Shown: piece after piece, positions 1 to 64,000 of the stretch
Layout: the number at the start of each line of letters is the position of its first letter
Position numbering within the stretch: position 1 is the stretch's first letter
Origin: Takakia lepidozioides
Taxonomy: Eukaryota > Plantae > Bryophyta
Assembly: GCA_030704615.1 (NCBI GenBank)
Contig: CM060731.1
Span: 40,610,001 to 40,674,000, forward strand
Direction of reading: 5' to 3'
DNA length: 64,000 bases
The notes under the pieces: generated by a model
What the model was told of the DNA's origin: nothing
Database searches by the model: none
The model's input: only the letters and a program-made list of their open reading frames with translations
Made by a program: the position numbers and the translations under genes

Positions 1-252
1 TCCCTCAGCCACCAAGCAGCCTTCAACAATGACAGATCGAGCTTTGTCAGTATCTCGACCAAAACCGGTGCTAAGTGGCTGCATATCCCCTTCCAAGTCA
101 CTTCTTTTGCAAAGAGATAAAGGCCAAACTTGAATGGATAAGCAAGCCCGGAACAAGGGCAGAATCAGTAGCACCAGTGACAAACTTCGCATAAGCTTTG
201 TGGAATTTCCCAGGACGAAAATAAAAATTTGAAAGCTGAAGAACACTACTAC

Positions 253-3200
253 CTTCATGGCCTGGTCAAAATGGCCTGTATAAAGCTCCCGATGAGCTAG
301 AAGCCATAGATGGTAGGCCTCTGCCCCATGCCATGCATTCTCCATAGATCTCTCCAAAGTTGCTGCCACATCATGCTGGAGAATTGCGAAATGTAGCAAC
401 AAACAGAACTGGAGGCTTAGAGCACAAGATGAACAAATATATTACGAAATAGACAGCTCTCTCCCTCCCTCCCTCCCTCCCTCCCTCCCTAATCTGGTTT
501 TGACTTGTCCTCAGTTTTTCCGTTAATCGGATGAGTACATTCTCTCTCTCCGCAGGGAACGGCAAGCCCCACTATCAGAATGTACTCATAAACGTTGTTT
601 GCCATAGCCTTGTGGCCCTTGACCCCGCGCCCAGTTTGAGCGGAATACAAACCACCGTGAACCACCGTTGTGGAGACTATGGCCAAGTATAGAGCAATGA
701 TAGTTCAATGGAAAGTCTTACACCTAGTCTCTCCTGATCTCCCAGTGACTCTCTCGCTCTCTTGGTGGAGGTCATGTTTGAAAGGAACAGTATGCTGATC
801 GAGGTTCTCACTCTTGTGTCAAATCAACATGTCACCTGCAAGAGGCCTTCAAGGGTTGTGGCAGCTACAGTCTTTCCTGCTCCATTTGACCAGGTCATTT
901 GAGCCTGCTTCATCCCCTCCCCACCACAGTATTTGACCAAAGCTGACAGTGAGTCACATAGCACTTAAACCATCTCAAATTGATTATCTTTGCACTGTCA
1001 ATCTGTCTCTTCTATTGGCTTATCTGCCCACCCCCCAAGAAAAAATTTAGCGTATACAACTGATGCTTGTATGAAGTGAGATAGTACCTGCGAACTGAGA
1101 ATAGAAGCTCTATATGCCTCAACTTCCAACGCTGCTAGGACATAGAGCTTTTTCACATCCAAGGGAGTTGCCTGCCATGGTGTCACCTCCGTAGGTCAAT
1201 GTCCACATGCTCACACCCAACTTTTCCAGATTGGGCATTGGCATGGGCTGGATGTAAAGCAGGAGTCATCTGTTGCTTTCAGACCTTGTGGAAGATTTAC
1301 GATGTCATGACAAAGAGGAAGAAAGAGGTGTTCACAATATTGTGCTTGCCTTTCTCGGAAAAGGTATCATTCCCAGTTCCAAAATTGGAGGAGATCACAA
1401 AGTAGGGAAAGGAGGGAGGAATAATACTGGAGGGCTGCAACAGTGAAACATACCTTTTGTAACTACACTATTTCGTGGCAGGAGGGAGAGATATTGCAGA
1501 CAACAAAGCAAACTGGACTCAGGTTGAAAATCAAGACAGAAGTACAGAGATATTGGAAGAACTGTACCTTGGTGGCAGCCATTTGCCTTGCGAGCTCACT
1601 AAGAATTTTAGAAGCATTCAAATGCTGCCCTCCCTTGCGGTAAACATGGACAGCATGCAAGGGGTTTCCTGACTGCAACAGATACTTTGTGTATTTGGCA
1701 ATGGTGCTTCCTACCATTTTGACACAGTCGTGTTGTTTGGCAAGTTCAATAGCCTTGTCCCAGTGGTTCAGCTCCATGCAGCTGTCTATGGCTGCCTTTA
1801 TCTCCCCACCTCTCACAAAAGCAGTCACCTACACACCAACATAATCAACCAACCCTGAAGATGCACTGAACTCAAAATTATGCCTCATTTGATGCCTGAT
1901 TTTTGCCATTCTAACCATAATGAGGAAACAGTCAAGAAAGAATCTTACCGCATGCTCACAGATGCCAACACTCACAAACTTCTTGGCGATGGAGAGAAGG
2001 AGAGGGGATCCATCATGAAGAGTCTCCGTAAGCTTCCCAAGTCCCTCCCAGTTTTCGAGTGCGTAGAAACACTCTGCCAACTTCTCACTGTTCTTAGCCT
2101 TGTCATAATATGTAGCTGCCTTGCTCCACTTTTGCCGATCAGCATAGTAGTCCCCTATGTTGTTCCAAGTAAGCTCAAGCAGCGAATCATTTCCAGCACC
2201 ACCCTCTATCAGCTTCTCTACTCTGTTAACACACAGACAACAGCCAGCAATGGTTACAGAGGATAAAACTGGTGCACTAAAAATTTCTCACAGGGCCAAG
2301 AGAGGGGCTCATTCACTGAACACTTCCGACATGATGTTGTGAGTATATCAACAGATCTTTCAGAGCTGGTTTCAGGATTTCACACAACCAGGACATGAAA
2401 TTAGGCTCAAAACTCGAAAAACCCCTCGTAAATGGCAGACAACAGTCCAGTTCAGGGTTGATTCAGTGTTGCGTTAAGGGCTGGCATTCACATGATTATA
2501 GAAAGCATGATGTGGTTTTTCACACAGCCAACTCGTGCCCCTAACACAGATACAATTGTACAGCCCATCATGCTGCAGGGACCAGAGTTCATATAGCAGG
2601 AGCCAGAGGAGCTTACAGGAACCAATCTCCCAGCTTCATGCGAAGGTCAACAGCCAGATCACTTCTGTCCATGTCACAATACATGCGCTCTGCTTCTTCA
2701 AATCTCTTGAAATACACACAAATCTGGATAACATGATCACCACTACATTGTTTCTGTTACAAACCTAGAAGAGCCATATTGAGTCCTTTGGATTGCTCTT
2801 CCACAAGAAATGAAATGAAATGAAATGGTGCTTTATAACGTCCGCGGAAAGCTCATAGAGCTTATGGGACAAAATGGAAGAAAACATGAGAGAGGAACAA
2901 ATCCAGAACCCAAGAATAAGAACTAATGTTCTAGCGATTGTCTAAGGGTGAAGGCCTCGTGCAGGTAGGCTGCCAAGCATTTTTGATCAGAAGAAAGAGA
3001 GACAAAACATGTTGTGGCATTCTCTTCAGCATAAGAGTGCTTTAGTCTTGGAGCCCTAGAACCCAGCTACCCAAGCTCACCAGGGCTTTCACCATCCAAA
3101 TAACATGATAAGAAATGAAATGAAATGAAATGAAATGAAATGGTGCTTTATAACGTCCGCAGAAAGCTCAGAAAGAAAGAAAAAAAGAAAGAGGGACAAA

Positions 3201-6200
3201 TTATATGACATCAACAGTGTGGAGGCAAAGGCACGGGACTGTAAAATCTGCAAGAAGTGCGAAAGAGAAAAGAAAGCAATCTATGATTGTGGGCCAACAG
3301 AATAAACGAGAACCCGAAACGCTGAACACAGATGGAAATGAAATGTTATAACGTCCGCAGAAAGCCCATAGAGCTTTCTCATAGAGCTTTCTCCAGATGG
3401 AGAAAGGGACAGGGAGAGAGAGCAGCAGAAGCAGAAGGAGATACCTCTGCTTTTTGCTTGAACTTGTCCTTCAGAATGTGGAGTCCCTTCACAAACTGAA
3501 TACCATAATAGCTCTTGCACTTGACAAATGCCTGGTGCCATACATGAACTCATCAGAATAGCACTTCCAACATAGATCAGAATCTTGCCACTGACACCGG
3601 AACAAGCTGATCAGACAGGACCTCGGCTGAACGGGACATGGGGTCAACAGCCATGTACACCATATTCACCAGTTTAAAGACACTTAAAGAGAACCCCACT
3701 TTCTTGCCTTAGCCGCTGGTGGGTCATATTTTGCGAGTCCCTCACCAATCCAGCCTCAGTTCACATTGTCTGTGGATTGAGACAGGCAGATGTGGTAAAC
3801 TCACCCCTTTTTGTCCAGTATGCACCCTGCATGACATGGGAGTTTTTCTCTTCTTCCCAGGTCACTGTGGGATCATAGTCAGAATACTTTTGTCTCTACA
3901 GAGAGTGCACATCCTTTGGAGAGTCCTTTGTCTATGAACACCACAGGTGTATCAAAGGGAACATCATGAGGTTCTCCATCTCCAAGCACCATCAGGCACA
4001 CTTACCACTGCAACAGACTAGTTTACACTTAGTAAACATTGTTTTCCTCCTCTCCTGCTCCTGTCTCTGAATTTTTGTATATTATGAAGTTTATTGATGT
4101 GGATATTATCATCTTTCTGTTTCTCTTAGATCCATTAGAGGCATGCAGTGGACGTGTAAAACTCTTGCATACAAATCGTGGGTAGTAATTACAGTAAGAG
4201 TTAAAGAGAGCGAAAACAAAGCATGAAAAGGTGTAGCAGTTCATATTGAGCTATCTGCAAAGACACTCACCTTTTCAGCAAATGAAAGGTCAAGCTTCTC
4301 AAGGGCATGGTTTGCAAGTGACATCCAAAGGCGAGGGTGGGAGTGTTCCTCCACATAAGAGTAGGCATCTTGAATATCAACAGCTGTAAGCATCTGTTGC
4401 GTGTCTCGTAGTGATTTCGTCTCGTAATCAAACACATGCTCTTTGACAGGCTGTTCAGGCTGCCGCATCACTTCATCGAGTTGCACAGCTTGAATCTGTA
4501 TAACTTGGAAGAATGTCAAATGGTAATTTAGTTGTTAGCTGAGCTTTGCAGAGAGGTCTGGAGTTCTAACCTGGGGGTAGGGTTGAGTTTTTCCCTCTTT
4601 TACCTTTATTTTTCCATAGTAAATCAGGCTGGCCATGTCTGGCTTGATTAATTTCCAGTTAAGTGCCCTCGGAGATTTCATACGCTTGCCTGGATGTGAG
4701 GTTCTTGTGAGCACAAATTTAAGCTCAAGGTTCATTAAGGCAACCTGGGCTATGGGATGCAGTCGAACAGAGAAGAACCACAAGCAAGAGAAAGAGAGAG
4801 GGCACACCACATCCAAGGGGACCCTGAGGGCCCATGGGATAAAGTAGAACACTGAGAGGGGCTGGCTACTCCCCCATCTTACATCTATTTCTTCTCAGGG
4901 AAGCCCCCTTCTTTCCATTTTCTTCCATTTAAGCTCTATGAGCTTTCCGCGGACGTTATAAAGCACCATTTCATTTCATTTCCTGTTTGTCTACTGTGTT
5001 GTTTTCTTTCTTATTCTTTGAGAGTCCCCATAGATCTCCAAAGGAGGAAGAGCCTGGAAGGAGAGAAGAGGACAGGGAGAATTACAACAAAAGCACAAAC
5101 ACAGTAACAGAGCAGCTGCAAACCTGCAGGTCATGAAAGCTACACAGGTAAGCGGTGCAAGAAACCGGTTCCTCGGGCTCAGTGCCCCGTAAAATGTACA
5201 TGCGGGTCTTCTCCATGACGGCAAGTAGGTCAGGGTTATCATCAGCCCACTTCATATTCCACACGTCTTTTCGCTCAAAGTCTAGCACTTTATTGCCAGT
5301 TTGCCCAGTGTCAATCTGTTCCTGCATTCAAAGAGGTTACATCCAGAAACTTTGCAAGTTATGGACCCTTCATCCAACTGAGCTGCTACTGGCAAGAAGA
5401 AAGACATCCATGATGTCCATGAGAGGCCCAGAGGCCCACAGGACAGTAGAATATAGAGAACGAAAGACAGATTAAAACATCAACAAGACCTGAAAGTAGT
5501 ACCTCCTCTGGTTTTTGAGCATGTGCGTGGAGGTCATAGAAAGTAAGAAGCCCATTCATGTCAATGATAGAAAGCCGGGTAGAGTCACAATTCAGCTCTA
5601 CAGCTGCAACACATCAGCTGAGATCGTTTAAAAACATGCTCTGAATGTCTGACTCTCAGGGACCAAGAAGTACTTGAATATTTGAAAAGGTGAAACAGAG
5701 AAACTGAAGAGAACTGCAGGATTGAGACACCACACCAGCAAAAAGAGGAAACTTCATACTCGCCAAGACACTTTACCTTGAGGACGACATTTTAGGATAT
5801 CCTTTGTCTCCAGGGTGAGCAATGGCAGACTGTAACGATGCACAATGCCCGACTCACGGCTCACCATAAGATACTTCTCGGAGCAACAAATGCAGCAGAT
5901 TTGGTCTATGCTCCCACTTAGCTCTTCCTCTATCTGCAAGGTAAACCTTAAAGAATCTCTAGAAGCAAACAGTCAAAGTCATTGAACTTCTATCATGGTG
6001 CAAGCTTGGAAAATCCTACTGTCTCAAAGTATGTTACTCCAACTGCGTGCTGCAATTGTGCAAGAGTTGTTTTACTGGCTTCATTTTACTGGTGTTGTGG
6101 ATTCTACATGGCTGGTTCATATTACAGGATTCCCAGGCTTCCCAGGCTTGCCAGTGTTATGTCTTTGCTATCCATAGCTGTCTGACACAAACTTTCCACA

Positions 6201-9200
6201 AAGCAGAGTGGAAGAGAAAGATGGTTCTTCACCCATTTAAGGCAATCAAGTAATTTGAGTTCATTTGAGTTCTACGTCAGAGCTTCACAACACATGGAGA
6301 TAAATCAAGACATCAAGGCAAGAAAAGCATGAGCAATCTCACTTGATCAGGCCCATAATGCAGATGCTCATCAATATGGAAGGTACGCTCTTGAGAGGGC
6401 GTTGCATCGGCTGCTGTCGGCATGTCTGTTAACCCCATAGAAGGAGCAAGAGTGCCAGTGCGGTACTTCCACAAGTAAACATTATGCTCTGATGCCACAA
6501 ACACAAAACTCTGAATTTGGAGTCAGTGAAGGAACCTCATACCACAGAACCTCATTTTGTAACGAACCATCCTCTTCAATTCAGCCCAATAAACAGAAGT
6601 TTGCTCTCCGGAGATCGCAGTGTTTGATTGGGACAAATCTTTGAAGAACATCATGCTATGACCTAATATTCTCTGTTTCTCCTCTCCCTTGTTCACCGCC
6701 CTTAGTTCATCGTCTATTTTGAACTATTTCTGCCCCTGGTAGCCTGAGTGAGTGACATTTCACAGGAACCAGAGAAAAGTGAAGGTCACTTACAGAGTTC
6801 ATGGCCAGAAATAGGGGCTCCACTGTGATGTACTTGGAGTCCACAGGGTTGCCAATTGCATTACACAATATCAAAATGTACTGCTCCGCTTCCTCTCCCT
6901 GTCCAGGATGAATAATAGGTTTTTGCTTAGAATTCCTCTAGATATCACGAACCCTTTTGAGTGAGATCAAACTAACAAAGCCAACAACATCCCAATTTTC
7001 CAGATTAGCTTTTGTCTTGCTCGCCACCATTCTGAAGGAGCTGTCCTCATGGACAGTTCCTTCAGAATGTTAAATTTGACTCAAGGGTGAGAGACTTCCG
7101 AGGCAACCTCATACAGCTATAAAACTTTGAGAAAGTGGTCATTCTGCAAACAAAGGAAATCCAGCTGGCTAACAAAAGGATACCAGGGTCGCAAGGATGC
7201 TGTACTCGCCAGCCCCACACACAGCAACCAAGCGATTTACATACTTGCAAAACCTATGCTCCTCACCCGGCCACATCCAAGGTTAAAAGACTCACCAGCA
7301 CAATACAACCTGAAGATACCCCCCACCCAGCTGTTCTTCTTTTCCTCCTCCTTGCCAACTCTGCAAACTTTGATATACTTGTTCGTAAACTGCAGTTTAT
7401 TGTGCTCCTCTGTTGTTCTTTCTTTCTCTCTCTTCAGGCTCTGGAAAACTTCCATGAACTTGTTTCCAGTCTGTCACATGGGGGAGGCCATCATGGATGA
7501 CCTCAAGGGTTTACCTCTCTCTCGCACTAGACTGAAATTTAAACTCAGGGCGGGAAGCCTACCTTTGAACAGCAAACAGAAGCAGAGAGGAAAGGGGGAT
7601 TGCAAATGACCGTTGTGTGGGCAACCTGAATTCAATATTCATTTTCTGATTCATTGTCCTGGGTAATCTCACCAGAGAGACGCCCTCTTCACACACAGCA
7701 GATTGATGCTTGCGTAAAGGGATTTCTAGAGGATATCTGGAAAATTCGGACCAATAATTGTCTGTTCCAAGGTAAGTCATACTACCGGCGTCTGCCCCTG
7801 ACAAAGGTAGTTTCTGTCCCTTTGTGTTCCGCTCAAACTGGGCGCGGGTTCAATGGCCACAAGGCTACGGCAAACAACTTATGAGTACAATCTTCAGGCT
7901 CTAGAACAATGAATTTTGCACAACATTTCAACCACTCTCTAATTATCTGGGCCATCCCCTTGGCTGTTTTTTAAATAGAGCTGCACCTTTCACCAGTACT
8001 GATGTCCCAAAACATAACAGAATGTTCTCCATGATCTTTCTTTTAAAAGCCGTAAACGCATGTGCTGCTTCCAAAGAATGCCCACTTGTATTCAGGTCGG
8101 ATATTTGCCAGGTATATATATGCATCCACTGCCAGAGCCAGCCTCAACCCTCCTCCCTCCCACGACAATGCACTGGACATCAATCAGTCACAACTTTACT
8201 CACAACTGAGGATAAAGGTGCATCCCAACGACAGAAGAACAAACACCCCTCTTGTTTTCAGGGACAATCCAAATGAATTACTGGTTAGACTTAGCTTGTG
8301 GACATAGATTCCATGCCCAGTTTTGGACCATGCAGAATAGCGCTATCAACAGTGGAGGGGGAGGATGAAAGAGGCAGAAGATGTGCCAATGCTATCACTG
8401 AAGTCGTGGAGAGGAGCACAAGAGAGAAAAGAGTGGTACTACATCCACAGGAGGCCCAGAGAAGTGCACATGAAGTTGAAATAACATCAAGTGATGAGAT
8501 AAATCTATCGCCCTACACCTGATGACCACTTACTGAAGAATTGAAGCCCTCAGATAGCTTGATTTCTACAGATTATTGTACCTCGTTTGAGTCCCAGGTA
8601 CCCGCAACGTGCGCAGATGAATGCCAGAATGGGAATAAAGCTGCACCATTGAGCTTGGGGCACCTGGTTTTGCAAAGGCATCAGACCCAACAACTGCAAG
8701 TACTTCGCCAACTGGGCTCCATTTGATGCATGTGGTCAACATCCGTGTATCCAGGAGAATGGGCTCTTCATCCAACTCATGCCTCATCAGCTGAAACATT
8801 ACCAGGCATTATCCTTGTTGAAACTCCCTAAGCAAATGAAATTAATCAAAAGCAATTTTGCCAAGTCTATGAGAACATCTCTCTCTCTCTCTCTCCTCTC
8901 TTTCCTGGAATGTGGCTAAGCTCTTGGTAACACCACACAAGAATTGCCTGATCGGGTTATTCTGTTGAGAATGTTTTTGCAAAGAACAGAACAGGAAAAA
9001 CAGGAAATGGGATGATTAATTAAGGTCCGAACCGCTCTATACGGTTAGAAGCCTGGCCGATCTTCTCATTTGGAAGCTGAGCATGGGCTGAAATAGGTGC
9101 TTGTTGATAGCTCAGTTATATACCTACTGCTGGCTGAAATGGCTGAAAGGACATCCCTTGCCTCCTCTCTTTGCTACTTGGGCCTGCTGCAGGCATGATA

Positions 9201-11941
9201 TCAATAACAAGTGTGAAGTGGTTTAAGCCTGGGGTTCCACAGGGATAGCTAACCTGTTGGTTTGTTGGTTGGCTGTGATGGATCCAGGTGAGGCCACTTC
9301 ACCTTTTTTTGCAGGGAATCTTACTAAGGGCAAAAGACTATGGATTTGTACATAGTGGGTTTGAAGGATCTATGAGAAGGAGACACTAGTGCACTTCCTA
9401 CTTGTATTGTCGCTTCCTAGAATATGAAAGTGAGGAGGAAAATTTGTGTGTGAGAAGGGCCTACCTAGTGTGCATCTGATTGCCACTAAGAACACCAAAA
9501 AACTGGCTTTCCAATAAAGATATGTAAAGGAAGGTATCGAGGCAGATCTGGGTAGAGGAAGTTTGATGGTGCCTAAATTAGGCTCTCTGATGTCGTTAGA
9601 AAGAGGTAAACACAACACATTGTGTTTAGTGTTTCCTCCTCTAACTTTGACATGCTATGTAACTCTCTCCCTCAATTTCTTTCTTTCTTCCTCTCTGCGC
9701 ATGATAAACAGTCTTCTTCTATTTCCTTGGTTGGGCCCTGATTACTAAAGGTGAGGTAAGTCCAGACCATACCTGGATTTTTCCATTTTGCAGAGCAAGA
9801 GCTAGAGTAGGAGCATTAGAATCACTGTGGCCCTCCAGTCCATTGTACCAATCAACTCCTACAATATCAGTGGGATTATTTCCCTTCTCCACAAAATGAA
9901 TGCCCAATTGAGCAACAAAGTTCCCATTCAAGTCGTGAACCTGGCATGTGCCCTGCAGCAGAGGGTGCATGATTTGATATCAGAAAAGCCTACTTTCTGT
10001 AACTGATATGAACCAAATGCCACCAGCTTTGCGCCAAAGCGTTTCTCACATCAACTGTTTTCCTTCAAGTCTAGGAACTTGTCCAGCATCCTGCCCTCCC
10101 TCTCTCTCCCATCGTTCACATCTGCTTCCCTCAAATAAGGACTTGTTTTGTAGTCAATGCACCTTTGAATATCAACAATCAGAGATGGAAGACCCATTCC
10201 ACACTCTCTACCTGAGTAGTACAAAAGAGAATGAGCCTAGAGTCAGGGGACCACTCAACAAGCGCCAGCTGCACATTGAGGTCCTTTCCCCATAGCCGAT
10301 TTCCATCCACATTCCCCAGGACAACCTGCCCATCTTCATAGATGATGCAGATCTTTTGACCATCAGATGACCAGCGCAAATCACGTACCACACTCTTATC
10401 ACGGTTGTTGATCATCTCTTCAAACCACATGCCCTATATATCCACATAAACCAAAACAAGACTGGAAGCATTAAACCCATGAGTTCAAAATTACTTGTGT
10501 CATTACTCAATAGGGTGAAGTATAAGAGAGAGTCTACTGACTTGGAAAGAGAAAGAGCTGTCTGATCTAGACTTTGTTTGGCAAACACCTTGTGGCGATA
10601 GACTGCTGGGCAGTAAGAGAGGGTCGCATATAAAAGAGGGTCAGGACTTCTCCCTTCCTCTTCAGAGGTGAAGCCAGAAAGAGCAACATCTATCCAACAA
10701 TGCCCTGTGGCCATAGACCACTGGGCAGTTTGCCACTACAATTGATCAAGGCTTGCTCCAGTTGTAGAGAGTATGCTCATAAGACGTTGTTTGCCTTAGC
10801 CTTGTGGCAATTGACCCCGCGCCCAGTTTGAGCGGAACACAAAGAAACTACCTTTGTCAGGGGCTGACGCCGGTAGTATGACTTACCTTGATCCAAGTTT
10901 TCCAGATGTCCTCTAGAAATCCCTTAACACAAGCATCAATCTGCTGGTTGTGATTTGCCCAATAACTAGGCCCCAAAAGGGCCTGGGCTTCCATCTGTAG
11001 AGGGAGAGTGTGAGTGAGCTTAATGATCTTCCTCGAAAAGTGAATTTACCAAATGGTCAGCAGGATATCATTGCTTCCATACATGGTGGTGGGGCTGTTA
11101 GCATAAGATCTTACCTTGTGAAGTACCCACACAATGATGAGACCTTTCTCATCACTCGAAGTGAGCTTGCGATAGTTTTGATTCCAGCTCACTGCAATTA
11201 CTGTGCCATGGTGGCCTTCCAGTGTCTGATTCATTGACAGGTTTGATGGAACTGCCACAAAAGGTGCTCTCTTCCCTTCATTTGCAACTCCTGACTCGAG
11301 CTTCAGCACCTGTTGGATATCTGAGCATTAGGTTCCTGTTCGAAGATGTCACTACTACCACTACCAAATCTATTCTGTGCCCATGGGTTACTTTTGGCCT
11401 CCCACAGCCGTACTTAAGTTTTTTCTTCCTTGTGCCCTCTGTGGATATTATAAACTTTTGTTCGTTTCTTTCTCTGTGGACGTCCCTTGAGCCCTTGGGG
11501 CTGGTGTGGACGTTATAGAGTTGCGTTCTTTCCTTCTCAATGCTGTATAGGGTAATTGTTCGAAGTACCACTGAAATTGCAGTGTTTATCGTAAGGAATT
11601 TGTGTTTGCATGTGTGCTGGTGTGGGTTGGTGGGAGTGGGGGTGTGGGTGTGTGTGTGTCCCTCGCTGACCCTGTGTCAAGGAGTTTCAAGTGCCACAGT
11701 TATGCAACCTGTGTGGACAGTGCACCTTCCCGAGATACTCATCGGATGTTCACCCACGTGATACACACACGCGATCTTTTCCTGTCCTCTGCAGAGCATG
11801 CTGGGTGAATGCGAGTGGATGTACCTTGAGAAGCCCAAGCTCTCCGCCACAGGCCAGCCATCCTTGCTCGGAGTTCCAGGACAGGCTCTTCAGTTTGAGC
11901 CCATTGGGCATGCTGATCTTCTTGCTCAGATACAGAAACAT
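253..11941 (-). CDS. WDR35: WD repeat protein 35 / intraflagellar transport protein 121 (IFT-A subunit); 3' end lies outside the window; in-frame TAA at 8043-8045
   Basis: Starts [34 protein letters not shown], with family-typical [61 protein letters not shown] and AWHGAEAYH. Phase-consistent GT-AG exons: 11941-11825, 11309-11115, 10433-10212, 9952-9773, 8790-8582, 8172-7987, 7253-7184, 6898-6794, 6510-6343, 5933-5777, 5603-5503, 5321-5124, 4495-4271, 3531-3445, 2723-2617, 2222-1949, 1828-1568, 1171-1088, 904-836, 375-253. Confidence 0.95.
456..490. repeat. (CT)n/(CCCT)n microsatellite in a WDR35 intron
   Basis: ctctctctccctccctccctccctccctccctccct. Confidence 0.9.
581..651 (+). repeat. Dispersed intronic repeat family 1, truncated copy
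   Basis: tactcataaacgttgtttgccatagccttgtggcccttgaccccgcgcccagtttgagcggaa matches the start of 10771-10945 and, inverted, 7697-7889. Confidence 0.85.
2808..3390 (-). repeat. Three copies (~2808-2864, ~3113-3170, ~3335-3390) of a ~55-bp stem-loop plus (ATTTC)n repeat (family 2)
   Basis: (gaaat)n-ggtgctttataacgtccgc(g/a)gaaagctcatagagctt recurs, with some divergence; an inverted copy lies at 4930-4982. Confidence 0.85.
4930..4982 (+). repeat. Family 2 repeat, opposite orientation
   Basis: aagctctatgagctttccgcggacgttataaagcaccatttcatttcatttc. Confidence 0.85.
7697..7889 (-). repeat. Dispersed intronic repeat family 1, inverted copy
   Basis: Reverse complement aligns with 10771-10945, with small insertions. 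Confidence 0.85.
10771..10945 (+). repeat. Dispersed intronic repeat family 1 (SINE/MITE-like, ~180 bp)
   Basis: Third copy; contains the hairpin actacc-ttt-gtcag-ggg-ctgac-gcc-ggtagt. Confidence 0.85.
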
Positions 11942-12549
11942 CTTCTCTCCAACAACGTCGTTCGTCAGTCTTGGAGAGAGAGAAGTGTATCGTGGGTCCT
12001 ACCCGAACAATCAGCAACCTTGACTCTTTCACAGGGCAAAATTGTGGGAGGTGGAACCTTGAATCTTCTACTGAGCAAGGACATGGACGATGGTGGTGGT
12101 GGTTGTTAAAGCTTCACCATAACTACTATCGATGTAGTTGCAAGCCTCCACAGCATGCACATGGGCGAAGAGCCAATGCCCATGCGCATGGCAACATCAC
12201 CATGTCCAACTTTAGTTAGGGTTCAATCCTCTTGCAAGGCCTTCCAAGGTCAAGGTCTTGAGTGCTGTACACCCAAGCAAGCGAGGCAATGCAGAATCAG
12301 GATGGACTCAATCCTCCCAGAACAGCAAACTGCCATCGACATGTTGAACTGAGAGGGATGCTTGAATGCAGATTTGCGGATGCACACATAGAAAGCATGC
12401 CAGTGCAAAATGATACCAGATGAGTGCAATGGTATACTCAAGGAAGACTGAACACGCATGATGAGAGCTATTGCCTCGCCCATGAGCATGCTCTAGTGTA
12501 CACGACCATTGCAGGTACACAGCTGCCACGATGAATGGGAAAGCAACAC

Positions 12550-12617
12550 CAAACTTCATTTGTTCAGATGTCTCCTCCACAGATCTGCGGAGGAGACATC
12601 TGAACAAAAGAAGTTTG
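12550..12617. repeat. 68-bp near-perfect palindrome (34-bp arms, 2 mismatches)
   Basis: caaacttcatttgttcagatgtctcctccacaga|tctgcggaggagacatctgaacaaaagaagtttg. Confidence 0.95.
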
Positions 12618-13322
12618 ATGGTCCTTTTGTGGAATATCAAAGTCACCAGTTCTTCATTTGCACACCATCAACCATCACCATCTTTGAGATGCATCTCTTC
12701 CTTCCCCATTTTGCAATCTCTGCGTACAATTGTACGCATGTTTGACGAACATAGAATACACGTATCAATCCGGTTGCCCGTGACAGTCTAACCATGAGTC
12801 CGAAGCTATGCTCACTATTGTACAATAGATGCGTTGACAACAGATGCATCAGACATCATCTCTTCCAACATCTCTTCAGATTTGTGGAGGATGTTGCTGA
12901 CAGCGTGACTCTATCTATGTGGAGCACAATCTCTCGACAGACTGCCTTGTTTCCAAGCCCTCCACCATCACATCGCTAAAGCAACAGTTAGATCGTTCCA
13001 AAGTCGTCCAACATCAACGACATCGCGTGGAAGCAAAGCAACCCTAATGTGTTTGAATGGACCACCACTGTGCGCCAAAGCCTTGTCAGGAACTCGACCT
13101 ACCTTCATCTCCCTCACGATTTGCAAATTTTGCGAGGAACTCAGGTTCATCTCTTTTCTCCCTGGACGTTGCGAAGTTTTTGTCTTTTCTCTCTCTTTGG
13201 ATCTTCTGAAGTTGTTTCTGATTGAACGATCTTAGTTCGAGTATGACTCGAAGTTATGCAGTCTTAATATGTTGTATAACAATTATAGCACATGCATGAT
13301 GTCATCTGTAGATTACATGCAA

Positions 13323-15812
13323 TTACTCCTGAGCAAACTCCTGAAGATCTTTGTAGTCAAAAGAGGGAGGTGGCTCTGGGCCAAATGTATCCCACGGTGA
13401 CTCGATAAAGAACAAGCGCCGTTGCCTGTTTCTCAGAATCGGCACCTGCATCCCTCCCAAAGCTAGGGATATCATAAACATCCAAAGGTTGCTTCAATGT
13501 AATATCACATGCACAATTATCACAAACCACTATGGCAAAGCCAAAGGAATTCCGAGCTCATTGGTTGCACAACAGACGAGCTGGTTGATCCTAATCATGT
13601 TGAATCTCATTACTTCTGAGCATCTTCAAGCAGGGCAGTAAGTAGTTGAATGGCAAGGAAATATGCTTTTGTCTGTAATCATAAAGGAGCGGTCATATTT
13701 AGAGGTAACCTATTTCATTCCAGCCAAAACGTTAAAGTCGACATGATTCATAGTGGAGGCGAGTAACAAATGGGAAGGAGTCATAGCAACCTGCTCCCAC
13801 GTCAGGGACATGCGGATCTGCTCTAGCCGCTTCCGATTTCTGCCATTGTCTTGATAATCACTTGCGCGTGATGCAGCCCTTATGTTCACTGTAGCATCCA
13901 CTGCTGGCACACTGAACAGGAACTCCACATCATCCATTTCACCATCTTCTCCTGTAAAAATTGCGTATATGTACCTGTTGTCCATTACAAGCATCACTTA
14001 ACCATAATGCTCCTCTTACTTTCGGCCGGGTAGAAACTAGTAACCATCTGTTTCACAAACTCGCAGAGCCATAAGAATAACCTAGGCATCACTAGAATGA
14101 TAGTTGAATCAAGTTTCATAGCTTACGAGATATCTGTCCAAGGGTTGCACAAGTGTAAATGTGTTTGAAACCGCCAGTAACACTGGTGCATCTACCAGAG
14201 TAATTTGCGATGGCGGGCAAGAACATCAATTGGATGAAGAGGAGCGCAACCGGGTATGCAGCTAGCTTATATGCACATACACCAGGACGTTGTTCCAGGG
14301 AGATAAAACGTACCTCTCACCTTGATCTTTAATGGTGGCACCACGACGGAGTAGCAGTTCCCTCAACTCCTCGATGGCCGCAGGCAGCTTACCAGGAAAT
14401 TCCCATGGTGCAACAAAGAACATCGGCCTGAAGACCCACCCAATTTGAACAAATCAATCATAGTACTAAGAATGTGGCATATGCTCTTTAATTCTTGACA
14501 GAAACAGTGAGCAAAACAATTGAATTCTACTCCCAGTAAGCTTCGAATAACACAGAGAATATCATAGACCTCACTCAGACCTCCTCAGCCTTCAGAAGTC
14601 CCTGGCAATATTCAGTCTGTTACTGTAAAACCTTACCCAACAGCTGCATTGAATAGGTAGTTAAACAGTAAGCTGGAATTGAGGGACATGTGGTCCGAAG
14701 CTCCTTGATTGCTCGCTTAAACTTCCACTGCCTCCCATCCCACTTCGAATTATCAGAATCAATGATTTATTCCCAGATTCCCACTGTTTACGTCTTCAGA
14801 GTGTCTCTGCCTCCGTTTGAGGTTTAGGCCCAGTACATTTATCAGTCTGTCTTCCTTGTTAAGGCACTGCAAGTTGACACGACCGATCATGGAGCAGAAG
14901 CGTATCCGGAAATTCCAGCTGCTTGTAGAGTACTCAATTCAGCTGTGGAACACAATGCAAATCGATACTGCAAACTTTCCCTCATGAAATTCAATCTTTT
15001 ATGTCCGGAGTGGGCTCACCGAAATTCGTTATGTAATAGCTTGGTGCGATTAAGTTAAACACTGAATCTGTTGAAAGTTCTGAGTAAGAGGTAGGGGAGA
15101 GATTTGAAATCAGTGCAGGAAACCTGTCATCAAAGGAAGACACGCAGTTCCGAGTAGCACTGCAAGCGCCCAGGGTGTCATCGACAACACCAATGCATGT
15201 CGCACAGCTGCCTCTGGCGGGCTCCGACTGCTCCTTCACTCGCTCCCATGGAAAATTCGCTGCCACTAAATTGCCAAAGGATGTCGCACTCGCACCTTCA
15301 GAAATGCCAATCACAATACTCAAACTTATCAGAATAGCGGAGGTCCTGCACACAATCCACATTTTCCTCTGCATCCGTTCGGGAAATTTCTCTGCCACGT
15401 GAATTTCTGGGCGGCATCTCAGCACTAACCTCTCACTTCCACTGTGACACCGCGGAGCCAGTGTAAATCTTTGTACTGTCTTCACAAGGATTGAACCACT
15501 TGTTCCTGAACTACTAGCTGCTCTCCCAGTGCAGTGCTTTCCATCTCCACATGAATTTGCTGATGTGGTTGAGGTAACCCGACCGAAAAAGATTCTACGA
15601 GACAGATCAAATTTGCAACGCGTGACAGAGTACCAACAAATGTAAGATTGCAGGACGGGTCTGCGTACTGCTTGAGAGGTGGTGAAACCAAAACAAAAGC
15701 TCCCATCCATGCCTGCGAGAAACGAGCCTACAACCGCAGCGGACAACGTCGCAGCGACTACATTGTTGTCGCAGTGCAGTTCCAGCAAACGGTATGAACA
15801 CAACAATGACAT
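13323..15812 (-). CDS. DUF1499-family protein, probably plastid/thylakoid targeted; start codon uncertain (15812 or 15710)
   Basis: Exons end at 15124, then 14427-14314, 13974-13792, 13445-13323. They give LGACSATRNCVSSFDDRPMFFVAPWEF...RYIYAIF...MDDVEFLF...VNIRAASR...DNGRNRKRLEQIR, typical DUF1499 motifs. The long S/T/R-rich N-terminus with a hydrophobic stretch resembles a transit peptide. Confidence 0.85.
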
Positions 15813-16842
15813 CTGCGCAATCCGCCATAGCTTTTCTCCCTCAGCATCACTCAACCCATTATCCACCACACATCCCCCATCTACCACACAAATGCAAGCG
15901 CTCCGTGATATAAAGCCCAAGAACTGCGAATTGGAGATATCGAACTCCAGACCTCTCACATCTCCTTGAATTCTAAATAAAAAACAATTCCAATCAAATT
16001 ACTAAACATCGACTGAAGTTGACCAAAACGATTCCTCATCCCAAGAAAAAAAAAAGTACTAAGAGAGAAGACATCACAGAAGTAGAAATCTAGCGTTTGA
16101 GCCCGAGATTTTTTGAAGTTGAGGTGAGCTTTCACTTTCCGATCTAAGTTTTCTTGTTCTCATGCCCAACTCATCCCGCTGCTTCTGAGAAGGCCAAGAG
16201 CTGTCCGAGGCTCAGAGTGAGCACCGATAGAGCAAAGAGTGTCAAAGGTGGAGAGCGGTTATCTGTTTTCTGCGGCAAACATCGCCATCAACAGAACCCA
16301 GGGTTTTGTTATGGGCATTCAGTTGATAAAACACAACAAATTCTGCACAAAGTAGCTCGGAGGCATGCTTGACTCCCACATCATGTGCCAAGAGTGAGCA
16401 CCTGAGAGTATCCCAGACATGATTTATTACAAGTTTTTGCTTGAACAGTATTTTCAACAGTCGAGTATGATACAAAGTGGTCTGCACATGAGGTACTGTG
16501 CACAGAAGATCAAGAATGTTGTAGTGTTCTACATGAATGATGGTTTCAATGTGAAGAATGCCGGCCGGTGTGCACGGTAAGAGAATTACTAGCGCATGTA
16601 TTATCACACGCTATTTACCCTCTGCTCCTTGAACTTCTCCCGATCCTATACTCCATGTGGAGCTCGCTAATTCTCTGCTTGAATCTACTAGCTAACTGGT
16701 TTAACTATCAATTGTCGACATCTCATATTCTTTTCAGCTGTTCGATCTCTATCGGTTCAGCTTGACTATGTGGGATGATCAGATATGATCAACTAAGTTC
16801 TGATTGCACAGGTCAAGCCAGAGACCTGCCCATCTACTAATG

Positions 16843-18867
16843 CTATAGGGAAGTATGGTCACAAGGAATGCTACAGCAACAATGCTCATCTAACTTTCTT
16901 CGCTTATGTGCTGCCGCTGAAGCCAGGCAAACACTTGGACTTGACTCTGGAGATCCCGTGGTATCACCACTGGCACAACTACTAAGAGATGCTGCCTCCA
17001 GTACTCCGACAGGGCTCTGAGGTTCCCATGAGCAGCGAAGAACCTTCCTTTTCCCTGGCGCCCGCCAGCAATAACGATCTGCCAATAGCTCCTGTATGTC
17101 TTGGTAACAGATTCTTACCGTTTTCTGTATGACAGGCCAAATGGAGTGTCAGCGCCAGCAGAAGCAATGGGGGCATATATCGAACGATTCTTATGAAACA
17201 TGCACGGTCAATCTTTCCTGAAGTATCCGAATTATACTCCATTTATCTAGGCCCAGGATTATTTCTCACCTCCTCAACGGAGAGATCAGCAAATACGCCA
17301 TGAAGGTCGGCAGCTTGTAGAGCCGTAGCTTCTTCTAGAGAGCAGATGATGGCTGCCGCCGCTATTGCAGAAGGTCGGTATACAAGAAACAGAGTTTCTG
17401 CAATTACACAGATCGTGCCCTTGATTTCAGTACCGTGAAATCTTTGCATACACATCAGTTGACAAACACACACTTCACAAGGAGATCAGGTCAAGAACTT
17501 GGGACACGATTACAAAAGGATGCCGTATGTACAATCCTAGATATGGCAGGAACTCACCCTTCATCGTTCCTAGAATGAGCTCACTGACTCGTGGTAAAAG
17601 TGCTCGCAGCAGCACGTTGCTAATTCCGAGCTTGTGAAAATAATAGTCAACGTAGGAGAATGGTGTAACAGAGCTCATTCGCCACTCCAATGTGGACAAT
17701 ACAAGAAGCTCCATTCTTTGAATTGTATGTGCCTCAAATATATGTTCGACCTCCTCGACCTGACAATGTGTATTGATCAGCGTTAGAAAACACGACAAAA
17801 TGGAAAAACCATGGCTAGTTCTTAAGCTAATCTAGTTCTAACCTTCTTTCCTTGGAAGGGAAACTTTTCTAGACAATGAGTCCTGAGAACAGATTCTCAC
17901 ATGTAAGTCAAGGAGTTGCGGTACTTCTGTTTCCTCCATTTTAGCAGCCAAAGATATGCACGCAATAGACAAGAGTTGATGCATCCAGGCCTTTCCTTTC
18001 TGCATAAGGGACGATCAAAGAGGTGAGTACACATCTTACTCAAAGATACTAGTTAAGAAGAGGAATCGCAGACATGCACCCGGGCTTAAACATCACAGAA
18101 ACGGACAGAAAAAATCAGGCTGGAGGTACAAAAAGCCTCGCAAAAAGCTAGTGTGCAAAAGACTTTCAAGACGTCCGAGCACTTGGATTAGAACCAACTC
18201 ATTACCGGCAGATGATAGCGGGACATGAACCGATCCATGTAATTTATAGCGAGGGCCGCAGTCAAGGGACCAAAATTGTAGTACGCTTGCACCTGCCATC
18301 AAGCAAACTTCAACTTGTCAAAATCCCAGATTGAAAGCTCCCGAGTCCAACAACATGGTGCAGGAGCCGACGGCAGGAAGCAATAGACTGTCTGGAAAGT
18401 TAACTCGCAAACGGCCGAGGTGACTGGTCAATGCTCAAGTGTAATCTGCACGGATCTGGCTTGTACAGATCAAATTACAAAGGGACAGTCAAAAGAAGAT
18501 CGATTTAGAAGATAATATGATTGATATCGAGTTTATTAGCAAGGTGACCAATCTGCCAGGAGCACGTATCCAGGTGATGGAAACTGAGAACGACCTTGAG
18601 CATCCAGGTGATAGCATTTTGACGAGCTCCAGCATTAAGGCCACGGCCATGAAATCTCTCCGAATAGCCTTCTTCAGGCATATACCGCGCCTCTTTCTGC
18701 AGCAGAGTTGCTATGGCTTCTTCATCATCGACGGGAAAATCCAGAAACACGGCAGGATGGCAATCGTTCACAGGTTGTGCCGCAAGGTAGTCATCATCAT
18801 TCCACGCACTTCCACTCCCATCCTCAGCGCAGTAGAGGCTTCTATTGCAATCAAAGCTGGACGCCAT
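16843..18867 (-). CDS. CYCD: D-type cyclin
   Basis: LxCxE RB-binding motif (LYCAE); cyclin box [68 protein letters not shown]; C-terminal [11 protein letters not shown] and KRRKL. Exons 18867-18595, 18292-18206, 17999-17901, 17759-17558, 17397-17270, 17124-16843. Confidence 0.95.
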
Positions 18868-19387
18868 TCCTCAGGATGACTCCCCTCCGACAGCCTCTCC
18901 ACCAATTCATTCGTGCCACTAGACCGCACCAATTGCCAAAGATCCAGCTTAAATATTCACCTGAGCTGCCGATGCTCATCAGTATGAGTGGCAAGCGCCG
19001 CAGCTGTAGCGCCCCGTCGCTGGGGACGTGCGAGCGCACCGTAACAAAACGCGTGCTGCAGCATTGAGGCGAGACATTCTCGGTGGAGAGAGAGATCCTA
19101 TGGGCCCCACCGAAGTAGCATTACGGGACGCGTTTTTGTTGCTTTGCAAATAGTGAAGGCCCACTTTACCCTAAGAGGCCAACTTAAGTGTCCCCCAAAC
19201 CGGCCACTCCAGTGACCTTTCGGTTGCACCCCAGAATAACGTGCCCAAGTGACACTATTTTTCCACTTGGGGACAGTTACACCCGTTTGTACAGTCACCC
19301 CACTTGGCTCTTTTTATAAAGCTATGCAGGATTTAGAGAGAGAGAGAGGAGGAAAAGAGACCTCCTCCTGAAAAATGGCTGCTCATA

Positions 19388-19757
19388 GAGTTATCCGGAA
19401 AGTGAGCCTGAGTTTGGTACCCTGTTTGGAGATACGGGTTTCATCCTGAGTTTGAGTAAATCCGTAAAGTGCAGAAAATTGGGCATGAAGTCAGAAAAGA
19501 GGGCACCAAATCATAAACTGGGGATGAGGGCAACGGCTGCTTTGCGAGCTCGCGAGCTCTGACTGCATCCGCCTCGACGTCAAACAAAACTCGGGTCCAA
19601 ACTCCTGCCACCCCCATTTTCCTAGTCCTGGCAGTTTGGTCCAGTTAGTCGTGTTTAGTCTAGTCGTACCGCTTGATCCTAAGTTTCGAGTCTCATGCCC
19701 AGTTTTGGCCAAACTCAGGGTTCTCATGCCAAGTTTGGGGCCCTTTACGGATAACTC
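19388..19757. mobile_element. MITE, ~370 bp, TA target duplication (Tc1/mariner-Stowaway-like)
   Basis: TA|GAGTTATCCGGAAAG...CTTTACGGATAACTC|TA (14/15 TIR match); internal ctgagtttg and ggcatga subrepeats; no coding capacity. Confidence 0.75.
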
Positions 19758-19859
19758 TATTGTCCAGACTTGATTAAAACCTATACAGCTTTATTTACAG
19801 GAAACATGAGGTATTTGAACAGACAACCCAACAAAGAAGGGAGGAAAGGGAAGTGAACT

Positions 19860-20950
19860 AAATTAAACTATTCAAACTTCTTAGTCAGCCCAACCTAGTC
19901 ATCCCAACCTACTGCCTGAAGTAGGTCGGAGGGCAACATGGGTGTAACGTGAGATGTGGGATGAAGTCGATCCTGCCCGATGTAAAATGACCATTGCTTG
20001 AGTTCTCTGTAATGCAACGGCCATTTTTTGTCTGTAAAAGGCCACAAGAATGGAGGCATAAGGAATGCCCATGGTCTTGTTTTGGGCCGCTTGATGGGCA
20101 CATGAATGAAGTAGGTCATCAAACTGGCAATGGAGACAACCGAATATCTCTACAGCCAAGGGGATGAAAGTGTCGGTAAGATGTCTGTCCCGATAGCCGC
20201 GTTCCTTAACTTGAGCAGCAACCAAAGCCGCAGAGCCCTGAGAGGATGCCGAACGTGAAAGTAGGTTGGATCGGCAATGACAACATCGGCTAGGGTGTGA
20301 AGACCATCTTTGGACAGGATGATGTCGACACGTAGTCGTGTGGACTGAAGAGTATAAGAAGGGAGGACATGAGATTGCTCTTGCATGACATGGAAACCAG
20401 CCTCTCGCGTAATCGATGTGACAGCGTCTCAGACAACGTCATGGGTGGCGGTGCGATCTCCCCTAGTACATGGACATCGAAGGGGTGGATAGCAAGTGTG
20501 TCGATAGGCTGCTGGCAAACACAATGTCGTAGACCTAACACAAAAGATGCAGTAGCCCAAGTCGCAAACGAAGAGCCGTGGCAAAGATGGGTGATGACAA
20601 GCGAAAAGGGGTGATGGTGGGTCGAGCTGTCAGCCATGTGCCTGCACCTTGCCCTGCACAAGATAGAAGCATGGCACAATGCACATCAAAGAAAGAGCTA
20701 CTGGAAAGCATGCCGGAGAAGGAGTGTCGGTGCACGCGGTCAATTAGAGTCTCATGTACGTGATCAATGCCTTGGGCAAGCAACTGCTCGAATGGAGCTG
20801 GAAGATGCTGTCGCGACCCTTTGCCTTGAGGGCAAGGGGTCGAGACACAGAGGGGCTGCCCCTGTGGTGGGGGCGGTGGCAGCAATAGGTACGGGGGGCT
20901 GAAGCACCCTTGAGTGCCCAAGGCACTCAAGGAGGCAGAGGCACTCACTA
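19860..20950 (-). mobile_element. Degenerate 3' part of a CRE-like non-LTR retrotransposon (Zn knuckle plus restriction-like endonuclease)
   Basis: AGTWLTARP...FATALRLRLGL, CVCQQPID...H, LRVDIIL...LADVVIADPT, AAQVKERGY...FIPLAVEIFG...VALQR. This motif order fits RLE-bearing non-LTR elements; frameshifted. Confidence 0.7.
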
Positions 20951-21202
20951 GGTGGAGCCCCGCACAACGGGTTGCGGTGGGGGTGGCTCCACAAGGGGTG
21001 GTGGTAGCTTAGTGGGACTGGGACTTAGTGGGGGTGGCATCGGACTCACCATGGGGCGGAGACCTTGTGGTGGGAGTCGTGGGGAGTCTTGGGACTCATC
21101 ACGGTCCAATGGGACCGTGGTGGGTGGGCCAAGACTCACCGCGACTCATCACCAAGAATCGAGGGTCTTTGTGGTGGTTCGCCATAAAATGGCATGGTTG
21201 TT

Positions 21203-21539
21203 TGTGAAACCCCCGCGGACAGTCAAAGAAGTATATATAGATAGTAGTAACCCCGAGAACGGTGCAAGGCCGTTGGTGACCAAAAACTAGTGAGTAAGCT
21301 AGTGAGCCGAAAAGCGACCAAGGAGTGGGGAGCTATTCCGGACTGCCATCTACCAAAGGGATATTCCACTAGGCCCAAATTGGTGGAGGGTCTAAAGGAA
21401 GAGTAAAGGAGGACCGTTATGTCCCGATGAGCAGCCGAAGCTCCGAGTTGGCCCGGCGGCCAAGTTGGGAGTTAGGCGCGCGCATCGAAGCGAGTAACTA
21501 TGACTTGAAGGGGAGCTTACCGAAGGGAGGTGCGTGACA
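21203..21539 (+). repeat. Putative 5' LTR of the chromovirus (left boundary tentative)
   Basis: tgtgaaacccc...gtgcgtgaca just before the PBS; TATA-like gtatatatag at 21231. No partner LTR in the window. Confidence 0.55.
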
Positions 21540-24500
21540 CTTGGTATCAGAGCTTAGAGTTCAGTACGCAAACGTCCTTGGGATCGACCTCATCATGGGG
21601 TCGGGCAAGCCAAAGCGAAAGCGGAACGGCCTGAAAGATGATGATCCTGGTGAGCCCGATGGAGGCGACGTGTCACCGAAGCGGCCATTTGAGGAAGCGA
21701 TGCATGCTTTTGAAAGCGAGGCCGCTCAAGAACGGGAGGAATCTGAGGAGTCGGAGCCCGAGGAATTCATGAGAGCTCCGACAGACCAACAGATGTCTCC
21801 CATGCCAGCAGCCTTTTGGGAAGGGTTATTGGCGCAGTTTGGCGGGACGTTGAAGGACGTTGAAGGCGGCTAATGCCACTTCCACTAAGGCAAAGTTTAA
21901 GGTGAAGCCTAAGGAACCCGGCACCTTCGAGGGCGCCCGAAATCGGAAGGCACTCAACACCTGGCTCTTGGAGCTAGAGCAGTACTTCCGGGCGGCCAAG
22001 TTGAGTGACGAGGATTGAGTGGAAGTGGCTCCCACCTATTTGAGGGGCTAAGCTCAACAATGGTGGCAGAAACGCCTTCATGACCAAGGTCCAAACACAG
22101 AAACCTTGAGCTGGAGTGGATTCAAGGAACTTATGAAGAGACAGTTTGTGCCCCTCAACGCGTTTTGGCTCGCCCGGGACAAGATGAGGAATTTGAAGCA
22201 AACTGATGACATTCGGGGATATGTTCAGGCTTTCAATGTATTGTTGCTCGAAGTCGTGGACATGGCAGAACTAGAAATGGTCTTCAACTTTGTGGCGGGA
22301 TTGGCCCCATGGGCTAGGCGAAAGTTGGAGGAGAAGCCACCTAAGACTTTGAACGAGGCCATTGAAAGGGCCAAATGTTTCTCGGATGTCCTTAGGGGCG
22401 AAAGACAAGGCCGTACGGAGCTGAACCACAAGAAGACCCGGCGGGAGGGTGACTCCTTTCGACCGGAAAAGAAGTGGGATAGGCCACGCGGCGTCAATGG
22501 CAGTGGAAATCGAAGGGAGGGCCTTCACACGCCAAGACGACATCCGGTGCTCTGAAAGGAAAATCATGTGCGACGGCTTATGGCGGACAAAAGGCGACCT
22601 TCGATGGAGTGTGATTTATTGCGGGGAGCCCGGGCACATGGCTAAGAAGTGCGTAAAACCCCGACAATTGAACATGACTTGGGCGACCACAGAGCTGTCA
22701 GAAGATTCCATCAGCCGCTTGGTGGAAGCGGTGGTCGCCAAGACTTGCAAGGTAGGCAACTACTCTTGTGAGTTGTATTAGGAAACTGGCGCCCTGCGTA
22801 AAGGGAGTCAGTTATTGTTCGTGAGTGGGATAATTTCCGGAACTAACGTGTCATTGTTGGTGGACACATGAGCGTCACACTCCTTCATGACACCGGCAAC
22901 GGCACGGAAGCTGGGACTCCCGACAAGCGATGTGGGGGCCTCTATTGAGGTGCGTTCTGCTAAAGGACAACCACAATTGGCGACGAGGTTGGCGTTCGAT
23001 GTTCCTCTTCAGCTCGGGAGTTGGGAGGGACCTGAGAACTTCACCATTTGCAAGATCGATGGAGTGGATCTCATTTTGGGGATGACCTTTTTGAGCAGAT
23101 CCGGAGCGGTCATAGATGGCCGAAAGAGAGTAGTCACGCTACCGTGTGGGAATGGTGGCAAAGTTTTACGGATGTCGAAAACGCCCAACCCCGTAGGAGG
23201 GCGAATAAACCTGCTTTCAGCAAGGGAGTGGGCCGTGGAGGAGTCACACGAGCCCCAGTTTTTGCTTTACGTAAAACAAGTGAAGGGAGAAGACGATTGG
23301 GGAGCCGAGCCCAGATTGGATCAAGGGGATTTTGGAGAAATGCTAGGATGTGATGCCGGAGGATTTACCAAGCGGCTTGCTACCGCGAAGGGGAGTTGAC
23401 CACAAGATTGAGGTGATATCGGGATCGGAGCCGCCTGCCAAGGCGCCCTACCGGTTGAGCCACAGAGAGTTGGTCGAGCTGAAGACTCAGCTCAAGGATC
23501 TAATGTCAAAGGGGTACATCCGGCCGAGTAAGTCACCTTACAGAGCCCCGGTGTTATGCGTAGACAAGAAGGATGGGACGTTGCGGATGTGTGTCGACTA
23601 CAGGGCTCTGAATAAGGTGACTATCAAGAACCGGTACCCTTTGCCAAGGATCGACGACCTCTTCGATCGGTTGGCAGGAGCAAAGTATTTCAGCCGGATC
23701 GATTTGCGCTCTGGCTACCATCAAATCCGAGTGGCGGAAGGAGATGAGGAGAAAACCGCGTGCAGGACAAGATATGGTTCGTATGAGTTCTTGGTGATGC
23801 CTTTTGGACTCACCAGCGCACCCGCGGCCTTTAGCACGCTAATGAACAGCCTTTTCCAGGAGTGGTTGGATGACTTTGTCATCGTGTACATCAATGACAT
23901 CCTGGTGTACTCGAAAACAAAAGAAGAGCACCTGGAGCACCTCAAAAGGGTGTTCCAGAAATTGCGGGAAGAGAGGTTGTATGCCAAAGCTTCAAAGTGC
24001 GAATTCGGGGTCACAAAAGTGGAGTTCCTAGGGCATGTGATTACACAGGATGGGATCAAAATGGATGACAGAAAGGTGAGGGCGATCTTGGACTGGGAAC
24101 CTCCAACTTCGGTCCCGGGAGTGTGAACCTTCCTAGGACTCGCCTCCTATTACCGAAAGTATATGAGAAATTTTGCCAAGATCACGGGGCCGCTGTCAGA
24201 CCTTCGGTGTAAATCCAAGGTATGGGTATGGAACACCTTTTGTGGCCAAACTTTTGCCGAGTTGAAGCAGCGGATGGCAGAAGCTCCAGTCTTGAAAATC
24301 CCGGAGTTCGACCGTCCGTTTGAGATTCATGCAGATGCGTCGGACTTTGCGATTGGGGGTGTACTTATGCAAGATGGACGTCCAGTGGCTTACGAAAGTA
24401 AGAAACTAAATGAAGTGAAGCGATGGTGGCCAACGCACGAGAAAGAGATGAAGGCAGTGGTGCATTGCCTTGAGCTTTGGCGTCACTATGGTGGTTTCCA

Positions 24501-24839
24501 ACCCGGTGAAGGTGTTCACGGACAATGTCATGGTGAAGTATTTTGCCACGCAGCCTAAGTTGTCCCCAAAACAACTTAGGTGGCAAGATACTTTGGCGGT
24601 GTTTGACGTGGATATCCAGTACAAACCGGGACGGGACAATGTGGGTGGCCGATGCTTTAAGTAGAAAGCAGCAGCTCATGTTGGTGTGCAGGGGCGAGAC
24701 GGCGCTCCAAAGGAAGATCCGGAAGGCTTACCGAAAGGATGAGATGGCAAAGTCCGTGATGCGGGACTTGAGGATGGGGGTTAAATCGTAGTTCCACTTG
24801 CAAAACGGACTGCTCCGGTACAAGCAAAAGCGTCTCTAC
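21203..24839 (+). mobile_element. Ty3/Gypsy chromovirus-type retrotransposon, 5' part (LTR-PBS-gag-PR-RT-RH-start of INT), pseudogenised and cut by a CACTA insertion
   Basis: PBS TGGTATCAGAGC 21542-21553; gag with knuckle remnant CGEPGHMAKKC; protease VDT*ASHSF; [29 protein letters not shown]...YINDIL; RH HADASDFAIGGVL. Several stops. Confidence 0.9.
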
Positions 24840-25831
24840 CACTACCAGAGAAACCGGTTTTTTTAACGGCTATTCTCACACATTTTGGTGTGAAAAGAGT
24901 TCAAGTTCACACCCCCCCCTGGTGTTAGGTTAACCCAGTCTTTTGCACCATATGAAACTTTCTTGGTCCTGTGAAAAAACCATCTCACACCAAACTTCAC
25001 CTGAGTGGCTGTAGGTTTAGGTGGCTCTTTTGATGACGGATATTTTGACGGCCGTTTGACTGTCAGTTCAACTAGTATTTTGACTAAGTAATCTTAATGG
25101 TCTTCTACTGTTATTACTATTTACACCTCGTTGCCACCATGTCTGCCACATGTATGTAAAAGGGAATGCCACGTAGTAGAGTCCATCAGAATTATTAAAT
25201 AAATAATAGATATTAAGGGCTCTTCTTACGGCTTCTCTCACACAGATTTAACACCAGTTCAAATCGTGTGTGAACGCAATGACACTAGTGTGAATACTGT
25301 CACATCCACTGTTCTGTTCCTATTGGACGAAAAGTAAACAATTATTATTTATTAACAAATGCTAAAATGAATAGTCATATTATTGTTGTTGTTGTTGTAT
25401 AGATATTCTCATAATAAATGGGATAGCACCCGAAAGCCATTGGCTGCTTGATTTAATATTTAATATATAATAATTTTTATTTGTTTTGTTTCATTTAAAT
25501 AAAAGCTTATTTAAAATAGGGGATAATATTTGTATTATTAACCACATTGACCTGTAGTAATGTTATTAATATTAAATATAGCAAACAACCAACAAAATAC
25601 CACATTCATGTCTACACAAGGAAAATTTGGCTTGATGTGGGAAAATGAAGTTGCCCTTGAACAAGGGATCTTGTGATCATACATGAGAATAGCAAGAGCA
25701 TCAATTCAAAAAATACGGTTCACATGAGAAGAGCTGTTTTGTTTACCTGGCTCAGCAACCCTCAATCCATAAAGAAAACTAAACTAAACTAAACTTGTAG
25801 CACCTTCAATATCACGCGTGTTTAAGAAACT
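24840..25831 (+). mobile_element. CACTA (En/Spm) left end
   Basis: Chromovirus integrase coding stops abruptly at CACTACCAGAGAAACC, followed by tcacac/gtgtga subterminal motifs and AT-rich sequence. Confidence 0.7.
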
Positions 25832-28462
25832 TGTCGTGCACCTAAGCATCGTGCCACAACATACATCGTTGTCCACCACACAATCTAAGCACACAATCAT
25901 AGAAAGTTATGCCACAATCGCCCCCCTAGCTGGTGATTAGGTCCCTCTAACACCGGATAGCTGACAAGTATCCATCTCAATAAGATCATCGCTTGGTCTT
26001 CAATTGCACAAGTCCCAACACCTGAAGTCGATAGATCAAGAGGCCGGGTGCAAACGTAGCCCCATCGTTAGTCGCCTTCATGCAATCCATGATCTTCAGT
26101 TGAGTATCCATGGCATTGAAGCCCCACTAGCTAGACCTTGGATCACTTGTCCGCCTCACCATTGTCATGCCCACTACCTCTGTCCAAGGCACCGTGGACA
26201 CAACCATTCTCCGATAGGGACCTCCTCAAGTGGCGGTGTCAAGCATCCCATGTGCCACCCCCTTGAGCATTTGTCACACCCCAACATGGTTGCGGCGCCA
26301 CCAGCATGCCCACATAGCATGCAATGCAACCCTGCAGGTACCACTGCAAGGTTGGGATCTATCATCCCATCCACATGTGGAAGGTGACATGGCGTACAAT
26401 TGCGCACATGGTCCTTCCATACCATGTCATCTCAACCTTCCAGAATCAACACTCCTGAAGGCAACACCTCCCTGACCCTTAAAATCACACGTCCTGCTGT
26501 GACATCCAAGGTCGTAGGCGCTGTCTGTTGAAGATACACATAGTCCCCAGGTGGAAACGCCGAACACTTGGCCGATATCCCCCTCCACGTATAGTGGCGT
26601 ACCTCAATGTGTCTCGGTGTTGGGCAATAGCAAGGTTCTCAAAAGCCATAGGTATGACTTCTTGGAACAACTCTGCCCGCTGGGCACAAGTTTGTATCCA
26701 CACATCTGGATCATCAAGGTTGAGAACTATTGCAGCCTCCCTACGAATAGATGCAGGCAAATCCGGCTCTCGGCCGAAGAGAAGAAAGTAAGGTGAGAAG
26801 GAGGCAAGTGAAGCTTGTTTGCTGAACCTATAGCCCATAACTAGCCAAGGCAGTTGAAGGTCCCAATCTCCTAGGTGTCCCTTCTGCAAACCGTACTTGC
26901 GCAAACCTCTCTTGACTGTCTGAGCAACTCTCTCCGCCAAGCCATCAGCCTCGAGATGATCCCGAGATCTATCAAGGCTTGCTCACACAAAGCCTGAAAC
27001 TCCCCCAAGAATTCTCTCCCCCGGTCCGTGAGTACCTCGGCTGGAGCACCAAAATGGCTAAGCACTCGATCTAAGAATGCATACGCAGCCCCCTCACTTG
27101 TCTTGTCAGGCAATGCCACCAGTTCAATCCATTTGGAGAAGTGTTCCACCATCACCAGCACATACTTGTTATGGCAAATCGTCAATGGCAATGGGCCTGC
27201 AAAGTCGAGACTCCAACGATAGCCCAAATCCATAATGGGTAAAGGATGCAATTGTGGAGTAGGGGCGTTGAAAGAAGCCCGCACTCTATCACACACCATG
27301 CACCTTGCCACTAACTGTTGCACATCCGTGTGCATGCCCCGCCACCAATGCTGCCCTTGCAGCAAACTATGAGTGCGCCGCACCCCAAAATATCCCAACT
27401 CCTCACGGGCATGGCGTACCAATCGCGCTCATTATGTTGGATGAGGTACAATCCTCACTCGTCCATCCTCCCATACCCGGAGTAGGTGAGTCCCTTCCCA
27501 CTTGAACCTCTTGGCTTGTTGTAAGATCCGATCTCTCTCCTTAGCAGTCACACTGGCTGTTGTCTCTCATGTACGAAGGTAGGCCAACACTGCTGCATCT
27601 TCATGCACATCCTTAGCACCACCAAGCTCCTCACTGATCTCCGGATCGTCATGCACACCATCTACTTGACCAATGCTATGGGATGGACCAGCTTGAGCTC
27701 CCATTGCTAGGATGCACAAAAAGGCAGATGCGTGCCATCCTGGCACCATCTCCTCATCCGTCTCACCATGCCACCGAGCTCCAGTATCATCATGCTCGCT
27801 CATGCATGGATTACGACTCAACCCATCTGCATCCCAATTGACTATACCGGCTCGATGCACCACCTAGAAGTCGTACTCTTGAAGCATAAGTGCCCACCGT
27901 GCAAGCTTCCATGTAAGCTTGTCTGACTCCATCAACCACTTCAATGGTTGGTGATCCGTGACAAGGGTGAAGAGGTTGCCATAGAGGTAGCATCTAAAAT
28001 GTGTCACTGCCCATACCGCAGCTAGACACTCCCCTTTATATGAGCTTAACTTCGCCTCGGCATCATTGTTCGAGCGGCTGACATATGCCACTACGAACTC
28101 TCTTCCCTCGTCATCCACCTGTGTGAGCACTGCTCCAATTCCCAGCATACTCCAATCCATATGCAGCTGGAAAGGCCGCCTCAGAATAGGTGCAGAAGTC
28201 AATCGAGCCTTGAGTTCCTCAAAGGCTTCCTCCTGTTCCTTCTCCCACTGCCACTCCTGACCCACCTTGGTCAACTTGGTAAGAGCCTTTGCAATGCTGC
28301 TAAATCCCTTGACAAACCATCGATAGTAATTTGCTAACCCCATGAAAGCACGAACTCTTCTAACATCTATGGGGCGTGGAATGCGTGCAATGGCCTCCAC
28401 CTTCGTCTTTTGAATACCCAATCCTCCAGGGTATATCATGTGGCCCAGATACTCAATCTGGT
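25832..28462 (-). mobile_element. DNMT-Gypsy copy B, 3' half (end of RT, RNase H, integrase, PHD finger, PPT, 85-bp terminus)
   Basis: NQIEYLGHMIYPGG continues exactly from KFFHN at 39112. RH LHMDWSMLGIGAVL; INT WSLDFAGPLP...VLTDRGREF...AER; PPT-like ctaggggggcga near 25918-25929; ends ...gtgcacgaca. Confidence 0.9.
26188..26322 (-). other. PHD finger at the integrase C-terminus
   Basis: CMLC-x11-CDKC-x4-HMGC...WLCPRC, the canonical C4HC3 pattern with LTPPLEEVPIGEW. Confidence 0.92.
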
Positions 28463-31400
28463 TGTCAAGTTAAATAAGCACAGTGTGAAAACAGCTAGAA
28501 TAAAACTAGTTATTTGCATTTAACACTTGGATTTAGGTCAAGTGTTAAATCAGATGTCAAGTTTAGTTTGACACCTGGTCCGTCTTATCTTCACGAGAGC
28601 GGCAGTCGCGCGGCTCATCTTTCTCGAGTTGAGCCTGCGCGACCGAGCTCCTTCTTGCGTTTAGAAGCTGTGTGTGCTTATGATGGGAGTGTAGGTTGTT
28701 GTGGGGTGGAGCCCTTATAGCTTGGGGTGCCCCTGGCTCGACTTCTATTTTAAAGAGTGATAGCAATGGATTTCATATTTCTTGTGTTGAGAGTGTGTGT
28801 CCTTTTAGCTTTTGTTTATCACTCGAGAAAGATGCAACTGTATCTAGTTTTCTAGGGCTAAGCTAGATGTTACGTTCCGGTTTTTAAGCACTATTATAAT
28901 ATAGCTTGGTTACGAGAGCTTGCAGGTAGACTGGCTATGTGTGCCTAGTGGAGCATAACAGGAAGGCGGGAACCACTCGAAGTGTCGCTGCAGCAGTTCA
29001 AAGCCAACAATATTCTCGTCCTTCTGGCAGGCACTGCAGCAGGCTGTCTGCCTTGTTCTGATAGCGTGGGGGGCATGTCCTCATCAACAGTTGTACATAG
29101 GGGGCTTCTGCCGCTGCCATGGCTTGTGCTTTTCCCACCTCGGCAGGACTGGAGGATCAGGCTTGACGTAGTAGGAACAAAGCCTCAGGTGCTCTTTCTG
29201 TGCTCTTTCATTGCCAGCCTTTAGTGCACCACCAGCTGCACATACTATCACATGCAGGGAAAACCGACCGTAGCGACCGTAGCTGCCAGGGCCTTGGTGA
29301 ATCCCGCTGCAGGCGAGGATGTTGTGCGGCAGCAGAGGTTGTTGAGTGGTCAGGCCTTGCGAGTGTCGTCCGTGCCCTCCAAGATTGGTGTTGGGGCCCG
29401 TGGATTGGGGTTATCTCTGTTCAACCATGACAAGTGTGCTCCTGTCCCCAAGCTGCCATAGTAGAAGGCTTAGCTATTTTTGCCACTGGGCAATGCCTTG
29501 AGCTTTCAGAATCCTCACCTTGAGTGATCTGGGGACTGGAGACCGGCCATGTCCGCTTGTTTGTCAACGTGAACCCAAATATCTTGCAGTCTTGCTCCAC
29601 CTGCGGGCTGGGTGTGCAGACCTGCTGCAGCTCTGGCTGTTTGGGGCAAACACCTACTGACAAAGAGTGTCCTTGCAGACCAAGCAAATCGTTCTCCGTC
29701 TGAGTTTGATTGATGGGCAGTGACCGCTCAGGCATTCCAACCACTTGACAAGATGAAGATGCTGATTCATTTGCTAATGTGAACCAACTAGGTAAAGAAG
29801 CCTGCAAGGAAGGCTGTTGCGGATCCAGTAAACGACTTCCACTGCAATTTGTTGCTTGATGGCTCTGTTACAATGTGACTACTGTAAGAAAGATTCAGAC
29901 CTGCCAGGCAAGCTATGAACGTTGATATCTGCACTACCACAACTCCCTAGGATTAATACAAGTGCCTGGAGTGAAATGGATAGCTGGAGAACTGCTCAGC
30001 CCATACATTTGGAGTTAAGAGTCATATCATCTACATTGAGGGCGGAGGCCAGGCATCGGAAATGGACCCACCTTGTGTGGAAGCTGATCGCAGGCATGAT
30101 GGAGCGTGTGGAGAACAACCGAGTTGCACTCACTGTCAATACTGGTTGGGGTCGACTTGGGTGGTGATCGCAGGCATGATATGAACATGTGGAGGATGAC
30201 AATGCCAGTCAAGCACAGCGCTACACACCAAGCGTGACCAGAGCACATGCTTGCGCCACAATGAAAGTGGCATGATTGATCAAGTTCTGTTGACAACCAA
30301 CGCTGAGGACTGCGGTTTGTGAAGATCAGGGTTAGGTCAATCCGAATACCTCAAATAGGAGATGCCCCCATTCCGCTGATGCCAAGGACGCGATGATGCC
30401 CTGTGCTGTTGTTGTAAGTCCCGCCATAGCTCTCTCTCTCTCTCTCACGGAAGACTGCTGCTGTGGAGTGCGCTCGGAAATGGGGCAGTAGTGTGCTCAC
30501 AGTGCGAGGGGAACGGCCTCGGGAACCCGTAGGTAACCAGGGAACAGGAACCAAGACAAGTATTTTTAAAAAAAAAAAAAAAAAAAAATCGTTCTTTGAT
30601 CTAATTTAAATTAGATAGAGCCTGTTTGCCATAACTTTGGCCTACCAAGGCCGTTGGACCCAAACTTGCGCAGGACCTACAGAAAAGGGAAATCTACCTA
30701 TCTAAACCTGGTTTCTGTTTTTGGGACTCTGCTAAAAATCTATGGAATTTTTAGAGTGTGAGTGTGCTAAGAAAGATCCACGATCCTATCTCTAGAACCT
30801 GTGTTGGTCTATATGAGAGACAAATTTGTGGATGTACTCCTTGCATGGCTGGGGGAAATGAGGACGTAATTGAAGGGCAGGATTCTTCTCTTAGCCTGTG
30901 CACACAAGGGGACAAGATTTATGTTTCCCAAGGAACTCAGACTGATTTGAGTGGAGAACAGTTGGACGATTTGATTGCATACTGGGAGTCAGGCATTAGC
31001 AGTAGACAACAGACTGCTGTAGTTGGCATTGAGGGCCTCAATATCGCCTTGGACAGTCAGAACTCTGTTGGAGCCAGCAGTTCTGCAGCTGTAGGTGAAA
31101 TACCAAAGTGGGTGAAAGCTAGGCTTGGAACACAGCCAAAGACAGCCCCGGGGACCAAGGTGTTCAGCCACAAGGTCGTGGTGTACTGGAGCAGAGGAGC
31201 AGGAGCTACACAAGTTTGTGCAATCAGACATGGTGGCAACCGGATACGCTCTGCACAGGGCAACCACGAGCGGGTTCATCAGCAATGACATGTTTGTTGT
31301 GCGTGAAGGAGATGCACTCATTCGCAATGAGGACACCCGCACCCGTCTCAAACTTTCGAGTTGAGAGACTTCAGACCCCCCTCTGTTTTCTTTAGTATTC

Positions 31401-34400
31401 AGTGAGCGGGAGATAGGGGAGTATTGCTTTGTCTCTACCTGGCAGAAAGAGGAGGAGGGTTGGTTAGAGCGAGCTACTGTAGCTTGGGACAAGGTAGTGG
31501 CAGGTTTCTGGACATAGATATACCTCCTACACCTTACCATCATGCAGAGCGAGGCACTTTGAGAGAAGTCTGGCATTTGATAGCATAGATCAGGATTAGA
31601 TCTTGCTTGGTTCTATTCTTCCCCTCCATCTCTGTACTATTTTCATTACCATGTACTTGTAGTTGCCAAAGCCTCTCTTGGTGGGGGCCAGTCAGTCCGG
31701 GGTTTTGGGCTGGGATATTCTGCAGGATCAGCATTGCAGCTGGATTTTTGGTGTGGGGGTGTTGATGTTTTGATTTCTTGTGTTTGGATCCCCCCCCAAC
31801 ACCTGCATGCTTGACTGTGCGCCATGTTGGTTTTGTGTGGGCGCTTGCTTTCATAGGGATTAGGCCGGATTTGATCACCGGTCAATCCTAGAGTATGCTG
31901 TCGGTGGTGAGGCTGGAGTGATGACCAGCAAGACCACCAGTGTTTCTTCTATGGTGAGCTGGGTTGATGACCAGCCAACCATAGAGTTCTTGCGGTGATG
32001 CAGGTGCAGGTGCCCTGAGCCATTGGGATATGACCCTTAGACTGCAACAGGTGCCCACCCGTGTCACTATTAGATTAGTACTAGAGCCTTATAGTGTCAC
32101 GTGGAGGAGGTGCACATTGTGAGTGTCATTACGGAGTTATCCAAGGGTTTTGAGGGAGTACGGCTACAGGCAGTAACAGTGAGAGTGGGTTCACAAGACG
32201 AGGTATTCGGTTCAGACCACCTTCACCGCCACCCTCAATTACTGTAGAGTCAGACACAGACTCGAGGCTTCATCAACAGGTGTGCACTTTCATTCGCCAT
32301 TGTTGTGGGAGACATGGAGGAGATGTATGGAGCTACCAAGGGCCTCGTAGGTACTCTGGAGCTGTGGGCACAATCGAGTTGGATGACTTTATCCAGGAGT
32401 TCGAGCTGGTGTGATTTGGCAGCAGATGCGCAATCCACAGCTATTCACCCCATTCATGGCGTGGAAGGGATTGTTCCAGCATTTGGAAGGCCCGCCTATG
32501 GACGATTACCACGAGTTCAGGCGAGGACATGAAGCAGAGATTGAGGAGTGGAGGATGTATTGGTCACCTGACTACGTCTCCATTACTTGAGGCACGACGC
32601 GACCAGTAGCTGCATCAGTACCAATAGCTCCCACTGCCAGCACTAGTAGTGGAGCAAGTAGTGCTGGTACTTCTGTAGGTGGTACCAGTTCAAAAGGTGC
32701 TACTACTCCTCCTGCCACGACTACAACGCATGTGCCTAGATTCAACCCGGTGGTGAAGTTCTTCCAGGAGTTGCGGAGGAACTACCAAGGTATACGGACA
32801 GAGAAGCTGCGAAGTTTGCAAGACTTCCAGCGCAAACCCAGTGAGAGCCTGCCGCGAGAGGCGTACACTCGTATGAGGCGGCGCTTGATAGGTGTGACCC
32901 AAGGGATTACTGAAGCTCAGGCAATCCAGTTTGGTATGGAATTCTGGACAAGGAGCTCAAGAGAAGGGTGCGATGCAGATGCAACCCTGTTACAAGCAGC
33001 CCCAACCCACATTAGCAGAGTGGGTTTCTGCTGGCTGAGCGGATTGAGCTCAACATGGTGGAGGAGCGAGTTGTTACATTGGATTTGGCAAGGACATGCC
33101 TGCACGGGGCACTGTCAGCCCACAGCACAAGGGACTGCCCAACAGCGTGGTCAGGGGGCAAGGTTTCCCAGCCCAAGTTCCATGGAGCTTACAGGGGACC
33201 TCAGGTGCAGAGGCCCGTGGCATCTTTTGCAGGCCAACAGCAACCAGGGGTGATATGTTGGACATGTGGAGGACCCCATGTCAAGAGAGATTGCCCAGAG
33301 AGTGGCAAAAGGCCGGCACAAAGCACACCTGCACAGTTGCAGTGTGGGCATTGCGGCAAGTATGGGCATGGAGATGCCCAGTGTTATGACTTGCATCCTG
33401 AGTTGCGCCCAGGCCAGTTCCAAGGGAACAATGGTGGCGGGGGCGAGGTGGACCAGCCCAAAGAGGACGAGGTGGTCGGGCACGAGGTGCAGGCCAAGGG
33501 CAACTCCACATGGCAAGGACGCGGAGGTCAGGGTGTTGACCAAGGCATGGCCAATCGGCTTCAGCAGCTAGAGCAGAGGCTCGCTGCCATGGCTATAGCT
33601 CAGGCGATACCGGCTCCCAGGCGGGATGGTCCACCTCCTGCTCCTGAGGGAGGAGATATGGGAGGTATGGGATTCATGTGCGGAGCAGCACTACCACTAG
33701 AGCAGGTGGAGTCTGCTGCAGCCATGACTCGAGGAGCAGCACGAGTTCCTGAGCCACGAGGTGCAGAGGGAGTTGGATCCACAACATGGGGAGGCAAGCC
33801 GTCAGGCAAGGCTGCCTCAGTCATTCACCTTGCGGAGACAGTGTCAACGCCATCCATGGCACCTAGTTCTCGCCCGACTGTTACCGAGGCGGAGGTTACT
33901 ATGCCATTGGGAGAGCTACACGTGCAGCACTGACACCTGCTACCAAGGCTAGTGCAGCCGGTGTGTTATTGGGGCAGCCACCTCTGTGTGTCAAGCCCCA
34001 CTGTTCTCGGCAACCATGATTGCGACGCCGGGGTGAGACCAGCTGCAGTTTTCAGACTAGCAGCAACTTCTGTGAGAGTGGGAGGTCACTTCATCTTCTG
34101 CGGAGTTAGTGGAAGGTGTAGTGGCAGAGGGATCCTCGGATTTGAGGGTCAAGACTGCCACGGCTGCGCCTGGCAAGCTGCAGCTGCCAGGTTGACGAGC
34201 TGCCAGCTAGGCCAGCCTTGAGCGCGCCATGGTGACACCTGGAGTTGTCTTGTTAGACAACCAGGATGCATTTTCACTTTGAGTGGGACCGGCAGGCAAG
34301 AAGTACCGGCCACTGCGGGTCTTGTTGGACTCGGGAGCTCAGCCACTGATGTTGGGCAGAGCTGCTATTGCAGGTTTGGGCTCATGGAGGCGGATATGGA

Positions 34401-37400
34401 GCCTTGTCCTTTCCAGATACAGACATCTCTGGGAGGATCAGAGCAGGCTCGGGGCATGACACGGCATCAGTTGGCCATTAGACTGCAGCCGGATCATCCT
34501 ATCGATGGCTCAGTAATGCGAGCCAAGGCCATTGTGACAGACGCGGTCTCTTACGATGTCCTCATTGGTGGGGCAGTGTTATACCATGGGCTTCACCCTG
34601 GATTTTGGGAGGAGTCAGCATTCTACAGGCCTGGATGGCAGTCAGGGGATGGTCGTCGTGCACAGCTCCCTGTGACATTCATTGGGGGTATTGCGGCTGC
34701 CCAGCGGGGCAAGATGCCAACACTAGCCGCCTTTACAGCTGCAGTTAGTTGGCCTGGAGAGTTGCTGGAAGGCAATGCCCATGCAGAGGATGTGCCACCT
34801 CCAGCAGAGCAGGATGACATGCATGGTATGGCGGAGTTGCCTGCCATGGTTGCTCACACTCCATTGTGGGGTACGAGCAAGGATTTGCAGCAGGTGCTGA
34901 TCGACGGGTGCAACAAGCCTGGGTAAGAGGCTTTTGTTCGTCAGAAGAGGAGAGAGTGCGGGTATTGCACCAGACCACCTCAGTTGTCACCATTGGATAC
35001 CACACCTATTGTGTGGCAGTATCCGGATGAAGGCATTGCCTTCTGGACTTGGCGGATCAGCACGGATTGGCTGCTGTGCTACAGGCAGGTGTGCAAGTAA
35101 GGCGGTTACCTGTATGTGGAGAGGGATGAGACTGCACGACGCGTCTCACTGCGCCATGTTGCTCAGTTGGTAAGCAGTACCCTGACTTGTTGCTGTGTCT
35201 GCAGTTCGTGGATACCAACAAGCCTTGCCAGCAGACATTTCCTGTTGGGGCGCGGATTTGGAGCAGGTTGGCTCCATTGATCTGTAGTGGCAGGTTGGCC
35301 CTGCCAAGGGCATTCATCAGCCGGGCATGGCAATGGATTGCGAGACTCGAGGACGGGTCTGTTTTGGGAGATGGTGCGGGTTTTGCGCCACTTGCAGCTT
35401 CATCAAGCTGTATCTCCAGCATACATCTTGGAGAATGTGCCACTGATGGGTGATTCTCGGGCCAGGGTGATGGCCAGTGTGCATCAAGTCCGGTCGTGGC
35501 TTGGGTCAGTCAGCTGCTGCTGGATGCAGCTGCAGTGGGATCACGGGCTCATCGTCCACGGCTTTGGTGGACTAACTTGATGCCACCCGCACTGCTCAAG
35601 CGTGCATTTGATGGGGTGCAGCGGCCAGCACACCTCACCGTGGATGGCATTTTGGACACAGGGAGGCAGTCTCAACGTGTGAGACACGATGACCGTTCGC
35701 CTTTGGCATGGTCAACAGGGTGGGTCAACCACGAGCAGCATTACCTACACTACTCAGCTTCCCAGGATCCCATGCTTTTCGGGATGGTGGACCTGGCCTC
35801 TGTGGGATGCCAGTTGCAACAGTTAGTGGAGCCTAATGCCGACGACGAGAGCGGGCTATGGGATTTTCCACTGGGACCACGGCGGTGCCTTCTCTTTCTG
35901 AGGCATCACGTCGTCAGGTGTTGGGGCAAGCAATGGATCTCAATTGCTTGACCTGGATTATCAGCTTGGCTATGGCTGAGCAACGTAGAGTGCGGAGTGC
36001 ACTTCCCTTGATGGTCTCTCTGCCTACCGAGACGGTACAGGCAGCGAGTGGGGGCGAGCCGGTGAGGACCACGGGGTGTAGACATCCATGGCACACGTGG
36101 GAGGTGCTCGAGGTTCAGAGGGAGTTGGCAGCCAAGGCAGCTGTGATGGATGAGGTTGGGGATTCTTCTCGGGATGAGGAGGTTCTCAATGATGAGATGA
36201 TGGGCAGGATGAGGCCTTGTCATTGACTGAGCAGGAAGGGGAGGTACTGCAAAAGGTTGCAGCATAGCAACCACGGGACGCGTCCTCTACCTCTAAGCCC
36301 ACTGGACTTAAGGTTGCAGTTACGGAGGACAATTGGGAGCCTGACATTGGACCCATTGTCACCGGAGGAGAGAGACGACGTATACGGCGGTTCCTGAGGG
36401 CTTACAGGAATTGCTTTGCCTTCAGTTTGAAGGACTTGGGAGCACTGAAGGGTCAAGAGATCCGTATTGAGTTGGCACTGACACGCCAATCTTTCGGAGA
36501 CCCTATAGATACAGTGACATGGAGAGGTCTTTGATTCAGATGAGGACTCAAGATCTCTGGGAGGCAGGTTTGGTGGAGCTCTCTGGTGGAGAGTATGCTT
36601 CAGCCACAGTGATGCCAGCCAAGAAGGATGTCTATGGCAATTGGACGGAGAGACGTATGTGCGGTGATTACCGGCTGTAAATCGTCAGACCAAGTCCGAT
36701 AGGTATGCCATGCCGACACCAGAGGAGATCTTTGATGCCATTGGGCATTCCAAGGTCTTTAGCACGTTGATTTACGATCCGGATATCACCAGTTGCCGAT
36801 CAAGGAGGCGGAGGCGGATAAACAAAAGACGGCATTCTAGGGGATCAATGAGCACGGGAAGGATTGCCTATACCAGTGGCGGTTCTTACCATTTGGGCTT
36901 AAAAACGCTCCCGCTGAGTTTCAAAGAGTCATGGACAGGATTCTAGCAGGGGTGGAGTTTGCTCGGTGCTACATAGATGACATCATCATCTTTAGTGCTA
37001 CGGTGGAGGAGCATGAGAGACACCTTCAGGGGGTATTTGAGCGCTTGAGGGCGCACGGATTGAAGTTACATCCGGGCAAGTGCAAGTTTTTCCACAACCA
37101 GATTGAGTATCTGGGTCACATGATATCCTGGAGGATTGGGGGTACAGCAGACTAAGGTAGAGTCCATTGCACAGGTTCCACGCCCCACGGATGTGAGCCG
37201 AGTTCGAGCTTTCATGGGGTTAGCAAACTATTACAGACGGTTTGTTAAGGGATTTAGTGCCATTGCAAAGGCTCTAACCAAGCTGACCAAGGTGGACCAG
37301 GAGTGGCAGTGGGAAGATGAGCAAGAACAAGCTTTTCAAGAGCTCAAGGCGAGGTTGACCTCGGCGCCCATCTTGAGACGACCTATCAGGGGGCGTCCTT

Positions 37401-39107
37401 TTCAGCTGCATACAGATTGGAGCATGCTGGGGCTTGGAGCGGTGCTCACACAGGTGGATGATGAGGGAAGAGAGTTCGTAGTGGCTTATGCTAGCCGCTC
37501 GAACAATGCTGCAGAGTCTAAGTATAGCTCATATGAGGGAGAATGCTTAGCTGCAGTGTGGGCCGTGGCACACTTCAGGTGCTATCTATACGGCAATCTC
37601 TTCACCCTTGTCACGGATCACCAACCACTCAAGTGGTTGATGGAGTCAGACAAGCTTACGGGGAAGCTTGCACGGTGGGCACTCATCCTTCAAGAGTATG
37701 ACTTTCAGGTGGTGCATCGACCGGGTTTGGTCAATCGCAATGCAGATGGGTTGAGTCGCAATCCATGCACGAGCCAACAGGATGACACTGGAGCTCGGTG
37801 GCATGGTGAGACGGACGAGGAGATGGTGCCCGGATGGCATGCATCTGCATTTCTGTGTATCTTGGCAGCGGAAGGCCAGGTTGGACCTGCAACAGGGATG
37901 ACTGTAGATCAAGTGTCTGAGGACCCTGAGGCCAGCAATGAGCAAGGTGGCGTCAAAGATATACATGAGGATTCAGTTGTGTTGGACTACCTCCGCACTG
38001 GAGACACGGCAGCCACTGTGACTGCCAAGGAGAGGGATCGGATCCTACAACGAGCCAAGAGGTTCAAGTGGGAGGGGACACCTGCTCCGAGTGTGGGAGG
38101 ATGGTCAAGTGAGGATTGTGCCTCACCCAACACAGCGGGCACGGTTAGTGCGCCATGCCCATGAGGAGTTGGGGCATTTTGGGGTGCGACGCACTCATAG
38201 TCTACTGCAGGGGCAGTATTGGTGGCGTGGTATGCACACAGAGGTGCAACAATTTGTGGCTAGGTGCATGGTGTGTGACAGGTGCGTGCTTCATTCAACG
38301 CCCTACTCCACAATTGCACCCTCTTCCGATCATGGGATTGGGCTACAGGTGGAGTCTTGACTTCGCAGGGCCATTGCCACTGACCATGCGCCACAACAAG
38401 TACGTGTTGGTGATGGTGGAGCACTTCTCCAAGTGGATTGAATTGGTTCCATTGCCTGATAAGGCTAGTGAGGGAGCTGCGTATGCATTCTTGGATTGTG
38501 TGCTTAGCCGATTCGGTGCTCCAGCTGAGGTACTCACGGACCAAGGGAGAGAGTTCTTGGGGGTTTCAGGCTTTGGTGACAAGGCCTTGATAGACCACCG
38601 CACCACTTCTCGGGATCATCTGAGGCCGATGGCTTGGCAGAGAGTTGTTCAGATAGTAAAGAGGGGTTTGCGCAAGTATGGCTTGCAGAAGGGACACCTA
38701 GGAGATTGGGACCTTCAGTTACCCTGGTTTAGCCATGGGCTACAGGTTCAGCAAGCAAGCATCACTCGCCTCCTTCTCACCATACTTTCTTCTCTTTGGC
38801 CGAGAGCCGGATTTGCCTACATCCATTCGCAGAGAAGCTGCTACAGTTCTTAACCTTGACGATCCGGACGTGTGGGCACGTGCATGTGAGCAGCGTGCAG
38901 AGTTGTTCAAGAGAGTCATGCCCATGGCTTTCGAGAACCTTGCCATTGCACAACACCGTGATACGTTGAGGTATGCTACCATACGTGGTGGGGGCTATCG
39001 TCCTGGGGTTCGGAGATTCAACCCTGGCAGACTACTTTATTGTGCATATATGTGTGGTGTGGTTTGGACAGCGATGTAGTTGTGTAGCGATATGTATGCG
39101 CACGACA
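28463..39107 (+). mobile_element. DNMT-Gypsy copy A (10.6 kb): long 5' region, gag, PR, DNMT, RT, RH, INT truncated before the PHD; nested in copy B
   Basis: TGTC...GACA ends flanked by TGGT (28459-28462 and 39108-39111). Gag knuckles CWTCGGPHVKRDC and CGHCGKYGHGDAQC; PR VLLDSGAQP ~34319; RT YIDD ~36970; RH LHTDWS; INT HEELGHFG...CMVC and SLDFAGP. Many frameshifts. Confidence 0.9.
35020..35960 (+). pseudogene. C5 cytosine DNA methyltransferase domain (DNMT3-like) in copy A, frameshifted as assembled
   Basis: AGWPCQGHS (PCQ 35299-35307), YILENVP (ENV 35431-35439, same frame), RAHRPRLWWTNL, MGFSTGTT, RRQVLGQAMDL. Confidence 0.9.
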
Positions 39108-40319
39108 TGGTTGTGGAAGAACTTGCACTTCCCAGGGTGCAATTTCAACCCGTGCGCTCTCAAGCGCTCAAACACCACCTGAAGGTGTCTCTCATGCTCC
39201 TCAACCATAGCACTAAAGATGATGATGTCATCAATGTAGCACCGGGCGAAGTCTAGCCCCGCGAGAATCCTATCCATGACCCTCTAAAACTCTGCAGGAG
39301 TATTCTTCAGCCCAAACGGTAAGAACCGCCATTGGTACAAGCAATCCTTCCCATGTTGGTCAATCCCCCAGAATGCCGTCTTTTGCTTGTCAGCCTCTTT
39401 GATTGGCAACTGGTGGTAACCGGATTGCAAGTCAAATGTGCTAAACACCTTTGCATGCCCAATGGCATCAAAGATCTCCTCTGGAGTTGGCATGGCGTAT
39501 CTATCAGACTTAGTCTGACGGTTCACAGGACGATAGTCCCCACATATCCTTTTTTTTGTCCAATTGCCATAGATATACTTCTTAGCTGGCATCACCGTTG
39601 CCGAGGCATACTCCCCGCCTGACAACTCCTCCAATCCAGCTTCGAACAACTTCATAGTCCGTGACTGGATCAATGACCTCTCCATGTCACTATATCGGTA
39701 GGGCCTTCGAAAGATTGGCGTGTCACTTGCCAAATCAATACGAATCTCCTGACCCTTCAAACTCCCCAAATCCTTCAAACCGAAGGCAAAGCAATTTCTA
39801 TAAGCCCTTAGAAATCGCTGGATCCTCTGTCTCTCTCCTCCGGTGACTGTAGGTCCAACATCTGGTTCCCAATTGTCCTCAGTGACTGCACCCTTGGGTA
39901 CACCAGGCTTGGAGGTAGGAGACGAATCCTTTGGTTGCTAGATAGCAACCTCTTGGGCCTTGTCCGCCCAATCTGACTGTGGCGTAGCCTCCACTTGCTC
40001 CGCCATAGCCACTTTGAGAACATCTTCTGAGCAAGAAACATTCTCAACCTCTTCAAAAAGATTGGCCACCTTTGCCTCTATTTGATCCTCAGTGTATGGC
40101 TCTCCCCACTCCTCATATTGCTGCTTGAGAGATCCAAGGACTCTCTCTTTGCGCATCTCATCCCACATCTGCCATGGGTGTTTACAACCCACACTGTGCT
40201 CGCCCCCACTCACTGCCTCAACCGTCCCGGTTGGCAGGGAGGATGCACCATCCAATGGGAGTGTAGAAGTAGCCATCAATGCTTGCAATCTCCGTTGCTC
40301 AGCCATGCACAAGCCAATT

Positions 40320-41255
40320 ATCCATGTCAAGCAATTTAGATCCATTGCCTGACCCAACACCTAGCGTCATGATGCCTCTGACAGAGCTGGCACAGCTGTA
40401 GTGCCCGTGGCAAAACCCATTGCCCGCTCGCACTCATCCGCATTGGGCTCCACCAATTGTTGTAGCACACTGTCCCAAATCAACCCAGGACCATTGTCTC
40501 GAAAAGAGGGAAAAGCTCATGAGCATAGGCAAGGCTGTACGTGGCTGCCCCACTCGATTGACCACTACTAGAGGTGGACGGTCATCATGTCGCACCCTCT
40601 GTGGTTGCCTCCCTTGGTCCAAAATGCCCTCAACCGTGAGATTGGGTGGCCGTTGAACGGAATCATATGCTCTCTTGAGTAGCTCTGGTGGTGCAAGATT
40701 GGTCCACCACAATCGAGGTTGATGCGCGCGTGATCCCACCGCTGCTGCATCCAATAACACCGCCGATCCAATCCAAGACCGCACCTGATGCACACTGGCC
40801 ATTACCTTGGCCCGAGAATCCCCCATAAGAGGAACATTCTCCAAGATATAGCCTAGAGGTTGCACTTGCCTCGTCTGCAAGTCCCGCAACACTCGCAACA
40901 TCTCCCAAAACAAATGCGATCGTGCATCATGCAAGCCATTCCCATGACCTGCGGGAGAGTGTCCTTGGCAAGGCCATCCAGCTATCACCAAGTCAATGGC
41001 ACCATGCCGGTCCAAATCATCCGCCCCCAGCAATGTAATGTTTGCTGGCAAGGCTTTTTGATGCCCTTGAATTGCTGAGAGAGGCAACAACTCAGGATAC
41101 CGGTGTGTGAGCAAGGCGATGTGGCGCATAGAAATACGCCAAGCTATCTCATCCTTCTCCACATACAAGTACTTGCATACTTTAATCCTTGCTTGCAACA
41201 CTCCTGCAAGCCCAGTGTTCATGCCTCTAAACAGGTCTAGCAAACAAATCCCTGA
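40320..41255 (-). pseudogene. C5 cytosine DNA methyltransferase domain (DNMT3-like) in copy B
   Basis: Motif I GICLLDLFRGMNTG, II YVEKD, IV IDLVIAGWPCQGHS (40973-40965), VI YILENVP (40841-40833), VIII AHQPRLWWTNL, X LGQAMDL. In frame with the protease C-terminal half; stops and a frameshift near the 3' end. Confidence 0.93.
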
Positions 41256-44200
41256 GTCAGGTGGTTGCCATGTAATGGGCACTGTATCCAAAGGAGCTAA
41301 CTGAGGAGGTCCATGTGATGTCACTGAACTCCCCTCACTCACCAATGGATAGGCCTCCTGCCATGCTTGGTGCACACACTCGCCTACTACTCGATGCAAA
41401 TTCCCAACTGTACCCCACAGTGGAATATGAACAGGTACATGAGGAAGCAAATCAGCCTTGTATGCCAATTGTTTGTCCTCATCAGGTGGTGGCCTATCAT
41501 CTGCATGGCTATTGCCCTCCAAGAGCTCACCACCCCAAGCCACCACCCCTGAGAATGCAGCCAATGTGGGCATCATGTTCCTATGATCCACCGCTACATT
41601 CCCAATAAACCGCATTGGGAGCAGTGCACGTCGACCATCCCCTGACTGCCATTCCGGCCTGTAGGATGCCGTTTCCTCCCAAAAGTCCAAAGTAAAGCCA
41701 ATCGGGTATAATACAGCCCCACCAACAAGCACATCATAAGACATCGCGTCCGTAACAATGGCTTTAGCTCTCATGACAGAGCCATCTGTAGGATGATCTG
41801 GCTGCAATCAAATGAAGAGCTCATGGCGTGTAATCCCTCGTGCCTTCTCTGAACCGCCCAAAGATGTTTGAATTTGGAAAGGGCAAGGCTCCAAATCCGC
41901 CTTTGTAAGGCCCAAGCCTGCAATTGCTACTCTCCCCAACATCAATGGCTGTGCTCCCAAGTCCAACAAGACCCACAGTGGCCTATACCTCCTCCTGGCT
42001 GGGCCACCCAACTGAAACACACCATCCTGATTGTCCACCGGGACTACCCCAGGAGTCACCATACTACGCTCAATGGCTGGTCTAGCTGGCAATTCTTGCA
42101 ACCTTGCAGCTGCCGCTTGCCATGGCGCAGCTGTGGCTGTCTTCACCCTTGAATCCAGGGCATCCATGTACTGCACCTGATCCGCTATCCCCGCAGATAG
42201 TGCCGATGCATCACCACTCTCACAGAGTGCAGCTGCCAGTCTAAACACTGCAGCTGGCCGCATCCCCGGCATTGCAATTGTCGTGGCAGAAAACAATGGA
42301 GCTTGGCAAATTGCCGTAGCCGCCCCCAACAATGTACTGGCTGCACCTTGCTTTGCAATACCACCCACTGGCATTTCCCGAGCCATACCAACTCTGCCCA
42401 GTGGTACTCGTGGCTCTACCTCTTGCACACTTGGGCGAACAGGTGCCATCGATGGCATAGTTGGCACTGTCTCAGCCAATGTTAAATACTGTGGAAGCCT
42501 TGTCTGCCGACTTGTTTCTCCTCTTTGTGGATCAAAATCCACATCCGCTCCTCTTGGCTCAGGAGCACGCGTTACTGCTCGAGTGACAGCAGTTGCAGAG
42601 TCCACATGCAATGGTCCTACAAGTGTGGCTCCACACATGAAGCCCATACCAATCTGGTCTTCCCTAGGCATAGGAGGTTGTGCAGGTGGGGCTTGAACCT
42701 CAAGCCTTGGAGCTGGCGCAACATGAGTAGTGGCCATGGTAGCAAGACGTTGCTCTAGCTGGGCAAGCCTATCTACCATGCCTTGGTCATGACCTTGACC
42801 GTGACCCTGTGCTCCTTGGTTTTGGTTACGACCTCCACCACGACCTCTGCCTCCTCTACCTCTCTGGACTACATTGCCTCGTCCTCGGCCATCATTGTTC
42901 CCTTGGAACTGGCCTGGTCGTAGCTCAGGATGCAAGTCATAACAATGGGCCTCTTCATGCCCATACTTACCACAATGCCCACACTGTAGTTGTGTAGGCT
43001 GTGCCTGTGCTGGCCTTTTGCCTCTCTCCGGGCAATCTCTCTTAACATGGGGTCCTCCACAATCCCAACATGTCACTCCCGACTGTTGTTGGCTTGAGAA
43101 TGAAGGAAGTGACCTCTGCAATTGAGATCCTCTCTGTCCTTCCCTGGGCTTCGCCTGAGCCCTTTTGTTGCCTTGAGCACGTTGGGGTAGTGGTTGTTGT
43201 TGGCTTGGAGCCCCACTTCGTTGTGTCTCCTTACCAAACCCCACCATGACCACTCGCTCCTCCACCATATTGAGCTCTATCCGCTCTGCCAGCTAAAACA
43301 CGTTTGCTAAGGTGGGTTGGGCCACTTGTAGGAGAGTTGCATCCCACACCCTTCTCCTCAGCTCTTTGTCCAATATCCCATACCAGAATTGGACTGCCTA
43401 AGCTTCTGTAACCCCTTGGGTTACGTTTATCAAGCGTCTCATGCGAGTGTAAGCCTCCCTCAAACTCTCAATAGACCTTCGTTGGAACTCTTGCAAGCTC
43501 CGCAACTTCTGTGTCCTTATCCCTTGGTAGTTTCTCCTTAACTCCTCGAAGAACTCCACAACTGGGTTAAAGACAGGCATGGGTGTTGGTGCTGCAGCAA
43601 GAGCTTGGGTGGACTTCCCAGCTCCTGTTCCACTTGACGTCCCACTGCTGCTTGCAGAAGCTGCCGGTGTAGCTGCCGGTGTCACCACTGCCCTTGTGCC
43701 TCTAGTGATGGAGACATAGTCAGGTGACCAATATACCCGCCATTCCTCAATCTCCACCTCATGTCCCCGCCTAAACTCATGGTAGTCATCCATGGGCGGC
43801 CCCTCAAGGTGCTGAAACAGCCCCTTTCATGCCATAAAAGGCGTAAACAGTTGTGGATTGCGCATCTGCTACAAATCACACCAACTATCAAACTCTTGTA
43901 TGAAGTCATCAAGCTCGATGGTGCCCACAGCTCAGAGTACCTACGTGGCCCCTTGGTAGCTCCATACATCTCCTCCATCGTGTTCCATAACAATGGCACG
44001 GAAATGGCTTGCACCCTCGGCGAGAATCCTCCTAACTCTGAGTCTGAACCTTCTTCAGAAGTCACTAAAGGTGAAGGTGGCCTAAACCGCACACCTCATC
44101 TTGTATACCCACTAGTATCGCTGGTGCTCATATTGGCACTCTCCTCAGCAACTGGTGGCACCTCCGTGATGAAAACTCACAACCAAACCTGTTGTAAACC

Positions 44201-44949
44201 TGTCTCTAATCCCCTTTTCCACAAGGTAACCGGGTAGAGAACATGTTGCGGCCTATGGCTTAGACTACTAGGTTCGTAATATAAACCTGCACCTGCATCC
44301 ACCGCAAGCACTCTTATGGTCTGCTGGTCATCAACCCAGCCTCACCATAAGAGAAACAATGATGGTCTGACTGGTCATCACCCCAGCCTCACCACCGACA
44401 GCACGCTCTAGGATTGGCCGGTGATCAAATCCGGACCAACCTCCTATGAAAACAAATGCCCACACAAAGCTAACATGACGCACAGTCAAGCATGCAGGTG
44501 TGGAAGGGATCCAAACACAAGAAAATCAATACAACAACTCCCCCACACCAAAAACACTCCACAGTGTCGCTCCTGCAATGACATCCCAGCCCAAACCCGG
44601 ACTGACTCTTGCCTCCACCTACGGAAAGGTTTTGGCCTACAGAGAGGGTGGAAGACTACAAGGAAGAGAGACTAAAGCAATTCCTATCACAACATGCTCT
44701 CATCCCACTACCCTATCTCCACACTCTCTTGCTTGAACAATAGACAAGACTACCTTTCAAGGGTCTCTCAAATAACTCTCCAGGAGCCCTCAAGAATATG
44801 TCTCTCAAACAATCTCACTAAGGCTCCCAATCTGTGCACGATGGGACTCCAAAACAGTACACCAAGGCCCCAAGCTTGCCAAAGCTTAGCCCTCGAGGAC
44901 CCCAATAGTCCCTCACACAAGTCGCCAAAGACTCCTCAAGCTCGCCAAA

Positions 44950-45126
44950 TATTGGCCTCCAAGGACCCCAAATAGTCCTCCAAAGAACTCCAAATGGTCC
45001 TCCAAGGACTCCCATTGGTCCTCCAAACAGTCCTCCAATGACTCCCAATGGTCCTCTAAGGACCCCCAACAGTCCTCCAAGGACTCCCAATGGTCCACCA
45101 AGGACCCCAAACAGTCCTCCAAGGAC
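44950..45126. repeat. Minisatellite, ~21-bp unit gtcctccaaggac(t/c)cccaa
   Basis: About 8 degenerate tandem copies. Confidence 0.85.
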
Positions 45127-45741
45127 TCATCCTATATCACCATGTTCCCAATGTGTTCCCAATGCGTTCCCAAGTTCCCAATATTCCCAATAATTTGCCA
45201 AAGTTCCTAGGAATATTCCCAAGAATATGCCATAGTATTCCCCAAGTATTCCCATGGGTCTATACGTATTCCCCTTGTATTCCCCTTAGGAATAGCCATT
45301 TCCCCCTCATAGAGTAGTTCATTTCCCCCCAGGGTTTAGCCATTTCCCCCTAGGCTTTAGCCACTTCCCCCTCTATTTCCTTGAGGTTTAGCCTTACCAA
45401 GCTAGGGTTTGTGCTCCTTGGGGCTCTATGCTTAATCCCCTCAAGCAACCATGAATTCTATGGGGTACCAAGGCAAATTCCCTTGATCTTCTTCACCTTA
45501 AGCTACTCAAGTTTGTCTCCAACTCAACTAGCAATGCATTGGCCACACAACAAGCTCAATTTCTCATTGGAACTCCAAATCAAGCTTGTACTTCCTTTAG
45601 CAAGCCACCAAGCCTTGTCTCTGTTAGAGGGCTGCTTGGGACTTAGACGCTTTTATGGGTTCTGTGGGGTACCTTTAATTTTTGCGCAGATTGAGACCAA
45701 CATGAGTCTTAGGGGTGGCAGGAGCAGGCTTTAGGGGGGTT

Positions 45742-45815
45742 ACACAGCCCGACACAGCTTCACACAGTCCAACACAGCCAGTCACAGCTCGGCACAGCTT
45801 GACACAGCCTGTCAC
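45742..45815. repeat. 10-bp tandem repeat (core cacagc)
   Basis: acacagcccg acacagcttc acacagtcca acacagccag tcacagctcg gcacagcttg acacagcctg. Confidence 0.85.
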
Positions 45816-45819
45816 ATTA

Positions 45820-48570
45820 CATGGGGAACAGTTATCATTGTCAGGGAACGACATCTGCAGAGGGAACGTGTTACTTCAGGGGTGACGGTTAGTTAGTTCG
45901 GTGGTTAGAACAGCTTGCGGGTAGATTAGGCAGAGTGGCAACAGGAATGGGATCACTTCTTGAGGAGGGCGACTTGTTCAAGAGAGGAGGAGACGTAACG
46001 GAGAGCGGGAAATAGTGTAGAGGAGATGATGACTTGAATGAGGCTTAGTTCATGCAAGCTGTAGAATTATACAGTAGGATAGAATAGAGACACCATGGCA
46101 TATGCATGATACATGATTAATCTTAATCCGATATTGAATCGATACAAACATACTGTGTAGAGAGACACGAGAGAAGCTGTGGAATGAATGCATGATTAAC
46201 TGGAACTTAGTAGATACTGAAACAATCTGATGCTTCAGTATACACGTTAAGGTAAATTGATAACATGAAGGCAGGAAGGAATACAAATAGGAAGCATAGC
46301 CATGATTCACTAGCTGCAGATCATGACTGATTGTTCTGAGCGGGCTGAGTGCTTAGAGATATCCAACTCTTCTATCTTGGAGTTTCCACCTCGGATAGCG
46401 AAGGGATGGGTAAGTAAAAGCCGCTCGACATTTGGCGACCATACTGGGGAACTGGGTCATGAACAACCAGATGTGACAGGCATCTGGTGGGATCATGGTG
46501 GTTGGAGAATTAAAGAATTTGATGTGAATTAAATTCCCTGTGAAACTGAGAAGGAAAGATTGTCCAAACAATTCTTTCAGAGGTTCTTAGAATTGCCAGA
46601 CGGTTGTAAAGAAAACATTCTTAGGAGAGTGCATGATGTTGACCCTGAATGGGGTCTGGAGAAAGGAGTGATAAAGATTTATCAGGTGGCCTGTAGAGGA
46701 AGAGCACGTTGGTTACCAACACTGGTTTATGTGATAGCATTGCTATCCATTAAGCGAGTAGAGTTTGAAGGCTGGAGGAAAGGAAGGTGAATGTTTATAC
46801 TCATATGCATGAAGAGCTTGTACTGGTAAAGAATTGGATTCCAAAGGATATTCTCTGGATCAAACTCACACCAAGAACAGCTTTCCAGACTTGTTTGCCA
46901 TATGGTTATATGGTAACGGAGACTTCTAGTATAGCCAAGGGTGCATTGAAGCTTGAAAGAAACCCAGGCATATACGAGAGATACACAGAAGTGAGAGTTT
47001 TGGTTATTGCCACATTAAAGAAATGAAAGACATGGGACATGAGTGATGAAAGAGAAGCTAGACTCCAGAGATATTCAGCAAAAAGAGAAAGTTATCTGAA
47101 AGCTAATTATCCATATCTTTGGGAGAGAGGAATAGACATAGGGGAATCATCTGGACCTCTCACACCATTAAGATCAGAGAGTACATGACCCATACCGGAA
47201 GAACTAGAGTTGGATGCCACTCCTTTTTTTCTTTGCAAGAAAGATTAAGGGAATTGGTACTGGAAGAAGATCAACCACGAGGTGAAAGATCTGAGGTACA
47301 TCCCTGGATAAAAGATTTGACAGAAATCTTTGATAAGAGTTGGCATGGAACACCGAAAGCAGAAACTCCAGTTTTTGAACGGAAGATGAAGAAGGAGGAG
47401 AGGATGTGGCAGAACCAACGGAGAATTCAGACTCTCCAACACCATTGCAATTGAGTTACATGAGTGAAGAAGAAGAAACCCAAGGGCAGAACTTGGAAGA
47501 TGAAAACAAAGAGAAGAAATTGGAAGAGGAAGAGTATGAAGAAGTAGACCCAACAGCTGAGGTTGAGACTACAACCAGGACATCCCAACCCGTTGGACCT
47601 GGATCAAGTGGAGCACTTGGATCACAGGCCAACGAAGGTGTCGGCTCAGGGGGATCACGCGGGCAGCCTGGATCTGGCTCTGGGGGGACAGGGAGTGTGG
47701 GAAGTAGTGCAACTGGAGCTGGGAATACTGTGAATATAGTGGGGCCAGTAGCAGGAAGTGCTCAGGGGCCAGCACTTGGTGGAAGTTCCACCACAACTAC
47801 AACAGGTCCTCAAGGACCAACACCAGCAAGGGGGCCAGCACCTGTCAGTGGGCAGGAGGTAGGGCCACGAATGGCGTTACAACCAACACGGGCAAAACCA
47901 CATTTTCCAATATATTGAGGAAAAGGGGATCCTGATGTACACATTAGCCAATTTGAGCACATGTGTATTGTGAACAATGAGAATGGCGATGATGCCAAGA
48001 TGAGACTGTTTCTTTGTTCACTTATAAAGAAAGCAAGTGAATGGTATGCAAGATTCCCTGATAATCATTTCCTAACCTGGAATGGCTTGAATACAGCATT
48101 CCAAAATAGGTTCAGGACAAGTAAAACTGAGGATGAAGTGTATGGAAGTTTACAACAGTTAAAGCAAAAGAAGCATGAAACTGTTGAGGAGTATATGGAA
48201 AAGATGGAATTGATGATGAAAAAGCTAGCTGCTGTACCAGCACCAGGTTTACAGAAGACTTGGTTTGTGAGTGGACTAAGACCAGAGTTGCAAAAGAAAA
48301 TGGATATGTTACTCCATAATACAGTGGAGGAGGCATTTGAAACAGCGAACAGAATTGAGCAATTGGGAATGCTCAGGAGAGAGAAAAAGGATGATAAGGA
48401 CTCTGAGGATGAGTCAGATGAGGAAGAAGAGCAAGAGCTTAAATGGAAGAGTAAGAGGAAGGAAAAGTTGAAGAAGGATAACTATGAGAAAAGATTAGAA
48501 GAAATCTTGAAGAAGTATGCCACAAAGGCTGCAACACATTGGAGGAAGGGTGTTTGGTGTACAAAATGCC
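45820..48570 (+). mobile_element. Remnant of another Gypsy element: upstream ORF pieces plus gag, cut at the Zn knuckle
   Basis: PHFPIY*GKGDPDVHISQF...MRLFLCSLIKKASEWY...TWNGLNTAFQNRF...LKQKKHETVEEY...FVSGLRPEL (retrotransposon gag); ends at VWCTKC. Confidence 0.8.
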
Positions 48571-49041
48571 CAACGACGCAATGGCGTGAGCGTTACGCGT
48601 GAGCGTACGCTCACGCATGAGTGACGTGGCGTGAGCCTGCACACACGCTGACGTGGCATGAGCGTCATGTCAGCATGCTAATGTGGCAATGATGACGTGG
48701 CACTGTCCGTCATCTGCCACGTCAGCATTAACACTATAACCGTGGATGGTCCTATGACCGTGGAATTAATGCAGGAATCTTGCCTAAATAGAATCAAGAC
48801 GAGCGTTGAGGCCTACAATTGCAGCATCCAACATGTGCAATTACAAATGCTTGTTTCACTTTTACAATTACGAGGATGAAAAAAATATCCTCACAAAGTG
48901 TGCGCCATAAAGGCTGCCACGGGAAGACCTTCCTCCCTCCTCAAATAACAATGAGAGTTAGGATCATCTTCAAAAGATGATTGTAGTGCATAGCGACAGC
49001 AAGACATGTAGACTTCGAACGGTGCAATGACAAATGTGCAC
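48571..49041. mobile_element. Terminal/subterminal region of a DNA transposon (Mutator- or Harbinger-like), probably continuing at 60240
   Basis: Abrupt break in gag; clustered gcgtgagc and tgacgtggc/gccacgtca direct and inverted motifs. Confidence 0.5.
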
Positions 49042-51356
49042 TGTAGTGTGAAAAGAAGGGGCGTGAATCCCCTTCTGTGCAAGTCTAGTTGTGCTCTTCC
49101 CTAGGTCAATCGGAGGGAAGGAAAGGAGCTCTCCCTCTCAGCTGATCCAACCATCGTCACTCGGTGTGGGTTTCCATCAGGTCCTTCGTGATCAGAGTTC
49201 GCACAATCCTCATCCACGCCGCAGCGGAAGAGAAGACATGGATGGGGAGTCTGTATTGTTTTCACCCGTGGTTCTACTTCTACACGACATCCTTTCCCTG
49301 ATACACTGCACCAGCCATGTTACCATGCGGTCTTCAGTGATGCAACCAGCCCTACGTCAGTGATGACCACTGCCCTTGTGGGCAGCTCTCTTGGTCAACA
49401 ATACGTGGAATCCCCTTTGTAACAAGATCACGATTTGGAAGGCGGCAACGCAGATCTGCCATGAGTTTGCAGGCCCACCAGTTTGGCCCTTCATGGGTTC
49501 ATGCTTTCTTTATTACCTCCCCAATCATCCATTCCTCATCATAACCTCTTGCTGGTCAACTCTCTCCCTTGTGTCCTTTTCTCTCTCCCTCTCTCTTTCT
49601 TTCAGGATAAGTGGGTTCCTCACTCTTTCCACTGTAACATGCCTATGATGCAATGCAATGCGCATTCAGCCAAGCATCCAGTGCACCCAGCATTGAAATC
49701 AACCTTGGTCACACAAGATATAATCAGCCCTTTTATCAGTCCCTCTCTTGCCAATGACAGATGCTTCACACTCCACTTTTCCCAGGTATAACCATTGCCC
49801 AAGACAGCTCTCAACCCTTCTACAGGTCTCAATTTACACACCCTGACAGCTCTCTTTTTCCCATCAGCTGTGAACCTCAGTGGTTCATGGGCTGAGAGCA
49901 CTCTGCAGAATCAGATCCAAACCCAAACAGATGCTGGTTTTTCTGCCCCATCCACATCATCCCTTCTTGTTGTTTCCAAACAGTTCTATCTAACCCTCTC
50001 TGGTTTCCTCTACCTACTAAGCTAGTTCCACATTGGGCAATGTGTCAACATCCCAGGCTAGATTGTTTGTACAAGCTCATGACGTTGAAAAAAGGAACAA
50101 GAATACAACAACAGTAACCATTCTGTCCCAGCAACGAGTCTACCCTGTTTCCATTCATTTTCCTACTGTACAATGTAATAGCAGGTGCATCCATCTCCAG
50201 CCCATCCTGTTTGAAGTCCAGTGTCTTCATTCCATTTACAAAGCTTTTTCTTCCTCACATGTCAGTGTCTCTTACTACATACAAGAGACAGTTCAAACTT
50301 CACAAAGCGATTTCTAAGCAACCAAAAAAAAAGGGGCAACACTCCTCAAACTTATCTGTCTTATACTCCTTGAAGTGGTGGGTCTGCCTGTCAAGAAGGC
50401 ACCTTATCCTCTCCCTCGTCAGCCATCTCCGACGTTTCTTCTTATCGTGATTCCAGTCCTCATTAAGGCATGACGGCTCTGCTTCAGCTGCTGGCACATC
50501 CTTGTGCCTGCCAACCTCTACCCTATCCTTCTACATGTGCATTTCCTCCCTATGAAGTGATCTGGTCCTACAGCCCTTAAGACAGAGAGCAGATACATAA
50601 CTTATTTATAGATAGCTTAAGCGCCATACACACCAGAAGGCGGCACCGCTTCCTCTTGCACAGAAAGCCAAGCCAGATCCCTCAACGTCACTCTTTAAGG
50701 CAAGCTGATTCCCTTACAAAGTGATCTGGTCCTACAGCTCAAAAACAGACAGCAGCTACAAGATTTGATCACTGACAACCTGAGGCGATAATACACACCA
50801 GCCTGCATTTCTCATCCCCCAACACCTGCTGAGCCACTCCATCTCCTCATTAATGTGCTCACAAATACCATGGCGACAGCAGTGGTGCACCGCCCTTATC
50901 ACAAACCCGATCCCTCAGGTTTGATCATTGCTTACGAAGAAGGCGGCACCGCTTCTTCTTGCACAGAAAGCCAAGCAGGAGCTCTTAACATTTCTCTTAA
51001 AAGCAAGCTGATACCCTTTGCGTAGGTGGAACCTTCTCAGATATCCTGTGCTGCCAACACCACTGCAGCAGCTGCGAAAAGATCCACGCACTCTTCCCCT
51101 TCGAATTTCACATCCCGCTTCTAGGGTTCAACATCATGGATGAAAATCATTCATCCTAGGGATGAAAAAGGTGCATGTCATAACTTAGCCATATTTTGTT
51201 CTTGGCAGATAAATAGCATAGTCCTTCCATGGAATTACCTCAAGTTATGGTCAATTCCTCCCCTTCATTAGCACGAAGGGTACTCCCTTTGTAGTAGTGC
51301 CGAAACCTGATGCCAAACACAAACTTGAGATTTTTACTCCCTGCATTCACACTACA
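49042..51356 (-). repeat. 3' LTR of element D
   Basis: Direct repeat of 57924-60239 plus 10 extra terminal bases (tgtagtgtga on the plus strand). Confidence 0.95.
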
Positions 51357-54300
51357 TATGTAGTGTGTCTCCTTTTTTTTAAGTGTCAGGGTCCTCACTG
51401 ACCACCTTTAACGGCTGAACACCTATTGGTGGTATGAAGGGTTTTAAATCCCTCCTACTTCTTACCCATTCCTTGTCTGCTCCATCTCTCAACCTGCATC
51501 TTCGTGCAGCTTCTCCAGTCTTGGTTGTGCTTCCTGCGTCCTTGTATCCCAAAAAGTCATAGGGTCCCTCCCATGGAGATGTCATGGAAGACCTCTTTCC
51601 AGGTCTCAACATCATTACCTTGCTGTTCTCCATCAACGTGCAGTAGTATGCCCTGTTTGATGCCTTCTTTCATAATCTCTTGCCTGTTGACGCTGCCCTT
51701 TCTTCACACTCTTTCGCAGCTTTGCCTTCATCTCTGTGAGAAGCTGGATTTTCTGCTGCATCATAAGTGTGACTTCTGCTACAGATCCATCAGAATTTAC
51801 TGGTGTTGTAAGAAAATGCAACCTGTTGTCAATTCCCAGCCTGGGAATTCTACCAGTAAGTACCTGAAAAGGTGAGAACCCAGTGGAAGCATGGACACCC
51901 ATTCTGTAACCAAACAGGGCCTTATAGAGATTCTGATCCCACTCAGTGTCGTTTCCAACTCCTAGGGTGGTGATGCTCTGTTTGATGGACTTAATGACTC
52001 TTTCCACCATACCGTTACACTGAGGCCAGTAGGGGGCACTATGCTCCCTCTTTATACCGTATTCGTGGCATGTATCTTCAAACTCACCTCCCCACTCTGT
52101 GCCATTGTCAGTGAGCGTATGTGGGCAGCCATACCTGTCAATTACTTCTTCCTCAAGAAAGCGGGCAGCAAGGGCTGCTGTATGATCTGCCACTGGTGCA
52201 GCTTCTATCCATTTTGAGAAGTGATCGATTGCCACCAGAAAGTACTGATTGCCCCTGCTGGTTATAGGTAATGGTCCTGCCGTGTCAATTGCAACTCTGA
52301 AAAACAGATCCACTACTGGAATGCTGTGAAGTTTTGAGCTACCTGAGCGCAACACTCCGTTCTGTTTGGCCATCTGACATTTACCACAGCCCTTGAGTAC
52401 TTGCCTGATGAGTTTTGTTCTATCATGCCAGAAATAACGTCGGCATATCTCCTCTTGTGTTCTTCTGACTCCAAAGTGGCCAGTGGCTTCATGTACTTCA
52501 GTGATTATTGCCCCTCTGTCAGTCTTTGGTGGAACTACCCTTCCATCAAAGTAGACCTCACCTTTGAGATAGGAGTACTGCCTTGCCCGCCTCTTGACTC
52601 TCTTGCTCTCCTCTTTGTCAGGTAGTCATTGACTTCTCCAAAACATAAGAGGTGCATGACCTCCACATCATCAAGCACATCAGGTTGCCTTTCCTCCCTA
52701 ACAGCTGCTGTATGATGGTCAGAGCTGAGTAGAGAGCTTTTCCCACATCTTTCAGCCTCACGTAATAATGACATCTGAGTAGCTTTGGTGGGTGTGGTCC
52801 ATGGTACCCAGTCCGCTTCATCAATCTTGTTGCAAGAAGAAGTGTCTTGTTCTGAACCACTTGTTCCATCACTGTCTGAAGAACAAAACGTCTTGGTGGA
52901 ACACTCACCCCCCATGTTTTTCTTGGCTGGGCATTCTGATGAGGAAGTCACCCGCGTTCTTGTTGTTGGAGTGCTTGTCAAGTGTTGAAGGAATGGTGTC
53001 CCTTGCAAGCTTCCCTTTTCATTGTTCAATCTCTCTTCCACAAGTTCAGGCTGGATGTACCTCGCTCAGCTGCTTATCACGAGCACAAGATCCTCGGGTA
53101 ATCACATGGATGGTGGGACAAGAGGGCATCAGATGCTCCTTTTCCTTGTTGCTGATTGCAGTAGCCTCTATCCTTCCTGCCCTTATCCTTCCAAATACCC
53201 TCCCTCACCAGATTGACAGAGCTTGATTGATCAATACCCTTTCCTTGTTTTTTTTTTGTAGCAAAAGTCTGTGCAGCAAAAGTCACCCTCTTTCCTTCTC
53301 CATCTGGCATTATGCCTGGTTTCAGTTCTCCTTTCAATATGCCATGATCCTTGGTCAACATTCCACCTGTGGAAGATCTTACTATACCCGGAACGAACTC
53401 AAATGAAAAATCACCAAGTAAGTCTATGCCTATGTGGTGCTCTGAGTATAGCCACCAATATGGATCTAGATCTGTTCAAAGAAAAATGACTTCCCAACAG
53501 TATTTCCTTGAAGTGCCAAAGGCCCCATACACATGCATAGTACTCTTCTCTTTTGCAAATCATCTCCCCTTTTTCACTGCTATACCCTACTTGCCTATGA
53601 GCTTCTTCTCTCAACTCCTCCTTCCCCTCCTTAAATTGAAATAATGAAGCATTGATGGCACCCCTATCCCAAGCTAACTTAAGAAGATAGGCTCCATCCC
53701 TCTTTCTCCCTTCTCTTTTCTGACTGTACAGAGAAGTAGAGTATACCTCGATTTCCTCGGTTTCCTCAGCTGGTCCCACTGGATACCTGCTTAGTGCATC
53801 TACGTTAGCATGCCTAGCACCTGCTCTGTGAACAATTTTAAACTCAAAATCTTGTAACATCATGATCCATCTACCCCTGCGTCCATATGCGTCACTTACC
53901 GTTGCCAACCATTCCAGTGGTTTGTGATCAGTCCTGATTACAAAAGGGGTTCCATACAGGTACTGTCGAAAATGTAATACTCCCCACACCAGTGCATAGC
54001 ATTCACCCTCCATAGGGTGATATGCGCTGAGCATCAGATAGTACCTTACTGGCGTATGCAATGACCCTCTCCTTTTTATACTCCTTTTGTGACAAGACTG
54101 CCCCTACTCCTTTGATGGACCAGTCAACATCCAAGACGAACGGTCTTGAGAAATCTGGTCTTGCCAGGATGGGAGCAGTTACCAACTTCACCTGTAAGGT
54201 AGAAAAAGCGTTTTGTGCCTCTGCACTCCAGATAAACTTTACATCCTTCTTGGTTAGAGTGAACAAGGGTACTGCCACTCCAGCATATCCTTTGACATAG

Positions 54301-57300
54301 GGCCTATAGTACCCTGTCATGCCTAAGTAGCTTTTGAGAGCAGTGTGGTTTTTGGGCAAGGGAAACCTTTCAATAGCAGCTATCTTATCTGGATCAGGCC
54401 ACGTTCCTTCTTCAGAGATCACATGCCCAAGGAATACCAACTGTAAGTTGGCAAAGTAACACTTGTCCGGATTGAGCCTAAGATTGGCCTTTCTAACCTT
54501 GCTCAATACTCTCTTTATATGTCCCACGTGATCTCCCCAGTCCTTGCTATGGATATTGACGTCATCTACAAACACCTTAGCGCAATCTTTGATTTCTTCC
54601 TTGAGCACTCTATTCATTGTTCTGAAAGGTAGCAGTGGCATTTTTAGCCCGAATGGCATGACCAGCCATTCATACAATCCCTTCTTTGTGATCACCGCTG
54701 TTTTGCCTATGTCTCGGTCGTCCATTTTGATCTGCCAAAAACCAGATTGTAAATCCAGCGCAAAACCACTTGGCTTTCCCCAACTGGTTTAAAACATCCT
54801 GAATTAATGGCATAGGGTAAGAGTCCCTTCTGGTCAAACGGTTTACTGGCCTAAAATCACCACAAAACCGCTTGGATCCATCCTTTTTTGGTGGAAGGGT
54901 AACTGGACACGACCATTCTGAACTACTCTCTCTCATCTTGCCTTGTGAGATCAAAGTCTCAATTTGTCCTTGGACCTCGTCTTCCTCCCATTCTGATAGG
55001 CGGCTGGGACGACTTCTGCAAGGGGGAAAACCTTGTGTGTCAATTGTGTGTTCTACCTCACTGCAGTATCCCAAGTCAGCCTTGCTAAGAGCAAAGCATT
55101 CCTGGTTTGCTTTCAGCTCTTGCTCAAGCTCTATCCTATGTTCTGGGGCCAGTTCTGGGTTGATGTGCAGTCTGGATTTCAGACTTCTCCAACGACTCTC
55201 CATTTCTTCCTCTTGACTGGGTTCCCAATTCTTTCCCTCCACCTGGCTTACAGAGTTAGCCATTCTCTGTCGTTCCTCTTGTGTGACAACCTGATTCCAA
55301 TCATGGAAGTCATCCTCTATTTCTAGGTTGTTGTTCCCTAGTTCACCATTCCAAGCTTTCTGATAAGCTTCCTGTATTATGGCAGCAGCCATGCTTATGG
55401 GTCTCTTCCTGAAGGAGTTCAGACATCCCTTGGTCCTCGAACAAGTCCTCCCCTAGGTTGACATCGTCTATTATTTCCTCAACATCCCTCAGTGCTGTTT
55501 CTACCTCCTTACTCTCCTCAGAGCCTCCCATCTCCTCATCTTTATCAGATTTAGAGGTGTCAGAACCTGAGGATGCTTCCTCCGTGTCCTCATATTCTTC
55601 CTCTGGTTTTCTTTTCTTCTCCCACAAGCCTAGGTACTGTTCATCTGACGTCAGGGTTAGGACATTACCTGCTGACGTACTGCTTGCATATCTCATTCTA
55701 CTCTCGACCCCTCTATGGTAGGCTGTTTTGGTAACTGCAGGCTCATTATAATTGATGGTGTGCAAAGGGAAGTGAGCAAATCCTTTCCTGGCCCATAGCG
55801 TACGCGAATTGTTTCAGCTTCGGTGTCCACTACAGCGCCAAACTTTTTGAGAAAGTCCAATCCTAGCAGCATGTGATATGTATCCGTGTTCACCACCATA
55901 AAGGACAAACGATTGGTTAGTTCTCCTACTTTGACCTTGATGTCCTCAAGTCTGCCCATTGCAGTCTCAAGAGCACCTGAGGCTACTCTGTAATTCACAT
56001 CCTTACTAGTAATGACAGATCCCATCAAACCCAGATCCCTGACTGTACTAGCTGATATTACAGAAAGCATGGCACCAGTGTCAATCTGGCCTAATACTTG
56101 GTAATCTCCCATTGTAATCATTACATGAAGCGCTTTAACCTTACCAGTATAAGCATACGAGATCGTGGGCTCAGCGTGTGCTGAGTACAAAGGCCTTGGT
56201 ACATCCTTCACAACTTCTACACTGTGAGTTGTCCCTTTGTTGTACCATTGCTCTTTCCACCACTTTGACCAGCCCTTTCAATTTGTCTAGCTCTCCGGGC
56301 ACAGTCATGATCAGGTCCATGGGCGACAACGATATTCTCCCTTTGTAGAAGTGGTTCAAGATTCTGGATTTCGTACCTCCTTCTATAGCATTCTTGAAAT
56401 TGTTCTTTGGGTAGATTTCACTCTTGGTCTTGCTTGGCTGTTCACTGCTCTCACTATTCCTTTCTGGTGACCCTGTAGGTTCAACAATCGGACTCTGGAC
56501 AGGTATGCGTGTCCTTGGAAGTCTGACTTCATTGATACTATTTCGTGACATCAGATCTGTCATCTCTGCGAGTACATCATCCTCATCATCATAGAACACG
56601 TCTACAAAGTTAGTTCCCGGAGTTCCCATCATAGTTTGGTCGAGTTTTCTACTGCACTCACTCTCCGTATGCCCGAGTAGCTTGCAAAAGTTGCATCTCA
56701 CACCACACATTTCCGTGGAATGCCCGAACCGGTGACATTTGTCACACTTAGCTGGGGTTCTTCCTTCAGGACAATATGCAGCTATGTGACCTTCTTTGTG
56801 ACAAACATTACAAAGGCGAACACGAGGTGGTGTTCTAGATCCCGAGCTTTCTCCTATGACTGGTCCCCTATCAAAGTACTTCTGTAGGGTAGTGTTCAGC
56901 TGATCAAGTCTTCTGTCCACAGGGTTGACAAACACAACTGACTCATCTGTATCATCTCCTTCCAATGGTTCTAGAGGTATTTCCCCTAACTTTCCCAGGC
57001 CCTTCAATCTCAATGGCTGTGTCAAGTGCTTCCTCTACATCAAGGAAGCGCCTGCCCAGCATTACTCTTGCTATTTCTGGTCTCAAACCTGCTGCAAATC
57101 TACGTCTCTGTTCCAAATCAGACGCCCCACTTCTTATAAATAACCGTTCAACCTATCGAAGTATGTTTGAACCCTTTGTCTACTCTCCTGTTTAATGGTA
57201 TCCATTCTTAGCCTAATTTCTGCCAAGTCAACGATACCAAACTTGGCTGAAATTGCTGCCCTGAAGTCCACCCAGTTGTTTGGTCTAGGGTTTTGTTTAC

Positions 57301-57923
57301 GGTACCATTCATCAGCCTTGGCTCTCAGGTTGAGCCTTGCTACCTTGAAAGTCTTGTCCTCATTCAAATCCCTGACATCTGCCTCCATCTGAATTCTCTC
57401 CAGCCAGTCATTTACATCCTCACTATTCCTACCATGATAAGGCGCATCTATGCTGGTTGGACTGGTCATCCTTCTATTCTCTAATCAAAGTTCAAACTGT
57501 TTCAACACCTAATTCTGACTCTAATTTTCCGCAACTCCCTTAATGTTGACCTCTATACCACTCCCCTGTCCATTTCGCAACATCTCTACTCTACCTCCCC
57601 ATGTCACCTCTCGTGCCATGGTATTTATCTTCACCCACCTTCCTAACTCTCTTATCCAAAGTGCTATGGTTGTTCTTCCACCAGTATGAATCACTCTAAG
57701 ACATAAATCACCATTCGCTATTCTCCAAGCAGGGTTGAAGAAGTACAAACAAGGGTCTGCGTGTGCATTTGGTGTGCGTCTGCTGAAGCAAATCAGCACA
57801 TCTCCAATGCTTGGTTCATCAGGAATCAGTGTGTGGTCTCTTCCTGCCATCAAACCATCCAATACCAGTCAAGATCCCTAGCTAGTAGAAATCAAGATTT
57901 AACATCCTAAAGCTCTGATACCA

Positions 57924-60239
57924 AAAGAAGGGGCGTGAATCCCCTTCTGTGCAAGTCTAGTTGTGCTCTTCCCTAGGTCAATCGGAGGGAAGGAAAGGAG
58001 CTCTCCCTCTCAGCTGATCCAACCATCGTCACTCGGTGTGGGTTTCCATCAGGTCCTTCGTGATCAGAGTTCGCACAATCCTCATCCACGCCGCAGCGGA
58101 AGAGAAGACATGGATGGGGAGTCTGTATTGTTTTCACCCGTGGTTCTACTTCTACACGACATCCTTTCCCTGATACACTGCACCAGCCATGTTACCATGC
58201 GGTCTTCAGTGATGCAACCAGCCCTACGTCAGTGATGACCACTGCCCTTGTGGGCAGCTCTCTTGGTCAACAATACGTGGAATCCCCTTTGTAACAAGAT
58301 CACGATTTGGAAGGCGGCAACGCAGATCTGCCATGAGTTTGCAGGCCCACCAGTTTGGCCCTTCATGGGTTCATGCTTTCTTTATCTTACCTCCCCAATC
58401 ATCCATTCCTCATCATAACCTCTTGCTGGTCAACTCTCTCCCTTGTGTCCTTTTCTCTCTCCCTCTCTCTTTCTTTCAGGATAAGTGGGTTCCTCACTCT
58501 TTCCACTGTAACATGCCTATGATGCAATGCAATGCGCATTCAGCCAAGCATCCAGTGCACCCAGCATTGAAATCAACCTTGGTCACACAAGATATAATCA
58601 GCCCTTTTATCAGTCCCTCTCTTGCCAATGACAGATGCTTCACACTCCACTTTTCCCAGGTATAACCATTGCCCAAGACAGCTCTCAACCCTTCTACAGG
58701 TCTCAATTTACACACCCTGACAGCTCTCTTTTTCCCATCAGCTGTGAACCTCAGTGGTTCATGGGCTGAGAGCACTCTGAGAATCAGATCCAAACCCAAA
58801 CAGATGCTGGTTTTTCTGCCCCATCCACATCATCCCTTCTTGTTGTTTCCAAACAGTTCTATCTAACCCTCTCTGGTTTCCTCTACCTACTAAGCTAGTT
58901 CCACATTGGCTGCAATGTGTCAACATCCCAGGCTAGATTGTTTGTACAAGCTCATGACGTTGAAACAAGGAACAAGAATACAACAACAGTAACCATTCTG
59001 TCCCAGCAACGAGTCTACCCTGTTTCCATTCATTTTCCTACTGTACAATGTAATAGCAGGTGCATCCATCTCCAGCCCATCCTGGTTTGAAGTCCAGTGT
59101 CTTCATTCCATTTACAAAGCTCTTTTCTTCCTCACATGTCAGTGTCTCTTACTACATACAAGAGACAGTTCAAACTTCACAAAGCGATTTCTAAGCAACC
59201 AAAAAAAAAAAGGGGGGGCCAACACTCCTCAAACTTATCTGTCTTATACTCCTTGAAGTGGTGGGTCTGCCTGTCAAGAAGGCACCTATCCTCTCCCTCG
59301 TCAGCCATCTCCGACGTTTCTTCTTATCGTGATTCCAGTCCTCATTAAGGCATGACGGCTCTGCTTCAGCTGCTGGCACATCCTTGTGCCTGCCAACCTC
59401 TACCCTATCCTTCTACATGTGCATTTCCTCCCTATGAAGTGATCTGGTCCTACAGCCCTTAAGACAGAGAGCAGATACATAACTTATTTATAGATAGCTT
59501 AAGCGCCATACACACCAGAAGGCGGCACCGCTTCCTCTTGCACAGAAAGCCAAGCCAGATCCCTCAACGTCACTCTTTAAGGCAAGCTGATTCCCTTACA
59601 AAGTGATCTGGTCCTACAGCTCAAAAAACAGACAGCAGCTACAAGATTTGATCACTGACAACCTGAGGCGATAATACACACCAGCCTGCATTTCTCATCC
59701 CCCAACACCTGCTGAGCCACTCCATCTCCTCATTAATGTGCTCACAAATACCATGGCGACAGCAGTGGTGCACCGCCCTTATCACAAACCCGATCCCTCA
59801 GGTTTGATCATTGCTTACGAAGAAGGCGGCACCGCTTCTTCTTGCACAGAAAGCCAAGCAGGAGCTCTTAACATTTCTCTTAAAAGCAAGCTGATACCCT
59901 TTGCGTAGGTGGAACCTTCTCAGATATCCTGTGCTGCCAACACCACTGCAGCAGCTGCGAAAAGATCCACGCACTCTTCCCCTTCGAATTTCACATCCCG
60001 CTTCTAGGGTTCAACATCATGGATGAAAATCATTCATCCTAGGGATGAAAAAGGTGCATGTCATAACTTAGCCATATTTTGTTCTTGGCAGATAAATAGC
60101 ATAGTCCTTCCATGGAATTACCTCAAGTTATGGTCAATTCCTCCCCTTCATTAGCACGAAGGGTACTCCCTTTGTAGTAGTGCCGAAACCTGATGCCAAA
60201 CACAAACTTGAGATTTTTACTCCCTGCATTCACACTACA
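57924..60239 (-). repeat. 5' LTR of element D
   Basis: Abuts the PBS with no terminal CA; differs from the 3' LTR mostly by small indels. Confidence 0.95.
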
Positions 60240-60370
60240 CACTACCTAAAAGTTGTCACTCAGAGCTCACTCCGTATAGTTGGAGGCCATATCATTGCAC
60301 CGCCGACGAATTGATGTGAATTACACATTTCAAATCATGGTCGTCCACATACCACATTGCATAGTTGATG

Positions 60371-60724
60371 CTACCCATGTGTTGTATTCCGCTGCAAAAG
60401 AGTATCGACCTCGTTGAAACTCATAGTGGCCTGGTGAATGAAGTTGTCACGTTTGGGATCGCAAACCATCCTCTTCAAAAATATGAAATACAAATGTTTG
60501 CAGGGTATGAATTTACCTCTCTTGCCCAAACTGGTTGATAGCATATTCACAAAATCAGGACATGTGCAATTGGGGAAATTGGAAACCGTGATGTCGTAGG
60601 TCCTGTCATGAACAGCAGATGTGGAAGTGATGATTGTGAATACCTGACCATATCCTGGATCGGGTACTTCCGTGGTGCTTCCAACACGAGCTTGGAGCAT
60701 TCTTGCGGTCGTGCACACCTTCAT
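60371..60724 (-). pseudogene. SWIM zinc-finger ORF fragment, probably transposon-derived
   Basis: YDITVSNFPNCTCPDF...PCKHLYFIF is a CxC-xn-CxH SWIM motif; upstream part cut by the CACTA at 60803. Confidence 0.75.
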
Positions 60725-60802
60725 GCCCCGATTCTAGGTCTGGAGTCCATGTCTGTCCCTATCCCACCAGCTCCGCTCGTCGTCTCTCATGATCAGACTC
60801 GA

Positions 60803-63800
60803 CACTATAAGAAAACAAACATAGCTCTGTCATGTTTGTCTTTCACGATCAAACTCGACACAAAGAAAACAAACAGATGCCACAATGGCAGGGAAGACAA
60901 AAAAACGCTAAGTCCCCTCACTCATGATTGGATGGATGAATGTAACAATAGATGGATGGATTTTGGGTTTTCCATCAACACACAAACCACTAAAGTTTTT
61001 CACCATAGAAGTAATACCAATCACTGGTGTGTATGTAATCACTAACGCGTAACCACTTGCTGAGTGGTTCCAACCATTTTCCGAGTGGTTCCAATTACTC
61101 GCCGAGTGGTTCCAGTTACTAAATGGTCTATAACCACTCACTCTACACCACTCTCAAAGTGGTACCAATCAATGGGGGTCTTTAACCACTCCAGATTTAC
61201 GTATACTGTCCCCGTCCACGTGGAATAATATAGTTCATAATTAAATATATTTTGAAATGATAAATCTTAAATAAAAATTGAATTATTACACGTGGAGTAG
61301 CAAGTGGTTCAATCACCTCCCATCACTCAGTGTCTTCAACCACTCACAACCCACCACAGAAGTAGTATCAATCACTCACGTGTATGTAACCACTCACAAG
61401 TGCCCACTTGAAGAGTGGTTCCAGTTACAAAAGGGTCTTAACCACTCACATTCCACCACTGTGCAAGTGGTACCAATCACTGGGGGGTCTTTAACCACTC
61501 CAGATCTACGTATATTATCCTCGTCCACGTGGAATAATATATTTTGAAATGATAAAAATCTTAAAAAAAAATATATTACACGTGGAGTAGAAAGTGGTTT
61601 CAACCACTTCCCATCACTGAGATGTCTTTAACCACTCATAATTTATCACTGTACCCGTCCATATCGGATATTATCATTATTAATATAAATATTTGACCAA
61701 ATATCGAATAATAAATATAAAATTAAATATTACACGTGGATTACTCAGTGGTTGAAACCACTTCCAACCACTCCATATGATGCCACCATGGCATTTCATC
61801 GGAATCAATCCACGACTTTCCAGCTTATGGGTTGCTAGCAGGATGCGCACACGGGGGATACAAGGCCTGCCCAGCTTGCGGCCCTAATGTTGATTCCAGG
61901 TACTCCAAGGCATGCAAAAAAGTTTTGTATCTTGGTCATAGGAGATACTTGCCCAATGTTCATCCCTACAGGAATAACTCATCCCACTTTAATGGACATG
62001 TGGAACATAGAGCAGCTCCTATGGTGGTCACTGCAAGTGATCAATTTGACCGAGCTACAGCCATAGAGTTGTAACTCGCAATGGGAGGGGCTGAGGGGGG
62101 AAAACATGACCCTTCAAAGGAACATGGCATGAAACAAGTCACTGTTTTGAACCAATTGCCATATTGGAAAGACTTACTCATCCGATACACACTGGATGTG
62201 ATACATTGTGAAAAAATTTTGTGTGAGAATGTGCTGAGAACCATTCTTGGGGAGAAGGACACAGCCACATCTAGGAAGGATATGGAACTAAATGTCATTC
62301 GTGAACACTGGTGTTGAGACCCCATCCCTCTCAACCGAACAAGTTGGTGAAGCCTTTGGCCCCATATGTTCTTACTGAAGATGAGAAGGTGTTGTTTTTG
62401 GAAACGTTGGCTGCAGTAAAGGCCCCCACAGGTTATGCTGCCACATTCCAGAAACATGTGGCTGACAATAAACTGTCTACGATGAAAACCCATGACTACC
62501 ATGTAATGATGCAACAGATTTTACCTCTTTGCATTCGAGGGGTATTGGGAAAGGGTCCACGGATGGCAATGTGTGTTTCGTTTCTGCCAATGGTATAAGC
62601 TATAATCCTAATTTGCAATTCTCATTTGGACAGGGCCTATGAAGAGGAGATGGCACTCATAGAAGCATCCCGCACTGAGGTTAGAACAACATTCCTTTGC
62701 GAACAAGACCAGGACCACCACAATAGAGAAATTCCATACCCAACAGATATGCGCTTACTGGCTCCATTCCATGAATGGATTGAAGGTGTTGTCCAACGCA
62801 AGGTGAGTTCAGGTGAGTCCTATGATTTGGACATATGCCATTTATGTATACCACCAGCAGTACAGTCCTTGGGCTTCAAGTCCATGTATGCTTACGGCAA
62901 TCACTTTCGAGCAATACGTGATGGGACTGGCGCCACAGACACGGTGACATTTGATTCTGGAGTTGGTCAAGTATTCCATCAGGAAAGCGAAAATAGTGCA
63001 GGTATGTCAAGACGAGTGTTATCCCAATTGGAATATGTGGGTGTTGTAAGAGAAATAATTCAACTGGATTACGGAATTCTTCGCCCAATTCTGTTCTTGT
63101 GTAGATGGGTGAGGGTCACACATGGTGGGCCCGGAATGCCACCATGAAATGAGATGATTTCTCTTCTCTTTGACTTCAGTCGCATGTTACCTCGGATGGA
63201 GCAGCCCTGGACATTCCCTAGTCAGGTGGAGCAAGTTTTTTCTCGGAGGAAAAAAGTTCACGAGGGAACTGGAAGGTGGTCCTTCACAAGGACCGTCGAT
63301 CCCGACGGGTGGTTCACGATATTACAGGAGTGGCACTGGGTGAGGGAGACACTTATGTAGGCATGGTGCCTCCTGAAATTCCTCATAACATCATGACTGA
63401 GCCTGCTGTTTGTGTTCCTTTGAGTGAGGCAGATGAATTGGCCATTGCCAACTTGAATGCACCTGCAAGGCAGAGGCAAAATGGTGGAAGGCACAGGCAA
63501 GCTCCACATGGGAGGTACCAGGCCAGTTGTGCTATGGTCTAGAGTTGGTTTCTGCTATTGCATGTATTTTTCCAGGGTTTACACTTGATACAACATGGTA
63601 CCTTGCATGGGTGGGAGTGACTGAGCTATTGGGGTGGGCAAAATTCTGACAAACACACTTTCATTGTGACAGTGAACTCCTAACAGTCATGAAGCTGTAG
63701 CATGAATACTTTTCTGACCCTAGTCAATGGTGGCCCAATTGTGGCAAAAAGGTGAATGCCTGTTGGATTACAGAGAGTAGCAGATGCAATTGAGCATAGG

Positions 63801-64000
63801 AACTAGTGCGAGAAGTTGAGTTGGGTGTTTCCTAGAACAAATGTAGGCTGTTATTGTCAGCTACTATCAGCAAGGCAAGGATGTATGCATGATTTGTGCA
63901 GAGGCATGGATAGCTGAAGGAGCAGGGATAGAGTGTGGGTCCAGATTCATCCAAGAGGGCCACATTTCAAGCACAACATTGCCTATGATTCCTTGTGGAA
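60803..64000 (+). mobile_element. CACTA (En/Spm) element, left end plus degenerate, internally deleted transposase
   Basis: TIR CACTATAAGAAAA; many AACCACT/AGTGGTT subterminal motifs 61050-61770; transposase GYKACPACG...YLGHRRYLP..HPYR, LPYWKDL...LDVIHCEK, MKTHDYHVMMQ and YVGVVREIIQLDY...LFLCRW. Confidence 0.9.

What the first reader, a model, noticed from the sequence alone, without database searches (positions are those of the whole stretch)
25832..28462. The same element adds a PHD finger to its integrase: chromatin reader plus writer in one retroelement
Seen: this block joins 39112 seamlessly (KFFHN|QIEYLGH), so copy B is Gag-PR-DNMT-RT-RH-INT-PHD, with an intact C4HC3 finger where chromoviruses carry a chromodomain. 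Known: PHD fingers commonly read H3K4 methylation state, and animal DNMT3 uses a PHD-like ADD domain for H3K4me0. Inference: the PHD targets integration, and possibly methylation, to a specific chromatin type. That fits both copies lying in a transposon nest rather than the neighbouring gene island.
Basis: partly seen in the sequence, partly recalled or inferred. Interest (0 to 1): 0.88.

Follow-up and report, generated by a model that had tools for sequence, protein, structure and literature searches.

The report
PHD finger on a retrotransposon integrase

Summary
Observation confirmed. Window 28465-25832 (minus strand) continues copy B from 39108 in frame (KFFHN|QIEYLGH). Copy B reads Gag-PR-DNMT-RT-RH-INT-PHD. 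The finger (26329-26195) scores Pfam PHD E 2e-11 and keeps all eight zinc ligands. The copy is dead: five premature stops and two frameshifts lie between RNase H and the finger.

The fusion is a family trait. Intact relatives carry RT-RH-INT-PHD in one ORF (L006-L010). Of the 120 best relatives found with the integrase alone, 110 carry a PHD and none a chromodomain. Of the 120 found with the DNMT alone, 107 do. Named hosts are chlorophyte algae and the liverwort Calypogeia. The finger is under purifying selection (dN/dS about 0.06).

Its nearest solved structures read the unmodified H3 tail (BHC80, BAZ2A, KDM5 PHD1, CHD4, AIRE, ATXR5), and it lacks the H3K4me3 cage tryptophan. Targeting integration to H3K4-unmethylated chromatin is plausible but untested.

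Coupling to the DNMT is doubtful here. A conserved stop with a TMV-type leaky context (TAG CAA CCA) separates the DNMT from RT-RH-INT-PHD.

Gypsy-DNMT3 (2018) and PHD-bearing algal Gypsy elements are published. This scan also found the family on other DNA of this genome.

The parts
26195..26329 (-). PHD finger core (C4HC3), the last domain of copy B's pol
   Evidence: Pfam PF00628 E 2.2e-11, residues 35-79 of the piece 26431-26174. All 8 zinc ligands are invariant in alignment A1. AlphaFold pLDDT is 80-90 over the core, and Foldseek gives probability 1.0 to BHC80, DPF3, BAZ2A and CHD4 PHDs.
26174..26176 (-). Natural stop (TAG) of the polyprotein, five codons after the last Cys
   Evidence: In intact close relatives the PHD is likewise at the very C-terminus: P0159 1092 of 1099, P0184 1037 of 1039, P0183 1029 of 1033.
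26330..26431 (-). Conserved linker between the integrase C-terminal domain and the PHD (WKDHVRNCTPCHLPHVDG...DP.LA..PAG)
   Evidence: The PCHLP motif is at least 90% conserved in 104 sequences. pLDDT is only 54-59, so it is probably flexible.
26432..26434 (-). Premature in-frame TGA between the integrase C-terminal domain and the PHD (a decay lesion)
26435..26560 (-). End of the integrase C-terminal (SH3-like) domain (FPPGDYVYLQ...LILEG), in the same frame as the PHD
   Evidence: It aligns to the GD.VY...G.l.L.G block of 44 intact relatives.
26485..26940 (-). Integrase C-terminal region in a shifted frame. Frameshifts lie near 26545-26620 and 26950-26967.
   Evidence: tblastn of P0159 breaks into HSPs at these points. 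72% identity to P0185 and P0183.
26871..27422 (-). Integrase zinc-binding (H2C2) and catalytic core
   Evidence: Pfam rve E 3e-13 and Integrase_H2C2 E 7e-11. 79% identity to P0185; placed inside the PHD-integrase clade.
27423..27863 (-). RH-INT linker with three in-frame stops (27569, 27434, 27431)
27864..28465 (-). RT end and RNase H of copy B. The stop at 27866 is a lesion.
   Evidence: Pfam RT_RNaseH E 6e-34; junction read.
28466..39107 (+). 10.6-kb insertion that splits copy B. It holds copy A (coding homology 31658-39040), which lacks the PHD.
   Evidence: Self-blastn, junction duplication, tblastn.
39108..39895 (-). RT of copy B, upstream half of the split
   Evidence: Pfam RVT_1; tblastn of P0159 residues 12-280.
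39932..39940 (-). TAG CAA CCA: in-frame stop with a leaky (CAR-YYA) context between DNMT and RT in copy B. Copy A has the same motif at 36265-36273 (+).
   Evidence: The same arrangement is found in L006-L010. Consensus as given in PMC3542737.
40434..43268 (-). Gag and PR-DNMT part of copy B
   Evidence: Pfam DNA_methylase E 1.6e-11. The intact relative L007 ORF1 has zf-CCHC, aspartyl protease and DNA_methylase in this order.
25915..25961 (-). 47-bp block conserved downstream of the PHD stop. It contains an AGGGGGG purine run and is a possible polypurine tract.
   Evidence: 85% identity to L011 2865-2911 and L012 2559-2605, the only non-coding match. Sequence read.

Best explanation
The block is the 3' half of a dead copy of a Ty3/Gypsy retrotransposon of the Gypsy-DNMT3 kind. 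Its pol ends in a PHD finger fused to the C-terminal domain of the integrase.

Shown here:
- The fusion is a conserved, selected trait of a large integrase lineage of green algae and liverworts.
- In that lineage the PHD takes the place that the chromodomain has in chromoviruses.
- The finger is of the sequence and fold class that binds the unmodified N-terminal tail of histone H3 (H3K4me0), not the aromatic-cage class that binds H3K4me3.

Inferred:
- After protease cleavage the mature INT-PHD carries the finger into the intasome.
- The finger tethers the intasome to nucleosomes whose H3K4 is not methylated. These lie away from active promoters, in silent or repeat-rich chromatin, so new copies land where they do little harm.
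- In this subfamily the DNMT is made as part of Gag-PR-DNMT, upstream of a leaky stop. It most likely acts separately from the PHD.
For: - Pfam PHD on the window's own piece, with all zinc ligands present.
- 44 of the 150 best library matches to the finger are single ORFs with INT core, INT C-terminus and PHD in that order. Pfam confirms RVT-RNaseH-(DNMT)-H2C2-rve-PHD in five long ones.
- Intact elements of the window's own subfamily: L007 has ORF1 Gag/PR/DNMT (2251 aa) and ORF2 RT-RH-INT-PHD (1102 aa). L006, L008, L009 and L010 are alike.
- Queried with the integrase only, 110 of 120 best hits have PF00628 and none has a chromodomain. Queried with the DNMT only, 107 of 120 have it.
- Purifying selection on the finger: 18 synonymous against 6 non-synonymous differences between L006 and L007, dN/dS about 0.06, like RT, RH and INT.
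- Nearest solved sequences are CHD4 PHD2, PHF12, KDM5B/KDM5A PHD1, BHC80, DPF2/3, ATXR5, BAZ2A, AIRE and UHRF1.
- The nearest folds are the same set. Several PDB titles state an unmodified H3 peptide (4q6f, 5hh7, 3t6r). No ING, BPTF or TAF3-type reader is in the top 50.
- Family consensus is C..GWH..C, with Gly two positions before the His. By my recollection of ING2 and BPTF, H3K4me3 readers have their cage Trp at that position.
- Precedent: the active Chlamydomonas Gypsy-7a_cRei carries a PHD finger, and its 86 new insertions are intergenic 2.6 times more often than expected (PMC9940879).
Against: - No binding or insertion-site data exist for this family.
- An acidic residue just before the first Cys contacts K4 in BHC80 and AIRE (from memory). 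It is present in the chlorophyte subfamily (D three residues before Cys1) but not in the window's subfamily (AG..C). K4me0 specificity is therefore less secure for this element.
- The window gives no usable evidence on target choice: two copies, one inside the other.
- Where the protease cuts is unknown.
- Enrichment in repeats could come from selection after insertion.
Confidence: 0.55

Rival explanations
1. The PHD works with the element's DNMT as a reader-writer pair, like ADD-DNMT3. It would bring the methyltransferase to H3K4-unmethylated nucleosomes at or near the new copy, so that the element methylates its own DNA or its surroundings.
For: DNMT and PHD are co-inherited: 107 of the 120 best DNMT-only hits carry a PHD. 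In the chlorophyte-type architecture the order is RT-RH-DNMT-INT-PHD, so DNMT, INT and PHD are neighbours and could stay in one mature protein. The PHD class matches the H3K4me0 reading of ADD domains.
Against: In the window's subfamily the DNMT lies before RT, behind an in-frame stop with a leaky context. DNMT and PHD are therefore at opposite ends of a read-through polyprotein that the protease is expected to cut. Some relatives have RH directly next to INT and no DNMT detected in the same ORF, for example Haematococcus P0258. The PHD therefore does not need an adjacent DNMT.
Confidence: 0.15
2. The finger is a structural or protein-binding zinc module and does not read histones. It would help integrase multimerise, bind DNA or RNA, or recruit a host factor.
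For: The PHD fold is also used for non-histone contacts. The K4-contacting acidic residue is not conserved in this subfamily. The linker before the finger is strongly conserved (PCHLP) although predicted with low confidence, which could mark a binding surface of another kind.
Against: Every close solved relative is a histone H3 tail binder. Residues conserved in the family (MLLCD, GWH, PPL..VP.G.W.CP) match the strand and pocket that hold the H3 tail in those structures; the residue-to-function matching is from memory.
Confidence: 0.2
3. The PHD is not part of the element. It would be a captured host exon or a chance juxtaposition in one broken copy.
For: In the window the finger is cut off from the integrase by a stop and a frameshift, and copy A has none.
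Against: Hundreds of uninterrupted ORFs from many sources have INT and PHD in the same order and spacing, under purifying selection.
Confidence: 0.01

Closest known systems
KnitGypsy-Dnmt3 / 'Gypsy-DNMT3' of streptophytes (de Mendoza et al. 2018, PMC5890265)
   Same: A Ty3/Gypsy element with a C5 DNA methyltransferase inside its polyprotein. No ordinary LTR pair is seen here, and the paper also reports an unusual repeat structure.
   Different: The paper's text and held supplements never mention a PHD finger; its figure could not be read. I had no Klebsormidium sequence, so direct kinship was not tested. Here the DNMT sits between PR and RT, behind a stop codon. The named relatives are a liverwort and chlorophytes.
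Gypsy-7a_cRei of Chlamydomonas reinhardtii (Craig et al. 2022, PMC9940879)
   Same: A green-lineage Gypsy element whose Gag-Pol contains a PHD finger. The authors suggest it may bias insertion, and 86 new insertions are enriched 2.6-fold in intergenic DNA.
   Different: No DNMT is reported. The legend lists PHD before INT, so its position may differ. Kinship of its integrase with this family was not tested.
Chromoviruses (for example MAGGY, Tf1, plant Tekay/CRM/Reina)
   Same: A chromatin-reader domain is fused to the C-terminus of a Ty3/Gypsy integrase. For MAGGY it is shown to direct integration to marked chromatin (Gao et al. 2008, as cited in PMC6673714).
   Different: None of about 240 relatives carries PF00385. 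The predicted ligand is an unmodified H3 tail, not H3K9me.
H3K4me0-reading PHD fingers (BHC80/PHF21A, AIRE PHD1, KDM5A/B PHD1, CHD4 PHD2, BAZ2A/B, ATXR5, ORC1b)
   Same: They are the best matches by sequence (E 1e-15 to 1e-8) and by fold (rmsd 0.6-2.0 A over about 50 residues). They share MLLCD, an aromatic residue before the His, and PPL..P.G.W.CP.
   Different: Those are host chromatin proteins. The window subfamily lacks the acidic residue before Cys1 and has a three-residue longer Cys2-Cys3 loop than CHD4 and AIRE.
TE-PHD fusions in general (Kapitonov & Jurka 2003 for CR1; Perez-Alegre 2005 for REM1; Grau-Bove et al. 2022, 10.1101/2021.11.30.470311)
   Same: Recurrent capture of PHD readers by retrotransposons and DNA transposons, proposed to guide insertion.
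   Different: Those surveys do not, in the text I could read, describe this integrase lineage or its constant pairing with a DNMT.

Membership tests
PHD finger (Pfam PF00628) | C4HC3 zinc-ligand pattern with PHD spacing, scoring above the Pfam gathering threshold | tested here: met
   44 bits against a cut-off of 24, E 2.2e-11. Eight ligands are invariant in A1.
PHD finger (Pfam PF00628) | Conserved Trp two residues before the seventh ligand, and the interleaved two-zinc fold | tested here: met
   W76 is invariant. The model has pLDDT 80-90 in the core and Foldseek probability 1.0 to many PHD structures.
PHD finger (Pfam PF00628) | Binds two zinc ions | not testable with these tools
   Needs purified protein.
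Unmodified-H3-tail (H3K4me0) reading PHD class | Closest to known H3K4me0 readers and lacking the aromatic cage Trp two positions before the His | tested here: met
   Family consensus G-W-H, with Gly at least 90% conserved at that position.
Unmodified-H3-tail (H3K4me0) reading PHD class | Acidic residue just N-terminal of Cys1 that contacts the K4 amine | tested here: inconclusive
   Asp three residues before Cys1 in most chlorophyte-type members. Gly, Leu or His there in the window's subfamily. Which residue contacts K4 is recalled from memory, not tested.
Unmodified-H3-tail (H3K4me0) reading PHD class | Binding to H3 1-10 that is weakened by K4 methylation | not testable with these tools
   No H3 sequence could be supplied to complex prediction. 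A peptide assay is needed.
Ty3/Gypsy (Metaviridae) LTR retrotransposon | pol order PR-RT-RH-INT with an rve integrase and an H2C2 zinc domain | tested here: met
Ty3/Gypsy (Metaviridae) LTR retrotransposon | A pair of long terminal repeats flanking the internal region | tested here: not met
   Blastn with word size 9 found no direct repeat between the ends of A or B. The tail of A matches nothing else in the window. Both copies are damaged, and the related contigs L001 and L007 only show end overlaps. So the family's true ends remain open.
Gypsy-DNMT3 (de Mendoza 2018) | C5-DNMT domain inside the polyprotein of a Gypsy element | tested here: met
   PF00145 E 1.6e-11 in copy B and in ORF1 of L007, L008, L009 and L010.
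Gypsy-DNMT3 (de Mendoza 2018) | The DNMT groups with eukaryotic Dnmt3 and with the Klebsormidium elements | not tested
   No reference DNMT set or Klebsormidium sequence was in hand. This belongs to the neighbouring finding s1-467241.
Chromovirus | Chromodomain at the integrase C-terminus | tested here: not met
   No PF00385 in the window piece or in any listed relative.

The most novel reading that the evidence does not exclude
PHD-integrase elements form a large, so far unnamed counterpart of chromoviruses across the green lineage, from Chlorophyceae to liverworts. A finger of the unmodified-H3-tail class is the ancestral integrase tether and is inherited together with a DNMT.

The DNMT has two different positions. 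In the chlorophyte type it lies between RH and INT. In the bryophyte type it lies between PR and RT, behind a TMV-type leaky stop.

If so, the family carries a reader and a writer that are expressed at different doses. It would also be a natural system for testing H3K4me0-guided integration.
Probability: 0.3. Interest if true: 0.6.

Novelty: new member of a known kind. Interest (0 to 1): 0.35.

Why it matters
A histone reader on an integrase is a ready hypothesis for how a retrotransposon chooses safe landing sites. The PHD is constant across chlorophytes and liverworts while the DNMT changes position. For this window itself the value is mainly annotation: one dead, split copy. Intact relatives (L007, L008/L009) and full-length transcripts in EukProt (P0182, P0366) give material for a direct test.

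Tried and rejected
No read-level or expression check of this copy was made, read laying was not used, and no other route was tried.
- The host species could not be named. The tools hide names for the window's own proteins, and host exons are too short for the length-filtered protein search. The only named land-plant relative is Calypogeia fissa. The assemblies GCA_025491035.1, GCA_017884025.1 and GCA_017884045.1 could not be resolved to organisms (one search found no paper).
- I looked for a second PHD, in case copy A were circularly permuted. tblastn of P0159 and P0006 finds only the one at 26189-26620.
- I looked for LTRs or any repeat linking the ends of A and B and found none.
- I asked whether the conserved PCHLP/H..C..CH stretch before the finger is an extra zinc site. 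More likely it is the usual end of the Gypsy integrase C-terminal domain. It has low model confidence and no fold match. This is left open.
- REM1 (PMC1291216) could not be read.
- The leaky stop is not universal. Four relatives (P0178, P0206, P0193, P0269) have DNMT and RT in one ORF.
Full report
**What is in the window**

Self-comparison shows two copies of one element.
- Copy A lies on the plus strand, with coding homology at 31658-39040.
- Copy B lies on the minus strand and is split into 44641-39108 and 28465-about 25832.

The two halves of B meet in frame. B reads ...KCKFFHN at 39112 and QIEYLGHMIYPGG from 28462, and copy A reads KCKFFHNQIEYLGH without a break. The 10.6 kb between the halves is bounded by a short duplication. 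TGGTTGT is shared at both junctions, which fits a 4-bp TSD TGGT and TG...CA ends. So B was split by an insertion that contains A.

Pfam on B's ORF pieces gives:
- DNA_methylase (40434-41807);
- RVT_1 (39032-39778);
- RT_RNaseH (27864-28439);
- Integrase_H2C2 and rve (26871-27422);
- PHD PF00628, E 2.2e-11 (26174-26425).

The end of the integrase C-terminal domain (FPPGDYVYLQ...LILEG) is in the same frame as the finger, with a single TGA at 26434-26432 between them.

The copy is dead.
- Premature in-frame stops are at 27866, 27569, 27434, 27431 and 26434.
- Frameshifts lie near 26950-26967 and 26545-26620.
- There is a further stop in RT at 39286.

The polyprotein's own stop is TAG at 26176-26174, five codons after the last Cys. 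Copy A has no finger. Its integrase homology ends at about residue 974 of the 1099-residue relative P0159, and its last 67 bp match nothing else in the window.

**Is the fusion a family trait?**

- *Library search with the finger.* phmmer of the 85-residue finger piece against 1.84 billion representatives gave 6334 hits. Among the best 150, 44 are single ORFs with integrase core, integrase C-terminus and PHD in that order and spacing. Pfam on five long ones gives RVT_1, RNase H, (DNA_methylase), Integrase_H2C2, rve and PHD.
- *Intact elements of the window's own subfamily.* L007 has ORF1 of 2251 aa (zinc knuckle, aspartyl protease, DNA_methylase) and ORF2 of 1102 aa (RT, RH, INT, PHD). L006, L008, L009 and L010 are built the same way. 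The closest relatives of copy B are P0185, P0183, P0182, P0184 and P0251, at 65-79% identity. P0182 is a complete ORF from a transcriptome assembly in EukProt.
- *Searches that leave the finger out.* With the integrase region alone, 110 of the 120 best hits carry PF00628 and none a chromodomain. With the DNMT domain alone, from a relative of the other architecture, 107 of 120 carry it.
- *Named hosts.* These are Haematococcus lacustris, Tetrabaena socialis, Pleodorina starrii, Scenedesmus sp., Monoraphidium neglectum, Chromochloris zofingiensis (by its JGI tag) and the leafy liverwort Calypogeia fissa.
- *Conservation.* All eight zinc ligands and the Trp before the seventh are invariant in 18 diverse members and at least 90% conserved in 104.
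- *Selection.* Between L006 and L007 the 45 finger codons differ at 18 synonymous and 6 non-synonymous positions, dN/dS about 0.06. This is in the range of RT, RH and INT.

**What kind of PHD finger is it?**

By sequence, the nearest solved chains are CHD4 PHD2, PHF12, KDM5B and KDM5A PHD1, Lid PHD1, BHC80/PHF21A, DPF2/3, ATXR5, BAZ2A, AIRE PHD1 and UHRF1.

An AlphaFold model built on 104 sequences has pLDDT 80-90 over the finger and 54-59 over the linker. Foldseek returns the same set at rmsd 0.6-2.0 A. Several entry titles name an unmodified H3 peptide (4q6f BAZ2A, 5hh7 ORC1b, 3t6r UHRF1, 5vab ATXR5-H3). No ING, BPTF, TAF3 or PHF8-type H3K4me3 reader appears in the top 50.

The family consensus around the His ligand is C..GWH..C. 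By my recollection of ING2 and BPTF, H3K4me3 readers place their cage Trp two positions before the His. Here that position is a conserved Gly. The aromatic residue directly before the His is the usual core residue, as in BHC80, AIRE and KDM5.

One feature is not secure. The acidic residue before Cys1 that contacts K4 in BHC80 and AIRE (from memory) has an Asp counterpart in the chlorophyte-type members but not in the window's subfamily. I read the finger as an H3-tail binder that is not an H3K4me3 reader and is probably of the K4me0 type. Confidence is moderate.

**How it most likely works**

Shown: a selected reader domain sits at the integrase C-terminus, where chromoviruses have a chromodomain.

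Inferred: mature INT-PHD tethers the intasome to nucleosomes without H3K4 methylation. New copies would then avoid active promoters.

This idea has a published precedent. The active Chlamydomonas element Gypsy-7a_cRei carries a PHD finger. Its 86 new insertions are intergenic 2.6 times more often than expected, and the authors suggest targeted insertion (PMC9940879).

The window itself adds nothing to this point. Two copies, one inside the other, cannot separate target choice from selection after insertion.

**Reader plus writer?**

The DNMT and the PHD are clearly co-inherited, but their arrangement differs between two groups.
- In 53 of 147 proteins the DNMT lies between RH and INT (RT-RH-DNMT-INT-PHD, often with a long tail after the finger).
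- In the window's group RH abuts INT, the DNMT lies before RT, and the finger is the last domain.

An integrase tree places almost all members of the first kind in one half and almost all of the second in the other. The label for 'RH next to INT' needs 11 changes on the tree against 38.7 on shuffled labels (0 of 500 shuffles as low). The deepest split is weakly supported and the tree is unrooted. The PHD is common to both halves, so it is at least as old as either DNMT position.

In the window's group the DNMT is followed by an in-frame stop with the six-base context CAR-YYA.
- TGA CAA CTA in L006 and L007.
- TAG CAA CCA in L008, L009 and L010, in copy A (36265) and in copy B (39940, minus strand).

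This is the consensus for leaky termination in tobamoviruses, and it also works after UGA (PMC3542737). By chance the six bases are expected once in 512. It is not universal: four relatives have DNMT and RT in one ORF.

If the stop is leaky, Gag-PR-DNMT is the main product and RT-RH-INT-PHD a minor read-through product. That makes a physical DNMT-PHD unit unlikely in this subfamily. It remains possible in the other one.

**Comparison with what is known**

- Gypsy-DNMT3 was described from Klebsormidium in 2018. That paper's text and held supplements do not mention a PHD, and its figure could not be read.
- A 2026 preprint speaks of 'streptophytes (Gypsy-DNMT3)' and describes other elements that combine methyltransferases with chromodomains.
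- PHD fingers in retrotransposons are long known. A survey of 172 genomes found PHD and Chromo to be the domains most often fused to TE domains.
- The ESM Atlas holds a cluster of integrase-PHD proteins recorded mostly from molluscs. This is a lead only.
- I found no text that describes this integrase lineage, the constant PHD-DNMT pairing, the two DNMT positions or the leaky-stop context. My literature access is partial.

**Earlier notes of this scan**

The same family, with the same reading, was noted many times on other DNA of this genome. Several follow-ups filed it as Gypsy-DNMT3 in a liverwort- or moss-type genome. I used these as leads. My own searches agree on the family and on its spread from green algae to liverworts.

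**Verdict**

The chromatin-targeting reading is reasonable, already proposed for related elements, and untested. The copy in this window is a dead, split member of a known kind. Interest is moderate to low for this locus and somewhat higher for the family-level picture.

Noticed in passing
window 39940-39932 (-), 36265-36273 (+); L006 4131-4139, L007 8169-8177, L008 5408-5416, L009 4837-4845, L010 2475-2483: An in-frame stop followed by CAA-CYA (TAG CAA CCA or TGA CAA CTA) separates DNMT from RT in five lineages of 55-80% protein identity. This is the tobamovirus-type CAR-YYA leaky-stop context and suggests programmed read-through. Gag-PR-DNMT and RT-RH-INT-PHD would then be made at different doses. 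Four relatives lack the stop.
   Followed up: partly
proteins P0053, P0054, P0057, P0066, P0073, P0080, P0131 against L007, L008 and window copy B: There are two architectures of DNMT-bearing PHD-integrase elements. One is RT-RH-DNMT-INT-PHD with a long tail (named hosts are chlorophytes). The other is PR-DNMT-(stop)-RT-RH-INT-PHD (window; liverwort relative). They occupy different halves of an integrase tree. This means either one capture followed by a move, or two captures.
   Followed up: partly
window 28466-39107: Copy A is bounded by a target-site duplication, yet its coding homology stops inside the integrase C-terminal domain at 39040. Its last 67 bp match nothing else in the window, and no LTR pair is found for A or B. 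This belongs to the neighbouring finding s1-467755.
   Followed up: partly
window 25915-25961 (-): This is the only non-coding stretch conserved with the closest relatives (85% to L011 and L012). It lies about 215-260 bp after the PHD stop and holds an AGGGGGG run. It may be the polypurine tract, marking where the 3' terminal repeat begins.
   Followed up: no
P0073 / P0174 residues about 1184-1223 (L001): A G-patch domain (PF01585, E 3e-7) lies between DNMT and integrase in some chlorophyte-type members. It is also in the precomputed domain lists of P0244, P0296, P0305 and P0383.
   Followed up: no
P0344; P0152: Database misfilings of this family. A 1974-residue polyprotein is filed under a 'Minisyncoccia bacterium' MAG. 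A PHD fragment is named 'cbb3-type cytochrome oxidase cytochrome c subunit'.
   Followed up: no
window 49051-51356 and 57923-60239: Direct repeats of 2.3 kb at 99.3% identity bound another, young Gypsy element on the minus strand (RT and INT hits at 51834-55116). A further truncated Gypsy lies at about 20000-24800 (+).
   Followed up: no
window 18505-18867 (-) and 1463-1828 (-): Host exons. One looks like the N-terminus of a D-type cyclin with an LxCxE motif (LYCAED). The other may be a fragment of an intraflagellar-transport-type protein. Both are read from the translation only.
   Followed up: no

Follow-up and report, generated by a model that had tools for sequence, protein, structure and literature searches.

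DNA methyltransferases (DNMTs) of the DNMT3 type have been described inside retrotransposons, and the closest described system is KnitGypsy-Dnmt3 of Klebsormidium nitens. According to the available text of de Mendoza et al. 2018 (PMC5890265), the DNMT of this Gypsy element gave no methylation in yeast, a result that the authors call inconclusive, and related dinoflagellate retrotransposon DNMT3s (SymbioDIRS-Dnmt3) methylate CG de novo in yeast. Why retrotransposons should carry the very enzyme by which they are normally silenced is a question open since 2018; the carriers known so far are algae, for which few tools exist. The lineage described below, found in a 64-kb window (the whole stretch of DNA that was analysed) of Takakia lepidozioides, is abundant in bryophytes and occurs in Marchantia polymorpha, whose transformation, methylation mutants and methylomes make self-methylation of cDNA testable. 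Furthermore, the extra DNMT genes borne by such elements can confound methyltransferase counts and knock-outs in bryophytes.

Results

Two nested elements in the Takakia window

The window holds two broken Ty3/Gypsy elements, one nested within the other, that share 71% identity over the 4.6 kb compared; both are dead. Copy A, with TG...CA ends (28463..39107, +), is inserted antisense in the RT of an older outer element, which consists of copy B (39112..44641, -) and of the piece at 28458-25832 (-). A reading with three copies was dropped, since copy B and this last piece are the 5' and 3' halves of a single element.

Copy A is bordered by the 4-bp target-site duplication TGGT (28459..28462 and 39108..39111, +; the left flank reads ...aatc tggt, then tGTCAAG). 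Its 5' terminal repeat A (28463..28821, +; 359 bp, TGTCA...TATCA) has a start motif common to relatives, where the repeat is of similar length (339-362 bp). The ORF1 relic (32314..36264, +), interrupted by numerous frameshifts, comprises Gag (CCHC, 33343-33384), protease (LLDSGAQP, 34322-34345) and a DNMT3-like domain relic (35020..36000, +). It ends at TAG CAA CCA (36265..36273, +), a stop in a CAR-YYA context with RT in frame, followed by a pol relic (36268..39040, +) with RT (YIDD, 36970), RNase H and an integrase lacking its C-terminal part, and by a 3' end (39049..39107, +) that is a remnant of terminal repeat B, 78% identical to the B of a relative (L017) and ending CACGACA.

The 5' half of the outer element (39112..44641, -) contains the leader, Gag, an aspartic protease region with one in-frame stop and an altered catalytic DSG (41570..42095, -; LLDLGAQP, 41969-41946), the DNMT3-like C5 methyltransferase domain (40280..41260, -), the ORF1 stop TAG CAA CCA, again in a CAR-YYA context with RT in frame (39932..39940, -), and RT up to the insertion. 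Intact relatives of this protease match Asp_protease_2 in Pfam. The 3' half (25832..28458, -) carries the end of RT, RNase H, integrase, a PHD finger (26323-26189, -; PF00628, 43.9 bits), a polypurine tract from 25929 and a single repeat B that ends CACGACA at 25832 (- strand). Scans for target-site duplication and self-priming from 44,000 to the window end did not find the 5' end of this element.

A DNMT3-like domain

In copy B (-), motifs I (LDLFRG, 41240-41223), IV (AGWPCQG, 40982-40962), VI (YILENV, 40850-40833) and VIII (RAHQPRLWWT, 40730-40701) lie with the protease C-terminal half in one open frame of 457 aa (41807-40434). Motifs IX (40429-40412) and X (GQAMDL, 40354-40337) are in another frame past a frameshift near 40510, and two stops separate them. 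In copy A (+), motifs IV (35290), VI (35422), VIII (35544), IX (35849) and X (35924) are spread over three frames and motif I is destroyed. Copy B matches PF00145 with 44.6 bits (E 1.6e-11; cut-off 22 bits), and no Pfam match was found among the scanned frameshifted pieces of copy A. The first-pass annotation of this DNA, made from the sequence alone, had proposed ordered C5 motifs in two diverged copies and, in copy B, a domain in frame with the protease C-terminal half; both points are borne out, with motifs IV to X located in each copy and the Pfam check passed by copy B. Motif I, which it had called readable in copy B, is indeed found there, with residues mutated like those of the protease DSG site.

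In relatives, motifs I, IV (PC), VI (ENV), VIII (RxR), IX and X are intact and in canonical order, which leaves no place for a circular permutation of the DRM type, and the SAM-binding, PC, ENV and RxR motifs form the most conserved columns across the bryophyte group. Pfam scans of intact ORF1 proteins of relatives did not find DUF3444. Searched against PDB, the family profile matches DNMT3A (E 4e-19) ahead of DRM (1e-9) and HhaI (4e-6). The naturally intact domain of one relative, L038, is predicted to fold with a pLDDT of 93, and its model, compared with structures by VIA-align, is closest to DNMT3B (Z 28.8, rmsd 2.8, 274 aligned) and DNMT3A (Z 27.5, 2.6, 261), with weaker matches to M.MpeI (Z 25.2) and DNMT1 (Z 19.1); ESM Atlas returned generic PF00145 clusters only. 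The domain is a DNMT3-like methyltransferase, as first proposed, both family profile and predicted fold being nearest DNMT3A/3B, and its activity is a prediction.

In a FastTree phylogeny, into which host DNMT3 sequences were not placed, all 26 DNMTs located next to the protease form one clade, apart from the 83 located next to RNase H (support 0.98). This clade includes Closterium polyproteins, in which DNMT and RT are continuous, without a separating stop. In an RT-RNase H tree, Haematococcus-type proteins are the sister group, with 98% UFBoot and two outgroups only. Among the 10 of 150 representative database matches that were looked up by name, none was a named Klebsormidium sequence.

A conserved stop between DNMT and RT

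The DNMT ends ORF1 (Gag-protease-DNMT), and an in-frame stop precedes RT-RNase H-integrase-PHD. The first-pass annotation had rightly placed the domain between protease and RT; however, it had assigned it to pol and supposed that the enzyme is packaged with Pol, and this does not hold, the domain being the C-terminal part of ORF1, before the stop. This stop is found at 31 of 32 junctions (TAG at 23, TAA at 8, a sense codon at none, the 32nd junction being deleted), a count that amounts to some six independent contexts rather than 31 as most of the 30 loci belong to one Sphagnum-like subfamily and include re-sequenced duplicates; for comparison, decay turned 77 of 682 Q/W positions into stops. 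In the intact L038, exactly one stop is present, between frames of 1369 aa and 1047 aa, and full-length database proteins terminate at the same junction.

The stop is nearly always followed by CAR-YYN, the second codon being CCA, CCC, TCA or TTA within differing flanks. CAR-YYA is seen in seven of the 32 rows (both window copies, L019, L031, L037, L038 and L041), and CAA-CCC in most of the others. In the accessible text of PMC2754532 and PMC2194720, CAR-YYA by itself directs readthrough in TMV, and the junction is likely, from its codon context, a readthrough site of this type.

Hosts, retention and selection

Named relatives occur in the bryophytes Marchantia, Calypogeia and Sphagnum and in the alga Closterium, with an identical DNMT position in liverworts, mosses and Closterium. 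Marchantia polymorpha has many gene models of the lineage, such as Mp4g09160, Mp5g06330 and MpVg00370; scans of viral contigs found no relative, and a search of sequencing runs listed no RNA data set as a carrier. A DNMT match lies downstream at 54 of 69 protease-anchored loci, 10 end too soon past the protease, and five (L056, L057, L063, L064 and L069) have room for a DNMT and hold none, all of them decayed relics that also lack RT. Intact DNMT-less sister elements were not found among these 69 loci, sampled with the family's own protease as anchor and thus short of distant sisters.

The dN/dS of the DNMT is 0.12 between the window copies (dS 1.68), 0.10 between L038 and L041 (dS 0.26) and 0.10-0.19, not near 1, in between-subfamily pairs with finite dS, values to be read with several dS saturated and with a codon filter that lowers dN somewhat. 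It reaches 0.41-0.87 inside the young Sphagnum-like subfamily, where RT behaves similarly. To judge by these codon comparisons, the DNMT is under purifying selection between subfamilies, which, together with the 54 of 69 loci, upholds the earlier argument that retention speaks against a one-off capture.

Termini, priming and the PHD finger

The family has Ty3/Gypsy hallmarks: Gag-PR-RT-RH-IN order, TG...CA ends, polypurine tract and target-site duplication, the latter of 4 bp in copy A, L009, L017 and L025. The repeats are arranged as A-internal-B-A-B in L009, L017, L025 and L033; copy A begins with A and finishes with B, its B-A part being deleted. A predicted self-priming pair in copy A (28616..28834, +) joins 28821-28834 to 28616-28629 over 14 complementary nt, a length that 0 of 2000 shuffles reached. 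Such complements measure 11-17 nt in three subfamilies, with differing sequences, and at least 10 nt in only 12 of 19 near-group loci. Unequal LTRs are a feature of REM1. Since A...B-A-B ends would escape LTR finders that need paired terminal LTRs, as we infer from the method of PMC6317226, the arrangement may explain why the lineage has gone unnamed. Two intact ORF2 proteins show a PHD finger after the integrase and no chromodomain match in Pfam. The PHD finger belongs to the integrase, and the DNMT carries no chromatin-reading domain.

Discussion

Proposed mechanism and its rivals

We consider it somewhat more likely than not that these bryophyte Gypsy elements, built as a Gag-PR-DNMT ORF1, a likely leaky stop and Pol-PHD, bring their DNMT into the particle in Gag-like amounts, where it would methylate the cDNA before integration. 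The majority of ribosomes would stop at the UAG and a minority would extend into Pol, so that the conserved stop predicts quantities, DNMT at the Gag level and RT at a few percent of it. Indeed, the location of the DNMT on the capsid side, ahead of a likely leaky stop, predicts its bulk packing. The protease would release the DNMT inside the particle, reverse transcription would be primed by the 5' end of the element's own RNA, in the manner of Tf1, and the DNMT would add de novo methylation, probably at CG, to the double-stranded cDNA, so that the copy arrives pre-methylated. The PHD finger may steer the integrase toward chromatin of a given state. Descent from streptophyte algae is the most likely origin of the lineage, and its relatives there hold DNMT and RT in one ORF.

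A broader formulation, which we advance tentatively and at slightly less than an even chance, is that of an unrecognised, ancient green-plant Gypsy clade with split repeats, self-priming and a PHD-tipped integrase. In bryophytes, its DNMT3 would have shifted to the capsid side, ahead of a leaky stop that is programmed, loaded particles would deliver pre-methylated cDNA, and many apparently whole Gag-PR-DNMT genes would stand unannotated in Marchantia polymorpha.

The active enzyme might instead work in trans on chromosomal DNA, be it the element's own copies, the insertion site or competitors, as a self-restraint rather than on particle cDNA, in line with the host-benefiting self-limitation raised in the available text of de Mendoza et al. 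(PMC5890265). ORF1 placement would indeed yield far more enzyme than one cDNA requires, and in moss both de novo and CHH methylation are carried out by DNMT3. We nevertheless hold this to be unlikely, as fusion to Gag favours particle localisation, which is established retroelement biology, and the chromatin reader sits on the integrase and not on the DNMT. Less probable still is that the domain is retained in the capsid protein to bind nucleic acid or to serve as a decoy, catalysis being dispensable. The inactivity of the Klebsormidium domain in yeast, per the accessible part of PMC5890265, would fit, as would the GWEC that many algal relatives have where GWPC is expected. CpG depletion, looked for as a sign of self-methylation, likewise gives no family-specific signal against other Gypsy elements in the window (CpG o/e 0.43-0.51 in the window elements, 0.27-0.70 in four loci, 0.33 and 0.84 in the other elements). 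However, conservation across the bryophyte group is highest at the SAM-binding, PC, ENV and RxR motifs, and the predicted fold is that of a complete catalytic domain.

The same architecture could also obtain its Pol from re-initiation, splicing or an internal promoter instead of readthrough. In the most sampled, Sphagnum-like subfamily the stop is followed by CAA-CCC and then ATG, not by CAR-YYA, which makes re-initiation possible there, and in the source text available for Tca2 no local readthrough signal explains the gag-pol stop. Yet that ATG is absent from both window copies, L019, L037, L038 and L041, ORF2 keeps the frame of ORF1, and CAR-YY is retained across unrelated flanks, so that we give this route only a slim chance. 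Finally, the idea that a land-plant retrotransposon captured a host DNMT3 gene recently or only once, and that the gene now drifts, is largely refuted and very improbable: DNMT3 genes are present in non-flowering streptophytes (PMC6453930, available text) and host sequences are missing from our tree, but between-subfamily dN/dS of 0.10-0.19, the DNMT position common to liverworts, mosses and Closterium, the single clade of 26 protease-position DNMTs apart from the 83 others and the unmatched DUF3444 of host DNMT3s all oppose it.

Comparison with known systems

The literature searched, which is open-access in scope and excludes subscription journals, Repbase and theses, yielded no description of such elements from land plants, nor of the junction stop, the PHD finger or the priming features. 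The land-plant novelty claimed in the first pass survives in this sense; the lineage itself, by contrast, is probably the streptophyte one known from Klebsormidium.

The bryophyte integrase is followed by a PHD finger instead of the chromodomain of Tcn1 and chromoviruses, and self-priming is common to Tcn1 (PMC6317226) and the family. PHD-bearing algal Gypsy elements (Chlamydomonas Gypsy-7a, bioRxiv 10.1101/2022.06.16.496473, available text; Haematococcus KAJ9527860.1) likewise have the finger in their polyprotein. In Haematococcus-type proteins, a homologous DNMT follows RNase H and precedes integrase within one continuous ORF; these chlorophyte Gypsy DNMTs come from our database searches and not from the Gypsy-7a paper.

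With type I readthrough sites (UAG-CAR-YYA in TMV; in-frame stops of SIRE1, Tca2 and MuLV), as presented in the accessible text of PMC2754532 and PMC2194720, the junction shares an in-frame UAG, CAR-YYA and the splitting of a polyprotein. It differs in that the stop lies past protease and DNMT, both on the abundant side, in the CAA-CCC of one subfamily and in being predicted only. The host PpDNMT3, in the available part of PMC6453930, resembles the element in its catalytic domain, which is of DNMT3 type with the motifs in canonical order; it is, however, a cellular gene with a C-terminal DUF3444, whereas the element domain is intronless, without DUF3444, and part of a mobile polyprotein.

SymbioDIRS-Dnmt3 and SymbioLINE-Dnmt (PMC5890265) and the EpiLTRs (bioRxiv 10.64898/2026.05.21.726589), so far as the accessible texts describe them, are likewise retroelements that bear a C5 methyltransferase, of DNMT3 type in SymbioDIRS-Dnmt3. 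They differ by retroelement class or DNMT clade and by their non-plant or algal hosts, the EpiLTR DNMT being sister to DNMT4 and located at the 3' end of pol with a DAM and a chromodomain.

The nearest likeness is with KnitGypsy-Dnmt3, which in the available text of PMC5890265 has Gypsy domains, an unpermuted DNMT3-like domain, a streptophyte host, DIRS-like A-coding-B-A-B repeats and a Ka/Ks below 0.2. Its DNMT, RT and RNase H share one ORF, whereas in the bryophyte family the DNMT closes the Gag-PR ORF1 before the conserved stop, and its host is an alga where those of the family are land plants; for KnitGypsy-Dnmt3, that text mentions neither the PHD finger nor the self-priming site nor the 4-bp target-site duplication that the family has. 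Since the DNMT clade includes Closterium and the termini resemble those of KnitGypsy-Dnmt3, this known streptophyte lineage was most likely inherited, and the family is probably its land-plant branch rather than a new capture.

Two decayed copies in the window

Both Gypsy copies carry the C5-methyltransferase motifs located by the first-pass annotation (copy A, 35020-35960, +; copy B, 40320-41255, -) and share 71% identity over 4.6 kb. In copy B, which matches PF00145 with 44.6 bits (cut-off 22), the methyltransferase is indeed in frame with the C-terminal half of the protease: one open frame of 457 aa (41807-40434, -) holds this half and motifs I, IV, VI and VIII, and motifs IX and X, beyond a frameshift near 40510, are read in a different frame that contains two stops. 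In copy A, motifs IV-X are spread over three frames, motif I is ruined, and the pieces scanned against Pfam gave no match. Both copies are dead. Copy A (28463-39107, +) starts with TGTCA, ends with CACGACA and is flanked on each side by TGGT; it inserted into the RT of an older outer element (-), whose interrupted 5' half is copy B and whose 3' half (28458-25832, -) encodes RNase H, integrase and a PHD finger (PF00628, 43.9 bits) and carries a polypurine tract as well as a terminal repeat. The 5' end of this outer element was searched for and not located. Within copy A lies a 2.8-kb leader (28822-31657, +) with one ORF of 177 aa (+), another of 207 aa (-) and a stretch of poly-A near 30570.

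Contigs of run X1 (organism A) gave 26,767 placements on a 5.6-kb stretch of copy B, in all 30 bins and with the DNMT part included, which shows many diverged copies in organism A, the figure not being a copy number. At three of the in-frame stops of copy B and at its motif I change, at least 99% of the contig depth has a different letter, which makes these defects specific to copy B.

The window also holds another Gypsy element (49051-60239, -), a recent insertion with broken pol and 2.3-kb LTRs (49051-51356 and 57923-60239) that are 99.3% identical, a chromovirus-like Gypsy relic (22052-24800, +) with a CpG o/e of 0.84, far above its neighbours, and a SWIM zinc-finger ORF (60371-60733, -). 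An ORF at 62599-63147 (+), which we take to resemble CACTA transposase-associated regions, and a 335-aa frame at 14991-15998 (-) gave no Pfam match. Host genes comprise WDR35/IFT121 exons (1466-2287, -; ciliated sperm) and a cyclin D with introns (16870-18870, -), 50-72% identical per exon block to that of Sphagnum, the closest match among few candidates. The two genes suggest that the host is probably a seed-free land plant.

A DNMT3-like domain retained across the family

The DNMT3-like identity first read from the motifs held: a profile of 17 family domains ranked DNMT3A first (E 4e-19), followed by DNMT3B (4e-17), DRM (1e-9) and HhaI (4e-6), and for L038, a related metagenome locus whose domain is naturally intact, the AlphaFold model (pLDDT 93) aligned best with DNMT3B (Z 28.8, rmsd 2.8, 274 aligned), then with DNMT3A (Z 27.5), M.MpeI (25.2), HhaI (23.0) and DNMT1 (19.1). 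DRM was ruled out since the motif order is canonical. DUF3444, given in the accessible text of PMC6453930 as a feature of plant DNMT3 genes, was not found in scans of the element proteins.

Retention of the domain, previously argued from two copies, extends to the whole family. A metagenome scan anchored on the element protease gave 69 loci, 54 of them with a DNMT match downstream of the protease; 10 others are too short after the protease and five are decayed relics without RT. The dN/dS of the domain is 0.12 between copies A and B, 0.10 for the unsaturated pair L038/L041 and 0.10-0.19 for the other between-subfamily pairs with finite dS; it is 0.41-0.87 inside a young group of Sphagnum-like elements, whose RT has decayed in a similar way after insertion.

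A conserved stop between methyltransferase and RT

The domain had been placed between protease and RT, which is correct, and inside pol, which is not, as it forms the end of ORF1 and a stop precedes RT. ORF1 ends 97-115 residues past motif X in full-length relatives. Intact L038 encodes, in one frame, 1369 aa of Gag-protease-DNMT, TAG CAG TTA, and 1047 aa of RT-RNase H-integrase-PHD; the junction is TAG CAA CCA in copies A and B. Junctions were compared in 30 loci and the two window copies. Of these 32, 31 carry a stop (TAG in 23, TAA in 8) and none a sense codon, L042 being deleted across the junction; for comparison, decay created stops at 77 of 682 Q/W positions.

Readthrough of this stop is predicted. 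The following codons are CAR, then CCA, CCC, TCA or TTA, a pair seen despite unrelated flanks in about six contexts, and in TMV readthrough is signalled by CAR-YYA (PMC2754532, PMC2194720). However, CAA-CCC-ATG follows the stop in the subfamily with the most sampled loci, many junction rows are duplicates, and, as Tca2 illustrates, an in-frame stop does not have to be a local readthrough signal.

Termini and proposed mechanism

Loci L009, L017, L025 and L033 share the layout A (~340 bp)-internal-polypurine tract-B (~113 bp)-A-B, with 4-bp target duplications in the first three. The stretch directly 3' of repeat A complements a site about halfway along A. The match extends over 14 nt in copy A, over 16 nt in L038 and, in three near-group loci, over 11-17 nt, lengths reached by 0-2 of 2000 shuffles in each case; it is at least 10 nt long in 12 of 19 near-group loci. 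The complements differ in sequence among three subfamilies, which fits with Tf1-like self-priming, described for Tcn1 (PMC6317226) and predicted here. At the B-A junction, L009, L033, L037 and L038, from distant subfamilies, read CACRACA-nn-TGTCA, like joined integrase ends. The element as a whole resembles a permuted circle with two repeats.

Domain order, stop, selection, fold model and termini are results of this analysis. In the mechanism that we propose, the stop would be read through at a low rate, the methyltransferase would be packaged in bulk together with Gag, released by the protease and methylate the cDNA de novo, and the PHD finger would guide integration. We lean slightly towards cDNA methylation by the element enzyme; the CpG content of the elements gave no support for it. 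Dinoflagellate DIRS DNMT3 domains produced CG methylation in yeast and the Klebsormidium domain none (PMC5890265).

Origin and relation to known elements

When 1.84 billion representatives were searched with a profile of the domain, 427 matched at E <= 1e-30; among the best 150, those with neighbouring domains are Gypsy polyproteins of two layouts. In a midpoint-rooted FastTree tree of the 109 domains of known layout, which excludes 53 or so single-domain fragments and contains neither host DNMT3 nor Klebsormidium sequences, all 26 protease-position domains separate from 83 RNase H-position ones (support 0.98). The former clade takes in three Closterium proteins (Zygnematophyceae; P0186, P0199 and P0293), and in the Closterium-clade proteins, P0293, P0185 and P0192 among them, no stop separates DNMT from RT. 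The RNase H-position proteins, a large set within P0181-P0325 together with P0063 and P0064, are Gypsy polyproteins in which a homologous DNMT lies between RNase H and integrase and which also carry a PHD finger; their sole named members are from Haematococcus, and many have GWEC in place of GWPC. In an RT-RH tree, with two outgroups only, the bryophyte elements adjoin Haematococcus-type elements (98% UFBoot). The simplest reading of these trees would be one old streptophyte lineage, with the stop gained along the branch that led to the bryophyte elements.

Named homologues with 50-70% identity occur in Calypogeia fissa, in Sphagnum species and, as many gene models of which several are 1278-1281 aa long, in Marchantia polymorpha, and thus place the family in land plants. 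In agreement with the first-pass annotation, literature searches found no description of Gypsy-DNMT3 elements from this group. PMC5890265 mentions neither Marchantia nor Sphagnum in its peer-review file or in Supplementary Data 1, and 2025 and 2026 papers, in their accessible parts, refer only to 'streptophytes', citing the 2018 paper. Accessible parts of bioRxiv 10.64898/2026.05.21.726589, PMC12344493, PMC6317226, PMC2754532, PMC2194720, PMC5009743, PMC6673714, PMC6453930, PMC10952607 and bioRxiv 10.1101/2022.06.16.496473 were compared.

The family is probably the land-plant branch of Gypsy-DNMT3 elements, distinguished by the conserved stop, which places the methyltransferase on the Gag side. 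KnitGypsy-Dnmt3 of Klebsormidium nitens has a DIRS-like A-coding-B-A-B repeat structure (PMC5890265, Fig. 4c legend), and termini of this A-B-A-B type are common to L009, L017, L025 and L033. However, the bryophyte elements lack the single-ORF feature of the Klebsormidium element and are therefore not assigned to KnitGypsy-Dnmt3.
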